Assembly (NCBI GenBank): GCA_965203325.1
Contig: OZ241875.1
Coordinates: 1,280,001 to 1,344,000 of the forward strand
Reading direction: 5' to 3'
From: a bacterium
GTDB lineage: Bacteria > UBA8248
Length of the DNA: 64,000 nt
Below are positions 1 through 64,000 of the stretch, piece by piece. The position numbers and the translations under genes are program-made. The notes below the pieces were generated by a model, which saw nothing but the letters and a program-made list of their open reading frames with translations, searched no databases and had not been told where the DNA came from. The stretch's first letter is position 1. Every line of letters begins with the position of its first letter.

Positions 1-903
1 GCAGGCGGTTCGGTGAAGCTAGATCTCTCCGCCGCAGAGCGCGCCCTGGGCGAGAAAGTGGCGAAGCCGCTGGGCCTCGACATCACGGCGCTCGCCCACG
101 GCGTCGTTCAGATCGCAACCACGAACATGACGCGGGCGATTCGTTCGGTCTCCACCGAGCGAGGGAAGGACCCTCGGGATTTCAGCCTGTTCGCCTTCGG
201 AGGAAACGGGGGACTCTTCGCGGCCTCCGTCGCACGAGAACTGGAACTCCCCCAGGTCGTCATCCCCCCATCTTCGGGTATTTTCTCCGCATTCGGGCTT
301 CTCTATTCCGACCTGGAGCACCATTTCACCCAGACCCTATTGGGAAGAACCGACGAACTCGACCCCGGGTCGGTCGAGTCCCATTGGGAACGCCTTGAGG
401 CTGAAGCGCGCGATTTGCTCTCGAGGGAGGGATATCCCGGCGAGAGGTGCCGTCTCCGCAGGCGCGGTGAGCTTCGCTACTACGGGCAAACGCATGAGTT
501 ATCCATTCCCTGGCCGGAGAATTGCTCGGCCGACGAGGCGCTCGCACAGGCCTCCGCCGCATTCGAAGACGAACATGAACGCACTTACGGCCACCGCGGA
601 GGCGACGGGCTCGTGGAGTTGGTTACTCTCCACCTCGTCGCCACGGGCGTACCCGAAACGGCACGTTTCCCCGACTCGCTCCTCTTCCCTGAAAACCTGA
701 ATACCAGGACGGGTGAGCGGCGAGCCTATTTCGGCGCGGAGATAGGCTGGGCCTCCGCGCAACTCATCAACCGCGCCATGCTCGATGAATCCGTAAAAAA
801 GGGACCTTTCATCCTCCAGGAGTTCGACGCCACCATTCTCGTTCCTCCCGATTTCACCATCGCCAGGGATGCGTTCAACAACATCATCATGCGGATTGAA
901 TGA
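1..903 (+). CDS. Hydantoinase A / oxoprolinase family protein, C-terminal part (5' end outside window)
   Basis: ORF open from the window edge. Motifs 'GKDPRDFSLFAFGGNGGL', 'GIFSAFGLL', 'RYYGQTHEL', 'FEDEHERTYGH' and 'GPFILQEFDATILVPP' are typical of HyuA/oxoprolinase alpha subunits. Confidence 0.85.
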   Translation, partial: AGGSVKLDLSAAERALGEKVAKPLGLDITALAHGVVQIATTNMTRAIRSVSTERGKDPRDFSLFAFGGNGGLFAASVARELELPQVVIPPSSGIFSAFGLLYSDLEHHFTQTLLGRTDELDPGSVESHWERLEAEARDLLSREGYPGERCRLRRRGELRYYGQTHELSIPWPENCSADEALAQASAAFEDEHERTYGHRGGDGLVELVTLHLVATGVPETARFPDSLLFPENLNTRTGERRAYFGAEIGWASAQLINRAMLDESVKKGPFILQEFDATILVPPDFTIARDAFNNIIMRIE

Positions 904-1109
904 CGAATTACAGGATGCGGGGGAAGAAAACCCCTGTTTTCATGAATACGGGGACCAAGCGGAGCGTTGTCCTTGACACGAATAATGCCCCTCGCTAGGT
1001 TGCCGGGAATAGTCCCGAATGTGCCGCATCCCGCCGAGACGCCCGTCTTTACGGAGATGGAAATCCCGGGCGGCGGCGAAACCACCGGCCTTATTCCGAG
1101 AGGAGCGCC

Positions 1110-1490
1110 ATGCCCGTCTATCGCTTCGAGGATCTGCCCGAGGAGCAGCACAACCCGAACCTCTCCAGCAACCGGGGGGAGTCCATCAAGGGCGAGCGCA
1201 TGTATTTCTGCCACAGGAGGCGGCCCAGGGGCACGCGGGCGGAGCCGCACTATCACCCCTGCGAGCAGTTCATCTACGTGCTCCGAGGACGCCAGCGCAT
1301 CACGGTCGATGGAGAAGAACACACAGCAGGCCCCGGCGACGTCATCCACATACCGCCGAACGCCGTGCACTCGACGGTCGCTCTCGAAGACATGGAGACC
1401 ATCTACGTCAAGGACACCTCCTGGAGCCTGAAGGGCGTGCCTGCGGGCGATGAAGCTCCCGATGCGCCGCCCGAAGACGACCCCTTCTAA
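1110..1490 (+). CDS. Cupin domain protein
   Basis: Cupin motifs 'PHYHPCEQFIYVLRG' and 'GDVIHIPPNAVH'. AGGAG RBS upstream. Confidence 0.85.
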   Translation: MPVYRFEDLPEEQHNPNLSSNRGESIKGERMYFCHRRRPRGTRAEPHYHPCEQFIYVLRGRQRITVDGEEHTAGPGDVIHIPPNAVHSTVALEDMETIYVKDTSWSLKGVPAGDEAPDAPPEDDPF

Positions 1491-1507
1491 ATCAAGAGGA
1501 AGACCCC

Positions 1508-2641
1508 ATGCACGAATTTTTTCCGGGAAACTACATGCGCTCGTTCGTCACCTGCATCTCGCTGAGTTGCGGGGGGAGCGTGGACGAGATAGACCGCATC
1601 GCCAAAAACCTGGAGGGCACCGACCCTGCCGACAACGAGGCGTGGCACCGCGAATGGACGACCATGGCGGAGCGTGTGGAACGCATCGGCGCGGAAGCCC
1701 AGGAGAGAGGAAACCGCCTCACGGCCGCTCGCGCCTTTTTCCGCGCGTGCAACTACTATCTCTACGGGGAACGCTTCCTGCCGCCCACGAACAGGAAGAA
1801 GATACCGAGCTACAAGAAGGCGCTCGCGTGCTTCGATAAGGCAATCGCGAACGACAACGCCCTCAATCTGGAGAAGATCGAAGTTCCCTACGAGGGTCGG
1901 ACCCTGCCGGGGTTTTTCATGAAACCCGAGCGTGGCGGCAAGGACTATCCCGTCGTCATCTTCGTGGGCGGTCTCGACAGCACGAAGGAGAGCCAGTATT
2001 TCATGGCGGCGGCGGACATCATCGCGCGGGGGATGGCGTGCCTCATCGTCGATACGCCGGGCATCGGCGAGGCGCTTCGCTTGAGAAACATCCGCACCCG
2101 GCACGACTACGAGGTTCCAGGTGGCGCGCTTGTGGATTATCTGGAAACCAGAGACGACGTGGACGCAAGCCGCATCGGCCTGGTGGGCTTGAGCATGGGT
2201 GGGTACTACGCGCCCAGAATTGCCGTGTTCGAGAAGCGGATCAAAGCCTGCGCCGCTTGGGCGGGACACGGGGATTACTACCCCATCTGGTACGAGCGTC
2301 TGAGAGTCCCCACCGGCATCGGACAGTTCCGGCCCAGCCCCAAGTTCCAGATCCTCTGGGTGCTGGGGGTGGAGACGGCCGATGAAGTGCTGGAAGAGAT
2401 GAAGAAGTTCACCATCGAGAAAGAAGCGGCGCAGATTCAGTGCCCGTTCCTCATCACGCACGGGGAGGGCGACCGCCAGACGCCGGCGTCAGAAGCGCAA
2501 AAGCTCTACGACGCCGTGGGCGCTGAGGACAAGACCATCCGCATCTTCACGCACGAGGAGGGCGGGGCCGAGCACTGCCACTTCGACAACATCGAACTGG
2601 GCAGAAGTTTTATACTGGATTGGTTCGTGGAGAAACTCTAG
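1508..2641 (+). CDS. Alpha/beta hydrolase, 2,6-dihydroxypseudooxynicotine hydrolase/FrsA-like
   Basis: 'GGLDSTKE' oxyanion region, nucleophile elbow GLSMGG, C-terminal 'EGGAEHC', N-terminal helical cap. Confidence 0.8.
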   Translation: MHEFFPGNYMRSFVTCISLSCGGSVDEIDRIAKNLEGTDPADNEAWHREWTTMAERVERIGAEAQERGNRLTAARAFFRACNYYLYGERFLPPTNRKKIPSYKKALACFDKAIANDNALNLEKIEVPYEGRTLPGFFMKPERGGKDYPVVIFVGGLDSTKESQYFMAAADIIARGMACLIVDTPGIGEALRLRNIRTRHDYEVPGGALVDYLETRDDVDASRIGLVGLSMGGYYAPRIAVFEKRIKACAAWAGHGDYYPIWYERLRVPTGIGQFRPSPKFQILWVLGVETADEVLEEMKKFTIEKEAAQIQCPFLITHGEGDRQTPASEAQKLYDAVGAEDKTIRIFTHEEGGAEHCHFDNIELGRSFILDWFVEKL

Positions 2642-2662
2642 GGAGAAGACAAGTCTTTCCCC

Positions 2663-3637
2663 TCAGGGCGTGAGGACGATTTTTCCCAGGAATTTTCCGC
2701 TGAGCATCAGTTCATGCGCCGCGTTGGCCTCGGCGAGCGGGAAGGCGGCCCCCACGTGCACCTTGAAACTCCCGTCCCGCAGCATGGGGAGGTAGCGCGG
2801 CACCACTTCGGGCATCTTCCGTGCGAGGTTGACGCCGGTGACGCCAAAGACCCGCGCGTCCTTGGTCATCACGGCGGGGACGCGAAAGCCCGCGCGCTGA
2901 TCCTTCCCCAGCCCCGCCCCCATCAGGACGATTCGCCCGTCCACGCAGACCGTGTCGAGGTCCTTGTCGAAATTATCGAAGCCGGCGCTCTCGATTATCA
3001 CGTCCACGCCGCGCCCGTCGGTCAGCGCGAGGCAGCGCTCGGCGAAATCCTCCCGGCGGTAGTTTATCGTTTCCTCCGCGCCCAGTTCCCGGCAGAACGC
3101 CGCCTTCTCCTCAGAACTCACCGTGGCGAACACGCGGCAGCCCATGCGCCGCGCGAGCTGTATCGCCGCAGAACCCACGCCGCCCGCGCCGCCTTGCACC
3201 AGTACGCTCTCCCCCGGCCCGGCTTTGGCTTTGATGACGAGCGCGTTCCAGGCCGTCCTGAGGCCGAGCGTGACGCCCGCCGCCTCTTCATGCGTCATGT
3301 TATCGGGAACCACCGCCGCCGCAGGTGCGCGCAGGCGCACCACCTCCGCGTAGGCCCCGCCCGCACAGGCGCCGAACGCGCGACAGCCGACCTCGAAGCC
3401 CTGGACACCCTCGCCGACCCCGATTACCTCGCCCGAGGCTTCGAGACCGGGAACGTAGGGCGGTGTGTGATGGCCTGAGTGATGGCTCTTTCCCGAACGG
3501 GTGGCGACGTCGCTCGGGTTCACGCCCGCGGCGCGCAGGCGCACCAGCAGTTCGTCCCGCCCGGGCGCAGGCTCATCCACCTCGTCCAGCCGCATCGAGG
3601 TCTCCAGACCGAACGCCTGCACACGCATCGCCTTCAT
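2663..3637 (-). CDS. NADPH:quinone reductase (MDR / zeta-crystallin family)
   Basis: 'AAGVNPSD', 'PYVPGLEASG', 'GGAGGVGSAAIQLA', 'GKIVL'. Start moved to ATG 3637 behind an AGGAG RBS. Confidence 0.85.
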   Translation of the reverse strand: MKAMRVQAFGLETSMRLDEVDEPAPGRDELLVRLRAAGVNPSDVATRSGKSHHSGHHTPPYVPGLEASGEVIGVGEGVQGFEVGCRAFGACAGGAYAEVVRLRAPAAAVVPDNMTHEEAAGVTLGLRTAWNALVIKAKAGPGESVLVQGGAGGVGSAAIQLARRMGCRVFATVSSEEKAAFCRELGAEETINYRREDFAERCLALTDGRGVDVIIESAGFDNFDKDLDTVCVDGRIVLMGAGLGKDQRAGFRVPAVMTKDARVFGVTGVNLARKMPEVVPRYLPMLRDGSFKVHVGAAFPLAEANAAHELMLSGKFLGKIVLTP

Positions 3638-3676
3638 GGGTTGTCTCCTGTGGGAGTCACCGCGAGCCAAACCCCC

Positions 3677-4666
3677 TCAACTCTCCAGAAAATTCTCCAC
3701 CTCGCGGTATAACTCCTCGCGGCGCTTCTCCCATTCCATGTAGTGCGTGCCGTCGCCGATGACGACGAAGCGCTTGCCCCGGCTGTTCACGAGCTTTTCG
3801 AACAGACCCCACGCCTCGGCCTCGTTCGCCGATCCGTCGTAATCCCCGAAAATCAAGAGCGCCGGGCAACGCAGCTTCGCCGCGTCATAAGCCGGAATCC
3901 CCCGCGCGCGGTCGAACAGGTCGGCATAAGAGCCGTTGGGCGATTTCACCGCCGAGGGCCGCCGCCCCGCCCCCTCGGGGCTGAAGTTTAGGCGCGTCTC
4001 CCATATTGCCCGCACCACGTGCTTCTCGCGCCAGCGGTGATGCCGCGTCCCCGGAATATGCCCCCACCAGCGCCTGTGGAGGTCGGCTTCGGTCGTCCAG
4101 AACCACGCGCCGAGTTTCTCGTTGAAGTGGCCGGGGCGATCCGGGTCCTCGAACTGCGCGGCGCGCTCGGGGTTCACGCCCGCGTAGTAGGGGGCGTAGA
4201 GCACCACCCTGCGCACCTGGGGGTTGTGGGCTGAGGCGAAGGTGGGCACCGTGGTCGAGCCCCACGAGCGCCCGAGGATGTTCACCCGCTCCACCTCCCG
4301 CAGGTTTCGGATGAAGCGCACCGCCGCCCCGATATCGCGAGCGGCTGTAAAGCCGCGTATGGCGGGCGGCTTGCCGACCGGGTCTTCGATCATTTCGGGC
4401 GGATAGCTCGACCAGCCGAACCCTCGCACCGAGAGGGCGAACACGTCGTAGCCGCGCCCGGCCAGCCTGTCCATCCACGAATACCCCGGCACAGGCAGGT
4501 CGAACACCACGGGGGCGGCCGGGCCGCGCCCGTGCACCATCAGGAGCGTCTCGGCGGGCGTGAAGCGGCGCTTGCCACGGGGCCTTTTTTCGCGAATGTG
4601 AAGGCGGATGCCCTTGTCGAAAGCGTCGATGTAGTGATCCTCACAGACTATCTTTCCAGATGCCAT
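3677..4666 (-). CDS. Alpha/beta fold hydrolase
   Basis: 'LMVHG', 'RGFGWS', nucleophile GRSWG, C-terminal 'GDGTH'. Confidence 0.8.
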   Translation of the reverse strand: MASGKIVCEDHYIDAFDKGIRLHIREKRPRGKRRFTPAETLLMVHGRGPAAPVVFDLPVPGYSWMDRLAGRGYDVFALSVRGFGWSSYPPEMIEDPVGKPPAIRGFTAARDIGAAVRFIRNLREVERVNILGRSWGSTTVPTFASAHNPQVRRVVLYAPYYAGVNPERAAQFEDPDRPGHFNEKLGAWFWTTEADLHRRWWGHIPGTRHHRWREKHVVRAIWETRLNFSPEGAGRRPSAVKSPNGSYADLFDRARGIPAYDAAKLRCPALLIFGDYDGSANEAEAWGLFEKLVNSRGKRFVVIGDGTHYMEWEKRREELYREVENFLES

Positions 4667-5715
4667 TATCCCGTTTCCTTTTCGGTGGACTCACTCACCC
4701 CCACCTCTTGCCACACCTTCGGAAATACCTCCTCCGCCATGAGCCTCATGGTGTCGAGAGCCATGGCGTGGGGCATGCCGGGCCACTGGAGGCTGATGAT
4801 CAGGTGGTTCACGCCGAGTCGCTTTGCGAGATGGGCGATTTGCTCGGCCACGTCGTCGGGCGCGCCCAGGATGAAGCGGTTATCGAGCAGGCTATCGAGG
4901 GAAACGCCGAAATCGTTGTCCCCTTCCGGCATGGCCTTGTCCTGACCCCATTCGTGGTAGGAATCGTATTTTTTCTTGAGGTAAGGGCCGCACAGGCGGA
5001 GCGCTTCCTCGCGGCTTTCGGCCACGAACACCTCCCGCCGCATGGGAATTTCCTGAGGCGGCGGATTCCCCGCCTCATCAAGTGCCGTACGAAAGAGCTC
5101 CATCTGCCGCTCGATGGTGTCCATCCGGTTGTGGGGGTTGATGTACCAGGGAAGACCCAGACACCCCGCGCGCCTGATGCCCGCATCCGCGTTCGCGCCG
5201 ATCCAGATGGGGGGATGCGGCTTCTGGAGCGGCCTGGCCGAGCACGACGCGCCGTCGAGTCCGAAGTGCGAGCCCTGCATCCAGACCTTCTCTTCCGTCC
5301 AGAGGCGGCGGATGGCCTCTAAATTCTCGTTGAAACGCCGCAGGCTCTCTTTTTTGTCGGTCCCGAAGGCCTTGAACTCCACGTCGCGGTAGCCGAGTCC
5401 CACGCCGACGGTGAGCTTGCCGCCGGAGATGATGTCGATGGTCGCGAGTTGTTCGGCCAGATCGAGCGGCTTGTGCAGCGGGAGGAGAACAATGCCTGCC
5501 ACGATCCGCATCTCCGGCGCTTCGGCGGATACGCGCGTCAGGAAGGGAAGCTGCTGAAAACCCTGAAAGGGATGGGTGCTGTAGTGCGAACCCTTGGTGA
5601 TGGAGGCGAAGCCCAGATCGCGCGCGAGGCGCACCTGTTCCAAATGTTCCTCAAGGCGCGCGCGCATGTCGTCTTCCCGGGCGAAGTTGCCTCTCAGCAT
5701 GAGGCCGAATTGCAT
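4666..5715 (-). CDS. LLM class (luciferase-like) flavin-dependent oxidoreductase
   Basis: 'LAEQLATIDIISGGKLTVGVGLGYR', 'RPLQKPHPPIWIGA', 'GAPDDVAEQI'. Start taken as ATG 5715 (MQFGL) after GGAGG. Confidence 0.85.
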   Translation of the reverse strand: MQFGLMLRGNFAREDDMRARLEEHLEQVRLARDLGFASITKGSHYSTHPFQGFQQLPFLTRVSAEAPEMRIVAGIVLLPLHKPLDLAEQLATIDIISGGKLTVGVGLGYRDVEFKAFGTDKKESLRRFNENLEAIRRLWTEEKVWMQGSHFGLDGASCSARPLQKPHPPIWIGANADAGIRRAGCLGLPWYINPHNRMDTIERQMELFRTALDEAGNPPPQEIPMRREVFVAESREEALRLCGPYLKKKYDSYHEWGQDKAMPEGDNDFGVSLDSLLDNRFILGAPDDVAEQIAHLAKRLGVNHLIISLQWPGMPHAMALDTMRLMAEEVFPKVWQEVGVSESTEKETG

Positions 5716-5739
5716 GGCGTGGCCCTCCGGTGTGCGTTC

Positions 5740-5779
5740 AAAAAAAACCGCGAGGGAGCATGCCGCTCCCCCGCGGTTT
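5740..5779 (-). terminator. Probable intrinsic terminator after the ABC substrate-binding gene
   Basis: Hairpin AAACCGCG-(A)GGGAGC...GCTCCC-(C)CGCGGTTT followed on the minus strand by a T8 run, 13 bp after the stop codon. Confidence 0.55.
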
Positions 5780-5792
5780 GAAGCCGCTCGCG

Positions 5793-7337
5793 CTAGTTCT
5801 TGAACTTCTTCATGTCGATTTCCCACGCGAGGAACGTCTCATCGTGCCTGGGGTTGAAGCCCAGCGCCTTCTTGTAGGCGAAGATGTCGTTCGTCTTGTA
5901 GAGAATCTTGAACATCGCCTTCTTCTTGATGAGCGCGGTCACCTTCTGGAACTCGAGGTGCTGCGCCTTGAGGTCGGCGGTGGATGCCGCCTTGTCCACG
6001 GCCGCATCCACGTCCTTCATGCAGTGAACGCTGGAGTGGCCACGGCAGGTGGACGTCGCCCGCGTGATGCCGCCCGGGTCGCCGCCCGCGTTTCCGTAGC
6101 CCTGCAGGAAGAGCGCCACGCCCTTTTTGTTCTTCTGGAACGCCTTGCGCGTCTTCTTCCAGAGCGGGAAAGGCATCGAACGGCAGGTGGTGTCGATCTT
6201 GATGCGCTTCAGGAAGCCGGCGATGGCCTCACAGGTCTTCACGTCACCCGGATACCGCCCGATGGTGCCGTAGATCGTCGCCTTGAAGCCTTTTTCGTGG
6301 CCCGCTTCCTTCATGAGGGCTTTCGCCTTCTCGAGGTCGAAGCCGTACCATTTGTCATTGGGGTTGTAGCCCGCGAAGTTCCACGGGTGGTAGAGCGAAC
6401 CCCAAATCTTGGCTTTTCCGGCCAGAAAGGTGGTGCGCAGAAGCTCGGCGTCGATGGCGTAGTTGACGGCGAGGCGCACCTTCTGGTTCGCGAAGGGGCC
6501 GCCCTGGCGCGTCACCATGGAGACGAACATCATCCGCACGGCGGGCACGTCGGCCACGGCCAGCTTCTTGTCTTTCATGAGCTGCGGAATGAACTGGGGC
6601 TTGACCTTCATGACCATGTCCACCTCGCCCTTCTGGAGCGCCTTCACGCGGGTGGTGGCCTCTTTAATGCCGCGCACGATGACGGTCTTCGCCCGGTTGG
6701 GATATTGCGAGTTGCCCCACCAGTTGGGGTTCGCCTCGAACACCATCTTGCGGCCCTTGGTCCATTCCTTGAGGATGTAGGGGCCCGAACCGAAGGTTTT
6801 TCTGGAAATAACGGACCATTCCAAGCCCTTCGCCTTAAGCGACATGATGTGGCCGAAGCGCCCCAGGCGGTTCAACAAGCCGTTGTCGGGCACCTTGCTG
6901 TGCCAGATGAAGCGGTGCGAGTCGATAATCTCGATGCGGTCGAACGCCTTGAAGAAGACCCGCTGACGGCTTTTCTTGTTCATGATGCGCGTCATCGAGA
7001 ACTTCACGTTCTCCGACGTGAGTTCGGAGCCGTCGGCGAACTTCACGCCCTTGCGCAGCCAGAACTCCACCTTCTTGGGGCTGTGGATCTTCCATTTCGT
7101 GGCGAGCCAGGGCTGGCGTTTGCCCGTGCCCGCTTCGGCGGAGACCAGCGTGTCATACGACCAGCGCCAGAGCATCGTGCCGATGAAGTTCGACTTGGGA
7201 TGCGGGTCCATCGTAGGCGTGACGCCCGGAAGCGCGATCACGAGTTTGCCCGAGGCCATCGAATGCGCCTTCGGCGCGTTCATGAGGCCTGCGCCGACGA
7301 TGAGAACCGCCAGCAGAACAACCAACCATTTACGCAT
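5793..7337 (-). CDS. ABC transporter substrate-binding protein, family 5 (DppA/OppA-like)
   Basis: Signal peptide 'MRKWLVVLLAVLIVGAGLMNAPKAHS'. Motifs 'LRKGVKFADGSELTSENVKFS', 'GSGPYILKEW', 'VRLAVNYAID'. Start ATG 7337 with GGAGG RBS. Confidence 0.85.
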   Translation of the reverse strand: MRKWLVVLLAVLIVGAGLMNAPKAHSMASGKLVIALPGVTPTMDPHPKSNFIGTMLWRWSYDTLVSAEAGTGKRQPWLATKWKIHSPKKVEFWLRKGVKFADGSELTSENVKFSMTRIMNKKSRQRVFFKAFDRIEIIDSHRFIWHSKVPDNGLLNRLGRFGHIMSLKAKGLEWSVISRKTFGSGPYILKEWTKGRKMVFEANPNWWGNSQYPNRAKTVIVRGIKEATTRVKALQKGEVDMVMKVKPQFIPQLMKDKKLAVADVPAVRMMFVSMVTRQGGPFANQKVRLAVNYAIDAELLRTTFLAGKAKIWGSLYHPWNFAGYNPNDKWYGFDLEKAKALMKEAGHEKGFKATIYGTIGRYPGDVKTCEAIAGFLKRIKIDTTCRSMPFPLWKKTRKAFQKNKKGVALFLQGYGNAGGDPGGITRATSTCRGHSSVHCMKDVDAAVDKAASTADLKAQHLEFQKVTALIKKKAMFKILYKTNDIFAYKKALGFNPRHDETFLAWEIDMKKFKN

Positions 7338-7515
7338 GTGAATCATCCTCCCTTTCATATTGAAACGAAAACCCGGAAACAGATGACATCTACCTTGGAA
7401 CACTTGCAACAAAAACGGCTAACGCGGCGCATGATCCGCGCCCCGGTAATCGGCTCCGCCCGGGAACGCCTTCGCCGCTCGGACAAGCCCAAATCGAGCG
7501 GGACGGGCATTCAAT

Positions 7516-7546
7516 TTGACAAGGGTCAATCCCTTCGACTTATAAT
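7516..7546 (+). promoter_or_regulatory. Sigma70-type promoter (TTGACA-19 bp-TATAAT) overlapped by a TTGAC-N4-GTCAA palindrome
   Basis: TTGACA at 7516-7521 and TATAAT at 7541-7546 in the divergent intergenic region upstream of the permeases. Palindrome TTGACAAGGGTCAA at 7516-7529. Confidence 0.55.
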
Positions 7547-7705
7547 GATTGAACGGCATTATAGAGAAATACGTCTTTATCGCACAAGCGGCGTCTTCCT
7601 CATTTTCCGCACCGGAGCAGAGCGCATCCAGGAAGATATTGGAGACCCCGCCTCGCGTGGTCGGTTGCCCGGCTCACGAGAGAGCGCGTCAGGAAAGGTC
7701 GAAAC

Positions 7706-8641
7706 ATGCGGGCATACGTTATCCGCAGGCTGCTCCAAAGCCTGATCGTCATCAAGGTGGTGCTGGTCGTCGTCTTCGTGATGCTGCACTTGACGGGCGA
7801 CCCCGCCGACGTGCTGATGCCCGAGGACTCCACCCTCGAGGACGTGGCCGAGTTCCGGAAGGCGATGGGCTTCGACAAGCCGCTCCACGTGCAGTACTAC
7901 AACTTCCTCTTCGGCTTCGGGAAGAGCAAGGGGGTCTTAAGGGCGGATTTCGGCTATTCGTTCCGCCATGAGCTGCCCGCCGTGGACCTGGTGCTGGAGC
8001 ATTTTCCGGCGACCATTGACTTGGCCATCGTCGCCGTCATCATCTCCATCGTGGTCGCCCTGCCCACCGGCATACTCTCGGCCACGTTCCGCAACACCTG
8101 GATCGACCACGTCAGTTCCGTCGGCTCGATGTTCGGCCAGTCGATGCCGAACTTCTGGCTCGGCCTCATGTTCATCCTCGTCTTCGCCGTCGCCCTCGAC
8201 CTGCTGCCCACATCGGGATACGAGGGATGGGAGTACATCATCCTCCCCGCGCTGACGGCGGGACTCTACCAGACGGCGCGCATCATGCGGGTGGTTCGCT
8301 CGGGCATGCTCGAGGTGCTGGGCAGCGACTACATCCAGACGGCGCGCTCGAAGGGCGTCTCGGAGTATCTGGTCGTCGTGCGCCACGCGCTCAAGAACGC
8401 CTCCATCCCCGTCGTCACGCTGATAGGGCTCGAACTCGGCGTGCTGCTCGGCGGCACCGTCGTGACCGAGGCCGTCTTCGCGTGGCCGGGCGTGGGCTTT
8501 CTGGTCATCGACGCCATCAACAACCAGGATTATCCCGTCGTTCAGGCGGCGGTGACGCTGCTCGCGCTCATTTTCGTCATCATCAACCTGATCGTGGACA
8601 TCATTTATGCGTGGCTCGACCCGCGCATCGTCTACAGCTAA
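7706..8641 (+). CDS. ABC peptide/nickel transporter permease (DppB-like)
   Basis: 'GDPADVL', 'GFDKPLHVQY', EAA-loop 'DYIQTARSKG', 'HALKNA', 'FAWPGVG', 'LDPRI'. Confidence 0.9.
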   Translation: MRAYVIRRLLQSLIVIKVVLVVVFVMLHLTGDPADVLMPEDSTLEDVAEFRKAMGFDKPLHVQYYNFLFGFGKSKGVLRADFGYSFRHELPAVDLVLEHFPATIDLAIVAVIISIVVALPTGILSATFRNTWIDHVSSVGSMFGQSMPNFWLGLMFILVFAVALDLLPTSGYEGWEYIILPALTAGLYQTARIMRVVRSGMLEVLGSDYIQTARSKGVSEYLVVVRHALKNASIPVVTLIGLELGVLLGGTVVTEAVFAWPGVGFLVIDAINNQDYPVVQAAVTLLALIFVIINLIVDIIYAWLDPRIVYS

Positions 8642-8653
8642 GGGGAGAGGGTT

Positions 8654-9583
8654 TTGGCTCAGGAACAGCAAGCGACGATAGGCGAATTCGCGGAAGATAT
8701 CGAGGAACCGCGCGGGCCATCGAACTTCCAGTTGGCCATGCGGGACCTGAGGCGCCGCCCGCCCGCGCTGTTCGGTCTGATCACCCTCGTCATCGTGTTC
8801 CTCTGGGCCGTCGTGCCCGATTTCTTCGCGCCGCTCGACCCCTATGACCAGAACCTGAGAATCTTCCTGAAGCCCCCGGGATTCACCGACGCGGCGGGCA
8901 ACTATTACCTGCTCGGAACCGACCAGCAGGGCCGCGACATGCTGAGCCGCATCATCTGGGGCGCGCGCATATCGCTCATCGTGGGATTCGCCGCCGTCGT
9001 GGTGAGCGGCTTTATCGGCATCACGCTGGGCATCGTGGCCGGCTACTTCGGCGGAATTATCGACTCGATCATCAGCCGCATCATCGACTCGGCGCTCTCG
9101 ATACCCTTTATCCTCCTGGCCATGAGCATCGTCGCCATCCTGGGGCCGAGCCTGAGGAACGTCATCCTCGCCATCGCCATCAGAACGTGGATCGTCTACG
9201 CGCGCGTGATACGCGGCACCGTATTGTCGGTGAAGGAAGTCGAATACATCACGGGGGCGAAGGCCTCGGGGTGCTCGACCTTCCGGGTGCTGTTCATGCA
9301 CGTGCTGCCGAACGTGCTATCGCCCGCCATCGTCATCGCCACGCTCTATCTCGGGCGGATGATCATCATCGAGGCGGCGCTCTCTTTCCTCGGCGTGGGC
9401 GTTCCGCCGCCGACGCCCACCTGGGGCGGGATGCTATCGCGCGGTCGCGAATACATCGACACGGCGTGGTGGATAGCGTTTTTCCCGGGCATGATCCTCA
9501 TGCTGACGGTGCTGAGCGTGAACCTGCTGGGCGACTGGCTCCGGGATACGCTCGACCCTAAGATGAAGCGCCTGACGGAATAG
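8654..9583 (+). CDS. ABC peptide/nickel transporter permease (DppC-like)
   Basis: 'LLGTDQQGRDMLSRIIWGARISL', 'EYITGAKASG', 'HVLPNV', 'GDWLRDTLDP'. TTG start. Confidence 0.9.
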   Translation: MAQEQQATIGEFAEDIEEPRGPSNFQLAMRDLRRRPPALFGLITLVIVFLWAVVPDFFAPLDPYDQNLRIFLKPPGFTDAAGNYYLLGTDQQGRDMLSRIIWGARISLIVGFAAVVVSGFIGITLGIVAGYFGGIIDSIISRIIDSALSIPFILLAMSIVAILGPSLRNVILAIAIRTWIVYARVIRGTVLSVKEVEYITGAKASGCSTFRVLFMHVLPNVLSPAIVIATLYLGRMIIIEAALSFLGVGVPPPTPTWGGMLSRGREYIDTAWWIAFFPGMILMLTVLSVNLLGDWLRDTLDPKMKRLTE

Positions 9584-9586
9584 CCC

Positions 9587-10753
9587 TCAAGCCCCCAGTT
9601 TCTGTTGCAGCCAGTCGTAGATGTAGGTCGTCCCCAGCGTCATGTTGTCGCGCTGGCAGTGCTGCGCGCCGCCTTCTTTCGACGTGAACACCTTGAAAGT
9701 CTTGTCTTTGGAGCCCACGGCGTTAAAGAGCTTCCTGGCGTCGCGCATGGGTATCTGCTTGTCCTCCGATCCGTGGACCAGCAGGAAGGGACAGCGCATC
9801 TTCTGCACCACGCCGTCGAGGCGGAAACCCTCGAGTTTTTCGAGCGCCTCGTCGGGCGTCTTCGCGTCCATGATCCACAGGATGTGATGATCGGGCACCG
9901 CGTGCAGCGACGTCCCCCAAGCCGCGAGGCGCTTTTTCCAGGTGGCGTGGTAGTCCCAGATCGCCCCCCAGGCGACGCAGGCCTTGTAGCGATGGTCCAT
10001 GCTCGCCGCACGGGGCGCGTAGTATCCCCCCGCGCTTAACGCGATGATCCCCGCGCGCCTCGCGTTCACGTCCCCTCTCGTTTCGAGGTAATCGAGCGCA
10101 GCCGAGCCTGCGACCTCATAATCGTGGCGCAGGTAGAGGCCCCTGAAGCGCGCCGCCTCGCCCGAACCCGGCCCGTCCACGACGAGACAGCTCATCCCGC
10201 GCGCGACCAGGCTCTCCACCCCCCGGACGTAGACGAGTTCCTTGGTGTTGTCGAGACCGTCGAAAAAGACCACGACGGGCGGCTTTCTTCTTCGCGTGTT
10301 CTCGGCGTGGACGAGCCAGGCGGGCAGCGACGCGCCTCTCTCGTAGGGAATCTCGACGCGCTCGATTCGCGGCCTGTTCGTCAGGCCGGCGAAACGCTGA
10401 AAACAATCGAGCGATTTCCTGAAGACGGTGTGGCCACGCCTGTCCTTGGGCGTGCGAAAGCGCTCGCCCATCTGGTAGTAGACGCACGCCCGGAGATGAT
10501 GGGCTGCCGCGGTAAAGCTCGAAGCCTCATTCTCCGCCGCCAGACCGAGCCTGCGAACGCGGTCGCCCATGCGCACCCACTCGCGGAACCAGGCCTCGTC
10601 ATCCCCCGGCTCCCGGGCGAGCCGGCGCCCCACCCGGTCGATCTCGCCAATCTCCGAAGCGCCCCATCTGGCGCACGAAATCATGAAACAAACCGCCGAG
10701 GACCAGCGGTACTCTCCCGGAAAATACGTGAACCAGTTCGCCTCCACCGGCAT
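9587..10753 (-). CDS. Alpha/beta hydrolase (DHPON-hydrolase/FrsA-like), paralog of 12256..13431
   Basis: 'FDGLDNTKE', nucleophile ALSAGG, 'EGGAQHCQ'. Start uncertain (ATG 10753 or TTG 10804). Confidence 0.8.
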   Translation of the reverse strand: MPVEANWFTYFPGEYRWSSAVCFMISCARWGASEIGEIDRVGRRLAREPGDDEAWFREWVRMGDRVRRLGLAAENEASSFTAAAHHLRACVYYQMGERFRTPKDRRGHTVFRKSLDCFQRFAGLTNRPRIERVEIPYERGASLPAWLVHAENTRRRKPPVVVFFDGLDNTKELVYVRGVESLVARGMSCLVVDGPGSGEAARFRGLYLRHDYEVAGSAALDYLETRGDVNARRAGIIALSAGGYYAPRAASMDHRYKACVAWGAIWDYHATWKKRLAAWGTSLHAVPDHHILWIMDAKTPDEALEKLEGFRLDGVVQKMRCPFLLVHGSEDKQIPMRDARKLFNAVGSKDKTFKVFTSKEGGAQHCQRDNMTLGTTYIYDWLQQKLGA

Positions 10754-10883
10754 ATCCGCCAAAATCCCGCCTCCCGCGCCAGATGGCCGCTTCGCTCCGG
10801 CCAAGTGAATGTTGATGAAGATTCAGGCTATGATATATCCACCTATAACATGAATCCACCCGATGACGCCGTGAGGAGGAACC

Positions 10884-12245
10884 ATGACGACTGGAGCGCT
10901 TTCCGACGTATTCGCCTATATTGACGCGCACGCAGAGCAGACGGTGGAGGATCTGTGCGAGCTCTGCCGCCAGCCAAGCATCTCCACCACCCACATCGGG
11001 ATAGAGGGCATGGCCGCGCTCACCCAGGAGCGCCTGGAAAGAACCGGCTTCAACGTCACCCGGCACGAAACCTCGCACAACCCCATCTTCACAGGCTTCC
11101 TGCCGGGGCGCTCCGACAAGACGCTCCTCTTCTACAACCACTACGACGTCCAGCCGCCCGATCCGGTGGATGAATGGATAAACCCGCCGTTTGAACCCGC
11201 GATTCGGGACGGCCATGTCTTCGCCCGGGGGGCGACGGACAACAAGGGCAACATCATGAGCCGCCTGGCCGCCTTCGAGGCCTTTCTGGCGGTGCGCGGG
11301 GAACTCCCCTGCAACGTAAAGTACCTGATCGAGGGCAACGAGGAGATGAGCAGCCCCTCGCTGCGCCACTTCGTGCCAGAGAACAAGGAACTCCTGGCCG
11401 CCGACGGCTGCATCTGGGAGGACACCTTCCGCGAGGACGCCCCCGTCCTCTCGCTCGGCAACAAGGGGATGTGCTACCTGGAGCTCAGTTGCCAGACGGC
11501 GAACGTGGATTTTCACAGCAGCCACGCCCAGATTTACGAGAACGCCGGCTGGCGGCTCACCTGGGCGCTGGGCACGATGAAGGACGAGAACGAGAACATC
11601 CTGATCGATGGATACTACGATGAGGTCGTCCCCCTGAACGAGACCGAAGAGGCCCTGATTGAGAAGATAAAATCCTATGACGCCGATGAGCGGATGGAAA
11701 AATTCGAACTCAGGCGTTTTCTCCTCGATCTGCCGGGAGAGGAGTTGCCGAGACGGCATCTGACGAATCCCACCTTCAACATCGCAGGCCTCAACGCGGG
11801 CTACACCGGCCAGGGGCGAAAGACCATCGTCGCCGGACGCGCGAGCGCAAAGATAGACTGCCGCCTCGTGGTGGCCCAGACGCCCGAGCACATCTACAAC
11901 TGCGTGCGCCGCCACCTGGAGGAGCACGGCTTTGCGGACATCGAGGTCGAAATGCTGGGGCCGGGCTCCTTCCCCGCCAAGAGCGACCCTGAAAGCGCGG
12001 TCGTCAAGGCGTGCCAGGCGGCCTCACAGGATGTCTATGGCAAGGAGGCGATCATCAATCCCTTTGGCAGCGGGAGCACGCCGACCTGGACGATCATCCG
12101 CCATCTGGGGATTCCGCTTTGCTCGACGGGCGTGGGCTACATCACCGCGCGCACGCACAGCGTGAACGAGAACCTCAAGATCGAGCACCTGATCGAGGGT
12201 GCGAAATACATGGCGGCCATCTGCGAGCGCTTCGCCGCCTCATGA
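10884..12245 (+). CDS. M20/M25/M40 family metallo-hydrolase (ArgE/DapE/dipeptidase-like)
   Basis: 'YNHYDVQP', 'ARGATDNKG', 'EGNEEMSS', C-terminal 'THSVNENL'. GAGGAGG RBS. Confidence 0.9.
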   Translation: MTTGALSDVFAYIDAHAEQTVEDLCELCRQPSISTTHIGIEGMAALTQERLERTGFNVTRHETSHNPIFTGFLPGRSDKTLLFYNHYDVQPPDPVDEWINPPFEPAIRDGHVFARGATDNKGNIMSRLAAFEAFLAVRGELPCNVKYLIEGNEEMSSPSLRHFVPENKELLAADGCIWEDTFREDAPVLSLGNKGMCYLELSCQTANVDFHSSHAQIYENAGWRLTWALGTMKDENENILIDGYYDEVVPLNETEEALIEKIKSYDADERMEKFELRRFLLDLPGEELPRRHLTNPTFNIAGLNAGYTGQGRKTIVAGRASAKIDCRLVVAQTPEHIYNCVRRHLEEHGFADIEVEMLGPGSFPAKSDPESAVVKACQAASQDVYGKEAIINPFGSGSTPTWTIIRHLGIPLCSTGVGYITARTHSVNENLKIEHLIEGAKYMAAICERFAAS

Positions 12246-12255
12246 TTCAGGGCGG

Positions 12256-13431
12256 TCAGGCCTTCAGCTTCTCCGCCAGCCAGTCGCACATGTAGGGAAC
12301 GGCGAGGGGCACGTTGTCCATCTGGCAGTGCTGCGCGCCGCCTTCCTCGTTCCTGAACACGCGCAGGGTCTTGTCCTTGGAACCCACCAAGCGGAACAGC
12401 GCGCGGGCCGCTTCCAAGGACACCTGCTGATCGTCCTCGCCGTGCACGAGAAGATAAGGGCAGCGCATCTTCTGCACCACGCCGTCGAGCCGGAAGTCCT
12501 CCAGTTTTTCGAGCGCCTCTTCCACCGTCTTGGCGTTCAGTATCCAGAGGATGTGATGCGGGGGCACCGAGAGAGCGCTCTTATACTGCGCTTCGATGCG
12601 CCGCTTCCAGCGCTCGTGATAATCGGGTTCCGCCCCCCAACCCACACACGCCTTGAAGCGTCTTTCCATGCTGGCGTTTCTGGGAGCGTAGTATCCGCCC
12701 AGGCTGATGCCCATCACGCCTGCGCGCTTCGCGTTCACGTCGTCGCGCGTTTCGAGATAATCGAGCGCTGCCCCGCCTGCCGCCTCGTGGTCGTAGCGGA
12801 GATATAGCTTTCGGAAGCGGATGGATTCGCCGTTGCCGGGCGCATCCACAATGAGAACGCTCATCCCCCGGCGGACGATATCCTCGACGCCCAACATGTA
12901 CTGAATCTCTTTCGTGACGTCGAGACCGTCGAAATACACCACGACGGGGGGCTTCGCCTTTTTCGTGTTCTCGGCGTGAACGAGCCAGGCGGGGAGCGCG
13001 GCATCTCCTTCGAAGGGAATCTCGACGCGCTCGATTCGCGGTGAATCCGTCAGGCGGGCGAAACGCTCGAAGCAATCAAGCGATTTCCTGTACGCCGCGA
13101 GCGCCTTCCTGTCCTTGGGCGTCCTGAAACGCTCGCCGATCTGGTAGTAGGTGCAGGCGCGCTTCAGGAGCGCTGCGGCGGTGAGGCCGTTTCCTTTTCG
13201 CTGCGCGGCCAGACCCAGCCTCCGCACCCGATCGCCCATGCCGGTCCACTCGCTGAACCAGGCCTCATCGTCTCCCACCTTGTCTTTTAAGCGCTTTCCG
13301 ACCTGATCGATCTCCCCCATCGCCGCCCCGCCCCAGTAGGAGACGGAACACGCCATGCTCACCGCCGCGGACCAGCGGTAGTCTTCCGGGAAATACGCGA
13401 ACCAATCGGCGCGTCCTATGGCTTTGGCCAC
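12256..13431 (-). CDS. Alpha/beta hydrolase (DHPON-hydrolase/FrsA-like)
   Basis: 'FDGLDVTKE', GISLGG, 'EGGAQHCQ'. GTG 13431 with AGGAG RBS chosen to avoid overlap with the cupin gene. Confidence 0.8.
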   Translation of the reverse strand: MAKAIGRADWFAYFPEDYRWSAAVSMACSVSYWGGAAMGEIDQVGKRLKDKVGDDEAWFSEWTGMGDRVRRLGLAAQRKGNGLTAAALLKRACTYYQIGERFRTPKDRKALAAYRKSLDCFERFARLTDSPRIERVEIPFEGDAALPAWLVHAENTKKAKPPVVVYFDGLDVTKEIQYMLGVEDIVRRGMSVLIVDAPGNGESIRFRKLYLRYDHEAAGGAALDYLETRDDVNAKRAGVMGISLGGYYAPRNASMERRFKACVGWGAEPDYHERWKRRIEAQYKSALSVPPHHILWILNAKTVEEALEKLEDFRLDGVVQKMRCPYLLVHGEDDQQVSLEAARALFRLVGSKDKTLRVFRNEEGGAQHCQMDNVPLAVPYMCDWLAEKLKA

Positions 13432-13489
13432 CTTCTTTCTCCTTTCGATAAAAAAAAGACCGCACTCCCTGAAGACGCGGCCCGGAACC

Positions 13490-13822
13490 CTACCCATCGT
13501 TCCCCGGAATGAGCGCCTCGCGCGGCGGACTGTAGATGCCGATGTAGCGGATGGGCGTGAGCGCATCCACCTGATGCACGAGGTCGGGCTCCACGTGTAT
13601 CGCCTGGCCCGCCTTTATCTCGCGCTCCTCATCGCCCAGGCGAAAGCGCGCCCGGCCTTCGAGGAGATAGATCATCTGCTCGTTGGGGTGGCTGTGCTCC
13701 GTGGTGGAGCCCGCCTCGCGCTCGACGTAGACGAGCATCAGGTTCTCGCCCACGATCACCCGGCGCTTGTAGCCCTCGAGTTGCTTGTAGTCCACTTCCT
13801 GCAGATCGTAAAAACCGCCCAT
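13490..13822 (-). CDS. Cupin domain protein
   Basis: 'EHSHPNEQMIYLLEG', 'GQAIHVEPDLVH', 'SPPRE'. Confidence 0.85.
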   Translation of the reverse strand: MGGFYDLQEVDYKQLEGYKRRVIVGENLMLVYVEREAGSTTEHSHPNEQMIYLLEGRARFRLGDEEREIKAGQAIHVEPDLVHQVDALTPIRYIGIYSPPREALIPGNDG

Positions 13823-13861
13823 TTCTTATCTCCTAAAAAACATAAACAAACAGACAACCTC

Positions 13862-14656
13862 TTAGCGCCCCGTGAAGTGGGGCGGTCTCTTCTCCATGAA
13901 GGCTCTTCTGCCCTCAATGTAATCTTCGCTCTCGAAACACGCCTGCACGGCCGCCTGAACCGCTTCCAGGTCGCGCTTCGCCTCGTCTTTCTGGGCTTCC
14001 GCGATGGCCGTCTTGTACGCCCGGACGGACAAGGGGGCGTTCGCCGCGATTTTAGCGACCAAGGCGCGGACACTTGCTTCGAGTTCTTCCGCGGGCGCCA
14101 CGCGGTTCACGAGGCCGAAATCGAGCGCCTCCTGGGCGGAAAACCGCTCTGCGGAAAAAGTCATCTCCTTGGCGCGCGCAGGTCCCACCAGCGCGATGAG
14201 TTCCCGCATGCTCTCGTGTCCGTAAGCCATGCCGAGCCGGGCCGCCGGAACCCCGAAGAGGGCGTCTTCGGAAGCGATGCGGATGTCCGCACTCAGGGCG
14301 AGCGTGAGGCCGCCGCCCAGACAGTAGCCGTGGATCATGGCGATAAGGGGCTTTCGCAGACCAGTCAGGCTGCGTTTGGCGCGCCACAACACGCTCGAAT
14401 AATGTTTCACCTTCCCGGGGTCGTTTCGCCTCTTCTCGAACTCGGAAATGTCGGCTCCCGAGACGAAGGCCTTCTCCCCCGCCCCGCGCATGACGACGAC
14501 GCGCACCGAATCGTCCGCCTCGAAGAATTCGATGATCCCCGGAATCGCCTCCCACATCTCGAGGCTCACGGCGTTTCGCTTATCTGGGTTGTTGAAGACC
14601 ATCCAGCCGATTCTGTCCTCAACCTTCGCGAGCATCTTCTCCGTGCCCGGCTTCAC
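13862..14656 (-). CDS. Enoyl-CoA hydratase/isomerase
   Basis: 'NNPDKRNAVS', 'AFVSGADISEF', 'GYCLGGG', 'EDYIEGRRAFMEKRPPHFTGR'. Confidence 0.9.
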   Translation of the reverse strand: MKPGTEKMLAKVEDRIGWMVFNNPDKRNAVSLEMWEAIPGIIEFFEADDSVRVVVMRGAGEKAFVSGADISEFEKRRNDPGKVKHYSSVLWRAKRSLTGLRKPLIAMIHGYCLGGGLTLALSADIRIASEDALFGVPAARLGMAYGHESMRELIALVGPARAKEMTFSAERFSAQEALDFGLVNRVAPAEELEASVRALVAKIAANAPLSVRAYKTAIAEAQKDEAKRDLEAVQAAVQACFESEDYIEGRRAFMEKRPPHFTGR

Positions 14657-15840
14657 ACCACGCCCTCCTCGCGCAATGCCTCGATTTGGGCCGCGTCATA
14701 GCCCAGCAATTCCTTCAGCAATTCTTCGGTGTGCTCGCCCGGCTCGGGTGCAGCGGAGCGCATGGGCTGGGGGCTATCGCCCATCTTGAGCGCCTGGCCG
14801 ACGACGCGCATCCGCCCGAGTGCGGGATGATGGACTTCAGGCGCCATGCCCAGCGTCTCGACCTGCGAGTCCGCCATCGTCTGATCCACCGAATAGATGG
14901 GGCCGCATGGAATCCCCGCCTCGTTGAGGAGCGCTACCCATTCTCCAGTCTTTCTCTGAGACGTCAGGGCGTTGATGCGCGCATTCAGGGCGTCTCGGTT
15001 TACGAGGCGGTTCTTCATGTCTGCGTAGTCGGGGTTTTCCGCCAACTCCGGTGCACCGAGCGCCACTGTCAAACGCTCCCACAAACGCTGCCCACCCGCC
15101 TGAATGTTGATGAGGCCGTCCGTCGTCTCGAACACGCCGGTGGGAATGAACGTGGGGTGATTGTTGCCCGCCTGGCCGGGGACCTCCCCCGCCATCAGGT
15201 AGCGCGCCATTTGGAAGTCCATCATCTGGATCTGCGCTTCAAGCAGGGAGGTGTGCACCCACCGCCCCTCGCCCGTCCTCTCGCGATCGAGCAGCGCCAT
15301 CAGTATCCCCTGGGCGAGGAGAATGCCGGCGGACAAATCAGAAACCGGAACGCCAGCGCGCATCGGCCCACCCCCCGGCGCGCCCGTGACCGACATCAGC
15401 CCGCTCATTCCCTGGGCTATCTGGTCCAACCCCGGCCGCTCGGCGTAGGGTCCCGCTTGCCCGAAACCCGATATGCTTCCGTAGACAATTCTGGGGTTCA
15501 CCCGCCGCACGGCCTCATAATCGACGCCCAAGCGCTTCTTCACGCGGGGGCGGTAGTTCTCGACGATGACGTCAGCGCTTTTCGCCAGTTCGAAGAAAAT
15601 CTCCTTGCCCTTTTCAGTCTTGAGGTTGAGCGTGAGACTTTTCTTGTTGCGGTGCAGATTCTGGAAATCGAACCCGTGGCGGCGCCCGTCCATCACGTCC
15701 ACTCCCATCAAGGCGGGGAGCTCGATCTTGACCACCTCCGCTCCCCAGTCGGCGAGTTGGCGCACCGCCGTTGGCCCCGAGCGGGCCTGCGTGAGGTCGA
15801 TAACCTTGAAACGAGCGAGCGGCCAGAATGGTTCGGACAC
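14653..15840 (-). CDS. CaiB/BaiF family (class III) CoA transferase
   Basis: 'DLTQARSGP', 'LADWGAEVVKIE', 'HRNKKSLTLNLK', 'ADVIVENYRP', 'APEPGEHT'. Translationally coupled to the hydratase. Confidence 0.9.
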   Translation of the reverse strand: MSEPFWPLARFKVIDLTQARSGPTAVRQLADWGAEVVKIELPALMGVDVMDGRRHGFDFQNLHRNKKSLTLNLKTEKGKEIFFELAKSADVIVENYRPRVKKRLGVDYEAVRRVNPRIVYGSISGFGQAGPYAERPGLDQIAQGMSGLMSVTGAPGGGPMRAGVPVSDLSAGILLAQGILMALLDRERTGEGRWVHTSLLEAQIQMMDFQMARYLMAGEVPGQAGNNHPTFIPTGVFETTDGLINIQAGGQRLWERLTVALGAPELAENPDYADMKNRLVNRDALNARINALTSQRKTGEWVALLNEAGIPCGPIYSVDQTMADSQVETLGMAPEVHHPALGRMRVVGQALKMGDSPQPMRSAAPEPGEHTEELLKELLGYDAAQIEALREEGVV

Positions 15841-16269
15841 TGCAAAGACTCCACCTGATTCGAGGGAGAATCCCGGGCTTTCGGCGATTCCCTTTTCTAT
15901 GAAGTGTTTGGCGTTATCTTAGCAGGTTTTGGGAGGGAGCCTAAGCCGGTCGAGGACTATATACATTTTCTATAAAGAAAACGTCGAGAACACTTTCCAG
16001 AAGCCCGGAGTCGCGGCAGCGGCACTTATTCCAATCAAGGAACAGGCAATTTCGAACCGATGTCTCGCCCGTTTAGAGAGGCCGGGGAATCTCCCGCGAG
16101 CGTGAAATGCTTGTAGTTTATTAAAAGTATTGCGGGTATTTGTATTTGGGAATTTCGATTGAGATTCGCTTTCTGTAATAAGTAAGCAAATCGAAAGGAG
16201 ACTGATTCAAACTTATATGAACACCTACCCGGTGACAAGGACCGATTCAATGCGTCTGACGATCAGGTT

Positions 16270-16420
16270 GCAGTTTTATATTCGGCCTGTCGTTGCAGGA
16301 CACCATGTCTGCCGACCCTGATGGAATCAGCCGACCCGCGCCCCATTTTCTGTCAAGGCTTTTCGCCTTCGTTGCCATACAGACTTTGCGGGCCGCGGTC
16401 TGACCTGTTCGCCATCACAC
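16270..16420 (-). ncRNA. Putative IS1111-type seekRNA/bridge-RNA-encoding region
   Basis: Lies downstream of the transposase stop. Reads GATGGCGAACAGGTCAGACCG...GCTGATTCCATCAGGGTC...CAGGCCGAATATA with internal hairpins (AAGGC-GAAAA-GCCTT; GCAGACA-TGG-TGTCCTGC). Boundaries approximate. Confidence 0.5.
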
Positions 16421-16494
16421 TTCATCCTGCCTTGCGCAATCCTTCGGCGTGCCAACTCCGTTCATCGTTTCGTGTTATCTTTCGCCACCCGGAC

Positions 16495-16860
16495 TTACGC
16501 AGGATGGCCGACAAAGTTTCGTTGGTACTCTCGGTCATGGGCCAGCAGGGCCCGGATCGTGCGCGCCACCTTGTACGCCAGAGCGACGACGACCACGTTC
16601 GGGGGCCGTCGCCCGGCCAGGCGCAATACCCATTCGCGCGGCGCCTTGCCGTGAACGATTGCGGCGCGTGCTCCGTGTATCAACATGGTGCGCAAATACC
16701 TGTCGCCCCGCTTGGAGATTCCAAGCACGCGCACCCTGCCACCGGTCCCGACGTGGCGGGTCGTCAGACCCAGCCAGGCGGCGAACTCCCGACTGGACCT
16801 GAATGCGGCGGGATCGCCCATCGCAGCCACCGAAGCGGTCGCGCCCAGTGCTGCGAGCCG
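16495..16860 (-). pseudogene. IS110 transposase fragment (C-terminal Tnp/Transposase_20 domain only)
   Basis: 'FRSSREFAAWLGLT..HVGTGG...LGISKRGDRYLRTMLIHGARA', 'VVVVALAYKVARTIRALL'. The N-terminal DEDD RuvC domain is absent. Confidence 0.85.
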
Positions 16861-16938
16861 CGGCTTAAGGTTTTCAGTGGTGGTTCGCAGGATAGGGTTG
16901 CCATTCAGTATATTCATGAAATTTATTTTCCGTTTAAC

Positions 16939-17046
16939 TGATTGTAATACAAAAGGTTACCATATAAACTTGAGCATCGCGCACTCAGATTCAGCGGCAA
17001 AAAAAATTTCCGGCTCCCCCGCATTTGCGCGCAATTGCCCGCATTT
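16939..17046. repeat. Dispersed ~110-bp non-coding element, copy 1 (inverted relative to copy 2 at 24653-24762)
   Basis: Reverse complement aligns with 24653-24762, sharing blocks TTGCGCGCAAATGCGGGG, ATCTGAGTGCG, TATGGTAAC and TATTACAATCA. Confidence 0.75.
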
Positions 17047-17058
17047 GCGAGCGGCCGC

Positions 17059-18078
17059 CTAGGGGAGTTCGGCTCGGAGCGGACGCGCCATGAGGTCGCG
17101 CACGGCGTCCCTGGGACTCCTGCCCTCGAACAGCACGGCGTGCACCTCGCGGCATATGGGCATCTCCACGCCGTACTCATCCGCGAGCCCCACGGCCGCC
17201 GGCGCGGTGGATACGCCCTCAGCCACCGCCGTCATGGATTCGAGTATCTTCTGCAGGGGCTCTCCCGCCCCCAGCCGCACGCCGACCGTCCTGTTCCGGC
17301 TCAGGTCGCCCGTGCACGTGAGCACCAGATCGCCCATGCCCGCCAGACCCGCGAAGGTCTCCGCCCGGCCGCCCATCGCGGCGCCCAGGCGGGCGATTTC
17401 GGCCAGCCCGCGCACGATGAGCGCCGCCCGCGCGTTGAGGCCGAGTTCCATGCCGTCCGCGACCCCCGCCGCCAGGGCGATGACGTTCTTGAGCGCGCCG
17501 CCGAGCTGGGCGCCGACCGGGTCTTCGCCCGTGTATATCCTGAAACTAGGCGCCGAGAGGGTTTCTTGAATCGCTTTCGCGGCGCCGGAATCGCCCGACG
17601 CCGCCGTGACGGCCGTGGGTTTTCTCTCCGCGAGTTCGCGGGCGAACGTCGGCCCCGAGAGACAGGCAAGGGCGCGTCCGGCGCCGCCCGCCTCGGCGAC
17701 GCACCCGGAGATAACCTGGGTCGGCAGGAGCAGCGTTTTCTCTTCCACGCCCTTCGTGGCGCTCGCGACGAGCGTTTCCTCGTGAACCGAAGGCGCGAGC
17801 TTCGTCCATACCGCCCGGACGACGTGGCTCGGCATCACGCTCACGAGGACGTCCTGGCCCGCCGAGGCGGCTTCGGCCAGATCGGGCGTGAAGCGCAGAT
17901 TCTCATGCAGGGCGACGCCGGGCAGGTACAAGTCGTTTTCACGGTGGGCGGCCATGCGGGCGCAAAGGTCGGCCTCGAACACCCAGAGCATCACCTCGTG
18001 GCCGGTTTCAGAGAACAAATCCGCCAGCGCCGTCCCCCAGGCGCCGGCGCCGATCACGGCGATTCGCTGCGGCGTCAT
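17059..18078 (-). CDS. gpsA: NAD(P)H-dependent glycerol-3-phosphate dehydrogenase
   Basis: 'VIGAGAWGTALA', 'LSGPTFAREL', 'GGALKNVIALAAG', 'GLAGMGDLVLTCTGDLSRNR', 'VAEGV'. Confidence 0.95.
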   Translation of the reverse strand: MTPQRIAVIGAGAWGTALADLFSETGHEVMLWVFEADLCARMAAHRENDLYLPGVALHENLRFTPDLAEAASAGQDVLVSVMPSHVVRAVWTKLAPSVHEETLVASATKGVEEKTLLLPTQVISGCVAEAGGAGRALACLSGPTFARELAERKPTAVTAASGDSGAAKAIQETLSAPSFRIYTGEDPVGAQLGGALKNVIALAAGVADGMELGLNARAALIVRGLAEIARLGAAMGGRAETFAGLAGMGDLVLTCTGDLSRNRTVGVRLGAGEPLQKILESMTAVAEGVSTAPAAVGLADEYGVEMPICREVHAVLFEGRSPRDAVRDLMARPLRAELP

Positions 18079-18082
18079 CACG

Positions 18083-18646
18083 TCATCCCGAGCGACGCGT
18101 CTTTCTCTTCGCCCCGGATTTCGCGGCCACTCTTTTCTCGGCCAACGTCTGTTTCCTGGCGGCATCGCCCTTGGCGACGGCTTTCTTGCCAGCGGCGCTT
18201 CTGGCTTCCCACTTCAGCTTGTGCTTGAGGTGCTTCTCTTCCTCCCAGACATGCTGCGTGCCGTCGCCCATGAAGACGACGAAAACCTCGCAGCCATCGG
18301 GATATTCATACGGGCCGTGCGGCAAATCCCAACCGAAAACGTAATCGCCCGGCCTTAAATCCTTGCCCGCCACGCACATCCTGCCCCGGGTCACCAAAAT
18401 GGAATGCCAGCTCTTGTGCGTATGGCGAGGCTCCACATAGCCTTTCGGGAACTTCACCTTCATGTCGATGCGCTTCATCACCGGGTCATGCGCGAAAATC
18501 TTCACCTTCACTCCCGGCGGCAGGGTCAGCAGTTCGTTGCTCACGTCTTCTTGCCACTCTACGTCCTTGTTATAGATGGCGCGGAAGCGGTGGTCAAAAT
18601 CCTGTTTGGCGGGCTTCTTTTTGGTTGCTTGTTTCCTGGGGGGCAT
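18083..18646 (-). CDS. Cupin domain protein (ChrR-like) with basic termini
   Basis: 'FPKGYVEPRHTH', 'LRPGDYVF...PHGP'. Confidence 0.65.
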   Translation of the reverse strand: MPPRKQATKKKPAKQDFDHRFRAIYNKDVEWQEDVSNELLTLPPGVKVKIFAHDPVMKRIDMKVKFPKGYVEPRHTHKSWHSILVTRGRMCVAGKDLRPGDYVFGWDLPHGPYEYPDGCEVFVVFMGDGTQHVWEEEKHLKHKLKWEARSAAGKKAVAKGDAARKQTLAEKRVAAKSGAKRKTRRSG

Positions 18647-18690
18647 GTCTTCTCCTCATGAAAATGATCGATAACCCAACGATGGCGGAT

Positions 18691-19362
18691 TTATTCGTTC
18701 AGGGCGAAAATTCGAGAGGCGATATCACGACCCAGCGTATGCCGGCTACCGTTGACCAACAGCGTTACCGTGCCGGCGAGAGGCGATTGCTCGATGACTT
18801 CTATCGGCATTTCGGGGAAAAACCCCAGCTCTCCCAGGTAGCGCAATATGTTCGGGTCGTCCTGCAATACGCGGGTAATCTTCGTGGCCCGCCCCGCCTC
18901 GAGCGAGAGGAGCCCGATTTCCTTGGTATCGACCATGGTGCCGTCTTTGGCGGGAATCGGGTCCCCGTGGGGATCCAGCGTGGGATAGCCGAGCTCCTTG
19001 TCCAAAACGGCTTCCAGCTCTTCGCTCAAGACGTGCTCCAATTCTTCCGCCTCGACATCCACCTTGTCCCACTCGATTCCCATCTTCTGGTTGAGATACA
19101 GTTCGAGCAACCGGTGATGCCGAATAATCTCCAAGGCGACCTTCTCGCCCTTGGCGCTCAAGACGACCCCCTTATACGGCGTATACGTGAGCAAGCCCTG
19201 GTGATCGAGTTTCTTGACCATGCTCGTCACCGACGCCGCCGATATTTCCATGCAATCGGCTATCGCGCTCGTGGTGACCGGAGATGCTTCTTGTTGAAGC
19301 TTGAAGATGTTCTTCAAATAATCTTCGATTTGCTTGCTCAAACGCGGCGATGATTCGGGCAA
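18691..19362 (-). CDS. DtxR/MntR family metal-dependent transcriptional regulator with C-terminal FeoA domain
   Basis: 'EDYLKNI', 'SAASVTSMVKKL', 'IRHHRLLELYL', 'EAEELEHVLS', 'DPHGDPIP'. Confidence 0.92.
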   Translation of the reverse strand: MPESSPRLSKQIEDYLKNIFKLQQEASPVTTSAIADCMEISAASVTSMVKKLDHQGLLTYTPYKGVVLSAKGEKVALEIIRHHRLLELYLNQKMGIEWDKVDVEAEELEHVLSEELEAVLDKELGYPTLDPHGDPIPAKDGTMVDTKEIGLLSLEAGRATKITRVLQDDPNILRYLGELGFFPEMPIEVIEQSPLAGTVTLLVNGSRHTLGRDIASRIFALNE

Positions 19363-19471
19363 GGGGGAATCCTCTGATTAGCGGTGAATCGCCAAAAAAT
19401 CATCCTAAAATCAGCACCGGCGGGTGTCAACCGAATATATCGCCCCCAAAGGCGGGAGCGACGCTCCCGGC

Positions 19472-21157
19472 TTACTCATACACGAACGTGGCGGTGATCG
19501 CCTTGCGTTCGAGGCCTTCGGGAAACGGCTCGAACGGCGCCGCCTTGGCGACGGCGGCCATCGCCAAATCATCGAGAATCCGAACGCCCGCGGACCTGAT
19601 GAGACGCACATCCTCCAAAGTGCCGTTTTTCCGCAGCTTAAAGCGCAACAACAGCTCGCCCCTGTTTTTTTGCGCCTCCGCCGGCCATATCCAGGCGTTT
19701 TGGATCCTTCTCTTGATGTGAGCGAAATAAGAAGCGTATCGGAAATCACGGGTGTCAAGCGAAATGGTTTCGCCCTCTTCTCTTTCCAGCTCTTTATCCG
19801 ATGAGCTTTTTTTTGCGATTCTGTCCGCCGCCTCATCCGAGAGATCGAACTTCGGGAGCTCGGGCTTGCCTTTGGGCTGGGGCTTGACTCGAAACAACGC
19901 CAAAGGGTCTTTGGGTTGAGGCCGCTTGGGGGCTGGAGGCCGCGGTCGGACAGGTCGAGAAACCGGTTTCAACGCGGCCAGTTCAACCTTCTCCTTCGTC
20001 TGTTTCTTCGCCTCGACTTTCTTGTTCTCCTTTCGAGGCTTTTTCCGGACCACCTTTTTTTCCGCTTTCTTCCTGATCACCGGTTTGGGTTCGGGCTTCT
20101 TCTTGGGAAGCGCTTTGGCTTCTATTTTTTTCTTATCCGGCGTTTCATCTGCCGTTAGCTTTGGTTTTATCTTTTCTCCGAGAACAGGAGTTGAGACTTT
20201 TTGTGAAGGCTCAGGCGCCGGCGCAAGGCTCGCCGTCTCTGTCGGCTTTGGCGTTTCTGCTATCTCCAAAGTTTCAGGAGCTTTCCTTTCCTGTGGTTTT
20301 TCCACCTTCTTCGGTTCAGGTTTCGGCGTTACGACCGCCGGGGGCTTGGGGCTCACCGGCAGGGCGGCGGGAACTTGGGCCTTCGGTTTCGGGGCCGGGG
20401 AGGATGCGGCCATTTCCGGCTTTTTGGTATTTTCTCCCTTCGCCTCGATTTTCTGGTCCCCCTTACGAGGTTCTTTCTTGACGACCTGCTTTACCGGTTT
20501 CTGCTTGACCACCGGCTTGGGCTTGTTCTTGATCTTCGGAATCGCTTCGGCTTCTATTTTTCTCTTATCCGGCGTTTCATCTGCAGTTGGCTTTGGTTTT
20601 GCCTTTTCTTGAATCGCGGGCGGCGGGGTCTTGGGTGAAGGCTCAGGCGCCGGCGCAAGGCTCGCCATTTCCCTTGGCTTTGGCGTTTCTGCTATCTCCG
20701 AAGTTTCAGGAGCTCTCTTTTCCTGTGGTTTTTCCACCTTCTTCGGTTCAGGCTTCGGCGTTACGACCGCAGGGGGCTTGGGGCTCACCGGCAGGGCGGC
20801 GGGAGGTGGAACCTTCGGTTTTGGGGCCGGCGCCAAGGACGCTATCTCAGGGCTAACGACACCCCTGCGAGAAGGAAGCCGGTCTCTGTCTTCGCGCCTT
20901 AAGCGCGGTGTCTTGCCGGGTTTGCCGGCGCCACTTTCTTTCCGGTTGGCATTCGACAGATTTCGACTTTGGCGGTTCGGGGGAAGTTTTTCCTCGGGTT
21001 TCTCGACGGACACGACCCGAAACTTGATAGGCTGGCTTGGCTTGACGGGTTTGCTCCAAACGTATTCATGACTCGATGCCGCGAATACGATCAGGTGCAA
21101 CGATAACGATATCAGGAAAAGGGTGAAAGGAAGTTTGTTCGGTTTATCTTTCGCCAT
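19472..21157 (-). CDS. TonB/TolA family protein with a long Pro/Lys-rich linker
   Basis: N-terminal TM helix with S-x3-H ('SLSLHL'), Pro/Lys/Glu linker, C-terminal 'YFAHIKRRIQNAWIWP...RSAGVRILDDLAMAAVAKAAPFEPFP'. Confidence 0.85.
   Translation of the reverse strand: MAKDKPNKLPFTLFLISLSLHLIVFAASSHEYVWSKPVKPSQPIKFRVVSVEKPEEKLPPNRQSRNLSNANRKESGAGKPGKTPRLRREDRDRLPSRRGVVSPEIASLAPAPKPKVPPPAALPVSPKPPAVVTPKPEPKKVEKPQEKRAPETSEIAETPKPREMASLAPAPEPSPKTPPPAIQEKAKPKPTADETPDKRKIEAEAIPKIKNKPKPVVKQKPVKQVVKKEPRKGDQKIEAKGENTKKPEMAASSPAPKPKAQVPAALPVSPKPPAVVTPKPEPKKVEKPQERKAPETLEIAETPKPTETASLAPAPEPSQKVSTPVLGEKIKPKLTADETPDKKKIEAKALPKKKPEPKPVIRKKAEKKVVRKKPRKENKKVEAKKQTKEKVELAALKPVSRPVRPRPPAPKRPQPKDPLALFRVKPQPKGKPELPKFDLSDEAADRIAKKSSSDKELEREEGETISLDTRDFRYASYFAHIKRRIQNAWIWPAEAQKNRGELLLRFKLRKNGTLEDVRLIRSAGVRILDDLAMAAVAKAAPFEPFPEGLERKAITATFVYE
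19975..20835. repeat. Intragenic tandem duplication (period 432 bp = 144 aa) in the TonB linker
   Basis: TTACGACCGC.GGGGGCTTGGGGCTCACCGGCAGGGCGGCGGGA at 20329 and 20761. The peptide 'PAALPVSPKPPAVVTPKPEPKKVEKPQE' occurs twice. Outer limits approximate. Confidence 0.9.
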
Positions 21158-21236
21158 ACGTCCCTCTCTGCTCAATCTTCATCATCGCTTGAATACGTGA
21201 GAGAAGGCAAACCAGCGGATCAGAATAAATCTCCAC

Positions 21237-21267
21237 AAAAAAAGGGGGCCTCCGTGAGGCCCCCTTT
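21237..21267 (-). terminator. Intrinsic terminator of groES-groEL
   Basis: Perfect 12-bp stem AAAGGGGGCCTC/GAGGCCCCCTTT with a 3-nt loop and T run on the minus strand, 18 bp after the groEL stop. Confidence 0.85.
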
Positions 21268-21285
21268 GAACATCATGACGACAAC

Positions 21286-22959
<1,674 letters not shown>

Positions 22960-23262
22960 CTAGTTGATGACCGCCAGCACATCGTCTTCGCGCATGATCA
23001 GATACTCTTCGCCATCGGACTTCACCTCGGTGCCCGCATACTTGGCGAAAAGAATTTTGTCGCCCTCGCCCACTTCGGGCGCCTGCCGTTTCCCGTCATC
23101 GGTCACCTTGCCGGGGCCGACGGCGATGACTTCCCCCTCCTGGGGTTTTTCTTTCGCGGAATCGGGGATGATGATCCCGCCGATCTGTTCCTCTTCCTCA
23201 TCCAGACGCTTCACCAAAATGCGATCCTGAAGAGGCTGTATCCTGGTTTTGGTCTTTGCCAT
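22960..23262 (-). CDS. groS: Co-chaperonin GroES
   Basis: '[11 protein letters not shown]', '[24 protein letters not shown]', 'KYAGTEV'. Confidence 0.99.
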
Positions 23263-23378
23263 CACTTCCTCCTTGTCAGTAGAAAAATGCTGCTTGTTTC
23301 ATTGAAACCGTTTGTCCCCTGGAGTCGTGTGCCGGGCGAAACACCACCCGACTTTTCGGCTCCTCGTTTCTGAGCGAG

Positions 23379-23407
23379 TGTATATGGAAAACGAGAATGT
23401 TTGTCAA
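23379..23407 (-). promoter_or_regulatory. Sigma70-type promoter of groESL
   Basis: Minus strand TTGACA (23407-23402), 17-bp spacer, TATACA (23384-23379). Confidence 0.65.
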
Positions 23408-23413
23408 GCGCTA

Positions 23414-23440
23414 TTAGCACTCAAGGCGCTCGGCTGCTAA
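23414..23440. promoter_or_regulatory. CIRCE element (HrcA operator) upstream of groES
   Basis: TTAGCACTC-N9-GGCTGCTAA, 2 mismatches to TTAGCACTC-N9-GAGTGCTAA, directly upstream of the -35. Confidence 0.85.
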
Positions 23441-23675
23441 CAGCACGGATTCGCCTTCCAAATCGCTGATTCTTCTTTATTTAGGGATGCGCTATCGACC
23501 GGGCGGGGAACCCGGCGCGAGAAAATGTTCTGAAATCCCCGGCGATCATCCCGCCTGCCGCATCGCCGGATGACGAACGCCGCGCCATAGGCTATCTTCT
23601 CGCCGAACCAGGGCTTTCACGCTTCTCCCCGGGACGGGGAATCTCACATCCGCAACGCAAAAGGAGTTCGACCAA

Positions 23676-24452
<777 letters not shown>

Positions 24453-24652
24453 GCGGTTCCAACTCCTCATGGCGCCACACCCCGGAGCGGCGCGCCCGAA
24501 AGAGGGATGACGTTCCCTATCGACGGTCGTTCGCGCCTGCGCCCCCGGCGCATACCCGGAGCGAGTGCGCAACTGCGGGCGCTTGCGGGCAAATGCGGGG
24601 GTCAAAGCCGATGGATGAATGAGGCTTTGCCGGCGTGATGCGGTGCGGGAGG

Positions 24653-24762
24653 AAATGCAGGCGCTTGCGCGCAAATGCGGGGTTTCCAAAAAAACTTTTT
24701 TTTGCGCCATATCTGAGTGCGGGACGCTCAGGTTTCTATGGTAACTCCTTTTATTACAATCA
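24653..24762. repeat. Dispersed ~110-bp non-coding element, copy 2
   Basis: Aligns to the reverse complement of 16939-17046. Short sub-motif copies (TTGCG(C/G)GCAAATGCG) also occur near 24583 and 25007. Confidence 0.75.
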
Positions 24763-25060
24763 CTTGCATAGTCAGAAATTTTCAGGAATTTATCGAAAAA
24801 CCCCGTGAATTTATCGTATTTTACAGGAAATATCATTATTTTTATTTTCATGCCGTCCCTGAACCCATTCTCATCACGCTTCCCCGCGCCATCACCCCAT
24901 CCCATGAGAAAGCCTCCTCCGCCTGCGCCTCAGTCCGCCGGGAAAAAACCCCCTCCCCGCGTCGCGCGCACGATAGCGCAGTCTGCGGTTTTGGGAATGA
25001 CGGCAATTGCGCGCAAATGCGCCCCCGGCCCGAAAACCAACCCCCCGGATGGAGGGTTCT

Positions 25061-25239
25061 GTAGGGGTCAGACATATATGTCTGACCCCTGCGGAGTACT
25101 CATTATTGGTGTAGGGGCGGTTCGCGAACCGCCCGCATTCGTGAACGGCCCTTGCCGGAGAAACGGGCGCTTCACGAAGCGCCCCTACGGGTCGTCTCGA
25201 TACGCGGGGTTTCGTAGGGACAACCCCCTGTGGTTGTCC
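25061..25239. repeat. Cluster of GTAG-type REP-like palindromes
   Basis: GTAGGGGTCAGACATATATGTCTGACCCCTGC (25061), GTAGGGGCGGTTCGCGAACCGCCC (25111), reverse-oriented GGGCGCTTCACGAAGCGCCCCTAC (25165-25188), GTAGGGACAACCCCCTGTGGTTGTCC (25214). Confidence 0.8.
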
Positions 25240-25341
25240 GAGGCCCCCGCGCCTGTCCGGGGTCCGGCGTGTCCGCTCGATTGGCTGGAAAACCAACCCC
25301 CCCTACCCCCCCTTGAGGGTTTTGCCAATCAACGAGAGAAG

Positions 25342-25522
25342 GGATCAACTCCCCCCTTGAGGGGGAGTCGACGAGGTAAGGGCGAAGCCCGCAAGCGAGT
25401 CGGTGGGGGGAGCTTTTATTTTAGAATCGTCCCCCCACCGAGTCAGCCTTCGCAAAAAACGCTCGGCTTCCTCGTCTGGCTTTCCCCTCGGGAAGCCAGA
25501 CCCTCAAGGGGGGAGTTGATCC
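25342..25522. repeat. MITE-like palindromic element, copy A
   Basis: 22-bp terminal inverted repeats GGATCAACTCCCCCCTTGAGGG / CCCTCAAGGGGGGAGTTGATCC, with internal hairpins GGGCGAAGCCC and CGGTGGGGGG...CCCCCCACCG. Confidence 0.8.
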
Positions 25523-25920
25523 TTTTTTGCGGGGGTTGCCTTTACCCCCTGTTAAGGGGAGGTTGGGGGTCAAACCCGACCGATGAGGGAGGGTTTGCCT
25601 TTCAAGGAGAAAGGGCCGACACCCCTCAAAGGGCTGCTTTAAGGGGTTGAAAAAACCCCTGAAGATGGGAATTGCTGCGACACGATCCCCGAGGTGCAGG
25701 CCGAGTCGGGGTGTCGGCTACGTTCATGAAACGCGAAGTGGGGGCCGCCCGTTGTTCCCCCTCCCGGCTCGAGGACTCAAACTCATAACCGGGAGCGGTA
25801 CAATTTGCTCCATCACGAGGGAAGCAACCAACGGGCAACCCCCTTTTTCGCTCTCCTCATGCCGCCCCGGCCCCGGGGCCGTGAAGCCCCGGAAGCCTGA
25901 AGGCGTCCTGCTTCAAACTT

Positions 25921-28185
25921 CTAGTCGTCAAGCCGCGCGCCGTAAGCGCCGGCCGCCATACCGTTCACGAAGTTGGCGTTGAACTCGCCGACTACCGCTG
26001 CGGGAGCATCGGTATCTCCTTCTCCTGCCGCGCCATAGAATTGACCGGTAAGGGAGCCGTTATCGCCCTGCATTCCACTTGCGGAACCATTGGTTAAAGC
26101 ATAGTCGCTACCAACTATCCCCCTGATAGTGACATTCCAATTTTGCTCTTCTCCATGCTCGAGCTCAAAATTTGAGATACTTCCCCTCATTGAGTTGAGT
26201 ACACGGTTAGTTGTTCCATCGAAATGAACATGCATATACACATCAGCGGTAAAGCGGCCAGATGTGGAATAGTCATTGGAGCCATCAGCCTTCGATACCT
26301 CATGCACGTAAACGCCTGCAGCGCCGCCCGTATACTCCGCCGCTCCTGTTATAGCATCAAGTGTTCTAGTGGGGATGGTCAGGCCACTCCCGACACCGGC
26401 AAACGTCTGCACGGCGTCATAGGAAGTAACTTTGCCGTCCTTGGTGGTGGTGTCCAGCCAGAAGCCGTAGTACAGGTAATTGTCATCCGCAACGTCGACT
26501 GTAGCGCCTGCGTCAGGAGTGAACGTCCATGTTCCCGCCATTTCGGTTGCTTTGCCTTCATCATCAACTGTTACACTACAACCAGTTGAGGCACACAGAT
26601 ATGTTCCCATGGCGCCATCGAAGCGGCCTCTGTGCATACCCTCATTGACAGCTGGAGTTGTAGAATCGTCCTGATCGAATTCTTTTGTTGATTCGGCGCC
26701 TTCGTCAGGTGTCGTTACACCTAGGTCTATATGCGCCAAGTGATTTGGATCACCACTGGTAATTACGGTGAGTGATCTGAAATTATTGTCTCCAGTTCTA
26801 TCCGGGTCATCGTTTGCATTAAAAGGATAGACCTTGGTGAACGCAGTCGGGGTACCAGCATCTAGTCCATCCGTGTGCAGGACGATAATCTCCCGGCTGG
26901 TTCCACTATTATCCCTGGTAAGCATTTGACCATTGCCAAACCTCTCCGCCGTGGAAAACTTCGGGTCGCCTTTGAGAAGGTTCCTCCCGTCACGAACATC
27001 AACATTGGCTTCGCCGTCCTTATAGCTTACCGACAGTTTATATTTGGTAGCTGCATCTGGAGCTGAAGTAGCGTCATCGGCGACTTCAGCCTCAGTTCCA
27101 TCGAAAGGACGTTCTTGACCAGTAGTGGTATCTGCTTCTGCTGTGATAGCGGCCTTCTTGGTATTCGCAATCTTTGTGATCGCATCGCGGGTCTTCTTCG
27201 CAGCCGCAAGGCGCGCTGCTTCTGCATCCGCGTCCGCCTTCGCCTGATTCACCATGCCGGCATACCTCTCAGCGTTAGCGCTGGCGGTTTCCACATCCGC
27301 CTGAGCAGCTTCTGCTGCTTCTGAAGTGGTAGCAGCCTGGGCAGCCCTGTTCGCCTCTGCCGCAACACCCAGAGCCCGTTGAGCGGCATCGTAGGAATCA
27401 GGGTCGGAATCACGATTCGCCTTCGCGGCATCAACCGCGGCTTTCGCGTCCGTGTACGCCTGCATGGCGGCCTGCTTCGCGTCCGCGAGCGCGGTCGCTT
27501 CCGTGTGCGCGGCCGTCACCATGTCTGCGTATTGCATGGCATTGTCCCGCGCGGCCTCTGCATCGGCTTGCGCGGCTTCCGCGGCCTCAGACGTTTCCGC
27601 GGCCTGGGCCGCTTCGTTCGCCGCCGTCGCGGCGGCCAGTGCGGCCACGGCCCTATCGTATGAAGCGGAGTCGGCGTCACCCTGGCCGGCGATAGCATCG
27701 AGCGCGGCCTGCGCGGCATCAAGCGCGGCCTGCGCGGCCTCCTTGGCAGCATTGAGCGCCATCAATTCCATTCTGGCCGCTTCGATCGCATTGTGCGCGG
27801 TCGTCACCATGCCGGCGTATTTCTGCACGTCGGCACTCGCGGCTTCCGCATCGGCCTGCGCTGCCTCCGCGGCCGCCGGAGTCGTGGCGGCATTCGCGGC
27901 CTCCAGGGCGGCCTGTGCGTTATCGTTCGCGATTGACGCCCTGATGTATGAATCGAGATCGGCGGACTTGTTCGCTTCCACGGCCGCCAAGGCCGCAGCA
28001 GCCACTCCGGCGGCTGTCATGGCCGCCGTCTGCGCGGCCGCTATTCTCTCTTCGTCGGTCGGTCCGGTCATCGGCGGTTCTTCCGCAGTCCCGCCCCCGC
28101 CGCCGCAGCCGGCCAGCGTCAGCGCGAACACCGCCGCCAGCGCGAAAGCGTAAAGCTTGTTTATCGGTTTCTCTTTGAACGTCAT
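25921..28185 (-). CDS. Large predicted surface lipoprotein: Ala-rich helical repeats plus a C-terminal beta-rich (TbpB/Slam-substrate-like) domain
   Basis: Lipobox 'LALAAVFALTLAGC' then a Gly linker. Three Ala-rich repeats ending YA(G/D)MV. C-terminus 'GAAEYTGGAAGVY...SGRFTADV...GSLTGQFYG...VVGEFNANFVNGMAAGAYGA' resembles a TbpB-like barrel. GGAGG RBS. Confidence 0.75.
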   Translation of the reverse strand: MTFKEKPINKLYAFALAAVFALTLAGCGGGGGTAEEPPMTGPTDEERIAAAQTAAMTAAGVAAAALAAVEANKSADLDSYIRASIANDNAQAALEAANAATTPAAAEAAQADAEAASADVQKYAGMVTTAHNAIEAARMELMALNAAKEAAQAALDAAQAALDAIAGQGDADSASYDRAVAALAAATAANEAAQAAETSEAAEAAQADAEAARDNAMQYADMVTAAHTEATALADAKQAAMQAYTDAKAAVDAAKANRDSDPDSYDAAQRALGVAAEANRAAQAATTSEAAEAAQADVETASANAERYAGMVNQAKADADAEAARLAAAKKTRDAITKIANTKKAAITAEADTTTGQERPFDGTEAEVADDATSAPDAATKYKLSVSYKDGEANVDVRDGRNLLKGDPKFSTAERFGNGQMLTRDNSGTSREIIVLHTDGLDAGTPTAFTKVYPFNANDDPDRTGDNNFRSLTVITSGDPNHLAHIDLGVTTPDEGAESTKEFDQDDSTTPAVNEGMHRGRFDGAMGTYLCASTGCSVTVDDEGKATEMAGTWTFTPDAGATVDVADDNYLYYGFWLDTTTKDGKVTSYDAVQTFAGVGSGLTIPTRTLDAITGAAEYTGGAAGVYVHEVSKADGSNDYSTSGRFTADVYMHVHFDGTTNRVLNSMRGSISNFELEHGEEQNWNVTIRGIVGSDYALTNGSASGMQGDNGSLTGQFYGAAGEGDTDAPAAVVGEFNANFVNGMAAGAYGARLDD
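27225..28040 (-). repeat. Three intragenic Ala-rich repeats of about 89-96 aa
   Basis: Marker codons (CACCAT) at 27805, 27517 and 27250, i.e. 288 and 267 bp apart. Shared 'D..SY..A', 'AAEAAQAD.E.A' and 'YA.MV'. Confidence 0.85.
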
Positions 28186-28413
28186 TTAGTGAGTCCTCCT
28201 GAATACACAGTAGAAAAAGGGATTTTCCGTGAATTTCCGGCTTTCTCCGATTAACCTCCTTTCGTGAGCTTTTTTTTCGGGCCTTCACAAACTGGTGATT
28301 CGTATTTAGGGCCGCCTGGAATACGGCGGACTTGAACCCTTTCATGCTCCGGGCCGGTCGTGAGTCGTTCCGGGAGAGGCGGATTCCTTCGGTATGCGTC
28401 CCCCTTCCCCGGC

Positions 28414-28447
28414 CTGGGCGCCGGTAATTGATGTTATCGGCCCCCAG
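28414..28447. other. lox-like recombination site, left (14-6-14)
   Basis: CTGGGCGCCGGTAA-TTGATG-TTATCGGCCCCCAG. Arms are 12/14 complementary around an asymmetric spacer. Confidence 0.7.
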
Positions 28448-28569
28448 AAGCCCCGTTTTCCGCCGAAAAACCCGTTTCGGGGCGCATTCGGGCCGTATAT
28501 GAACGAAAAATAAGCGAAAAAAGGCGCAAAACGGCGCCCGAAACCCCTCCGGGGACCCCGGAATTGCGC

Positions 28570-28599
28570 TTGACATGGCCGTGAGAGGTGTTATATCTT
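28570..28599 (+). promoter_or_regulatory. Sigma70-type promoter inside the putative invertible segment
   Basis: TTGACA at 28570-28575. The -10 is TATCTT at 28594-28599 (18-bp spacer) or TG-n-TATATC (16-bp spacer). Phased A-tracts upstream. Confidence 0.65.
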
Positions 28600-28626
28600 C
28601 TGATAACATCAATTATCGGACTCCAG
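28593..28626. other. lox-like recombination site, right, inverted relative to the left site
   Basis: ATATCTTCTGATAA-CATCAA-TTATCGGACTCCAG. The spacer is the exact reverse complement of the left spacer, and 28600-28619 matches the reverse complement of 28421-28440 at 18/20. Confidence 0.7.
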
Positions 28627-28806
28627 AATACCCACTGCCTCGCCAGGAACTCCGCCTGCATTCGCTTGGAGGAACAGCTTTTTTTCTTGGAAATACGCCG
28701 TCGTCGTTTAAACTCCCCAATCGACGAGGCCCTTGAGCGAAACGAGGCGCTCGAACGGCTTTATGAATTGGAAACGGCCGCCGACCCGGAAGGTTCGCTT
28801 CTCTCC

Positions 28807-29730
28807 ATGACGACGGAGGCGACATCGCCCGTCCCGGCTTCAACGACGGCCCCGGTCCGCCCGGCCGCCGACCTGGCGAAGGCCTCGATGGCGAAGAACA
28901 CACGGCGGGCGTACGAGACGGCGCTCAGGGCGTTCGAGCGTTCGGGCCGCCCGGAGACCGACGCCGGGGTGGCGGCGTACCTGGGGGATCTCTACGAGGG
29001 AGGTCTGTCCGCGGCCGTAGCCTCCATGGCGGTCGCGGCGCTGCGCTTCCGGGCGAAGCTGGGCGGGTGGCCCTCCCCGGTGGGGGCGGCCGCCGAGCGG
29101 GTGCTGGCCGGCTTCCGGCGCCTGGCCGCGGAGCGCGGGAGCGGCCAGGTGACGGGGGTGCGCTGGGAGGAGGCGGACCGCGCGGCGACGCTGGCCGAGC
29201 GCTCGGGGACCCTGGGCGGCCTGCGCGACGCGGCGATCATCGCGGTGGCGAGCGACGCCCTGCTCCGGGTGTCGGAGGTCGAGGCGCTCGACGTCGCCGA
29301 CGTGGACCTGGGCGAGCAGACGGTGCTGGTCCGGCGCTCGAAGACGGACCAGGAGGGCGCGGGCGTCCTGCAGTTTCTGGGCGACCCGACCCTGGCGCGC
29401 GTCCGGGCCTGGCTCGAGGGGTCGGGTCTCGCAGAAGGAGCGCTCTTCCGGGCCGTCCACAGGTCGGGCCGGGTGCTGGCGGGGCGCCTGACGGAGAGGG
29501 GCATCCGGCGCATCATCGCCCACCGCGCGCGGGAGGCGGGCCTGGAGGGGCGCATCAGCGGGCACAGCCTCCGCGTGGGCAGCGCGCAGAGCCTCGCCAC
29601 GTCGGGGGCGTCGCTGGTCGAGATGCAAATCGCCGGCCGCTGGCGCTCGCCCGCCATGCCGGGGCGCTACGCGGAGGGCCAGCTCGCGAAACAGGGCGCG
29701 ACGGCGCGGCTGCGCTACGGCCCGCCGTGA
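28807..29730 (+). CDS. Cre-like tyrosine recombinase
   Basis: Catalytic set R ('LLRVSE'), K ('RRSKTDQ'), H-x-x-R ('SGHSLRVG'), W ('AGRW') and Y ('MPGRY'). N-terminal 'NTRRAY' core-binding domain. No arm-binding domain. Confidence 0.9.
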   Translation: MTTEATSPVPASTTAPVRPAADLAKASMAKNTRRAYETALRAFERSGRPETDAGVAAYLGDLYEGGLSAAVASMAVAALRFRAKLGGWPSPVGAAAERVLAGFRRLAAERGSGQVTGVRWEEADRAATLAERSGTLGGLRDAAIIAVASDALLRVSEVEALDVADVDLGEQTVLVRRSKTDQEGAGVLQFLGDPTLARVRAWLEGSGLAEGALFRAVHRSGRVLAGRLTERGIRRIIAHRAREAGLEGRISGHSLRVGSAQSLATSGASLVEMQIAGRWRSPAMPGRYAEGQLAKQGATARLRYGPP

Positions 29731-29740
29731 GGCAGCTCTC

Positions 29741-29877
29741 GGACAGGTACGGGGGCCTGTCCCTACGGGATCGGTGGCCGGAATGACGGGTGTTGTGATC
29801 TCTACAAAAGGGTGTCGTAGGGGCGCTTCGTGAAGCGCCCGTTTCTCCGGCAAGGGCCGTTCGCGAACGGCCCCTAC
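29741..29877. repeat. GTAG-type REP-like palindromes directly downstream of the recombinase
   Basis: GGACAGG-TACGGGGG-CCTGTCCCTAC (29741-29766) and the doublet GTAGGGGCGCTTCGTGAAGCGCCC...GGGCCGTTCGCGAACGGCCCCTAC (29817-29877). Confidence 0.8.
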
Positions 29878-30014
29878 AAAATCATGATTCCCTGGCCATG
29901 AACCCCTCAACCCCCCTTTCAGGGGATAAAGGCAACCCCCCTACCCCCCTTGTCGGGCCTGTTGAAAAACCCGGCGTTCGTCATCTATGGCGCGCTCTCC
30001 CCACCAAAGAGAAT

Positions 30015-30306
30015 TTCAAATCAACTCCCCCCTTGAGGGTCTGTTGAGAAAGCCTGGAACTCTGGATTTGTCGTATGTGACCGACCGACGAGAGAGAAAA
30101 ATCAACTCCCCCCTTGAGGGGGAGTCGGCAAGACGAGGGCGAAGCCCGAAGTCGCGCCGGTGGGGGGAGTTTTTTCTGTGGCATGTCCCCCCACCGAATC
30201 GACCTTCGCAAAAAACGCTCGGCCTCTTCGACTCCCCCTCAAGGGGGGAGTTGATTGCATATCTCGCGCGTGAAGGAATGCCCCTCAAGGGGGGAGTGAA
30301 TTTGAA
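30015..30306. repeat. MITE-like palindromic element, copy B (30100-30256), nested inside a second pair of the same terminal repeats
   Basis: Perfect 28-bp inverted repeats at 30100-30127 / 30229-30256. Outer near-perfect pair at 30015-30039 / 30282-30306. Confidence 0.8.
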
Positions 30307-30818
30307 CCTCGTCTGGGGAAGAAAGCCCGACCTTCCAGGAGCCGCCCCAAAAACCTTTTTCAAAGGAGCACCCCCCCCCTACCCCCCCTTAACAGGGGTC
30401 AAACGCGAGTGATGAACGAGCGTTTGCATGAGCCATTGACGAGAAACACATCGTCTTGCAAAACCTCCCTCTTCGGTCGGTTTTGACCCCTGTCAAGGGG
30501 GGCAGGACAGCCCTGAGGAGGGGCTGTCCTTTCAGGCTGAGGAAAGAGGCGTCGGCGGTTTCCGGGGAACGCATACAGGGCTTCCCCAACACCCCGCTCA
30601 TCGGAGAAAAACCGCATTTCAATCCTGTTGCAACATTCAGGCGCAGTCCTTATATTAAAAGTAGGAACACGTTCATAAAGAGCATGGCCGAGGTGGAGAG
30701 GACGCTTCCTTTCCGCGCCGGCGCCTCACCCATAAGGAGGAGATAAAACGACTCGGAACAGTTGACGACAGGGTTGCCGTGAGCCAATGCAAGATTTCGT
30801 GGGGGAGTTACCGCAATC

Positions 30819-31559
30819 ATGAGTACATTTATCCTGCCATTCGTTTTGTCCCTGCTTATTCTTCTCCTCCCGGACGCTTCCCTGGCGAAGTACAAGGTCG
30901 CATCCGTCAAAGACGGCGGAACCATCACCGGCAAAGTCAGCTTCGAGGGAAAGGTTCCCGCCCCCGTCAAATACATCATCACCAAGGACCAGCACGCCTG
31001 CGGCAAGGGCCAGGTCACCCGCCAGGAGGTGGACGCGAAAGACGGCGCGCTTAGAGGCGTCATCGTCTATCTCGACAAGGTCAAAAAGGGCAAGGCGTAT
31101 CCCGAGAAAATCAAGAGCGCCGTGGTGGACCAGAAGAAGTGCGCCTACGTGCCCTACCTCCAGGTCGTCGCCGAGGGGGGCAAGGTCACCATCCTGAACA
31201 GCGACGCCGCCCACCACAACATCCACACCTACGAGATCATCGGCCGGGCGAAGCGCTCCATGTGGAACATCTCCCAGCCCAGGCAGCGGAAGAAGGTCGT
31301 CCGCCGGGCGAAGGTGCGGCGCAGCCCCATCGTCCGGGTCGAGTGCGACGTGCACAACTGGATGAAGGGATTCCTCTTCGTGGCCCGGAACCCCTACTAC
31401 GCGCTCGTGGGCGCGGACGGGCGCTTCGAGATCGCAGACGTCCCGCCGGGGAAATACTCGCTCAGGGCGTGGCACCCGGCCCTGGGGGTCAAGAAGAAAA
31501 GGATCAAAATTTCCACCGGAGGAAAGAAGACGGCCGACTTCACGTTTTCTGCGAAATAA
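30819..31559 (+). CDS. Exported protein with carboxypeptidase-regulatory-like domain and a cupredoxin-like copper motif
   Basis: Signal peptide ending ASLA. Motifs 'GGTITGKV', 'DQKKCAYVP', 'NSDAAHHNIH', 'CDVHNWM', 'DGRFEIADVPPGKY.L.AWHP'. Confidence 0.7.
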   Translation: MSTFILPFVLSLLILLLPDASLAKYKVASVKDGGTITGKVSFEGKVPAPVKYIITKDQHACGKGQVTRQEVDAKDGALRGVIVYLDKVKKGKAYPEKIKSAVVDQKKCAYVPYLQVVAEGGKVTILNSDAAHHNIHTYEIIGRAKRSMWNISQPRQRKKVVRRAKVRRSPIVRVECDVHNWMKGFLFVARNPYYALVGADGRFEIADVPPGKYSLRAWHPALGVKKKRIKISTGGKKTADFTFSAK

Positions 31560-31811
31560 GACCGGATTTTCAACACGAGGAAGACCCGGGAAGATGAGAA
31601 CCGACCCGCATGCAGTGAAAACACTCGAGAAGCGAACCGTTCGGTTCGCATCCGCGGGTTCACCCGTCTCGTTTCGGGCCGCCGCCGGAGAACACGCCGA
31701 ATACGGCCCGATGGGGGCCGCCCGAAAAGCTTCCTTGACGAAAACCAACCCCCCCTACCCCCCCTTAACAGGGGGGCAAGAAAGAGCAACCCCCCTTGTA
31801 GAGCGCTCAAC

Positions 31812-31990
31812 AATCAACTCCCCCCTTGAGGGGGTCGGGCTTTCCCCTCGGGAAGCCCGACAGAGGCCGAGCGGTTTGTGCGAAGGCCGATGTGGTGGGG
31901 GGAGTTTTTATCCGTGGCATGTCCCCCCACCGAATCGCTTGCGGGCTTCGCCCTTAGCTCTTCGACTCCCCCTCAAGGGGGGAGTTGATC
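31812..31990. repeat. MITE-like palindromic element, copy C (interior inverted relative to copies A and B)
   Basis: Same terminal repeats ATCAACTCCCCCCTTGAGGGGG / CCCCCTCAAGGGGGGAGTTGAT. The interior reads ...CGCTTGCGGGCTTCGCCCTTA, the reverse complement of copy A's TAAGGGCGAAGCCCGCAAGCG. Confidence 0.8.
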
Positions 31991-32259
31991 CTTTTTTGCG
32001 GGGGGTGCTTTTTTATACCCCCCTGACAAGGGGGGGTAGGGGGGGCAGGACAGCCCCGAGGAGGGGCTGTCCTTTATCCCCTGACAAAGGGGGTTGGGGG
32101 GTCGAACGCGACCGGGGAGGGAGCGTTCGTTCCCTTGACAAAAACTTTTTCAACAACCCCGAAGGCCGGGGTCGATATTCTCATCCGGCGCGGACGGGCC
32201 GGATGTCCGATAGGGGATAGCGTCAGAAGACAGAACAGCCAGCCAGGGAGGTGCGAAGA

Positions 32260-33366
32260 ATGAAATCAGTTCGCGTTGACAGGCGCCGGATACTCTGCGG
32301 AGTCCTGCTGAGCGCCTGGGTTTTGCTCCCCGCCGCGGGCCAGGGGGCTGCTCTCGCGCCCCTGCCGGCGCCCAAGGCCCAGAAGCCCGCGCAGGCCGAA
32401 CTGGGCCGGTACCTGTTCTTCGACCCCCGGATGTCGGGGGACGGAGGGGTCAGCTGCGCCACCTGCCACCAGCCCGCGAAGGGCTGGGGCGACGGGCAGG
32501 CGCTCTCGGCGGGTTATCCGGGGAGCAAGTATTTCCGGAACGCCCAGACGCTCTTGAACGCCGCCTACAACAAGCGCGTCTTCTGGGACGGCCGCCTGAG
32601 CGGGGCCGACCTGCCCACGCTCGTGCGGGACCACCTGACCGAAGCCCACTTCATGCTGGTCGACGGCCGCCTGTTCCCCGAGCGCCTCAAGCAGGTGCCG
32701 CTTTATGTGAAGAAATTCAAGGAGGTCTACGGCGGAGAGCCCTCCTTCGGCGGCGCGCTCAAGGCCATCGCGGCGTTCCTGCACACCATCGCCTCCAAAA
32801 ACGCGCCTTTCGACAACTACCTGAAGGGCGACAAAAAGGCCCTTTCCGCCGAGGCGCAAAAGGGCCTCGCCCTGTTCAGTGGAAAGGCCGGATGCGTTCA
32901 GTGCCATAACGGCGCGCTATTGAGCGACGGCGGGTTCCACGCGCTCGGCGTCCCCGAGAACGAACAGATATTCAAGGACCCGCTGCGCCACATCACCTTC
33001 CGGCGGTTCAACAAGGTCATCGGCGTCCCCAACTTCATGAACCTGAGGGCCGACCCCGGCCTCTACGTCGTGACGAAACAGGAGAGCGACCGCGGCAAGT
33101 TCCGCACGCCGACCCTGCGCGAAGTCGCCCGGACGGCGCCCTACATGCACAACGGCGCACTCGCCGCGCTTGAAGACGTCGTCGCCTTCTACGACAGGGG
33201 CGGCGGGAGCGGCCCCAACAAGAGCTCGCGCTTGAAGCCGCTGGGGCTGACTGCGGATGAGAAGAAGGCCCTGGTGGCGTTCCTTAAGAGCCTCTCGGGC
33301 GAGACGGTTTCTGCTGCGGCGCCGAAAATTCCCGATTATGAACTTCGCAAACTCGGCGATAATTGA
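32260..33366 (+). CDS. Di-haem cytochrome c peroxidase/MauG family protein (IdrP-like)
   Basis: Signal peptide, 'LGRYLFFDPRMS', haem motifs CATCH and CVQCH, 'FWDGR', 'GKFRTPTLR', 'APYMHNG'. Confidence 0.88.
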   Translation: MKSVRVDRRRILCGVLLSAWVLLPAAGQGAALAPLPAPKAQKPAQAELGRYLFFDPRMSGDGGVSCATCHQPAKGWGDGQALSAGYPGSKYFRNAQTLLNAAYNKRVFWDGRLSGADLPTLVRDHLTEAHFMLVDGRLFPERLKQVPLYVKKFKEVYGGEPSFGGALKAIAAFLHTIASKNAPFDNYLKGDKKALSAEAQKGLALFSGKAGCVQCHNGALLSDGGFHALGVPENEQIFKDPLRHITFRRFNKVIGVPNFMNLRADPGLYVVTKQESDRGKFRTPTLREVARTAPYMHNGALAALEDVVAFYDRGGGSGPNKSSRLKPLGLTADEKKALVAFLKSLSGETVSAAAPKIPDYELRKLGDN

Positions 33367-33376
33367 GGAGACGGCC

Positions 33377-34516
33377 ATGAACGCGCGAATCAAAAACTGC
33401 TTCCTGGGTTCCACGATGGCCGTATGCTTCATCGCCGCTCTTCTGGTGGGAGGAGCAAGCGCGGCCCAGGAGGGGAAATTCCCTCCGCTGGGACCCTTGC
33501 CGCCTGTTCCGGTGCCCGCGGACAACCCCATGTCCGCCGCCAAGGTGGCGCTCGGCAAGCTGCTCTTCTTCGACGCCCGCCTCTCGGGCGACGCCAGCAC
33601 GTCGTGCGCCTCCTGCCACAGCCCCGAGAGCGGCTGGGGGGACGGGGGCGATCTGAGCCGGGGCTACCCCGGCACGCAGCACTGGCGGAACTCCCAGACG
33701 ATCCTCAATTCCGCCTACTACGCCAAACTGTTCTGGGCGGGCGAGTCTACGAGCCTCGAAGCGCAGGCGAAGAGCGCCGCCACGGGCAACGTGGCGGGCA
33801 ACGGCGACACCATGATGATGGAGGAGCGCCTGCGCCAGGTCCCCGAATACGTCAGGCGCTTCCGGGCGGTGTTCGGCTCCCCCTGGCCCACCATCGACGA
33901 CGCCTGGCGGGCCATCTCCGCCTTCGAGCGCACCGTGGTGTCGAACGCGAAGGACGTGCCCTTCGACCGCTTCATGAAAGGCGAGGAGAAGGCGCTCTCG
34001 GACAGCGCTAAGCGCGGGCTGGCTCTCTTCCAGGGAAAGGCCGGGTGCGTCCAGTGCCACAACGGCGCGCTTTTATCGGATGAGGACTACCACAACGTCG
34101 GCGTTCCCAGGAACCCCGCGTTCGAGGAAGACCCCTTAAGGCAGATAACGCTTCGCTACCAGCACGTCATCCGCGGCGTTCCCGAATCCGTCTACCGCAA
34201 GGCGGACCGGGACCTGGGGCTCTTCTACACCACCAAGCGCGAGGCCGATAAGGGGAGGTTCCGCACCCCGAGCCTTAGAGAGCTCAAATACACCGCGCCC
34301 TACATGCACAACGGCGCATTTTTCGAGTTGGATGAGGTCATCGATTTTTATGACGAAGGGGGCGGCGAGGACGCGAACAAGAGTCCCCTCATCAAGAAAC
34401 TGGGACTTTCGGACGAGGAGAAAGAAGACCTGCTGGCGTTTCTGGAATCGCTCTCGAGCGATAAGCCCCTGCTCGTCCGGCCCCCCGAACTGCCGCCGTA
34501 TGCGGCCATGCCGTAA
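33377..34516 (+). CDS. Di-haem cytochrome c peroxidase/MauG family protein (IdrP-like), second paralog
   Basis: Signal peptide, 'PADNPMS..KVALGKLLFFDARLSGD', CASCH and CVQCH, 'GRFRTPSLR', 'APYMHNG'. GAGGAG RBS. Confidence 0.88.
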   Translation: MNARIKNCFLGSTMAVCFIAALLVGGASAAQEGKFPPLGPLPPVPVPADNPMSAAKVALGKLLFFDARLSGDASTSCASCHSPESGWGDGGDLSRGYPGTQHWRNSQTILNSAYYAKLFWAGESTSLEAQAKSAATGNVAGNGDTMMMEERLRQVPEYVRRFRAVFGSPWPTIDDAWRAISAFERTVVSNAKDVPFDRFMKGEEKALSDSAKRGLALFQGKAGCVQCHNGALLSDEDYHNVGVPRNPAFEEDPLRQITLRYQHVIRGVPESVYRKADRDLGLFYTTKREADKGRFRTPSLRELKYTAPYMHNGAFFELDEVIDFYDEGGGEDANKSPLIKKLGLSDEEKEDLLAFLESLSSDKPLLVRPPELPPYAAMP

Positions 34517-34526
34517 GGAGGAATCC

Positions 34527-35069
34527 ATGACTCAGGAAGCCAAGGAAACCCGGCCTTGCGTCTCGCGGCGCGCCTTTCTCCTGGCCGGCGGAACCGCCGT
34601 GAGCATCGTGCTGGTCCAGGGCATCCCCGGCCTGGCCGGAGCGGCCCTGCAAAGGGCGGAGTATCCCCGCCAGAAAATCGGGACGCTCAGCGCCTTGAAA
34701 GTCGATGCGCCGCAATTCTTCCAGTACCCGTGGAAGGACGTCTTCTCGGGGTGCATGCTGGTCAAACTGGGCGTTCAAGCCGGCGGCGGCGTCGGTCCCA
34801 AGCGGGACGTGGTGGCGTTCAGCACCCTCTGCACCCACATGGGCGGCCCCCTGCAGGGAACCTATAACGCGCAGCACAAGGCCATCGGCCCGTGCCCGTT
34901 CCATCTGACGACCTTCGACCTGATGAAGCACGGCATGGTCGGGGCGGGGCAGGCCACCGAAAGCCTCCCCCAGGTGGTTCTGGAGACCCGAGGAGACGAC
35001 ATCTACGCGATCGGGATGATGGGGCTGCTGTATGGTTATCACTCGAATCTGGCGCCGGTACAGCGCTGA
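34527..35069 (+). CDS. idrB: Rieske [2Fe-2S] small subunit, IdrB/AioB family, Tat-exported
   Basis: Tat motif 'SRRAFLL'. Rieske ligands 'CTHMGG' and 'CPFH' lack the disulfide cysteines. Also 'GGGVGP..DVVAFS' and 'GQATESLPQV'. Confidence 0.75.
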   Translation: MTQEAKETRPCVSRRAFLLAGGTAVSIVLVQGIPGLAGAALQRAEYPRQKIGTLSALKVDAPQFFQYPWKDVFSGCMLVKLGVQAGGGVGPKRDVVAFSTLCTHMGGPLQGTYNAQHKAIGPCPFHLTTFDLMKHGMVGAGQATESLPQVVLETRGDDIYAIGMMGLLYGYHSNLAPVQR

Positions 35070-35081
35070 GGAGGACGCATC

Positions 35082-37748
35082 ATGGCAGGAAAGGTGACGA
35101 ACTACTATCTTGCGGAAGACAGTGTCCCCCTCCCCCCGCCGAACGCGGAGGTGTTCACCACGGCGTGCGACTACTGCATCGTGGGCTGCGGGTACAAGGT
35201 CTACCGCTGGCCGATCGGTCGCGAGGGCGGACCCAAGGCGAGCCAGAACGCCCTGCGCGTCGATTTCCCCACCGCCATCATGAGCGGCGGCTGGGTCAGC
35301 CCGAACATGCACAACATCATCATGGTGAACGGCAGTCCCCACCACGTCGTCGTCATGCCGGACAAGGATGCGAATGTCGTGAACGTGGGGGGGAACCACT
35401 CCATCCGGGGCGGCGTCCTGGCCAAGAAGCTCTACAACCCCAACGAACCCTCGCAGGACCGCCTGCGCCAGCCGATGATGCGGGTCCGCGGCACCTTGCA
35501 GGAGGTCTCGTGGGACACGGCGGTGGGCGTCATGGCGGGACTCTCGAAGCACGTCCTCGACAAGTACGGCGAACACGCCTGGGCCATGAAGACGTATTCC
35601 TATCAGTATTTCGAGAACACCTACGCCATCTCCAAGCTCGCTTTCCGCGCCATCGGAACGCCGGCCTACGCCCCGCACGACAAGCCGGGCCCCGGCAAGG
35701 ACACGCCCGGGATCGATTTTTCCGGCATCAACCCCTTCAGCGCCTCCTATGACGACTGGGGAGAGGCCGAGGTCATCTTCTTCTCGGGCGTCGACCCCTG
35801 GGAGACCAAGTCGGTGCTGTTCACCTCGTGGATCATGGGCGGGAAAACGCCGAGCAAGAAACTCGTCTTCGCCATGCCGCGCAAGACCTCGGGCGTGGCC
35901 TACGGCGAGAAGCGCGGCGGCCTCTTTCTCCCCGTCATTCCGGGGACGGACACGGTGCTCCACCTGGCCATCATCCGCCTGATTCTGGAGAACGGCTGGG
36001 AGGACAAGGAGTGGATCGCGCGAAAAATCTCGAACAAGTGGGAGATCGGCTCCGGCATGGGCCGCGGCACCCGCAACACGCCCTGGCAGTGGGTCACGAC
36101 CTGGGGCAAGTACGGGACGGACTTCGAGGGCTACAGGAAGTGGATCATGAGCTACCCCTACGCCGAACTGGAGAGGGCCGCGAAGATCACCGGCGTGCCC
36201 GCGGCGTCCATCCGCCAGACGGCGGAAATACTCGCCAAGCCCAAAGCGGACGGAACGCGCAAGAAGACCTCGTTCATGCTCGAGAAGGGCAATTACTGGT
36301 GCAACAGTTTCGGGAACACGGCTTCCTTCGCGGCGCTGGGGCTGGTCTGCGGCGCCGGGTCGCGGCCGGGCCGGGTGATCTCCCGAGGCGGTGGACACCA
36401 GCGGGGCTGGATGGGAGGGGCCGGTTATCCGAGGAGCCTGTCGCCGGAGAAGGCGCCGGGGCGCCGCAAGAAGGAGATCGACCTCGACCGCTGGGTCGTG
36501 GACGGCCATGTGCGCTTCGCATGGGTCATCGGGACCACCTGGTGCCAGGCCATGGCGGCGTCTCAGGAGTTGATGGACGTCTTCCAGCGATTGACGCGCC
36601 GCAACCCGCACCAGATCGAGAGCTTCGACGTCGATACGGCGGTGGATGCGCTGAAGCGGCGGACGGACGCCGGCGGCATGGTCGTCGCCCACCAGGACAT
36701 CTACCCCGTTTCCCCGATCGGAACCGAGTATGCGGACCTGGTGCTCCCGGCCGCCACCTGGGGCGAGGAGGACTTCACCCGGTGCAACGGCGAGCGCCGC
36801 CTCAGGCTCTACAGCAAGTTCGCCGACCCCCCCGGAGAGGCCCGGCCCGACTGGTGGATCATCGCGGCCTTCGCGCGGAAGATGGGCTTCAAGGGCTTCG
36901 ACTGGAAGGACAGCAACCAGATATTCGAGGAGGCGGCCCGCTTCGGCCGCAAGGGGGTGCTCAACTACCACCCGCTCGTGGTGAAGGCCAAGCGCGAGGG
37001 GAAACGAGGCCACGAGCTGCTCCGCGAATACGGGACCGGCGGCATCCAAACCCCCATCCGCATGGTCAAGGGCGAACTCGTCGGTACGAAGCGCCTCCAC
37101 GACGAGACCCTGGAACTCGGAACCCCCGAGGGACCCACAATGCACCGGAAATGGCTCACCTCCTTCGGCACCCAGAGCGGCAAGGCGGTCTTGCTGAAAA
37201 GCTACTGGGAGGATTTCAAGGATTTCTACGATCGGGTCACCCCGCAGGGAGACGAGCTGTGGGTGACGAACGGCCGGATCAACGAGCTCTGGCAATCCGG
37301 CTACGACGACAAGCGGCGGCCCTACATCATGCAGCGCTGGCCCCAGCAGTTCCTGGAAATTCACCCCAAAGACGCCGGCGCCCGGGGCATCGAATCAGGA
37401 GACCTGGTGGCCATCGAGAACGACGACCTGCTCGTGCAGACGGGCGGATACATCGGCGTCGACGGCAAGGAGCAGACGTTCACCGAGCTCATGAAGGCCG
37501 GGAATATCAAGAAGAGCAAGGGGAGCTTCACCGCTGTGGCCATGGTCACGGACGCGGTCCGGGAGGGCGTCACCTTCGCCTATTTCGGCTTTCCCGAGAA
37601 CCCGGCGAACTCGGTGGTCCACCGGGTGCCGGATCCCCTGACCAACCGCTACCGCTACAAGCTGGGCAAGGGGAAATTGAAGAAGATAGGAGAATCTCCG
37701 CACAAGCATTCGCTGACGAGCTTAAGCTTCGTCCCCCGGACGCTTTGA
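35082..37748 (+). CDS. idrA: DMSO-reductase-family molybdoenzyme large subunit, IdrA (iodate reductase) clade / arsenite-oxidase-like
   Basis: 'VPLPP.NAEV.TTACDYCIVGCGYKVYRWP' ([3Fe-4S] C-x2-C-x3-C plus 'HSIRGG' Ser), 'MKTYSYQYFENTYAISK', 'GRGTRNTPWQW.TTWG', 'EKGNYW', 'RGGGHQRG'. Lacks the AioA 'HNRPAYNSE' motif. Flanked by two peroxidases. Confidence 0.75.
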   Translation: MAGKVTNYYLAEDSVPLPPPNAEVFTTACDYCIVGCGYKVYRWPIGREGGPKASQNALRVDFPTAIMSGGWVSPNMHNIIMVNGSPHHVVVMPDKDANVVNVGGNHSIRGGVLAKKLYNPNEPSQDRLRQPMMRVRGTLQEVSWDTAVGVMAGLSKHVLDKYGEHAWAMKTYSYQYFENTYAISKLAFRAIGTPAYAPHDKPGPGKDTPGIDFSGINPFSASYDDWGEAEVIFFSGVDPWETKSVLFTSWIMGGKTPSKKLVFAMPRKTSGVAYGEKRGGLFLPVIPGTDTVLHLAIIRLILENGWEDKEWIARKISNKWEIGSGMGRGTRNTPWQWVTTWGKYGTDFEGYRKWIMSYPYAELERAAKITGVPAASIRQTAEILAKPKADGTRKKTSFMLEKGNYWCNSFGNTASFAALGLVCGAGSRPGRVISRGGGHQRGWMGGAGYPRSLSPEKAPGRRKKEIDLDRWVVDGHVRFAWVIGTTWCQAMAASQELMDVFQRLTRRNPHQIESFDVDTAVDALKRRTDAGGMVVAHQDIYPVSPIGTEYADLVLPAATWGEEDFTRCNGERRLRLYSKFADPPGEARPDWWIIAAFARKMGFKGFDWKDSNQIFEEAARFGRKGVLNYHPLVVKAKREGKRGHELLREYGTGGIQTPIRMVKGELVGTKRLHDETLELGTPEGPTMHRKWLTSFGTQSGKAVLLKSYWEDFKDFYDRVTPQGDELWVTNGRINELWQSGYDDKRRPYIMQRWPQQFLEIHPKDAGARGIESGDLVAIENDDLLVQTGGYIGVDGKEQTFTELMKAGNIKKSKGSFTAVAMVTDAVREGVTFAYFGFPENPANSVVHRVPDPLTNRYRYKLGKGKLKKIGESPHKHSLTSLSFVPRTL

Positions 37749-37795
37749 TGGAGATGGAGGTTTACACAGGCCCGTAGAACCGCGAGGGAGGTTGA

Positions 37796-38182
37796 ATGCG
37801 AATGTCTCGATCGAGAGGATTCATCATCTGCGCAGGCCCTGCGCTCGCAGTGGCGTTCTTTTTCTGGTCTTCGGATGACGGGGCCGCTCAGCAGAAAGGC
37901 GACGTTGCGGCCGGCAACGTCAAATACCAGCAGCTTTGCGCCTCCTGCCACGGTGCATCGGGCAAGGGCGACGGCCCCGCAGCCAAGGCGCTCAACCCGA
38001 AGCCGAGGAATCACACCGACGCCAAATACATGAAGACCATATCGGATGAGTACATCGCCAAGATCACCAAGCTTGGCGGCGTCGCGGTAGGAAAATCGCC
38101 ACTGATGCCCCCCTGGGGCGGGGTTCTTTCGGACGCGGACCTCCAGAACCTGGTCGCGTTCATGCGCTCCCTGGCGAAATAG
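37796..38182 (+). CDS. Periplasmic mono-haem cytochrome c
   Basis: Signal peptide, 'CASCHG..GKGDGPAA', 'PKPRN', distal 'MPPWG'. Confidence 0.88.
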   Translation: MRMSRSRGFIICAGPALAVAFFFWSSDDGAAQQKGDVAAGNVKYQQLCASCHGASGKGDGPAAKALNPKPRNHTDAKYMKTISDEYIAKITKLGGVAVGKSPLMPPWGGVLSDADLQNLVAFMRSLAK

Positions 38183-38192
38183 GACCGCGGGC

Positions 38193-40238
38193 ATGGATTC
38201 CGGGAATCGGGACCCTCTCCCTCCCGAGCGCTCTTTTCGGGTCGAGTTGCCCGGCCACGACCACTGGCGGAAAACGATTTGCTGTCAGGACGCGTGTCCC
38301 GTCCATACGGACGCGCGGGGTTACGTGACCGCCATCTCGGAGGAAGACTTCGAGCGCGCCTACATCATCGCCCGGGGGCCCAACCCCTTCGCGTCGGTTT
38401 GCGGGCGTGTCTGCGCGGCGCCGTGCGAAGCGGCGTGCCGCCGCGGCAACATCGATGCGCCGGTGGCCATCCGGGCGCTCAAGCGATTCGTGACGGAGCG
38501 CTACGGGGTCGAGGCCGATTTGTCGTCCGGCAAGGGAGAATCCTCCTTCTCGCACCGGAGCCTCAGGAGTATGCGCGACCTCCGTTTTCAGCCCGCCACG
38601 CGCACCATCAACGATTTTTCGGTGCTGGAGGCGGCCCGCCGAAAGCCAGAACAGGAAAAGACGGCAGGAAAAAAGGTGGCCGTCGTCGGATCGGGCGTGG
38701 CGGGGCTGACCTGCGCCCACGATCTCGCCCTGCTCGGCTATGACGTGAGTGTTTTCGAGAAACAGGGAGTCCCCGGCGGCATGCTCATGCTCGGGGTTCC
38801 CGAATACCGCCTTCCGCGTGATCTTGTTCAGGCCGAAATCCAGGCCATCCTCAGCCTGGGCGTGGAGCTTCGGCTGAACCAGGCCATCGGGCGGGACTTC
38901 AACCTCTCCTCTCTTCGCGAGGAAGGCTTCGAGGCGGTGTTCGTCGCCATCGGCGCGCACGTGAGCCGCTCTCTCCCCATGGAAGGACAGGACGCGGACG
39001 GCGTTTTCCGGGCCGTCGAGTTTCTGCTGAACGTGAACCTGAACTTCCGCGTCGATCTGGGCGAGCGCGTCGTCGTGATCGGCGGGGGGAACGTGGCCAT
39101 GGACGCCGCCCGGGTCGCCGCCCGGGTCGCCGGCGGGGCGGACGCCCCCGCAAGCGCCGCCGATCAAACCGAAGACGCCGTCCTCATGCGGGAGATGATG
39201 GACGTGGCTCGGGAGGCGATGCGCGTGGGAGCGAGGAACGTCCACGTCATCTGCCTGGAATCGCGCGACGAGATGCCGGCGGCGGATTTCGAGATTGAAG
39301 AAGCGCTCGATGAGGGGATCGATCTCGAGCCCCGGGTGGGGCCCGTCCGCATCATGGAGAAAGAGGGCCGTGTGGTCGGGCTGGAAGTCCAGACGTGCAC
39401 CCGCGTTTTCGATGAGGAAGGCCGCTTCAGCCCCGAATTCGACCCGGACTGCAAGCGCGTGATTCCGTGCGATTCGGTGATCGTCGCCGTCGGCCAGGCC
39501 TCCGATCTCTCCTGGATCAGCGAGGAAGACGGCGTCGAGACGACGCCGCGCGGGACGATCCGCGTCGATTCCGAAACCCTGGCCACGACCGCTCCGGGCG
39601 TGTACGCGGGCGGGGACGTCGCCATGGGCCCCCGGATATTCATCGAGGGCGTGGAGAACGGCCACCGCGCCGCCCGCTCCATCCACACTTATCTATCCGG
39701 CGGTCAGGCAGGCGTCCAGACGCATCTTCAGTGGGCCTCCATCGAACCCTTGCAACAGGCGCTGCTTCAGGAACCGGGAGACGGGTTTTCCTTGCCCATC
39801 GTCAACCCCGGATACCAGAAAGTGTCTCGCCGAAACCCCGACGCGCTGCCCATCGAGCGCCGAATCGGCGTCACCGAGGTGGAGTTAGGTTATTCGCCCG
39901 AGGAGGCCGTCGATCAGGGGCTCCGGTGTCTGCGCTGCAGCGCAAACCCGATCTTCGACGGCGCCAAGTGCATCCTCTGCGGCGGCTGTGTGGACGTGTG
40001 CCCGTCGCGCTGCCTTCGAATGGTTCCCTTGGAAGCCCTCCAGGGTGGAGAAGACCTGGCGGCTCTGGTCCAGGCCCGCTTTGGCACGTCCGCCGGGGCC
40101 GCAGGAGAGAGGGGCGCGGCGATGATCATGGACCCGGACAAGTGCATACGCTGTTCGCTCTGCGCGCAGCGCTGTCCCACGGGCGCCGTCACCATCGAGA
40201 ATTTTTCTTTCCAGGAAGAGTGGGTGGAGATCGGATGA
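38193..40238 (+). CDS. Cytoplasmic FAD/NAD(P)H-dependent iron-sulfur oxidoreductase (GltD/NfnB/DsrL-like) with C-terminal 2[4Fe-4S] ferredoxin domain
   Basis: N-terminal 'CQDACP' and 'CGRVCAAPCEAACRR', FAD 'GSGVAG', 'PEYRLP', NAD(P) 'GGGNVAMD', 'AGGD', then 'CLRC', 'CILCGGCVDVCP', 'CIRCSLCAQRCP'. No signal peptide. Confidence 0.88.
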   Translation: MDSGNRDPLPPERSFRVELPGHDHWRKTICCQDACPVHTDARGYVTAISEEDFERAYIIARGPNPFASVCGRVCAAPCEAACRRGNIDAPVAIRALKRFVTERYGVEADLSSGKGESSFSHRSLRSMRDLRFQPATRTINDFSVLEAARRKPEQEKTAGKKVAVVGSGVAGLTCAHDLALLGYDVSVFEKQGVPGGMLMLGVPEYRLPRDLVQAEIQAILSLGVELRLNQAIGRDFNLSSLREEGFEAVFVAIGAHVSRSLPMEGQDADGVFRAVEFLLNVNLNFRVDLGERVVVIGGGNVAMDAARVAARVAGGADAPASAADQTEDAVLMREMMDVAREAMRVGARNVHVICLESRDEMPAADFEIEEALDEGIDLEPRVGPVRIMEKEGRVVGLEVQTCTRVFDEEGRFSPEFDPDCKRVIPCDSVIVAVGQASDLSWISEEDGVETTPRGTIRVDSETLATTAPGVYAGGDVAMGPRIFIEGVENGHRAARSIHTYLSGGQAGVQTHLQWASIEPLQQALLQEPGDGFSLPIVNPGYQKVSRRNPDALPIERRIGVTEVELGYSPEEAVDQGLRCLRCSANPIFDGAKCILCGGCVDVCPSRCLRMVPLEALQGGEDLAALVQARFGTSAGAAGERGAAMIMDPDKCIRCSLCAQRCPTGAVTIENFSFQEEWVEIG

Positions 40239-40239
40239 C

Positions 40240-40731
40240 ATGACTGCGAGCCTGGATGAACAGACCCCCCGGCGCCGGATGCTGCTGGGGCTCGGCTGGG
40301 TTTCCTTCCTGATTTCCCTGCTGGGTCCGGTTCTCGCCAACGTCCGGTTCCTGTTCCCCAACGTCGTTTATGAGGGCGAATCGGTTCTGAAGCTCGACTC
40401 CCTGGATAAGTACCCCGTGGGGTCCATCACGTTTTTCGCCGAGAAGAAAATCGTTCTGTTTCGCGAGAAGGACGGGTTCCGTGCCTGCACCGCCGTCTGT
40501 CCGCATCTCCGTTGCGTGATCAGCCCCTTCGTCGGCGCGCCCGGCGCCTCTCCCGATATATTGAGGGCCCGGTGCCCCTGCCACGGCAGCACGTTCGACG
40601 GGCGGGGACAGGTGCTCGGGGGGCCTGCGCCTCGCGGTCTCGACTTTTTCCTCGTAAAGAAATCGCCCGATGGCCGCGTCGTGGTCGATACGCGCAAAGT
40701 CGTCGCCCCCTCCGAACATTTCAAGATCTGA
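40240..40731 (+). CDS. Rieske iron-sulfur subunit of a Rieske/cytochrome b complex
   Basis: Tat-like anchor 'RRRMLLGLGW...', 'CPHLRC', 'CPCHGSTFD', 'GPAPRGL'. Confidence 0.88.
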   Translation: MTASLDEQTPRRRMLLGLGWVSFLISLLGPVLANVRFLFPNVVYEGESVLKLDSLDKYPVGSITFFAEKKIVLFREKDGFRACTAVCPHLRCVISPFVGAPGASPDILRARCPCHGSTFDGRGQVLGGPAPRGLDFFLVKKSPDGRVVVDTRKVVAPSEHFKI

Positions 40732-40740
40732 GCCACCACG

Positions 40741-42237
40741 ATGGTCACCGAACCCACACGGAAACCAGGACGCGGAAAAGCCGTATCGTGGCTCAGGAAA
40801 AACCGCGTCGTCCGCTCGATCTTCCGCCGCGGTTATCCGGACAACGATCTGGATCGCGCGGCCGTCATGTTCTCGAATTTCTTCCTGCACGTCCTTCCCG
40901 CGCGAACGCACGTTCACAGCCTGAAACCCACCTACACCTGGGGGCTCGGGATCATCTCCCTGTTCTTGTTCATCATTCTTCTGGGCACCGGCTCCTTACT
41001 CATGTTCTTCTACGTCCCCTCGACCGAGCGCGCCTACAGCGACATGAAGGACCTGCAATTCGTTGTCTCCTACGGTGTCGTCCTGCGGAACCTCCACCGC
41101 TGGGCTGCGCACGCGATGGTCGCCGTCGTCTTTTTACACATGTGCCGCGTGTTCTATACGGCAAGTTATAAAGCGCCGCGTGAGTTCAACTGGGTCATCG
41201 GGGTGCTCCTCTGGGGGGCGACCCTGATGATGAGCTTCACGGGCTACCTCCTCCCCTGGGATCAACTCGCCTATTGGGCCATCACCGTCGGGTCGAGCAT
41301 CGCCAGCTATCCGCCCCTGGTAGGAGAGCACATCCGCACGCTGATGCTCGGCGGCGATACGGTGGGGCAGAACGCGCTGATCCGGTTCTACGTCATGCAC
41401 GTCATCGTCCTGCCGGGGATCATGATGATTCTCATGGGCGTCCATTTCTGGCGGATACGCAAGGACGGCGGCCTCTCCCGGCCGCCCACGCCGCCCTCCG
41501 AGGCCGCCCGGGGCGAGGCAGCGGCTTTTTCGCCGCACAAGACGTACATGCTCGTGGAACTCGCCGAGGGCAAGACGCCCATGGTGGATGCGCAGGCCCC
41601 CGAAGAAGAGGTCATGAGCTGGCCGCACACGGTCTTCCGGATGCTGGTCGTCTTCGTGGGCGTCGTGGCCGTCCTCTCCGCCGTCGCCTACTTCTTCGAT
41701 GCGCCTTTGGAGGAGCTGGCCAACCCGGACCATCCGCCCAACCCGGCCAAGGCGCCCTGGTATTTTCTCGGGCTTCAGGAAATCGTGAGCTATTCCGCCC
41801 TGGCGGGGGGCGTCATCGTTCCCGCCGCCGCGATCATCGGCCTCATGACCATTCCCTACGTCGACCGGGACCCCGAGGGCCAGGGAACCTGGTTCACCTC
41901 GGGCCAGGGCCACCGGATCACGCTCTGGTCGGTCGTGGCGGTCATCCCGGTCGTCCTCGTCCTGACCTGGCTGAACGAGCACTACGCCGTGCGGATACTG
42001 GTTCCGGGCGCCTCGCAGATCTGGGTCGACCTCCTGAATCCGGGGACCATACTGATCGTCCTCTTCGCCGCCGGGTCGCTCTACATCTGGCGGCGGACGG
42101 GGTCGAGCCGGATGGGGGCGTTGGCCCTGTATTCTTATTTTCTGACGTCTTATCTGATTTACACGTTCATCGGGCTGTATTTCCGGGGCGCCAACTGGGC
42201 CTGGATATGGCCGTGGCAGGCGACGGGCCTGCACTGA
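40741..42237 (+). CDS. Cytochrome b (b6-like) fused to a subunit-IV-like domain with extra C-terminal helices
   Basis: Haem His pairs 'RNLHRW...FLHM' and 'VMH-x14-HF', '[10 protein letters not shown]', Qo-site variant 'KAPWYF'. Confidence 0.9.
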
Positions 42238-42249
42238 GGCGGATGACGA

Positions 42250-43065
42250 ATGGCGAATTCCAATCACAACGATTCCCATGTGCCGTTCGGGTGGGTGGTC
42301 GCCTTCGCCGTCCTGAGCGTATGCGCGGCGTTGTTTTTTCTGCTGTCCGTCTGGAAGGATTACGACCGCGAATGGCGGGGATACCAGCGGACGTTCCGTG
42401 AGATGCTCGTCGAAAGAGCCGGAACCGAAGAGGAGCGCAAGGCCGCTCTGGCGGGCGGGGATCAGTTCGAGCAAATCATCGTGGCCGGCGGCGAGCGTGT
42501 GGACAGGTGCGTCATGTGCCACCGCGGCGTCGAGCACCCGGCGTTCAAGGACGCCGACCAGCCTTTCGCCAGGCATCCCACCATCCCGCCGCACCCCTTC
42601 GAGCGGTTCGGCTGCACCGTGTGCCACCAGGGCCAGGGCCGGGCGACGAGCGTCCAGGACGCCCACGGCGAAGTCGCGTTCTGGGAGGAGCCGCTGCTGC
42701 GGGGAGGGTTTATCCAGGCCAGTTGCGGCCCTTGCCACGCTGGGGCTCTCAAAGACGCCCCCCTCATCCAGAGGGGCAAGCTGCTTTATCTGATGAACGG
42801 CTGCCTCGCCTGCCACAAGATCAGGGGCGCCGGCGGGGTCGTCGGGCCCGACCTGACCTTCGCAGGCGAGCGCAAGAAGGACCCGAAGTGGCACATCGAG
42901 CACTTCAAGTTCCCGCAAAAGGTTTCGCCCGGCTCCGCCATGCCCGCCTACGGCCATTTGAAGCCTGAGGATCTCGAAGCGCTGACGGTCTACATGCTGA
43001 GCCTCCGCAGGGCGCCTTCCGCCCTGGCGCTGGCCGCGCCCAGGCCCGCCGCCGGGAAGAAATAG
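42250..43065 (+). CDS. Membrane-anchored tetrahaem cytochrome c (c1-equivalent of the Rieske/cyt b complex)
   Basis: N-terminal TM helix and four CxxCH motifs (CVMCH, CTVCH, CGPCH, CLACH). 'GPDLT' and 'PGSAMP' in the last domain. Confidence 0.85.
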   Translation: MANSNHNDSHVPFGWVVAFAVLSVCAALFFLLSVWKDYDREWRGYQRTFREMLVERAGTEEERKAALAGGDQFEQIIVAGGERVDRCVMCHRGVEHPAFKDADQPFARHPTIPPHPFERFGCTVCHQGQGRATSVQDAHGEVAFWEEPLLRGGFIQASCGPCHAGALKDAPLIQRGKLLYLMNGCLACHKIRGAGGVVGPDLTFAGERKKDPKWHIEHFKFPQKVSPGSAMPAYGHLKPEDLEALTVYMLSLRRAPSALALAAPRPAAGKK

Positions 43066-43068
43066 CCT

Positions 43069-43096
43069 GCAGGGACAGGTCGCGACCTGTCCCTGC
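43069..43096. repeat. REP-like perfect palindrome at the operon end
   Basis: GCAGGGACAGGTCG-CGACCTGTCCCTGC, with a near-identical copy at 50787-50814. Confidence 0.75.
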
Positions 43097-43170
43097 CTTC
43101 AGCGCAAAGGCCCTCCCGCATTGCCCAGAGAGAGGCTGCGCGCCAGTTCCGCCTCCCCTCCTCCGAACGC

Positions 43171-43464
43171 CTACTCCTCCGGCTCGTCATAGGAGATGAA
43201 CGTGATGTCCACCGCCTCGTTGCGGCCGGGGATCAGGGCCTGGTAGCCGTCCGAGTAATACCATTTCTCCACCGCCTCCTGATCGGGGAACTTGAGGAGG
43301 ACGAACATTTGCCTGTCGTGCTCGCCGGTGAGGACTTTTACGAGTTGTCCGCTCGCCGCCACCTCGCCGCCGACGGATGCGACGATTGCGAGCCCCTGCT
43401 CGGCGTAGCTGTTGAAGCCTTCTTCGTCCTTGACGGTGATGTGTCCGACCACGTATGCGCCCAT
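43171..43464 (-). CDS. DUF1330 family protein
   Basis: 'MGAYVVGHITVKD...Y', 'VLLKFPD..AVEKWYYS..YQ.L...R' pattern, 97 aa. Confidence 0.8.
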   Translation of the reverse strand: MGAYVVGHITVKDEEGFNSYAEQGLAIVASVGGEVAASGQLVKVLTGEHDRQMFVLLKFPDQEAVEKWYYSDGYQALIPGRNEAVDITFISYDEPEE

Positions 43465-43698
43465 GTCCGCTCCTTTCGCAAATGGGGCCGCCCGCCCGGC
43501 GGCAAATGAATTCAGGGTTTCACGCCGCAGAGGTCGCGGCGTCTCTCATGCCTCCTCGCCAACCGGCCTTCGCCGGGCCTGCAGGTGAAACATCATGTAT
43601 CCCTCGGGATATCCCAAGGTTTCATAAATGGCCTTCGGGATCAACGCCGCCCGTGCGGCGCGGGGTCAAACCCGACACGAAGGAAGGTTTGCCGAGCC

Positions 43699-43726
43699 GT
43701 AGGGGCCGTTCGCGAACGGCCCCTGC
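43699..43726. repeat. GTAG-type REP-like palindrome
   Basis: GTAGGGGCCGTTCGCGAACGGCCCCTGC, same core as 29854-29877. Confidence 0.7.
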
Positions 43727-43968
43727 AACGGAGACGCGAATTACCGTCATTCCGGGCATGCGTGAAAGACGAGCGCGGCGCACGGCACCCCCTCCCCTTT
43801 TTCCGGGACTGGCCGCCGGGTCTCTTTTCGGCTAGTATGAAGCCATACACAACGAGTCGAGCAAGCCACCGCCCATGGTTGGTTTATACGCGCACCAGCG
43901 CAAGAGGGTTTCATACAGGTCCGCCTGTTTGTCTTTTTCGTTTCTGATTTTGTGGGGGAAATCCGGTC

Positions 43969-44484
43969 ATGAAAAAACGAGACGTATTCATTAGCCTGGC
44001 TGTCCTGATGATGGCCGGCGCACTCATCGCCGGCTGCGCGGGCGAGGGGATGATGGACAAGAAGATGATGGGCAAGAAAAAGATGATGAAAGGCGGCGAG
44101 GACCCCGCCGTCACCGCGCGCAAGAAGCTCATGCGCGGCATCGGCGCCGACATGAAGCGTCTCAGAACCGCGATGAAACAAGGCAGCGGCTGGGTGGTCG
44201 AGGAGCAGGTGCGCCAGGCCGCAGGCAACATGTACAAGAAGGCGAGCAAGATCAAAAAGGCGTTCAAGAAGAACACCCTGGCGGGCAAGACGACATCCGT
44301 CGCCGCCATCTGGAAAGACAAGCGGAAATTCGCTCTCATCGCGGACGGCCTGGCCGCGAACGCCGCCGCCCTGGCGCAGATCCACTACAAGGGCGGTCCG
44401 GCAGCCATCAAGAAGGCGGTGGGCCTCATCGGCAGGCAATGCGGCGCATGCCACAAGTCGTTCCGAAAAAAGAAGAAAAGATAG
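43969..44484 (+). CDS. Cytochrome c' (class II cytochrome c), predicted lipoprotein
   Basis: Lipobox 'LIAGC', 'ARKKLM', 'AIWKD...F', C-terminal CGACH. Confidence 0.8.
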   Translation: MKKRDVFISLAVLMMAGALIAGCAGEGMMDKKMMGKKKMMKGGEDPAVTARKKLMRGIGADMKRLRTAMKQGSGWVVEEQVRQAAGNMYKKASKIKKAFKKNTLAGKTTSVAAIWKDKRKFALIADGLAANAAALAQIHYKGGPAAIKKAVGLIGRQCGACHKSFRKKKKR

Positions 44485-44503
44485 CGACGCTCAAGAGAAA
44501 GAG

Positions 44504-44541
44504 AGAAGCCCCGGCGCGCGCCGCCGGGGTTTTCTTATTTT
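44504..44541 (+). terminator. Intrinsic terminator after cytochrome c'
   Basis: AGAAGCCCCGGCG-CGCGC-CGCCGGGGTTTTCT followed by TATTTT. Confidence 0.7.
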
Positions 44542-44641
44542 GGAATGGCAATGATTATCCCGTCCGTGTGGTTGTCCCTACGGGGCGGCGCCTCCCCAGT
44601 CGGTTTGATTGCCCTCTCAGCTGCATGAAAAGCAACCCCCC

Positions 44642-47600
44642 CTACCCCCCTCCACCGATCGATTCATTCCTCATCCGGCTTTTCACCTCGCCGAGGGGGC
44701 CGCTGTCGACCGCGAGGCCGTCGCGGTAGAGGATGACCTCGCGGGACCTGGCCGAAATCTTGGGTCCCGGCGAGATGACGCCCGTCAAATTCATCGGGTC
44801 GCTCGCATGGACGATGGTGGGTTTCCCCCGCGCCGGAATCCGCCGCACGGCGCGAAGCGCCTCCACCGCTTCGGGCAGGGCGAACTGCTCGCCGGTGAAG
44901 CCCGAGACGAAGCGTCCGCCCCGAATCTCGCCCCTGGCTTCCAGGCGCCTGAATTCCCGCACCAGTTCGCGCCAGCGCGGAGCGCCGGCCTCGCGAACGG
45001 CCAGCTCGCGCAGCACGACGCCGTAGCGTTTGAGCAACTGCCGCGCATGGGCCTCGCGCCCCGCTTCCGCGTCGAGCGGTGCGTCCACACTCCCCCAGAG
45101 CGACCAGCGGCCCACGGGCATGAAGCGTTTTTTCGCCTCGCGCGATATGGCCCGTCCGCCCGGCAGGGCGCGCAGCCTGCGCTCGCCTTTTTTCTTCTCG
45201 TTCGCGCCCGCTATCAGCGCCCGCAGGCCCGCCACGCCGTCGCCCGTCACCAGACCGCGCGCGACGAGTTCCCAGAGCGCTTCCTCGGCCTCGGTGCGCA
45301 GCCTGCCCGTCGCCGCCGTGATGTCGGCGAGGAAAGACGCTCCCTTATCCTTCAAAAAATCGAGTATCTCGCATGCCGCGCGGGAGAGATTCCCCCGCCA
45401 GGCGTCTTCGGCTTCTTTTGGTTTCAGGAAAATATCCAGATCCTCTCTCATCAGGAAGGCCAGGAGCGCCCGCCGCGTGGGCGCAGCACTCTGGAGCGTT
45501 CTGGCGCGTTTCCCGTTCATCGCGTCGCCTTCCGGCTCGGGCGGCGCGCCCGGGCGCAGGCGACCCCACGCGACCAGGCCCGAGAGGCAAAGCGCTTCCA
45601 GGTCATCCGGGTCGTAGTTCTTGATGCGCGCGGGCAGAATCTGCTCCTCCCAGGCGGGCGCGGGGAGTTCGAGTCCTTGAAGCTGGCGGACCACTTCCAA
45701 CACGCCGTCGCGCCCGTGGAGCATGGCGTCCTCGTGCACGTGCTGCCACCTCAGCAGATAGCGGACGAATTCCGCAGCCGTCACGGGTTCTATCTCGCGC
45801 CTCAGCTTGCCGAGCGTCATCCGGTGGATGCGGGCGAGCAATACGCGGTCGCACCACTCGGTTTCGGCTTCCGGCGAGAGATTGACGAATCGGCCCCGCA
45901 GCACCGCTCCCTCTCCCTCCAGGGCGGCCAGGGCGATCTCGATATCCGACCGCGCGAGACCGACGCGCGAGGCGAGTTCGCCCGACGTTACGGGGCCGGA
46001 CGCTTCCATCCAGCCCCGGACGATGGCGAGGGCCGCCTCATCCTGCGCGGGCGGTTTCGCCTCATCCCCCTGAAAGGATATTTCGCTCGGGTTCAGACTG
46101 ATTCCCGGAATCGCCGCACGCATCAGCGCCATCCGCTCCGCCGGAACCCAGCCTTCCCGTTCGACACCATCCACCTGCCACTGCCCTTTCGCCAGCCGGT
46201 TGTGAACGAGCAACTCATCCACCCAGGCGGACCATTCACCGGCTTCCTCGGTCGGCAGAACGCATAAAGAAAGCAGCGCGTCGTGCAGCTCATCCGCGTC
46301 GCGCGGAGCTGGCCAGGCCTGCTCGCACACCTCCTCGATGACGTCCGGATCGAGCCGGGCGCCTTCGGCGTCATCGGGCAGGGTTCTTCGTAGCGGCACC
46401 GCGCGCGAGCGGCGCTCCTCCAGCGGGGCGTCGTCGATGAAGGCGTAGGGGTTCGCGTTCAGTATCTCGTGCGACATCGGCGAGGGCGCGGGCGTCTCGA
46501 CGCCATAAGTCTTGATCTTCCCGCTCTCCACGTCGGCGATGAGCGTCCTCAAGCTCTCGATATCCATCGCTTCGCTCAGGCAGTTCTCCACCGTCTCGTT
46601 CACGAGGGGGTGGTCGGGCGGCTCGATGGGGCCGTGGTGGTTGTCCTGACACGCAAGCTGGGCCGGGAAGACGGCGGCGAGCAAATCCTCGGCCCGCATG
46701 CGCTGGATCGCGACGGGCACCTTCTTGCCCCCGCTGTGCCTGGGGAGTGCCAAGGCGCGCGTGGCGTTCCAGCGCCACCGGTTGGTGAACATGGGCGACT
46801 GGAGCGCGGACTGGAGCATGTCCTTTTTGAGAGACGCCAGGCGCGCGAAGCCGAAGATCGATTCGAGCGGAAAGCTATGCTGCGAGGAGAGCGAGAGCAC
46901 GATGCCGTCGTCCGTCGCGGCGGCCTGGAGCTCGAAATCGAAGGTGAGGCAAAAGCGTTTTCTCAGCGTATGGCCCCAAGCGCGGTTGATGCGGCCTCCG
47001 AAGGGCGAGTGAATGACGAGCTGCATGCCACCCGCTTCGTCGAAGAACCGCTCCGCGATTATCTCTTCCTGCGTGGGGACGCGCCCCAGCATCCGAACGG
47101 TCTCGCGGACGTAATCCAGAAGCTGCGACGCGCCCGAGGCGCAAAGCCCGCATTCGGCGCGCATCCAGCGGATCGCTTCAGGAGGCTCCACGAGACGCCC
47201 CGCCAGTTCGGCTCTCAGCGCCGAGACGGCTTCCGAGAGTTCCGCCGTGCGCGAGGGCGCCTCGCCCAGCCAGAAGGGGATGTTCGGCGGAAGGCCTTCG
47301 GCGTCTTCCACACGCACCTTGTCGCGCTCCACGCGCTTCACGCGCCAGGAGTGGTTGCCGAGCAGGAAGATGTCGCCCGCGTTCGACTCGATCGCGAAAT
47401 CCTCGTTCACCTTGCCCACGAAGGTCTCCGCCGCTCCTTCGACCACGTCGTAATCCGCCGTGTCGGGAATCGCACCGCCCGACGTGATGGCGCAAAGCCG
47501 CGCGCCGCGCCGTGGTCTCAAGAGAGCGTTCACCCGGTCCCTGTGCAGATAGGCGGTGCGCCTGCCCCGGCTGGTCGAGATGCCCTCGGTGAGCATCTCG

Positions 47601-48967
47601 AGCACGTCCTCGAAAACGCTCCGCTCAAGCTCCCCGTATGGCTGCGCGCGCCTGACGAGCGACCAGAGCGCCTCCTCCCCGACTTCTTCTTGCGCGGCGA
47701 CCTCGGCCACCATCTGCTGGGCGAGGATGTCGAGCGGCGCTTCGGGGAAAATGACGCGGTCGAGCGCGCCCCCTCGCACCGAGCGGATCGCGGCAGCGCT
47801 CTGCAGGAGTTCGTCCCGCGTCATGGGGAAGACGATTCCCTTAGGGATAGCGCCCTTCCAGTGGCCAGAGCGCCCCACGCGCTGGAGCAAGGAGGCGAGC
47901 GTTCTCGGCGCGCCCAGGTGGCAGACGAGGTCGACGTGGCCGATGTCGATGCCGAGTTCCAGGGACGCCGTGGCGACGATGGCCGAGAGCGCGCCCGATT
48001 TCAGCCGCTCTTCGGCGTCGAGCCTGATCTTGCGTGACAGGGAGCCGTGGTGCGCGGCCACGCGGCCCTCGCCGAGTCTCTCCGTGAGCCGGTGGGCGAC
48101 GCGCTCCGCAAGGCGCCGCGTGTGGACAAACACGATGGTCGTGCGGTGGCTTTCGATGTGGGCAGCGATGCGGTCGAACACCTCGGCCCAGTACTCGTGC
48201 GAGGCGATGGGGCCGATATCCTGATCGGCCACCTCTATGGACAACGCCATCTCTCTCTTGTGGCCCACGTCCACGATCGCGCAATCGGGAGAGTCGTCTT
48301 CACTAGTCCTTTCCGCGCCAATGAGCAGGCGCGCTATCTCATCGATCGGTTTTTGCGTGGCGCTGAGCCCGATGCGCTGGAGCCGCGTGCCGCATAGCGC
48401 GTCCAGCCGCTCCAGTGAAATCGCGAGGTGCGCGCCGCGCTTGTCCCCCGCGACCGCGTGTATCTCGTCCACGATGACGGCGCGCGCGGTCTCCAATACT
48501 TTACGGCTGCGCTCTGCCGTCAGGAGAATGTAGAGCGACTCGGGCGTGGTGATGAGGATGTGGGGGCGTTTTTTGAGCATGAGCCTGCGCTCGCGCGCGG
48601 GCGTGTCGCCCGAGCGCACCGCCACGCGAATCTCGGGCAATTCCACCCCCTCTTTCTTCGCGAGGGCGCGAATTTCGCTCAAGGGCTCCTGCAGGTTCTT
48701 CTGGATGTCGTTGCCGAGCGCCTTCAAGGGAGAGATGTAGACGAGGCGGCATTCGTCATCGAGTGCGCCCGCGAGCGCGTCGCGGATCAGGCCGTCGAGC
48801 GACCACAGGAAGGCGGCCAGCGTCTTGCCCGTGCCCGTGGGCGCCGCGATAAGCGTGTCGCGTCCGGTGGCGATCTCGGGCCAGCCGGCATCCTGCGGAG
48901 CGCTCGGCTCCCCGAATTTCTCAGCGAACCAGCGCGCGATCAGCGGATGAAAGGAGTGTCTGTCCAT
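44642..48967 (-). CDS. lhr: Lhr-family ATP-dependent SF2 helicase (long form)
   Basis: 'APTGTGKT', 'TTPESL', 'DEIH', 'LSAT', 'HHGSL', 'LELGIDIG', 'QRVGRSGH', long C-terminal region with 'RGGRFVSGFTGEQFA'. Confidence 0.9.
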   Translation of the reverse strand: MDRHSFHPLIARWFAEKFGEPSAPQDAGWPEIATGRDTLIAAPTGTGKTLAAFLWSLDGLIRDALAGALDDECRLVYISPLKALGNDIQKNLQEPLSEIRALAKKEGVELPEIRVAVRSGDTPARERRLMLKKRPHILITTPESLYILLTAERSRKVLETARAVIVDEIHAVAGDKRGAHLAISLERLDALCGTRLQRIGLSATQKPIDEIARLLIGAERTSEDDSPDCAIVDVGHKREMALSIEVADQDIGPIASHEYWAEVFDRIAAHIESHRTTIVFVHTRRLAERVAHRLTERLGEGRVAAHHGSLSRKIRLDAEERLKSGALSAIVATASLELGIDIGHVDLVCHLGAPRTLASLLQRVGRSGHWKGAIPKGIVFPMTRDELLQSAAAIRSVRGGALDRVIFPEAPLDILAQQMVAEVAAQEEVGEEALWSLVRRAQPYGELERSVFEDVLEMLTEGISTSRGRRTAYLHRDRVNALLRPRRGARLCAITSGGAIPDTADYDVVEGAAETFVGKVNEDFAIESNAGDIFLLGNHSWRVKRVERDKVRVEDAEGLPPNIPFWLGEAPSRTAELSEAVSALRAELAGRLVEPPEAIRWMRAECGLCASGASQLLDYVRETVRMLGRVPTQEEIIAERFFDEAGGMQLVIHSPFGGRINRAWGHTLRKRFCLTFDFELQAAATDDGIVLSLSSQHSFPLESIFGFARLASLKKDMLQSALQSPMFTNRWRWNATRALALPRHSGGKKVPVAIQRMRAEDLLAAVFPAQLACQDNHHGPIEPPDHPLVNETVENCLSEAMDIESLRTLIADVESGKIKTYGVETPAPSPMSHEILNANPYAFIDDAPLEERRSRAVPLRRTLPDDAEGARLDPDVIEEVCEQAWPAPRDADELHDALLSLCVLPTEEAGEWSAWVDELLVHNRLAKGQWQVDGVEREGWVPAERMALMRAAIPGISLNPSEISFQGDEAKPPAQDEAALAIVRGWMEASGPVTSGELASRVGLARSDIEIALAALEGEGAVLRGRFVNLSPEAETEWCDRVLLARIHRMTLGKLRREIEPVTAAEFVRYLLRWQHVHEDAMLHGRDGVLEVVRQLQGLELPAPAWEEQILPARIKNYDPDDLEALCLSGLVAWGRLRPGAPPEPEGDAMNGKRARTLQSAAPTRRALLAFLMREDLDIFLKPKEAEDAWRGNLSRAACEILDFLKDKGASFLADITAATGRLRTEAEEALWELVARGLVTGDGVAGLRALIAGANEKKKGERRLRALPGGRAISREAKKRFMPVGRWSLWGSVDAPLDAEAGREAHARQLLKRYGVVLRELAVREAGAPRWRELVREFRRLEARGEIRGGRFVSGFTGEQFALPEAVEALRAVRRIPARGKPTIVHASDPMNLTGVISPGPKISARSREVILYRDGLAVDSGPLGEVKSRMRNESIGGGG

Positions 48968-49133
48968 AGCGGGGGTATTCTACCCCAAACGGGGCGCGAT
49001 GGAAGGGGGGTCTAAAAGAGGCGATTGTGGCACTACGTGTGAAGAATTACAGCGAGGGTTAAGTGAGTAGCACACTCAAAGAAACCTAAGCTATGCTCAA
49101 CGGGACCATAATCCCAATTGGAGATACTAGGTA

Positions 49134-49634
49134 ATGTCGCATCTGGAATTATTAATTGCTGAATACCTTGAGTGGGACGGCTTCATCGTTCGCAAAAATA
49201 TAAAAGTTGGAAGGCTGGACCGCGGCGGTTGGGCGGGAGAACTCGATATCGTCGGCTTTCATCCGCAAACCAATCGTCTTGTGCATTATGAACCATCCCT
49301 TGATGCGTTGAGTTGGTCGAAGCGAGAGAGCAAGTTCGACAAAAAATTCAAGGCGGGTCGAAAATATATTTTCAAGGACATCTTTCCTTGGTTGTCAAAG
49401 GCTCACCTGAAATTAGAGCAATTCGTAGTCCTGCCAAACCATCCAATGGGTCGGGATACTCTCTCAGGTGGAGTTTTAATTTCAGTCGATGAACTCATGG
49501 CAGAGATACGTGCAAAAGTAGCTGAATGCGGCCCGATGGTGACAAACGCTATACCAGAAAATTTTTCACTATTAAGAACCATTCAAATGTCGGAATTTGG
49601 TTACCACAAGAGAAAGTTCATGAATAATTCGTAG
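49134..49634 (+). CDS. Hypothetical protein, possible PD-(D/E)XK nuclease fold; low GC
   Basis: GGAG RBS. Pattern 'LE.LIAEYL...G', 'GELDIVG', 'HYEPS' resembles restriction-endonuclease-like folds. Visibly AT-richer than its neighbours. Confidence 0.55.
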   Translation: MSHLELLIAEYLEWDGFIVRKNIKVGRLDRGGWAGELDIVGFHPQTNRLVHYEPSLDALSWSKRESKFDKKFKAGRKYIFKDIFPWLSKAHLKLEQFVVLPNHPMGRDTLSGGVLISVDELMAEIRAKVAECGPMVTNAIPENFSLLRTIQMSEFGYHKRKFMNNS

Positions 49635-49699
49635 TGTCAATCATTCCCGAACCAAAAAGCGTCTGGCAACGATGGGTCAGGTTCCAAACTTCCTAATTC

Positions 49700-50638
49700 T
49701 TACTCCGCCCGCGGGTGTAAATCCCCAAAAAACTCCCGCACCTCGGCCTCCGCTTTCTCGAAAGACTTGCGACCGAGCCCGAATATGGCCCGGAGCTTGC
49801 GGGGGTCGTGCTCCATGAAGTCCGTCTCATAGGCGCTGTCGGTGAAAGAGTCGTTGATGCGCAGGGTACAGATATCGGGGAAGAAGAGTTCGCGCAGCGT
49901 ATCGACGGTGTTCGAACTCGTCCTCGATAGCGTCATGTAGGTCTTGAGCGGCCTTATCCCTGCGATGATCCGCCGCGTCCATTGCCTCGACTCGGGATAA
50001 CTGCCTGTCCCGACGCTCAGGATGCGGATATCCTCCCGGGCGATGCCGAGCGGCCCGGTGGCGTCCGCGATGGCGAAAAGGGTGGGGTTGTTCGCCGTGA
50101 ACCCGCCGTCGAGCGCCGTGCGTTCCTCGATTTTGGGCGCGGCGATGCGTTTTTGCTTCAGGAACGGATGCGCGGCGCAAGACGCCAGTATCGCGTCCGA
50201 TATCTTCATGCCCTCGCCCGACAAGAAACTATCGAGATCGCCGTGCGATGGGCCGATGGTGCGCTTGAATACCATGGGGCGGTCGTATTCCTCATGGGTA
50301 ACAAGGATTCCCACGTCCAGCCTGAAATCCTCAAAAGTCCTCTCGCCGTATATCGCTTGCGAATGCCTTTGCAGCGCGTTCGTCTTGTTGCGCGCGAGCA
50401 AGGGCCCCAGCACGTCGGGCGCGAGTTCGAAATAGCGATCCGCAATCGTCGGCTCGACCTCATCGCCCAGTGCAATCATCGTGGCGATGATCGAGCCCGT
50501 GCTGACGCCGTAGGCGAGATCAAAGGCCTCGTGCAGGGGGCGTCCCAGGGTGCGCTCAATCCCGGCCAGCACACCCAGGGTGTAGACCCCGAGCGAGCCG
50601 CCGCCGTCGAGCGAGAGGATGTAGAAGGGCTTGCTCAT
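49700..50638 (-). CDS. Patatin-like phospholipase
   Basis: 'ILSLDGGGSLG', 'GVSTG' nucleophile, 'ASCAAHPF', 'DGGFTANNP', 'ILSVGTG'. Confidence 0.9.
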   Translation of the reverse strand: MSKPFYILSLDGGGSLGVYTLGVLAGIERTLGRPLHEAFDLAYGVSTGSIIATMIALGDEVEPTIADRYFELAPDVLGPLLARNKTNALQRHSQAIYGERTFEDFRLDVGILVTHEEYDRPMVFKRTIGPSHGDLDSFLSGEGMKISDAILASCAAHPFLKQKRIAAPKIEERTALDGGFTANNPTLFAIADATGPLGIAREDIRILSVGTGSYPESRQWTRRIIAGIRPLKTYMTLSRTSSNTVDTLRELFFPDICTLRINDSFTDSAYETDFMEHDPRKLRAIFGLGRKSFEKAEAEVREFFGDLHPRAE

Positions 50639-50786
50639 CGAGGGCTGGCCCGGAGGAACACGAGCAGATTTCGCCCAAAAGGATTTGTGAATTTCGCCGG
50701 GGAACGTCGGTTATTCATGGGGGCATTCTAGCGCAAACGGGGCGGGGTTGTTCAGTGGGGTGCATAGACGATTTATGCAGGATCTC

Positions 50787-50861
50787 GTAGGGACAGGTCG
50801 CGACCTGTCCCTGCATATGCGGTGGCGACCAAACCGTAGGGGTCAGACATATATGTCTGAC
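50787..50861. repeat. Two GTAG-type REP-like palindromes
   Basis: GTAGGGACAGGTCGCGACCTGTCCCTGC and GTAGGGGTCAGACATATATGTCTGAC (same as 25061). Confidence 0.75.
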
Positions 50862-51015
50862 TGTGTGTCCGCCCGCAACAGGAAGGGCACAAAACCCATC
50901 CTCGAATAAATCATAATCAAAAACCGGGCAGAGGCGCAGGCCGTCGCCTTGCAAACCACTCCTTTATCCACAGAAAAGGGGGGGGTTCAACAGGCCCTCC
51001 TCGCTCGGGATTGAC

Positions 51016-52746
51016 CTAATCCATCCTCACATATTCATGTGCGCGGAAGGGCACGCCCAGTTCTTCTGTCGCCACCTTCTCGCACGCTTCGATGTCGATG
51101 AGGCCGCTCATCTTGACGGCCGTCACCTCCACCTCGGGGATGTAGTTCTTGGACCAGCGGACGAATTCCTTGACCAGCGGGTAGGGTTCTTCGATGCCTT
51201 TGGTCTTGCAGACTTTCGCGTAGGCCTCCGGGCCTTCCGCCTGCATGCTGATGGATACCGCGTCCACGAGGCCGCGGAGTTCGGGCAGAATGTTTCTCTC
51301 GTGCGTCTTGTTGGCGAGCCCGTTCGTCACCAGGCGGATCCGCCGGGCGCCGCGGCGCTTGAGTTCGCCGGCCACCTCCTTCACCACGTCGAGCCTGAGC
51401 GTCGGCTCGCCGAATCCGCTGAAGACGACTTCGGTGAAGCGCGACGGGTCGCCCGCGGCGGCGAGCACCTCCGCCGCGTCGGGTTCCTGCGCGAGTTTCA
51501 GATTGTGTCCCTTGTAGACGCAATCGCTCAGAAGCCCGCAGAAAAAACACGAATTCTGGCAATCGTTCGTCACGTTGAGGTAGAGCGTCTCGCCGACCGT
51601 GTAGGCGATGCTTCCCCCGTCAGGCTCCGGCCCTACCCCGAACAGACGGCGTACGTTCTCCGTCGTGAGGCGCGTCACCGCCTCCGTCGACATTCCGTGG
51701 AGTTCGGCCAGGGACTCCGCCACGCGCGCGACGTAGGCCGGTTCGTTCCGCTTGCCCCGGTGCGGCGGGGGAGCGAGATAGGGGCTGTCCGTCTCGAGCA
51801 GAACGCGCTCTACAGGAACCCGCTCGAAGATTTCCCTCAACTCTTCCGAGCGCGAGAACGTGATGGCTCCACCCGCGCCCAGGTGAAAATCGATGTCCAG
51901 GAATTTCCGGGCCTGTTCGTCATCGCCCGTAAAGCAATGGATGACACCGCCCGCGCGCCACGCCCTTTCTTCCTCCAGAATCTCATAGATGTCATCCGCA
52001 GAGTCGCGGCAATGGACGATGATGGGCTTGCCCACATCGACGGCCACCCTGATTTGCTCCCGGAACCACCTGCGCTGGGCCTTGCGCGGGGCGCCCTCCC
52101 GGTAGTAGTCCAGGCCTATCTCGCCGACGGCCACCACCTTGGGATCCGCCGTGAGTTTGGCGATATCCTTGATGGTTCTCTCGTTCACGCCGTTCACGTC
52201 GCTCGGATGCACGCCGACCGCCGCGTAGACGCCCGCGTAGGAAGCCGCGAGGTCGACGGTCCGTCGGCTCGATTCCAGGCAGGTGCCCATCGAGATGATG
52301 TAGTGCACGCCCTCCTCGATGGCGCGCTCCACCGCCCCCTGGCGGTCCGAATCGAACGCCTTGTCGATGAGATGCGCATGGGTATCGACCAGCACGGGCA
52401 GCCCGTTCGTATCCGGCAAGTCGGCGATGATGACCTGGGGCCGGGCTTTTTTCCTCCGCTCGTGCCGCCAGCGGTTCTTGGTCCTGCGTCCGCCTCGCCC
52501 GCGCCGGGAATCGCTATCGCGCGCGCCACCGTTTTCAGTGCGCTGGGCGGTTTTCTCTCCGTTTTGCGAGTGCGCGGCGGGTTCGGTCGCCCCGGATGTA
52601 TTCTGACGTTCTTTGTGTTCCGGACGTTTTCCGCCCCTTCGGCCGCGTCTTCTTCTGCGGCGCTGGGAGCGTCCCTTTCTGTCCTTACCCGCGAATGAGT
52701 CCTTATCGCCGGATGAATCCGGCCCGGATTCCATAGATTCGTTCAC
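51016..52746 (-). CDS. TatD family hydrolase fused to a TatD-associated radical SAM domain, with Arg-rich N-terminal extension
   Basis: 'VDTHAHL', 'GVHP', 'VGEIGLDY', 'HCR', 'HCFTG', 'ETDSPYLAP', then 'LYLNVTNDCQNSCFFC' and 'VVFSGFGEPT'. Confidence 0.88.
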   Translation of the reverse strand: MNESMESGPDSSGDKDSFAGKDRKGRSQRRRRRRGRRGGKRPEHKERQNTSGATEPAAHSQNGEKTAQRTENGGARDSDSRRGRGGRRTKNRWRHERRKKARPQVIIADLPDTNGLPVLVDTHAHLIDKAFDSDRQGAVERAIEEGVHYIISMGTCLESSRRTVDLAASYAGVYAAVGVHPSDVNGVNERTIKDIAKLTADPKVVAVGEIGLDYYREGAPRKAQRRWFREQIRVAVDVGKPIIVHCRDSADDIYEILEEERAWRAGGVIHCFTGDDEQARKFLDIDFHLGAGGAITFSRSEELREIFERVPVERVLLETDSPYLAPPPHRGKRNEPAYVARVAESLAELHGMSTEAVTRLTTENVRRLFGVGPEPDGGSIAYTVGETLYLNVTNDCQNSCFFCGLLSDCVYKGHNLKLAQEPDAAEVLAAAGDPSRFTEVVFSGFGEPTLRLDVVKEVAGELKRRGARRIRLVTNGLANKTHERNILPELRGLVDAVSISMQAEGPEAYAKVCKTKGIEEPYPLVKEFVRWSKNYIPEVEVTAVKMSGLIDIEACEKVATEELGVPFRAHEYVRMD

Positions 52747-52784
52747 TCCACAAACTCCAATCTCCCGGGCGGGTCGTCTTGCCG

Positions 52785-54734
52785 CTACCGGATCGGCGCA
52801 CCCGGCGTTGCCGTCTCGTCCACGCCTGCGAGCAGGAGATTCTTCCCGTCCTCGGCGGCGAGAACCATGCCCTGGGACTCCACGCCCATCAGCCTGGCGG
52901 GTTCGAGGTTGGCCACCAGAATCACCTTGCGGCCCGGCAAATCCTCGGGCGCGTAGTGTTTCGCAATGCCCGCCACGACGGTCCGGGGTTCCTCGCCGAG
53001 AGAGACGGTGAGCTTCAGCAGGTTTTTCGACTTGGGTATCCGCTCGGCCTCGAGCACCTCGGCGACGCGCAAATCCATCTTTTGAAATTCCTCGAAAGAT
53101 ATTCGTTCTGTCGCATCCTCTTCGGGCGCTGCCTCGTCGCCGCCCGCGATGCGCAGGGCCACCTTCTCCTGTATGGCTTCTTTCGCCTCATCCTCGATGC
53201 GCGGGAAAAGAGGAGCGCCGATGTTGGTCACCAACTCCTCCGGCAGCCTCCGCATGTCCATCAATTCCGAATAAGGCGCATTCGCCCAGTCTTCGGCCAG
53301 GCCGATTTGCGCCGCTATCTTTTGGGCCGAGGCGGGCATGGCGGGCGATATCATGGCTGCGACGACGCGCATCGACGCCACGGCGTGCCAGAGCACCGAG
53401 CACAGGCGGGCCTCCTCACCCTCTTTCGCGAGCGTCCAGGGAGCGTTCGCGTCGATGTATTTATTCGCGCAGGAAATCACCTCCCAGGCGGCTCTCAGGC
53501 CGTTCTGGAAGTGGGTCGCCGCCATGCCGCTCTCGTATTTCCCGGCCGCATCGGCGACGAATTCGCAGAATGCGCTCTCCGCCTCGGTATCGCCCGCCGC
53601 GGAGCGCTCGAGGCGGCCGTCCCGGTAGCGCTTCACCATGTTCAGCGTGCGGTAGAGCAGGTTGCCCAGATCGTTCGCCAGATCGCTGTTGATGCGGTCG
53701 ATCAGCGCGCTGTGGGAGAAATCCCCATCCAGCCCGAAGGGGATCTCCTTGAGCAGGAAATACCGGATGGCGTCGACGCCGTATTCCTCGATGAGCCAGT
53801 GCGGGTCGACCGCGTTGCCCAGGCTCTTGGACATCTTCTGGCCCTCGACCGTCCACCACCCGTGACTGAAGACCTGGCCCGGCAGGGGGACGCCTGCGGA
53901 GAGGAGAAAGGCGGGCCAGTAGACCGCGTGGAACCTCAGGATGTCCTTGCCGATGAAGTGCTGGTCCGTCGGCCAGGAGCTTCCCTCGTGCATCCCGCTC
54001 TCATCGAAGCCCGGAGCGGTCAGGTAGTTGCTGAGCGCGTCGAACCACACGTAGATCACGTGTTTCTCATCTCCCGGCACGGGGATGCCCCACTGAAAGC
54101 TCGTGCGCGAGAGCGACAGGTCCTTGAGTCCCCCCCGCACGAAGCTCATCACCTCGTTTCTACGGCTCTCGGGCTGAACGAATTGGGGATTTTTCTCGTA
54201 ATGTTCAAGAAGCGGCTCGGCGTACTCGCTGAGGCGGAAGAAATAACTCGGTTCCTCCACCCATTCGACCTCCGCACCCGTGGGCGCGAGTTTCACGCCG
54301 TCGGGGCCTTCGGTGAGTTCGCTCTCGGTGTAGAACGCTTCGTCGCGAACGGCGTACCAGCCCGCGTAGGCGCCCAGGTAGATGTCGCCCGCGGCCTCCA
54401 CGCGCCGCCAAAGCTCCTGCACGCCGCGGATGTGGCGCTCCTCGGTCGTGCGGATGTAATCGTCGTAGGAGATGTCGAGCTTCTCCCAGAGCTCGCGGAA
54501 TTTCGCGCTGTTCATGTCGCAGAACGCGAGGGGTTCCATGCCGGCCTCTCGGGCCGCGCGCTCGAGTTTCTGGCCGTGCTCGTCGGTTCCGGTGAGAAAC
54601 TGCGTCGGCTCGCCCCTGAGCCTGTGGAAGCGCGCCTTGGCGTCGCAGGCCACCGTCGTATAGGCATGGCCGAGGTGCGGCTTGTCGTTGACGTAATATA
54701 TCGGCGTGGTGACGTAAAACGGTTTTCTGCTCAT
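52785..54734 (-). CDS. metG: Methionine--tRNA ligase with C-terminal tRNA-binding domain
   Basis: 'TTPIYYVN.KPHLGHAY', 'GTDEHGQK', 'YVWFDAL', 'GKDILRFH', 'KMSKS', C-terminal OB-fold 'SQGMVL'. Confidence 0.97.
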   Translation of the reverse strand: MSRKPFYVTTPIYYVNDKPHLGHAYTTVACDAKARFHRLRGEPTQFLTGTDEHGQKLERAAREAGMEPLAFCDMNSAKFRELWEKLDISYDDYIRTTEERHIRGVQELWRRVEAAGDIYLGAYAGWYAVRDEAFYTESELTEGPDGVKLAPTGAEVEWVEEPSYFFRLSEYAEPLLEHYEKNPQFVQPESRRNEVMSFVRGGLKDLSLSRTSFQWGIPVPGDEKHVIYVWFDALSNYLTAPGFDESGMHEGSSWPTDQHFIGKDILRFHAVYWPAFLLSAGVPLPGQVFSHGWWTVEGQKMSKSLGNAVDPHWLIEEYGVDAIRYFLLKEIPFGLDGDFSHSALIDRINSDLANDLGNLLYRTLNMVKRYRDGRLERSAAGDTEAESAFCEFVADAAGKYESGMAATHFQNGLRAAWEVISCANKYIDANAPWTLAKEGEEARLCSVLWHAVASMRVVAAMISPAMPASAQKIAAQIGLAEDWANAPYSELMDMRRLPEELVTNIGAPLFPRIEDEAKEAIQEKVALRIAGGDEAAPEEDATERISFEEFQKMDLRVAEVLEAERIPKSKNLLKLTVSLGEEPRTVVAGIAKHYAPEDLPGRKVILVANLEPARLMGVESQGMVLAAEDGKNLLLAGVDETATPGAPIR

Positions 54735-55669
54735 CGTTTCGGGCCGTTTTCCCTGGACAAGACGTTGAGGGATGTATCGTTCTGGACGCCGGTTTTAAGA
54801 GAAAACTGGCCTGTGGGCAAACGCATGAGATCCTCCGCGCGCACCGTCATGAAGTCCCCCGTCTCGAGAGCGAGGGTCACCTCTTCCTTGAGCAGGTCCT
54901 GGCGCACGACGGTCGCGCCGCAGTCGCAGCCGCCGACTTTCTTCTTGCACGCCGGCAATTTCTTCTTCACCGACACGTAGTGGGAATGCTCGAAGCGGAG
55001 GCAGCACTTGAGCCGCCCGCAGCCGCCGGAGAGTTTTACGGGGTTCAAGCTCAGGTTCTGGTCCTTCGCCATGCGGACCGAAATGGGGTCGAACGACTTG
55101 AGAAAGGAACTGCAGCAATAGGTGCGCCCGCAATCGCCGCAGCCGCCCTTCATGCCCGCCTCGTCGCGCACGCCGATCTGGCGCATCTCCACGCGAACCG
55201 AGAGGCGCTCGGCGAGCACCCGCACCAGCTTGCGGAAATCCACGCGGCCGTCGGAGGAGAAATAAAACGTCGCCTTCTTGTTCGAGTGGATGTAGCGAAC
55301 CTCGATGAGGCGCATGGGAAGTTTGAGCTCGGATATCTTCATGCGGCAAAAATCATAGGCGCTCTTCTCGTTCGCCTCGTTGCGGGCCACCTTTTTATCG
55401 TCATCTTCGGTGGCCACCCGCAACACCTCGGGCAGCGGATCGGGAAAATAGCGCGAATCCATGACCCGGGGGTTTTCGGATATCTCGCCGAACTCCGTAT
55501 CCCCGTCCCTGGTCTTGACCATCACCTTCATGCCGACCCGAAGCCTAAGATCCCCGTAGGTGTGATGTACCGGCCGTGCGCCGAAGCGCGTCTTGACCCC
55601 GACCACGCCGATCTTGCGCGGCTCGGGCGGCGCCGCGAGGGCCGCGCCGCCATTGGTTGTTTCACTCAT
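54731..55669 (-). CDS. PSP1 domain protein (YaaT/RicT family)
   Basis: 'GRVDFRKLV', 'EMRQIGVRDEA', 'CGRTYCC', 'MAKDQNLSLNP.KLSGGCGRLKCCL'. Canonical holB-yaaT-metG context. Confidence 0.9.
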   Translation of the reverse strand: MSETTNGGAALAAPPEPRKIGVVGVKTRFGARPVHHTYGDLRLRVGMKVMVKTRDGDTEFGEISENPRVMDSRYFPDPLPEVLRVATEDDDKKVARNEANEKSAYDFCRMKISELKLPMRLIEVRYIHSNKKATFYFSSDGRVDFRKLVRVLAERLSVRVEMRQIGVRDEAGMKGGCGDCGRTYCCSSFLKSFDPISVRMAKDQNLSLNPVKLSGGCGRLKCCLRFEHSHYVSVKKKLPACKKKVGGCDCGATVVRQDLLKEEVTLALETGDFMTVRAEDLMRLPTGQFSLKTGVQNDTSLNVLSRENGPKR

Positions 55670-55678
55670 TCGTTCACC

Positions 55679-56704
55679 TCAAACCCCGGCGGGAACCGTC
55701 TCCCGCAGGGAATATACCAGAGTCTCGAGCGTCAGGGACGGGTTGGTATTCCCGCCGTCCACGTCGCGCATGGCCTCTCCCACCCTCTCGAGGGCACGGG
55801 TCAAGCCTGCGCTCCCCCAGCGCTCTCCCATGGCGGCCAACGCCGCCCGAATGTCCGTGTGCCACAAATCTATCGCCTCGGGCGCTTCCTGGGTGATGAG
55901 TATATCGCGAAGCAGCCCCCGAAGCATTTCCAAAAAGAGAATTGTTTCATTTCTGCCAGTTGCCCCGCTGCCCGCCCGCTCGGAGGCGAGCGTGATGAGG
56001 GTCACCTCGTCCGCCCGGCCCGCCGGCGCGCTCAACTCCTCCAGGAAACGCATCGCCTCCTCCCTGCGCTCGGAGAGGGCCTCGGTGTCGGAAGACACCG
56101 CGACACCCAGCCGTCCCATGCTGAGGGAGACGAGTTTGTCCACGTCGGCGGCGGCGTCACCGAGTCGCTCCTCCAGAATGGCGGCCATATCCGACCGCGC
56201 CAGAGCCTGGAACCTGAGCCTCCGGCAACGCGAGACGATCGTCGGCAGCAGGGTGTGGAGGTTCGGCGTCACCAGTATCAATACCGTGTCTGCGCCAGGC
56301 TCTTCCAGCGTCTTGAGCAGGACGTTCTGGCTCACCCGCGTCAGCAGATGGGCGTCTTCGATGATGAAGACCTGCCGCATCCCCTCGTTGGGACGCTGGT
56401 GGGCGCGCCAGATCACTTCCTCTCGGACCGACTCCGCCTTGATGGAGCGAGACCCCGCGACGGGGCCGATGGAGACGACGTCGGGGTGTACGTTCGCGCG
56501 CACCTTCTCGCACGCCGCACAGACTCCGCACGGCGGCGCATCGCCCGTGCATTGGAGGGCCTGGGCGAACAGGCGCGCAGCGCTCGCCTTACCGACCCCG
56601 TCGGGGCCATAAAACAGATAAGCGCCCGCCACCTGGCCGGAGGATAAGTCTCTTCGCAGCAGGTCTAGGGCCGCGTCCTGGCCGCGGATGGATTCCCAGC
56701 CCAT
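55679..56704 (-). CDS. holB: DNA polymerase III subunit delta'
   Basis: 'AYLFYGPDGVGK', Zn motif 'C...PCGVCAAC', 'HPDV', 'NVLLKTLEEP', 'LLPTIVSRC'. Confidence 0.92.
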   Translation of the reverse strand: MGWESIRGQDAALDLLRRDLSSGQVAGAYLFYGPDGVGKASAARLFAQALQCTGDAPPCGVCAACEKVRANVHPDVVSIGPVAGSRSIKAESVREEVIWRAHQRPNEGMRQVFIIEDAHLLTRVSQNVLLKTLEEPGADTVLILVTPNLHTLLPTIVSRCRRLRFQALARSDMAAILEERLGDAAADVDKLVSLSMGRLGVAVSSDTEALSERREEAMRFLEELSAPAGRADEVTLITLASERAGSGATGRNETILFLEMLRGLLRDILITQEAPEAIDLWHTDIRAALAAMGERWGSAGLTRALERVGEAMRDVDGGNTNPSLTLETLVYSLRETVPAGV

Positions 56705-57318
56705 TCGAATCTTTCCTTTACGATGCGCACCACTTCTTCGTGCACCTGTTCAATCGCGCCCTCGCCCAAGGTGCGGAACCGTCCGGGCTCGCGCTTCGCC
56801 AGCGCCTCGAAGCCCGCCTGCACCTTGCGGTGAAACGCCAGGCTCTCGCCCTCGAGTCGGTCGCCCGCGCTTTCGCCGCGCGCGCGATCGAGACCTTCCT
56901 CAATCGATACGGAGAACAACAGCGTGAGGTCGGGGATAATCCCCCCGCTCGCCATCCGGTTCAACTCCCGCACCATCTCCTCGTCCAGCCCCCGTCCGAA
57001 CGCCTGGTACGCCGTCGTGGAGTCGAAGAACCGGTCGCAAAGAACGTGGACGCCCGCCTCCAGGGCCGGCCGAATCACCTCGCTCACGTGCTGCGCCCGC
57101 GCCGCCTCGTAGAGCAGGAGCTCCGTGGCGGCATCCAGGCCCTCATCGCGTGGAGCGAGCAATAACTCGCGAATCCCCTCGCCGACCTTCGTACCGCCGG
57201 GTTCGCGCGTGGCGCGAACCGGCAGCCCCCCTTCTTCCATCCACTCCTTCAAGCGCGCCATCTGGGTCGACTTGCCGCAACCCTCCACACCCTCGAACGT
57301 AATGAAACGACCCCGCAT
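56665..57318 (-). CDS. tmk: Thymidylate kinase
   Basis: 'FITFEGVEGCGKSTQ', 'TREPGG', 'LCDRFFDSTTAYQ', 'PDLT'. Confidence 0.95.
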   Translation of the reverse strand: MRGRFITFEGVEGCGKSTQMARLKEWMEEGGLPVRATREPGGTKVGEGIRELLLAPRDEGLDAATELLLYEAARAQHVSEVIRPALEAGVHVLCDRFFDSTTAYQAFGRGLDEEMVRELNRMASGGIIPDLTLLFSVSIEEGLDRARGESAGDRLEGESLAFHRKVQAGFEALAKREPGRFRTLGEGAIEQVHEEVVRIVKERFEWAGNPSAARTRP

Positions 57319-57391
57319 CGGCAAACTCCCAGAAAATTCCCGCGCCACACCTTACCACAACCCGCTCATGGGGCGGGCGGCATGCGAGCGA

Positions 57392-58771
57392 TCAGTTCCC
57401 GTCCAGCTTCCGGTATATGGTGCGCGTGGCGATTCCCAGGAGGCGGGCGGCGGCGCTCTTGTCGCCGCCCGTATGCCGGAGAGTCTCCAGAATGACCCGC
57501 CGCTCGACTTCCGCGAGCGGGGTGCCGACCTCGAGATTGATGAGCGGCGAGTCCGACGCCACGGACTGCTCTCCATTCGTGGGCTCGCCCCGGGCGATTT
57601 GCGCGGGCAAATCATCCACCGAGAGAATCTCTCCGCGGCTCAGCACCACGGCGCGCTCCACCATGTTCTCGAGTTCACGCACATTTCCCGGCCAGTGGTA
57701 GTTCGACATCGCATCGAGCGCCTCGCGCGAAAACGCGAGAACGGGCCGGTTGTTCTTCGCGGCGAAGCGCTGGAGGAAATGCTCGGCGAGCAGCGGAATG
57801 TCGCTGCGTCTGTCCCTCAGGGCCGGCATGTGAATGGTGATCACGTTCAGGCGATAATAGAGGTCCTCGCGAAACCTCTTGTCGGCCACGGCGGTTTGCA
57901 AGTCCGCGTTGGTGGAGGCCACGATACGCGCGTCCACCCTCAAAGTCTGCGTCCCGCCGACGCGCTCGAATTCGCCCTCCTGTAAAACCCGGAGAATCTT
58001 CGGCTGCAAAACGAGGGGCATATCCCCGATTTCATCGAGAAACAGCGTGCCCTCGTGCGCGATCTTGAACCGGCCCTCCTTCCGGCCCGCCGCGCCCGTG
58101 AACGCCCCGCGCTCGTAGCCGAACAGTTCGCTCTCGAGGAGCGTCTCGGGCAACGCTGCGCAGTTCACCTTCACCATCGCCTTGCCCGCCCGCTCGCTTC
58201 CCTCGTGCAGGGCGTTCGCCACCAGTTCCTTGCCCGTGCCGCTTTCGCCCAGTATCAGCACCGTGGCGGAGGTGGGCGCGACCTGGCGAACCATGTCCTT
58301 CACCCGGCGAATCGAGGGGTGGTCCCCCATCATGCCCGAGGTGTCTCTCAGGCTCTGGAGTTGCGCCCGCAAATCCGCGTTCTCGCGCAGGAGGGCCTGT
58401 TTTTCGAGCGCCTTGTCTATCGCCTTGAGGACAACCACGCGCTCGAGGGGCTTGGTGAGAAAATCATACGCCCCCTCACGCATCGCCTCGACGGCCGACT
58501 CGATGCTCCCGGCGCCGGAGATCAGGATCACTTCCGTATTCGGGCTGAGACGCTTCACCTCCTTGAGCAGGCCGATGCCGTCCATCCCGGGCATTCTGAG
58601 ATCGGTGATCACCAGATTTGCGGGCTCTGCGCCGAACATCTCTGCGGCGGTTTCCGCGTCGTGCGCCATGGCGACGTCGAACCCCTCTTTGGTGATCATC
58701 TTCTGGAGGGCCTCGCGGCTGCCACGCTTGTCGTCCACCACCAGCACGCGCGCCCCGGCGTGGTCGCTCAT
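57392..58771 (-). CDS. Sigma54-dependent response regulator (NtrC/AtoC/ZraR family)
   Basis: Receiver 'VVDD...DLRMPGMDG...KP', 'GESGTGKE', 'GAFTGA', 'LFLDEIG', 'WPGNVREL', Fis-type HTH. Confidence 0.95.
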   Translation of the reverse strand: MSDHAGARVLVVDDKRGSREALQKMITKEGFDVAMAHDAETAAEMFGAEPANLVITDLRMPGMDGIGLLKEVKRLSPNTEVILISGAGSIESAVEAMREGAYDFLTKPLERVVVLKAIDKALEKQALLRENADLRAQLQSLRDTSGMMGDHPSIRRVKDMVRQVAPTSATVLILGESGTGKELVANALHEGSERAGKAMVKVNCAALPETLLESELFGYERGAFTGAAGRKEGRFKIAHEGTLFLDEIGDMPLVLQPKILRVLQEGEFERVGGTQTLRVDARIVASTNADLQTAVADKRFREDLYYRLNVITIHMPALRDRRSDIPLLAEHFLQRFAAKNNRPVLAFSREALDAMSNYHWPGNVRELENMVERAVVLSRGEILSVDDLPAQIARGEPTNGEQSVASDSPLINLEVGTPLAEVERRVILETLRHTGGDKSAAARLLGIATRTIYRKLDGN

Positions 58772-60996
58772 GCTTTCGCCTCCTGCGCAACCGGGAGCGG
58801 GAGCTCGACGATGAAGGTGGCGCCCGCCCCCTCCCTGCTCTCGAAGTGGATGCCGCCGTCGTGCTCGGTGATGATTTGCCGGCTCAACACGAGGCCGAGG
58901 CCGGTCCCGTTCGCCTTCGTCGTGAAAAACGGCGTGAACAACGAGGCCTGATCCTCGCGGCTGATGCCTTCCCCGCTGTCCGATATACGGATGGCGAGAT
59001 GCCGGTTTTCGAGTTCCGTTTTCACCAGGAGGCGACCGCCGTCGGGCATTGCGTCGAAACCGTTCAGGATAAGGTTCTGAATCGCGACGCGCATTTGCGT
59101 TTCATCCAGGACGACCTCGGGGATGTCCCTTTCGAGTTCCTTTTCGACCTGGATTTTTCTGCTCGCCGCCACTTCCGCGTGCAGGTCCAGCAAATCCTCG
59201 ATCATTTCGTTGCAATTGACCGGCGTTCTCTCCAGACTGGGCATGCGCACGAATTTGAGATAATCGGCCGTCACCTGGCTGAGGATAGCCACCTCCGCCC
59301 TCACGGATTTGAGCAGCGCCCACGCCTCGGAGGTGTCCGCCTCCTGGAATTGCGACAACTCATCGCCGAGCAATTCCGCGCTCAGATTGATGGCCGAGAG
59401 AGGGTTGCGTATGGAATGCGCCACCTGCTCGCTCATCTTGCCGACGATCGAGAGCCTCTCGCTTTGGAGAACCTCTTTTTCGAGCGCTTTGCGCTCCGTC
59501 ACGTCCTTCAAATACAAAATCACCTGCAACGTTGCTCCCGAGGCGTCGAGAATCGGATAGGTATAGTATTCCATGGCCATCCGGCGCCCATCTTCCCATG
59601 AAATCGACTTTTCGAAAAAACCCGGCTCGCCGGTCGCGAACGTGTCGACCACGATGGCGCGCTCGACAAAAGACGCCGGCACCGGGGTGAGCGGCGATAT
59701 CTCCCATTTCTGATCCAGCAAATCGGACGTATCGCGCCCGAAGAGCCCGCCCATCGAGCGATTGAGCATCCGTATGCGGAAATCCTTGTCCAGAATGCCG
59801 ATGGCGTCCGTGATGCCGTCGAACAGCGCCTGAAGCCGCCTGTTGCTCTCGAACACCTGCTGGGACCAGATAATTCTGTCCTCGGCCCGTATGCGCCTGC
59901 GCTCACGGTCGAGTATCAAAAGAGCCGCCAGAACCAGGGCGATGAACCCGAAACCCGTCAACAGCCAGCCTTTTCGGAAAAGTCGTCCGATTAACCCGAC
60001 GAACTCGGTGGACGGCGCCGTGAGGGCGAAAGTCCATTTCTCGCCCCCTACCGGGAAGTTGCTGAATGCCGTCAGGTAACGCATGCGTTTTTCTTCATTC
60101 CCGGGTCTCAAGTCGAGGTGCCAGTCGAACCCTTTCACTTCTTTCTTCATCCGACCAACGAGTTTTTCGAGCCTCTCATCCTGCAGCTCACGCGCGAGGG
60201 TGGACAAATGAACGCCCTCCAGCCGCGGAATTCCCGGAGGGAGGATGATTCTGCCTTCGCCGTCCACGAGCCACGCCCGCTCGCGACCGCCCGATTGAAC
60301 GGGTTCGATGAAGGAACGCACCAGATTCGGCATGGCAATTCGCGCGTAGAGCCAGTCGCGTTTTCGCTGCGCCTCGGATCCTTCGGTCTCATCCCCGATT
60401 AACGCCACGGGGACAGCCGCGAACAGGGAGGAAACCCTTTGAGCATCATCGCGAATCACGATGATGCAGGCGCCCTGCGACAAGGAGCAGTTCGCAAGTT
60501 TTTCGAGTAATCCCTCGGGAATCGCGGCGATCTGCTGACCCGCTCCCTGCAGGTAGCCCAGTTCATTTACTTGAAACCCTCCGCCCAGCCTTTCATACAG
60601 CCCCATCATCACCGCCATACGTCCTGGATGATCGGGCTCGATGGTGCGCAGAAACCCCGCGCTGTAGCGCAAAGAGGCCGTGAGCGCCTCCAGAAAGGAG
60701 GCGATACGATCGCCGGCCTGCTCCACGAGAAGAAGCTGCCGGCGATTGGATCTTTCCTCTATCTCGATCTTGGTATCCACGTAGATGCGATAGGAAAGAA
60801 AACTCAATATCACTATCAACACGAACGTCGCGCCTATCGTGCAGTACTGGAACTTCCGGTTCGCCCGGCGTGAGCGGGCGATGCGCGAACGCGCCGAATC
60901 GCCGGTTTCATGGCTCGTCTCGTCGCGCGGCGGCGTCCGCCGCCCGAACCATCGCCTCCGTATGACTCGAAAGGCTCTCGTCCATGCGTTCGGCAT
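58768..60996 (-). CDS. Membrane-bound sensor histidine kinase with periplasmic sensor and PAS domain
   Basis: Two TM segments, PAS, H-box 'VAHSIRNPL', 'NLILNG', 'DSGEGI', 'FTPFFTTK..GTGLGL'. Coupled to the regulator. Exact start uncertain. Confidence 0.9.
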   Translation of the reverse strand: MPNAWTRAFRVIRRRWFGRRTPPRDETSHETGDSARSRIARSRRANRKFQYCTIGATFVLIVILSFLSYRIYVDTKIEIEERSNRRQLLLVEQAGDRIASFLEALTASLRYSAGFLRTIEPDHPGRMAVMMGLYERLGGGFQVNELGYLQGAGQQIAAIPEGLLEKLANCSLSQGACIIVIRDDAQRVSSLFAAVPVALIGDETEGSEAQRKRDWLYARIAMPNLVRSFIEPVQSGGRERAWLVDGEGRIILPPGIPRLEGVHLSTLARELQDERLEKLVGRMKKEVKGFDWHLDLRPGNEEKRMRYLTAFSNFPVGGEKWTFALTAPSTEFVGLIGRLFRKGWLLTGFGFIALVLAALLILDRERRRIRAEDRIIWSQQVFESNRRLQALFDGITDAIGILDKDFRIRMLNRSMGGLFGRDTSDLLDQKWEISPLTPVPASFVERAIVVDTFATGEPGFFEKSISWEDGRRMAMEYYTYPILDASGATLQVILYLKDVTERKALEKEVLQSERLSIVGKMSEQVAHSIRNPLSAINLSAELLGDELSQFQEADTSEAWALLKSVRAEVAILSQVTADYLKFVRMPSLERTPVNCNEMIEDLLDLHAEVAASRKIQVEKELERDIPEVVLDETQMRVAIQNLILNGFDAMPDGGRLLVKTELENRHLAIRISDSGEGISREDQASLFTPFFTTKANGTGLGLVLSRQIITEHDGGIHFESREGAGATFIVELPLPVAQEAKA

Positions 60997-61100
60997 CGGC
61001 TTCCCTCGAAAAGCGGCTTCTTTCGCTCAGCCCCGGCACCGGGTCTCAGGGTACGGGTTTCTAATTCGGGAAATCCCTTCCCCGCCCCGGCGCCGCGCGC

Positions 61101-61129
61101 TTGACAGAGGGAAAATCCCCCCATATCTT
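61101..61129 (+). promoter_or_regulatory. Sigma70-type promoter of hrcA
   Basis: TTGACA (61101-61106), 17-bp spacer, TATCTT (61124-61129). Confidence 0.75.
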
Positions 61130-61136
61130 GCACAAA

Positions 61137-61163
61137 TTAGCACTCCATGCGCCGGAGTGCCAC
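61137..61163. promoter_or_regulatory. CIRCE element upstream of hrcA
   Basis: TTAGCACTC-N9-GAGTGCCAC just downstream of the -10. Confidence 0.88.
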
Positions 61164-61207
61164 ACCAAAATTCAGCGCGAAAGACGCCTCAGCGGGAGAC
61201 TCGCGAA

Positions 61208-62260
61208 ATGGACGCCCTGGAACTTGCCCAGAGAAACCGGGAAATCCTGCGCGCCATCATCAACACTTTCGTGGACACGGGCGAACCCGTGGGGAGCCGC
61301 ACGCTCTCGAAACACGCGGACATCGCCTTGAGCCCCGCCACCATCCGGAACATCATGAGCGACCTGGCCGATGCGGGCTTCCTCACCAAGCCCCACGTCT
61401 CCTCGGGCAGGCTCCCCACCGACCTGGGCTACCGCGTCTTCGTCGACGATCTGATGGATTCTCACACCCTCACGAGCGAGGAGCAGGAATCCATGCGCCT
61501 GGGCGCTTCCGCACAGGCCGCCCAGATCGAACAGGTGCTCGCGCAGGCGACGCGCGTGCTATCGGAACTCACCAACACGGCGGGGCTCGTGCTCCTGCCC
61601 GCAGGCGAACAGCTCCACTTCAAGCACATCAACTTCGTGAAGATGTCGGAGGAAAAGACCCTGGCCGTCATCGTCTCCATGAGCGGGGTGGTGCAAAACC
61701 GCGTCATCCCGACCGAGACCCCCATGAGCCAGGACGAATTGAACAGGATATCGAACATGCTGAACGAGGAGTTCGGCGGCCTCGCCCTGAGAGAAGTGCG
61801 CGAGAAGATTATTCAGAAAATGGCCCATGCGCGCGATGACCTCGACATCCTCTACCGGCAGGCCCTCAAACTCAGCAAAGAGGCGCTCTCGGAAAGCGAA
61901 GCGGCGCAGGAATCCATTTTCGTCGAGGGGGCCTCGCGCGTGTTCTCGCAGCCTGATTTCGCCACCAACGCCGAAAAGCTCCAGACGCTCTACCGCACGT
62001 TCGAGGAGCGGGAAAAACTGGTGCGCCTGCTGGACAAGTGCCTGGAATCCTCGGACATCACCATTCTCATCGGTTCGGAGAACGATTTCGACGAGATGAA
62101 GGACTGCAGCGTCGTCGCCCAGCGCTACTATATGGACGACCGCCCGCTCGGCAGCATCGGCATCATCGGTCCCAAGCGCATGCGCTACGATCGCGCCGTA
62201 TCGCTGGTGGAATGGACGGCGGATTCGGTGTCGAAATTCCTCTCCTCGGGCGAGCGATAG
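61208..62260 (+). CDS. hrcA: Heat-inducible transcription repressor HrcA
   Basis: 'TGEPVGSRTL', 'SPATIRNIMSDL', 'PHVSSGRLPTDLGYRVFVD', 'GIIGPKRMRY'. Confidence 0.96.
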   Translation: MDALELAQRNREILRAIINTFVDTGEPVGSRTLSKHADIALSPATIRNIMSDLADAGFLTKPHVSSGRLPTDLGYRVFVDDLMDSHTLTSEEQESMRLGASAQAAQIEQVLAQATRVLSELTNTAGLVLLPAGEQLHFKHINFVKMSEEKTLAVIVSMSGVVQNRVIPTETPMSQDELNRISNMLNEEFGGLALREVREKIIQKMAHARDDLDILYRQALKLSKEALSESEAAQESIFVEGASRVFSQPDFATNAEKLQTLYRTFEEREKLVRLLDKCLESSDITILIGSENDFDEMKDCSVVAQRYYMDDRPLGSIGIIGPKRMRYDRAVSLVEWTADSVSKFLSSGER

Positions 62261-62308
62261 ACGAACCGCGCTTTCCTCCCAGCTCCCCCCGGCGGAGGTC
62301 ATGATTCC

Positions 62309-63394
62309 TTGAAGATCGCCGACGCCCTGAAAATCCTTGGCCTGGAGAAAAACCCCTCGGGGTCCCGACTCAAAAGCGCCTACAAGAAACTGGCCCTGGA
62401 ATTCCATCCGGACAGAAACCCCGGCGACGCGGAAGCCGAAAGGCGCTTCAAAGAAGTCGTCATCGCCCACGAAATCCTCCAGAACCCGAAACGCCCAAGC
62501 CCCGGCGGGACGCCTCGGGGGCGGAAATCGGCGCGCCAAAGAGGCGAATACGAGGAAAAATGGGAGGACATTTTCTCCCATATCTTCCGGAGCGCGCGTG
62601 AACCGGGGGATGAGAAAAAACCCAAGTCTCGGGACTTGCACGCCCAGGTGGAGGTGACACTCGAGGAACTGACGCGGGACTCCGAAAAAGAGGTCTCCAT
62701 TTCGCGCCGTATTCGCTGCGCCTCATGCGAGGGTCGCGGCTTTGAGGCGGGAGCGCGGATGAGCGCCTGCCCGGCGTGTAAGGGCGCGGGCGAGGTTCGC
62801 TACAGGCAGGGACTCGCGGAGTTGTGGGTTCCCTGCTCGGCTTGTGATGGAAACGGTGCTCACACAGGTCTTGCATGCCGGGACTGTGGAGGAGAGGGTC
62901 GCGTTAGCAGGCGGGAGAACCTGAGAGTGACGATTCCCGCCGCGACCAGAGAGGGCGCTCAAATCAGGCTCAAGGGCAAGGGCGATGAGGAGGCGCGATC
63001 GGGTGAGGCGGGAGACCTCATCGTCACGGTGCGTGCGAAGCCGCACCCCCTCTTCCGAAGGGAGGGCAACAACATCCTCTTCGACCTGCCGGTGAGCATC
63101 TCCCAGGCCGCCCTCGGCCACGAAGCCCTCGCCCCCACGCTCCAGGACGCGCGAACGATCAAGATTCCCGCAGGAACCCAGTCGGGTCGGGTTTTCCGCC
63201 TGAAGGGAGAGGGGCTCTCGCCTGCAGGCGGACGCAACACGGGCGACCTGCTCATCCGCGTGATCGTCGAAACACCCACCAAGCTGAACGAGCGCCAGCG
63301 TGAAATTCTCGATGAGTTCCAGAAAATCTCCTCGCCGTCCACGCACCCGAGAACCCGGTCGTTTCTGGAGAAGATGAGAGGCCTTCTCGAATGA
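62309..63394 (+). CDS. dnaJ: DnaJ family chaperone (J domain, zinc finger, C-terminal domain)
   Basis: 'FHPDRNPGD', four CxxCxGxG repeats, 'IPAGTQSG'. The G/F-rich region is reduced. TTG start. Confidence 0.85.
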   Translation: MKIADALKILGLEKNPSGSRLKSAYKKLALEFHPDRNPGDAEAERRFKEVVIAHEILQNPKRPSPGGTPRGRKSARQRGEYEEKWEDIFSHIFRSAREPGDEKKPKSRDLHAQVEVTLEELTRDSEKEVSISRRIRCASCEGRGFEAGARMSACPACKGAGEVRYRQGLAELWVPCSACDGNGAHTGLACRDCGGEGRVSRRENLRVTIPAATREGAQIRLKGKGDEEARSGEAGDLIVTVRAKPHPLFRREGNNILFDLPVSISQAALGHEALAPTLQDARTIKIPAGTQSGRVFRLKGEGLSPAGGRNTGDLLIRVIVETPTKLNERQREILDEFQKISSPSTHPRTRSFLEKMRGLLE

Positions 63395-63510
63395 GGGACC
63401 CGGGCCGCCTTGTTGCGCCCTGGAATTCCTGCTACATAACTCATCCAGAAATCGAATTTCACCGCACAATTCAGTATACCCCCGTACAAAAGACACAGGA
63501 GCATCCTACA

Positions 63511-64000
63511 TTGTCGAATCAAGCACATATCGATGAGTTCATCGAGAAGACACAAGCACTGAACGGCAAGCCCGTGCGCGAGCGCGAGGCGTGGAACAAC
63601 GAGGCGAGCGCCGACGCCATCCGCCATTTCGCCTACGGCATCGACGACGACAACCCGCTCTGGCTGGACGCCGGATACGCATCCGGCACATCTCACAAGC
63701 ACATCATGGCGCCGCCGGCGTTTCTGGTGTCGGTCCTATACCCGATTCTCCACGGCGCGCCCATGGAAGTGCCCCTCTCCTCCCTCATCGGGGGCGTGGA
63801 ATTCGAGTGGGAAAAACCCGTCTCCCAGGGAACCAGGCTGCGCGCGGAGTCGGTTCAGAAGGATTCGTTCGTCAAGACGAACAAGGCGGGCCGACAGCTC
63901 ATCTTCATCATCTCGGAGTGCACCTACTGGAACGAGGTGGATGAGGTCGTCGCCAGGGGCATCGGCACGATGATCAGGACTCTGCAGGAAGGGAACACGC
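63511..64000 (+). CDS. MaoC/FAS1-like hotdog-fold dehydratase, N-terminal part (runs off window; not in the ORF track)
   Basis: TTG start after AGGAG. Own translation MSNQAHIDEF...'DAIRHFAYGIDDDNPLWLD..YA...MAPPAFL...GGVEFEWEKPV..G' with no stop before the window end. Confidence 0.75.
   Translation, partial: MSNQAHIDEFIEKTQALNGKPVREREAWNNEASADAIRHFAYGIDDDNPLWLDAGYASGTSHKHIMAPPAFLVSVLYPILHGAPMEVPLSSLIGGVEFEWEKPVSQGTRLRAESVQKDSFVKTNKAGRQLIFIISECTYWNEVDEVVARGIGTMIRTLQEGNT

Follow-up and report, generated by a model that had tools for sequence, protein, structure and literature searches.

A probable Cre-like invertible promoter switch beside a lipoprotein gene in a sponge-associated Nitrospinota bacterium

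Between a lipoprotein gene and a Cre-like recombinase gene that both read outward, a promoter stands flanked by two lox-like sites in inverted orientation, and this arrangement, located in the 64,000-nucleotide stretch of DNA analysed here (the window), is very likely a site-specific DNA-inversion switch made up of a Cre-like enzyme, lox-like sites and a promoter cassette. On the comparative evidence, the switch in the window is a real and probably active invertible promoter of a Cre-like type. In the proposed mechanism, a tyrosine recombinase of the Cre family would bind the two 34-bp lox-like sites and strand exchange within their asymmetric 6-bp cores would reverse the segment of 185 bp. 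This segment would act as a one-way promoter cassette: one end bears TTGACA and an extended -10, the opposite strand a terminator-like hairpin, and promoter and terminator activity are inferred for them. In the assembled state, the promoter would read via the right site into the recombinase gene, leaving the lipoprotein gene promoterless (OFF), and in the inverted state the lipoprotein gene would be transcribed from it (ON) via the left site and the leader of 228 nt, with the recombinase gene deprived of it. The genome's 16 switches of this kind would be served by six intact recombinase paralogues, probably in trans, and cores that differ between switches and match within each switch would keep recombination within one switch. 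As a result, many surface proteins of this sponge-associated Nitrospinota bacterium would turn ON and OFF independently of each other. The features of the locus are listed in Table 1.

Table 1. Features of the candidate switch and its neighbouring genes; positions are counted from the first letter of the window.
Feature	Positions	Strand	Remarks
Cargo lipoprotein, 754 aa	25921..28185	-	Signal peptide with lipobox LAGC
Leader of the lipoprotein gene, 228 nt	28186..28413	-	AGGAGG at 28195-28200, nine bases before the ATG
Left lox-like site, cargo side	28414-28447	.	Outer arm 28414-28427, core TTGATG 28428-28433, inner arm 28434-28447
Putative invertible segment, core to core	28428..28612	.	Promoter at one end, terminator-like hairpin on the opposite strand
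Terminator-like hairpin	28512..28539	-	6-bp G+C stem and T-run, on the strand opposite the promoter
Sigma-70-like promoter	28570..28599	+	-35 TTGACA 28570-28575; faces the recombinase gene as assembled
Right lox-like site, recombinase side	28593-28626	.	Inner arm 28593-28606 (degenerate, carries the -10), core CATCAA 28607-28612, outer arm 28613-28626
Cre-like tyrosine recombinase, 307 aa	28807..29730	+	ATG at 28807; Pfam PF00589

The whole module, between the lipoprotein gene and the Cre-like recombinase gene, measures 213 bp, the core-to-core segment accounting for 185 bp of it. Both 34-bp sites have exactly the letters and positions of the original prediction, which had also described their spacers as reverse complements 179 bp apart; TTGATG and CATCAA were read at the two sites, and a repeat search returned a direct repeat of 21 nt (28434-28454 and 28613-28633) with a spacing of 179 together with an inverted repeat of 25 nt (28414-28438 and 28602-28626) that is 84% complementary and has 163 nt separating its arms. 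When the half-site pattern TAA-N6-TTAYCGGNNNCCAG was searched with at most one mismatch and with 100 shuffles as control, three occurrences were found in the 64-kb window, all of them at these sites (shuffle mean, 0.01). Three of the four arms fit CTGgngtCCgaTAA, and the fourth, the inner arm of the right site, retains only CTGATAA. The prediction that this arm is degenerate where it overlaps a -10 box agrees with the -10 region at 28592-28599, and as the arm is conserved as atATTtTCTGATAA across the 50 modules scored for it, its degeneration is no accident of the window locus. In the arm consensus over the modules the TAA and TTA flanking the cores are invariant, so that a 13-8-13 parse, with the six variable bases at its centre, suits each site just as well. 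In the latter parse, an invariant A and an invariant T border the six variable bases, which is the layout of loxP as given in the accessible part of PMC10250229.

A consensus scan of both strands between 28100 and 28900 returned as sole promoter-like site TTGACA-18-TATCTT, which scores 10/12 (shuffle mean, 0.1), and in the same interval no promoter-like site belonging to the leader of the lipoprotein gene itself. The TTGACA promoter that had been placed inside the segment and directed toward the recombinase is therefore the only one in this interval. Two options exist for its -10, namely TATCTT at 28594-28599 with an 18-nt spacing and TATATC at 28592-28597 with a 16-nt spacing and a TG upstream. 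Over 52 modules from this genome and its relatives, conservation is highest in a stretch composed of the -35, the bases flanking it and the sequence leading to the -10, and is at least 98% for the -35 with the flanking bases. Alone, the terminator-like hairpin does not reach significance, as one was found against a shuffle mean of 1.5; hairpin and T-run are retained in most of the 52 modules and the hairpin, if working, would shield the gene not facing the promoter from read-through across the segment. A second hairpin on the minus strand at about 28466-28482, spotted by eye, was dropped as it is not the structure preferred by RNAfold, and Rfam gave no match in 27900-29000 at E values up to 1. 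Since one arm of the four is weak and the inner arms would be swapped by inversion, each state would contain one good and one half-weak site, and the anatomy of the sites would thus provide no lock on the switch in either state.

When the whole 4.39-Mb genome was searched by BLAST, 16 copies of the 145-bp interior were detected that are 90-95% identical and lie each between two lox-like sites, and the arm motif was found 26 times in the genome versus 0 times in a reversed control. The new recombinase/target-site pair of the original prediction is present, but it is not single, being one of these 16 copies. Thirteen of the 16 modules have the orientation of the window, with the promoter toward the recombinase side, and three, at 2078, 2672 and 3869 kb of the genome, are flipped when oriented by their conserved flanks. 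In the flipped copies, everything between the cores is reversed, the outer arms remain with their flanks and the inner arms are exchanged, as predicted if strands are exchanged within the six central bases. On both sides of the module, the locus at 2078 kb shares 94% identity with its paralogue at 705 kb, from which it is distinguished solely by the module being inverted. Seven of the copies precede lipoprotein genes whose products have the same signal peptide as the window protein and nine precede large ORFs, with Calx-beta, cadherin-like and fn3 domains found in the three scanned. The recombinase gene is intact at six of the loci, has a large internal deletion at seven and is lacking at three, and a 239-aa HTH_17 (excisionase-type) gene adjoins ten of the 16 loci and is absent at the window locus.

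A unit of 213 bp that is present in 16 copies per genome and bounded by 25-nt terminal inverted repeats might also be a miniature inverted-repeat transposable element with an outward promoter by chance. However, target-site duplications beside the outer arms were found in none of the 16 copies, homology among the copies does not stop at the repeats but extends on both sides, into the cargo leader and into the recombinase gene, the exchange in flipped copies lies within the repeats instead of being a reinsertion of a whole element, and every copy precedes a surface-protein gene. The transposable element was rejected as an explanation and appears extremely unlikely.

The DNA-inversion switch can be followed in relatives, as 12 of the 22 other genomes searched within the genus contain the module, one of them (G012) having 17 copies, and one of 18 genomes outside the genus also has it. 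Among the relatives 37 loci were fetched, one of which (L012) is cut by a contig end, so that 36 loci from 10 relatives were scored and, with the 16 own copies, 52 modules from 11 genomes of the genus had both sites readable. Orientation was assigned from the side on which the recombinase gene lies or, where there is none, from the side holding the cargo ORF with its leader. The orientation of the window was found for 45 of the 52 modules, and seven are flipped: the three own copies, L020 and L025 from G012, L044 from G014 and L045 from G004. An orphan switch beside an EamA transporter gene is flipped in the present genome (L056) and unflipped in G012 (L017). The DNA neighbouring these two copies is 96.7-97.5% identical, and their cores, TTGCTG and TTGCTA, respectively, are one base apart, the change being seen at both sites. 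The opposite orientation of L056 and L017 indicates that inversion occurred at one same locus after the two species split, and as L056 is without a recombinase gene, its inversion must have been served in trans. To judge from the assembled sequences, both promoter orientations exist among paralogues as well as among orthologues, with their breakpoints inside the repeats.

To compare the cores of partner sites, sites were located by their arms alone and then the six central bases were examined. In 51 of 52 modules the cores are exact reverse complements of each other, whereas shuffling of partners gave a mean of 3.2 matching cores and a maximum of 11 in 10,000 trials. As the 52 modules share ancestry, they are not independent, and the telling figure is that of 22 distinct cores matched on both sides. 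The core TTGATG of the window has changed at both sites with respect to its counterpart L011 of G012, which has TTGCTG, and the sole mismatched pair is that of the own locus at 3371 kb, where the recombinase gene is deleted. None of the cores in the listed set is palindromic and every site is thus directional. Paired sites, which the original prediction proposed to look for beside homologous recombinases, are conserved there with complementary cores, and the invertible promoter of the original prediction is borne out by the two orientations in sister modules and relatives, by the exchange of arms at the core and by the co-variation of the cores.

Lox-like sites might instead serve recombination between loci, such as cargo shuffling, cassette exchange or chromosome rearrangement, or the resolution of dimers. 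Cores are shared by several switches of the same genome (TTGACG at four and TTGCCG at four), so that insulation between switches is incomplete. Moreover, the recombinase of the window (92% identical) and its right-hand neighbour (95%) are syntenic with the loci L011 of G012 and L026 of G016, and this synteny is found on the recombinase side and not on the cargo side, as the left-hand neighbour of the window locus is located on another contig in both genomes and the cargo genes differ. Also, the natural site of Cre is single and located beside its gene, according to the accessible part of PMC10250229. Against recombination between loci, all seven flipped modules retain the cargo leader on one side and the recombinase flank on the other, as in a local inversion, and the modules with two leaders or two recombinase flanks that are predicted for exchange between loci were found in none of the 52 cases; dimer resolution is impossible with two sites in inverted orientation. 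A role of the sites in recombination between loci or in dimer resolution is thus considered highly improbable.

The local inversion switch might also have become a relic at the window locus, now fixed with the promoter facing the recombinase gene and with sites that would function mainly as operators for autoregulation of the recombinase. The window locus and its apparent orthologues L011 and L026 are all in the recombinase-facing orientation, so that switching there could be rare, and this is the orientation of 45 of the 52 modules. Twenty-three sequencing runs, largely sponge metagenomes and with no RNA run among them, are listed as containing this DNA, and the Logan contigs of four runs, examined at 93% likeness, end at the repeated parts, no listed joint among them showing inversion; in three runs a contig starts at 28599 because of a 30-mer that is shared with a paralogue at 2585 kb of the genome. 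On the other hand, all parts needed for inversion are intact in the window, that is both sites, the matched cores, the recombinase frame and the six catalytic residues, and the orthologous pair L056/L017 differs in orientation between two species. In addition, the maintenance of complementarity in 51 of 52 modules while the cores themselves change requires continuing selection for recombination. A relic at the window locus is therefore regarded as unlikely.

The recombinase gene displays a match to Pfam PF00589 (E 2.5e-17). Its frame is open from 28588 and a TTG at 28768 aligns with the ATG favoured by most sister genes, so that the start of the recombinase is uncertain. Among solved structures, the recombinase matched 18 by sequence, and 17 of these are Cre or Tre, an engineered Cre variant (best E 1.4e-14 over residues 45-302) and the remaining one is an archaeal XerC-like recombinase (E 1.3e-3). 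All six catalytic residues of Cre named in the accessible part of PMC10250229 (R173, K201, H289, R292, W315, and Y324) have their positions aligned and present in the window protein (HMMER alignment), and among 43 homologues no variation was seen at H253, R256 and W279, and conservation reached 90% or more at R154, K179 and Y288. The AlphaFold model of the recombinase is of moderate quality (pLDDT 70.1), with its 57 C-terminal residues (251-307) below 50. When this moderate model was compared by Foldseek, Cre or Tre occupied all listed ranks to 30 (best E 5.2e-11, TM about 0.46), followed by XerA at 2e-7, with lambda Int and XerD also behind Cre. Membership in the Xer, integron-integrase or FimB/E groups was rejected, as all NCBIfam models scored far under their cut-offs; the model for tyrosine-type DNA invertases reached 23.9 bits versus a cut-off of 222. 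The original prediction of a Cre-like recombinase is consistent with these data, in which both sequence and fold bring the protein nearest to Cre and the catalytic residues of Cre are conserved, and alignments together with the predicted fold place it in the Cre branch rather than with Xer, lambda Int or others. Of 8000 candidates scored, 2736 proteins belong to the recombinase family at E <= 1e-10, and the few named members are labelled as Nitrospinae or Rhodospirillaceae MAGs. In a sample of the phylum its distribution is patchy, as it is present in 14 of 51 genomes including this one, in 11 of 22 within the genus and in 2 of 28 outside of it.

No family was found for the cargo lipoprotein in Pfam and NCBIfam. 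It is a member of a genus-wide family in which the signal peptide and the C-terminal end are conserved, and the LAGC lipobox is present in most of the listed ORFs of the family as in the window protein. The leader of its gene is 74-93% identical to that of six other loci of the same cargo class (class 1). For the C-terminal 325 aa, modelling with 32 family members gave an all-beta structure (pLDDT 80.6, pTM 0.68), whose top Foldseek matches are NHBA (E 9.5e-5), PmSLP, TbpB, HpuA, fHbp and LbpB, with modest TM values of 0.2-0.35 of the query. One match to PF04575 (Slam) is present in the genome at 1776843-1777712, with 95.5 bits and above the cut-off. The cargo had originally been called a surface lipoprotein; the lipobox is present and the predicted fold resembles TbpB, NHBA and fHbp, so that the protein is presumably exposed at the surface, and fold and genomic context support, and do not prove, a putative surface lipoprotein of the Slam-dependent type. 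Relatives of the lipoprotein were not found among the metagenome contigs, and among genome contigs only relatives with 45-68% identity over most of the length and one match of 25 residues in the signal peptide were obtained. An exact search of the metagenome contigs for the conserved promoter motif found nothing.

In the original prediction, inversion would turn the promoter away from the recombinase gene and the switch would limit itself. This feature would hold only if the recombinase acted in cis, but action exclusively in cis is unlikely, as L056 and L059 are flipped with the recombinase gene absent or deleted and an intact recombinase gene is present at only 6 of 16 loci. It is possible that a few paralogues acting in trans run up to 16-17 switches per genome, each of which would be insulated from the others by a 6-bp core of its own, in the manner of a natural 'address code', and we consider the arguments for and against this extension evenly balanced. 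If it is true, surface lipoproteins and giant adhesins would vary combinatorially in a sponge symbiont with the chromosome remaining unscrambled, and the system would be a natural counterpart of engineered heterospecific lox sites, offering ready orthogonal sites for one enzyme.

Phase variation through promoters inverted by tyrosine recombinases is already known. In E. coli, the short invertible promoter fimS is turned by the products of tyrosine recombinase genes, FimB and FimE, and so switches a surface structure ON or OFF. The present switch likewise has a short invertible promoter segment adjoining a tyrosine recombinase gene, and a surface structure would be switched, whereas fimS stands alone, has far shorter inverted repeats, requires accessory proteins and is turned by recombinases of another branch. 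Bacteroides genomes have many promoter switches controlling surface molecules, as proposed here, and possess a global invertase together with local tyrosine recombinases, some of which act on several loci. Their recombinase families and repeat sequences are different, and to our knowledge lox-like 34-bp sites or locus-specific cores are not found among them. Invertible promoters of Bacteroides are also mentioned in the accessible part of PMC2268961.

The closest case in function is the mpl (P35) family of Mycoplasma penetrans, and Cre/loxP is closest in enzyme and site. Most of the 38 lipoprotein genes of the mpl family have their own promoter that is flipped by a tyrosine recombinase, according to the parts of PMC2268961 and PMC8593674 that were accessible. 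From the same parts, mpl resembles the present family in being a dispersed chromosomal family of lipoprotein genes with one adjacent invertible promoter per gene and independent ON/OFF control, and differs in phylum and lipoprotein family and in that here a recombinase gene is located at most switches.

Cre is the closest solved relative of the window recombinase by sequence and fold and has the same catalytic residues, with Trp replacing the second His. As in loxP, the sites comprise 34 bp with inverted arms and an asymmetric centre, and a G-A-T-A-like motif adjoins the spacer, such a motif being reported for active Cre-type sites in the accessible part of PMC10250229. The need of partner sites for matching central bases is also common to both, and here it is suggested by co-variation. 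In contrast to Cre, a phage or plasmid enzyme, the recombinase described here is chromosomal with up to 6 intact copies, and it is only about 22% identical to Cre in fold alignments. Cre has a natural site that is single, whereas here inverted pairs of sites surround a promoter, one arm of the four is degenerate and doubles as a -10, and the central bases vary naturally by locus.

A literature search, with most subscription journals outside its coverage, did not find a description of a family of Cre-like promoter switches. The supplements of PMC10250229 comprise about 500 predicted recombinase/site pairs, among which relatives of the window enzyme may already be present. What is new is the use of an enzyme of the Cre branch as a promoter invertase, the locus-specific and co-evolving lox-like cores, and the setting in sponge-associated Nitrospinota, as the records of the relatives are labelled. 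If the proposed mechanism holds, Cre-type enzymes would have a natural role besides phage or plasmid maintenance, and a recombinase with natural targets spanning 22 cores would be useful for orthogonal genome engineering. For the organism, it would mean that an uncultured, sponge-associated lineage of Nitrospinota has programmed variation of its surface.

At seven of the sixteen switches of the source genome (loci L047, L048, L052, L054, L058, L059 and L060), the recombinase gene carries a large internal deletion of the same kind, which leaves the C-terminal end fused to approximately the first 40 residues. Among these seven switches, L059 is flipped relative to the orientation in the window. 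At another of them, L058 (approximately 3371.5 kb), the two cores are unequal, TTGCCG on one side and the complement of TTGCCA on the other, the only such case among the 52 modules of the source genome and its relatives in which both sites were read. L058 may be a naturally locked switch. At a further locus, L050 (approximately 1.71 Mb), homology with the other loci stops exactly at the site, and a DDE transposase gene, located about 0.7 kb past the right site, occupies the usual place of the recombinase gene.

Convergent with the recombinase gene and in the same place at 10 of the 16 loci of the source genome, a 239-aa gene was detected, with one further truncated copy; the excisionase-type HTH_17 domain of the gene was identified by a Pfam scan of one copy. 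Past this gene a short inverted copy of the 3' end of the recombinase gene is found. The 239-aa protein is a possible directionality factor or regulator; its gene is absent from the window.

Genes near and at some switches of the source genome
Feature	Location	Strand	Remark
DtxR-type iron-dependent repressor	window 18691-19362		with FeoA domain
567-aa protein	window 19472-21175		TonB C-terminal domain
Pair of neighbouring di-haem cytochrome c peroxidase (CCP/MauG) genes, then 888-aa molybdopterin oxidoreductase	window 32251-37748		
DDE transposase	L050:2982-4427		DUF772, DDE_Tnp_1
239-aa protein	L053:6250-6969	minus	HTH_17, single copy scanned

In the window, the DtxR-type repressor and TonB-domain genes are located 5-9 kb away from the TbpB-like lipoprotein gene, and the molybdopterin oxidoreductase has an N-terminal Rieske_3 domain in an arsenite-oxidase-like layout. 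Short repeats are densely packed at 24800-25900 and 29736-30100; pieces of the latter recur, with 73-100% identity, at roughly a hundred further genomic positions, and 31740-32000 has more than 100 matching places in each of three relatives. These repeats look like REP-type elements.

Third-position G+C is 0.59 in the lipoprotein gene (25921-28185), 0.80-0.90 in most of its neighbours and 0.88 in the recombinase gene. When window 23600-28400 was compared with two related genomes (G012 and G016), synteny was kept on the recombinase side and stopped at the switch; the neighbouring enoyl-CoA hydratase gene is on a different contig in both. The cargo lipoproteins at the window switch and at its counterparts in these genomes are different genes. 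Taken together with the end of synteny at the switch, this hints that an exchange of cargo or chromosome arms takes place at these modules.

Follow-up and report, generated by a model that had tools for sequence, protein, structure and literature searches.

A gene cluster of the iodate-reductase (idr) type and a Rieske/cytochrome b module, each of a known kind, are joined here in one mobile block, and it is this union that appears to be new. The block covers positions 32260–43065 (+ strand) of the window, i.e. the whole stretch of 64 000 nucleotides that was analysed. Its first four genes are a canonical idrP2-idrP1-idrB-idrA cluster, and genes 5–9 (monohaem cytochrome c, NfnB/GltD-like Fe-S flavoprotein, Rieske protein, fused cytochrome b and tetrahaem cytochrome c) are a separate module. 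This pairing suggests how an iodate-reductase-type enzyme receives electrons, and the module itself adds a new example to a type of complex that is poorly understood and was originally described in anammox bacteria.

Gene content of the block

A preliminary description of this DNA had reported nine co-oriented genes separated by 1–47 bp, and both the open reading frames and their domains were confirmed. Indeed, all nine frames are present on the + strand, with gaps of 10, 10, 12, 47, 10, 1, 9 and 12 bp for the starts chosen (those of gene 2, a cytochrome c peroxidase, and gene 3, the Tat-Rieske protein, were set where the signal peptide and the homologue alignments begin), and every domain assignment is backed by Pfam and NCBIfam. 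A consensus scan detected no strong terminator-like hairpin within 32260–43065, only stems of 5–9 pairs.

The block opens with two dihaem cytochrome c peroxidases, each with two CxxCH motifs: one of idrP2 type with a signal-like N-terminus (32260–33366; PF03150, E = 8e-42) and one assigned to the idrP1 type, also from synteny (33377–34516; PF03150, E = 9e-43). These are followed by an idrB-type Rieske small subunit (34527–35069; TIGR02694, 123 bits), predicted to be Tat-exported from its SRRAFL twin-arginine motif and displaying the cluster ligands CTH...CPFH, and by an idrA-type Mo-bisPGD catalytic subunit of 888 aa with an N-terminal 3Fe-4S domain (35082–37748; PF18465, PF00384, PF01568). 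The order peroxidase–peroxidase–B–A had been taken for a departure from known idr clusters; it is instead the usual one, found in 59 of the 62 idr loci that could be assessed (an idrP2-type gene standing first in those 59) and published for Pseudomonas sp. SCT, Denitromonas IR-12 and Ca. M. iodofontis.

Upstream of the block, a tenth conserved gene, overlooked in the preliminary description, encodes a secreted protein in which a cupredoxin domain precedes a CarboxypepD_reg-like beta-sandwich (30819–31559, + strand). Residues H133, C176, H179 and M182 (C-x2-H-x2-M) are invariant in 21 aligned homologues, one of which matches PF00127 at 34 bits, and the AlphaFold model (pLDDT 90.5) retrieves amicyanin, pseudoazurin and plastocyanin in Foldseek (E ~1e-5). 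Of 76 idr loci, 28 contain the gene; where the module occurs free of idr, it immediately precedes the flavoprotein gene in 40 of the 68 loci that could be assessed. It is a candidate partner gene, possibly encoding a blue-copper electron carrier.

The module and the possible path of electrons

The module starts with a periplasmic monohaem cytochrome c (37796–38182; PF13442, PF00034; one CxxCH). The next gene (38193–40238) encodes an FAD protein of 681 aa that is NfnB/GltD-like, NAD(P)-binding and cytoplasmic (no signal peptide was seen), with a 4Fe-4S domain at the N-terminus and a 2x[4Fe-4S] ferredoxin domain at the C-terminus; its best PDB relatives are 9bov/9bp5, the latter being the fold match published for a Kuenenia reductase subunit. 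The membrane-anchored Rieske protein (40240–40731; PF00355) has 9rk4 as its best solved relative (E = 2.4e-15), an entry headed ‘Kustd4569’ in Table 1 of the corresponding paper and named Kuste4569 in its text. Its CPCHGSTF box shows the Ser/Phe pattern of Kustd1480, a Rieske protein measured at +335 mV, and the authors of that measurement argue that NAD(P)+ reduction becomes feasible at potentials of this height. The fused cytochrome b6/subunit IV-type cytochrome b (498 aa, 40741–42237; PF00033, PF13631, PF00032) has H119, H133, H220 and H235 invariant, plus an N-terminal H50, and APWY in the PEWY position; the CxGG motif of haem c(n), a haem that is part of the published Kuenenia models, is absent from this protein. 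Finally, a tetrahaem cytochrome c (42250–43065; four CxxCH; FixO, Cytochrom_C and c7-like matches) is membrane-anchored, with an N-terminal hydrophobic helix.

Judged from sequence, these five genes share homology with those Rieske/cytochrome b complexes of anammox bacteria that include an NAD(P) oxidoreductase subunit. The preliminary description knew of no characterised operon of such composition; this holds for the adjacency of idr and the module, on which our literature searches found no paper, but comparable flavoprotein-bearing Rieske/cytochrome b complexes have been published for anammox bacteria. Among loci with flavoprotein homologues, a Rieske or cytochrome b gene lies directly downstream in 49 of the 53 assessable, and both do in 48. 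An assembly of cytochrome b with the flavoprotein receives weak support from complex prediction: with flavoprotein residues 500–681 the score is 0.47 (best of three controls, 0.00), in a weak band. Of 157 solved complexes, 116 attain the mark applied, as do 2 of 215 mismatches; at 0.60 or below, it is attained by only 18 of the 157 and by both of these mismatches. At least 84% of contacts are shared between runs, with partner pLDDT of at least 71.

Our tentative reading is that the block works as one respiratory unit on a mobile island, in which IdrAB is fed by a dedicated complex performing quinol-based bifurcation to NAD(P)+; the substrate, the physical assembly and the path and direction of electrons are here those that we infer. 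IdrAB would be a periplasmic molybdenum enzyme reducing iodate or a closely related high-potential oxyanion, and IdrP1 and IdrP2 would clear a reactive by-product, the role suggested for them in characterised idr systems. Electrons would come from the Rieske/cytochrome b complex whose genes immediately follow idr, a second complex of this sort and dedicated to IdrAB, with quinol oxidised at the outer site of this complex. One electron would pass from the Rieske protein through the tetrahaem cytochrome, then the monohaem cytochrome and/or the cupredoxin, to IdrB and IdrA, and the other through the b haems and the cytoplasmic Fe-S flavoprotein to NAD(P)+. Bifurcation of this kind is proposed for the homologous anammox complexes, and the high potential of iodate would pay for the NAD(P)H.

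Gene content and topology fit equally well with NAD(P)H acting as donor to the FAD/Fe-S centres, from which electrons would go through the b haems to a quinone site on the inner side; an ordinary Q cycle would then feed IdrAB through the Rieske protein, the tetrahaem cytochrome and either the monohaem cytochrome or the cupredoxin. We consider this somewhat unlikely. Such an NAD(P)H:iodate chain was the first option of the preliminary description. Its direction is thermodynamically easy, and the genome (95.5% complete) looks heterotrophic and aerobic-capable, with one haem-copper oxidase and RuBisCO not found, so that NAD(P)H is likely plentiful. Two ATP-citrate-lyase domain matches reach 26–27 bits and lie close to the 26.8-bit cut-off, one above it and one below, and no autotrophy marker implying a particular demand for NAD(P)H made by reverse flow was found in this 95.5% of the genome. 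However, outward flow via the b haems would run down the membrane potential if the inner quinone site did not work, which sequence cannot reveal, and a canonical Rieske/cytochrome b set already exists in the genome (G000, 4281917–4283610). Moreover, the published view of the anammox homologues favours NAD(P)+ reduction, a reaction that is putative even in anammox bacteria, where according to a published abstract the role ‘remains unclear’.

Identity and substrate of the molybdenum subunit

Phylogeny assigns the molybdenum subunit to a deep, already published branch of the IdrA clade and not to AioA. It falls inside a 40-row Idr clade (SH-aLRT 96), itself defined by idrP2P1BA synteny, next to proteins from Vibrio, Moritella and Sedimenticola and from Rokubacteria, NC10, Lindowbacteria and Pirellulaceae; the four canonical AioA representatives in the tree are separate. 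The same taxa are named as idr carriers or deep IdrA-clade members (Planctomycetaceae among the latter) in Reyes-Umana 2021, and an NC10 member has been treated as an iodate reductase. The signature HDKP...GGHQRG agrees with the HD.P and GGHQRG common to the proteobacterial Idr type, as against HNRP and GGHQEG in AioA, and the TIGR02693 score is 452 bits versus 854–1193 for the canonical AioA representatives. The initial assignment as Idr-type rather than canonical AioA was thereby upheld.

It is nonetheless conceivable, if improbable, that this deep-branch enzyme acts on another oxyanion, or oxidises arsenite or another reduced compound with the module reversed. Indeed, the position of AioA Glu203 is occupied by Asp in the deep Idr branch and by Ser in the proteobacterial type, so that the substrate could differ; the 452 bits exceed the NCBIfam AioA cut-off (359 bits); and no row among the listed tree sequences names Denitromonas IR-12 or Pseudomonas SCT, whose IdrA is therefore unplaced. 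Against this stand the clade, the signature and the two peroxidase genes, which according to the literature accompany all idr loci, unlike aio loci. Oxidation of a substrate with reverse electron flow, the other option of the preliminary description, found no support in the present analysis.

Linkage of idr and the module on an island

Three arrangements join idr and the module in separate lineages. Among 64 assessable idr loci, 14 contain the module, namely 12 close kin and two others, with the module upstream of idr (L022) or downstream (L038, Calditrichaceae); the remaining 50 have no module within the examined flanks. The same nine-gene order recurs in another family (G007). Within the phylum, all 17 idrA-positive genomes among 51 possess the module (17/17), side by side with idr on one contig in 15. 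Two RNA-library contigs from two studies (X19, 36596–39432; X20, 37257–38373; ~95% likeness) bridge idrA, the cytochrome c gene and the flavoprotein gene, and other such contigs bridge the remaining junctions; they are a hint of expression across the idrA–cytochrome c–flavoprotein junction, as co-transcription is beyond what such contigs can prove and carry-over of DNA is uncontrolled.

The block lies in an insertion of ~18.7 kb (24452–43163) relative to idr-less congeners, a status absent from the preliminary description. The insertion, delimited by the flank junctions of G023 and G033, holds dispersed repeats, the cupredoxin gene, the nine-gene block and a phage-integrase-family recombinase (28588–29730, + strand; PF00589, E = 2.5e-17), whose site shows an 82% identical stretch in G021, a genome without idr. 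The flanking enoyl-CoA hydratase gene (match ending at 24451) and DUF1330 gene (match starting at 43164) are 74 bp apart in G023 and 267 bp apart in G033. Both idr and the module are missing from idr-less congeners, and G023 shows the 74-bp junction: the two were gained or lost together.

The module also exists alone, as part of a large family whose members mostly lack idr. In sister genera it is a stand-alone unit preceded by an Rrf2 regulator; within the phylum, G040 and G050 have it but no idr, and in G048 the two lie at separate places. The module is thus not idr-specific; the monohaem cytochrome c is kept at 69–75% identity in the stand-alone modules of these three genomes. Idr is present in 0 of 80 metagenome module loci, and ‘in many other cases’ cytochrome b genes have oxidoreductase genes of this sort in their vicinity (Dibrova 2017). 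A second bc-type complex of general use that travels on the shared island, IdrAB using any reduced soluble carrier, including via the canonical complex, would suit these loci, the idr loci without module and the Denitromonas model, but is improbable given the three adjacent arrangements, the 17/17 co-occurrence, the short gaps and the bridged junction. Of the self-contained idr-linked chain first proposed, the linkage to idr is upheld by co-occurrence and bridging contigs, and a bc-type module private to idr is not. With this linkage in other genomes, the Idr-type placement and the bridging contigs, neither objection foreseen in the preliminary description holds (a large subunit branching within canonical AioA; five downstream genes separately transcribed and unlinked to idr).

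Comparison with known systems

Compared with IdrABP1P2 of Pseudomonas sp. SCT and of Denitromonas sp. IR-12, predicted also in Ca. Methylomirabilis iodofontis, the four-gene order, the Tat signal of IdrB and the 3Fe-4S plus Mo-bisPGD architecture of IdrA are alike. Identity to proteobacterial IdrA is ~51–53%, with Asp replacing Ser at one pocket position, and here five module genes follow idrA and a cupredoxin gene precedes the cluster. The published Denitromonas model relies on an ordinary bc1 complex, whereas genes for a flavoprotein-bearing Rieske/cytochrome b complex adjoin here.

AioAB arsenite oxidase shares the subunit architecture and the pocket residues His195, Arg419 and His423, numbered as in the Alcaligenes faecalis enzyme, and PDB AioA chains are the best solved relatives of the present subunit (E ~1e-81). 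The present protein differs in its position outside the canonical clade, lower TIGR02693 score, motifs and two flanking peroxidase genes.

Like Kuste4569–4574 and Kustd1480–1485 of Kuenenia stuttgartiensis, the module joins a Rieske protein, a b6-type cytochrome b, an NfnB-like flavoprotein and a multihaem cytochrome c in one operon, with a Kuenenia protein as the nearest solved Rieske structure (9rk4), the same nearest solved relative for the flavoprotein (9bp5) and a high-potential reductase as partner. The c subunit is tetrahaem here and hexa- or octahaem there, the HAO-like subunit is lacking here, cytochrome b is fused and without CxGG, the partner is an Idr-type molybdoenzyme and the host is not an anammox bacterium.

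Clade II nos clusters and soil-bacterial modules share the gene order flavoprotein, Rieske, cytochrome b and multihaem c, a layout reportedly drawn for Anaeromyxobacter-type nos clusters. These modules are often immediately preceded by a cupredoxin homologue, and they may adjoin other periplasmic reductases: among 28 loci tested, nosZ is directly downstream in 2, and 1 has a cd1-type nitrite reductase gene beside the module. The flavoproteins are 43–59% identical; the partner is NosZ or unassigned in those loci, and Idr here.

Content of the gene block and of the insertion

The nine co-oriented genes of the preliminary description are all present on the plus strand, as it described them, and every assignment is backed by both Pfam and NCBIfam. 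Two dihaem peroxidase genes (idrP2, 32260-33366; idrP1, 33377-34516) are followed by a Tat-type Rieske gene (idrB, 34527-35069) and by the gene for the 888-aa molybdenum subunit (idrA, 35082-37748). A five-gene module comes next, encoding a monohaem cytochrome c (37796-38182), a 681-aa Fe-S flavoprotein in which no signal peptide was seen (38193-40238), a Rieske protein with the box CPCHGSTF (40240-40731), a fused cytochrome b of 498 aa (40741-42237) and a tetrahaem cytochrome c with a membrane anchor (42250-43065). The intergenic gaps are, in order, 10, 10, 12, 47, 10, 1, 9 and 12 bp; a consensus scan detected weak hairpins only within the nine-gene block, and a promoter scan found one site against 1.8 expected. 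The SRRAFL motif of IdrB (Tat) and the hydrophobic N-termini of both peroxidases, read directly from the sequences, point to a periplasmic location, as in Idr systems.

Several open reading frames (ORFs) were rejected. Those at 29987-30412 and 31594-32220 have no family matches, and their translations are matched at dozens of genomic sites, which marks them as reading through dispersed repeats. The long antisense ORFs at 34392-37364 and 41134-42957 are high-G+C artefacts. The repeat concerned, about 170 bp long with a palindromic core and GC-rich hairpins, lies at 25348-25516, 30027-30250 and 31750-31988; both the window's own genome and that of a congener (G021) contain dozens of matches to it, and it generates both spurious ORFs.

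The block lies in an insertion. In two congeners, the genes for enoyl-CoA hydratase and a DUF1330 protein are only 74 bp (G023, which has no idr genes) and 267 bp (G033) apart; in the window, the enoyl-CoA hydratase match ends at 24451 and the DUF1330 match starts at 43164, with 18.7 kb in between. This stretch holds an integrase gene (28588-29730, plus strand), dispersed repeats, a cupredoxin gene and the nine genes. As it is absent from the idr-less congeners, idr and the module are present or absent together. At the same chromosomal site, G021 carries about 8.8 kb (G021:C1:1530693-1539512) with an 82% identical integrase stretch and neither idr nor module. The site thus looks like a recurrent integration spot; no tRNA that could mark it was found in the window between 15000 and 55000. 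Just outside the insertion, beside the DUF1330 gene (43171-43464, minus strand), are a cytochrome c' gene (PF01322, 43969-44484) and, with it, a strong terminator-like hairpin (44505-44533).

Affiliation of the molybdenum subunit

With TIGR02693, the NCBIfam arsenite-oxidase model (cut-off 359 bits), the subunit scores 452 bits and so exceeds the cut-off; canonical AioA representatives reach 854-1193 bits, and proteobacterial Idr-type proteins 386-405. Its best PDB relatives are solved AioA chains (E about 1e-81). Idr genes annotated as arsenite oxidase are present in this lineage.

The expectation that the 888-aa subunit would group with IdrA was borne out by a maximum-likelihood tree of 56 rows (LG+G4, support by SH-aLRT alone, no bootstraps), which places it in a 40-row clade (SH-aLRT 96) and not within canonical AioA. 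Other members of this clade are the Vibrio, Moritella and Sedimenticola proteins, as well as those labelled Rokubacteria, NC10, Lindowbacteria and Pirellulaceae; outside it are the four AioA representatives together with several intermediate lineages. The tree does not include the IdrA proteins of Denitromonas IR-12 and Pseudomonas SCT, both confirmed iodate reducers. Among the best 120 matches to a proteobacterial representative, rows were named Vibrio, Moritella, Sedimenticola and Marinobacter, among others, but none named either of the two; the label of Idr clade is therefore based on the taxa that the published text mentions. According to Reyes-Umana et al. 2021 (PMC8692401), idr is carried by Vibrio, Moritella and Sedimenticola; the authors list Planctomycetaceae, Rokubacteria, Lindowbacteria and NC10 as deeper members of the idrA clade, and describe idrABP1P2 as kept in all neighbourhoods of that clade.

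The order of the four idr genes had been presented as different from that of known clusters, which is wrong: P2-P1-B-A is the usual order, found in 59 of the 62 loci with enough upstream sequence (among 76 related genome loci) and common to Pseudomonas sp. SCT, Denitromonas IR-12 and Ca. M. iodofontis (Zhu et al. 2022, PMC10989891).

The pocket also separates the two groups, since the Idr clade shows HD.P...GGHQRG, as does our subunit, whereas AioA shows HNRP...GGHQEG. At the Glu203 position (numbering of the A. faecalis enzyme), the subunit and its deep-branch kin have Asp, and proteobacterial members Ser. Two pocket positions are Gly and Asp in the subunit versus Ser (or Ala, Gly) and Ser in proteobacterial Idr members. 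Iodate reduction by the Idr-type enzyme of the block is put forward as a putative function. Among the protein representatives, P0139, P0159, P0161, P0163, P0168, P0180 and P0197 (1100-2100 aa) are 35-38% identical to the AioA/IdrA-like protein over its N-terminal half and are long fused or multidomain relatives.

Association between idr genes and the module

Among 51 genomes of the phylum, the flavoprotein gene is present in 20 and idrA in 17, and all 17 idrA genomes have both. In 15 of these, idrA and the module are side by side on one contig; in another genome (G048), module and idr are on separate contigs. A genome of another family (G007), one of the 15, has the same nine-gene order, and the two parts also adjoin in two further loci, with the module upstream of idrP2 in L022 (IdrA 77% identity) and downstream of idrA in L038 (Calditrichaceae, 59%). 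Overall, 14 of the 64 idr loci with enough flank contain the module, 12 of them being close kin.

The module also occurs by itself. Two genomes (G040 and G050) carry the five genes alone, behind an Rrf2 regulator gene. Stand-alone modules of sister genera are preceded by an Rrf2-family gene (L123, 11496-11963, minus strand; L124, 6149-6787; L125, 8538-9023); the window's block is not preceded by a gene of this type. In a metagenome scan with the flavoprotein alignment, a Rieske or cytochrome b gene lay directly downstream in 49 of 53 assessable loci, and both in 48; no idr-like genes were found in the flanks examined of 80 metagenome module loci. Downstream partners in 28 module loci included nosZ (two loci) and a cd1-type nitrite reductase (one). 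In 10 of these 28 soil or wetland loci, the largest downstream ORF had no Pfam match (E 1e-10); these ORFs of 420-505 aa (L138, L139, L149, L153, L161, L162, L168, L178, L188 and L194) could encode an unrecognised periplasmic partner enzyme of the module family. Taken together, the linkage counts, the stand-alone modules and the idr-free metagenome loci identify the module as a portable unit, yet one that is tied to idr in the window's lineage.

Composition of the module complex

Among PDB entries, the module Rieske protein is closest to 9rk4 (E 2.4e-15), with a cytochrome b6f Rieske ranking lower; 9rk3 is also matched (E 1.8e-9). In Table 1 of PMC12954380, 9rk3 stands under the heading Kustd1480 and 9rk4 under 'Kustd4569', the text naming the latter protein Kuste4569. 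The box CPCHGSTF has the same Ser/Phe pattern as Kustd1480, whose potential was measured at +335 mV (PMC12954380). The best PDB relatives of the flavoprotein are 9bov/9bp5 and NfnA (E 7e-81 and 3e-79); 9bp5 is reported there as the fold match for a Kuenenia reductase subunit, printed 'Kustd4570' in that place and Kuste4570 elsewhere (PMC12954380).

In the module cytochrome b, the four haem-b histidines are kept; across 10 homologues, the N-terminal His50 (NFFLH) is invariant and the quinol-site motif is APWY, not PEWY. A canonical split Rieske/b6/subunit IV set without a flavoprotein gene exists elsewhere in the genome (4281917-4283610), so the idr-linked complex is a second one.

Prediction of a complex between cytochrome b and the ferredoxin-like C-terminus of the flavoprotein gave a score of 0.47 (best control 0.00), with contact agreement of at least 84% and partner pLDDT of at least 71. 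Of 157 solved complexes, 116 attain the mark for this score, as do two of 215 mismatches; 0.47 belongs to the weak band (0.60 or under), which holds only 18 of the 157 solved complexes and both mismatches. The modelled contact weakly supports a flavoprotein physically bound to the membrane complex.

A cupredoxin gene beside the block

The ORF at 30819-31559 (plus strand) encodes a cupredoxin. An ORF that separates the module from idrP2 in L022 shares 56% identity with it, and another, flanked by idrA and the flavoprotein gene in L038, shares 30%. Of the 76 idr loci, 28 contain a homologue; in 40 of the 68 idr-free module loci that could be assessed, a homologue immediately precedes the flavoprotein gene. 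All 21 sequences compared keep H133, C176, H179 and M182, and the structural model (pLDDT 90.5) resembles amicyanin, pseudoazurin and plastocyanin; one homologue passes the Pfam Copper-bind threshold. A role as carrier between the module complex and IdrAB is plausible. Our literature searches turned up no paper linking iodate reductase with a cupredoxin. Elsewhere in the genome are a second cupredoxin paralogue (37% identity) and a third dihaem peroxidase gene adjoining another cytochrome c gene (G000:C1:1938061-1938714 and 3691260-3693319).

Coverage in RNA libraries

Metatranscriptomic contigs from four libraries of two studies, 90-99% alike, span almost the whole block, single runs leaving parts of it without cover. 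The junctions between idrA, cytochrome c and flavoprotein genes are bridged by contigs of X19 (36596-39432) and X20 (37257-38373), and others bridge P2-P1, P1-B-A, flavoprotein-Rieske-cytochrome b and cytochrome b-c4; such contigs give no information on strand and do not establish a single transcript, and there was no control for DNA carry-over. Word depth over 31500-32307 in libraries X20 and X21 was 40-129, versus 0-60 across the nine genes. Near-identical sequences of the lineage occur in libraries labelled sponge and marine metagenome; a literature search combining iodate, sponge and Nitrospinota found no paper.

Possible direction of electron flow

By the predicted topology, the flavoprotein is cytoplasmic; Idr, the cupredoxin, the Rieske domain and both cytochromes c lie on the periplasmic side. 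Two readings of this arrangement can be weighed. We tentatively favour a bifurcation in which quinol electrons end on iodate and on NAD(P)+: one would be drawn via Rieske, haem c and cupredoxin by the highly positive iodate couple, and the other would be pushed uphill via the b haems and the Fe-S flavoprotein to form NAD(P)H. Three observations count against quinol bifurcation: the genome has one haem-copper oxidase; no RuBisCO large subunit was found in it; and the ATP-citrate-lyase citrate-binding domain reaches only 26-27 bits, with no autotrophy marker found. The reverse reading, NAD(P)H as donor to the block's chain, ranks somewhat below quinol bifurcation. A broader proposal, in which iodate respiration of this lineage is hard-wired to quinol bifurcation and module plus cupredoxin form a general plug-in for periplasmic reductases of high potential (Idr, NosZ, cd1 NirS and the HAO-like enzyme of anammox bacteria), is less probable than not.

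The electron supply to iodate reductase has so far only been modelled, via an ordinary bc1 complex; the block offers an explicit candidate chain that shares its gains and losses with the enzyme. The role of flavoprotein-bearing Rieske/cytochrome b complexes has been unclear since they were found in anammox bacteria, and a second high-potential partner with a shared cupredoxin narrows their possible functions. Idr-linked modules are thereby new systems for testing NAD(P)-linked bifurcation.

Comparison with known systems

The idr cluster is known and so is the type of module; their joint occurrence appears to be new, since our literature searches returned no relevant paper joining idrA or iodate with a Rieske/cytochrome b (NAD) complex. 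From the AioAB arsenite oxidase, the subunit differs in lacking the HNRPAYNSE / GGHQEG pocket and in branching outside canonical AioA. It resembles Idr iodate reductase in being encoded next to idrB and two dihaem peroxidase genes; with the proteobacterial type, which holds the experimentally shown enzymes, it shares HD.P and GGHQRG but differs at the Gly and Asp positions.

As for the anammox Rieske/cytochrome b complexes, the module cytochrome b lacks the haem c(n) CxGG site of the published Kuenenia models, that position being WGLG, LGLG, FGLG or variants in all 10 aligned module sequences. In the anammox complexes, a Rieske protein, a cytochrome b and a multihaem c are combined with a cytoplasmic NAD(P) oxidoreductase, with a proposed role in quinol bifurcation to NAD(P)+ and a real role that 'remains unclear' (PMC12954380). 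In Dibrova et al. 2017 (PMC5600118), such oxidoreductase genes are said to adjoin cytochrome b genes 'in many other cases'. The module resembles the anammox complexes in uniting, within one operon, a Rieske protein, a b6-type cytochrome b, an NfnB/GltD-like Fe-S flavoprotein and a multihaem cytochrome c, its homology to the Kuenenia subunits being judged through the PDB relatives of the Rieske protein and the flavoprotein.
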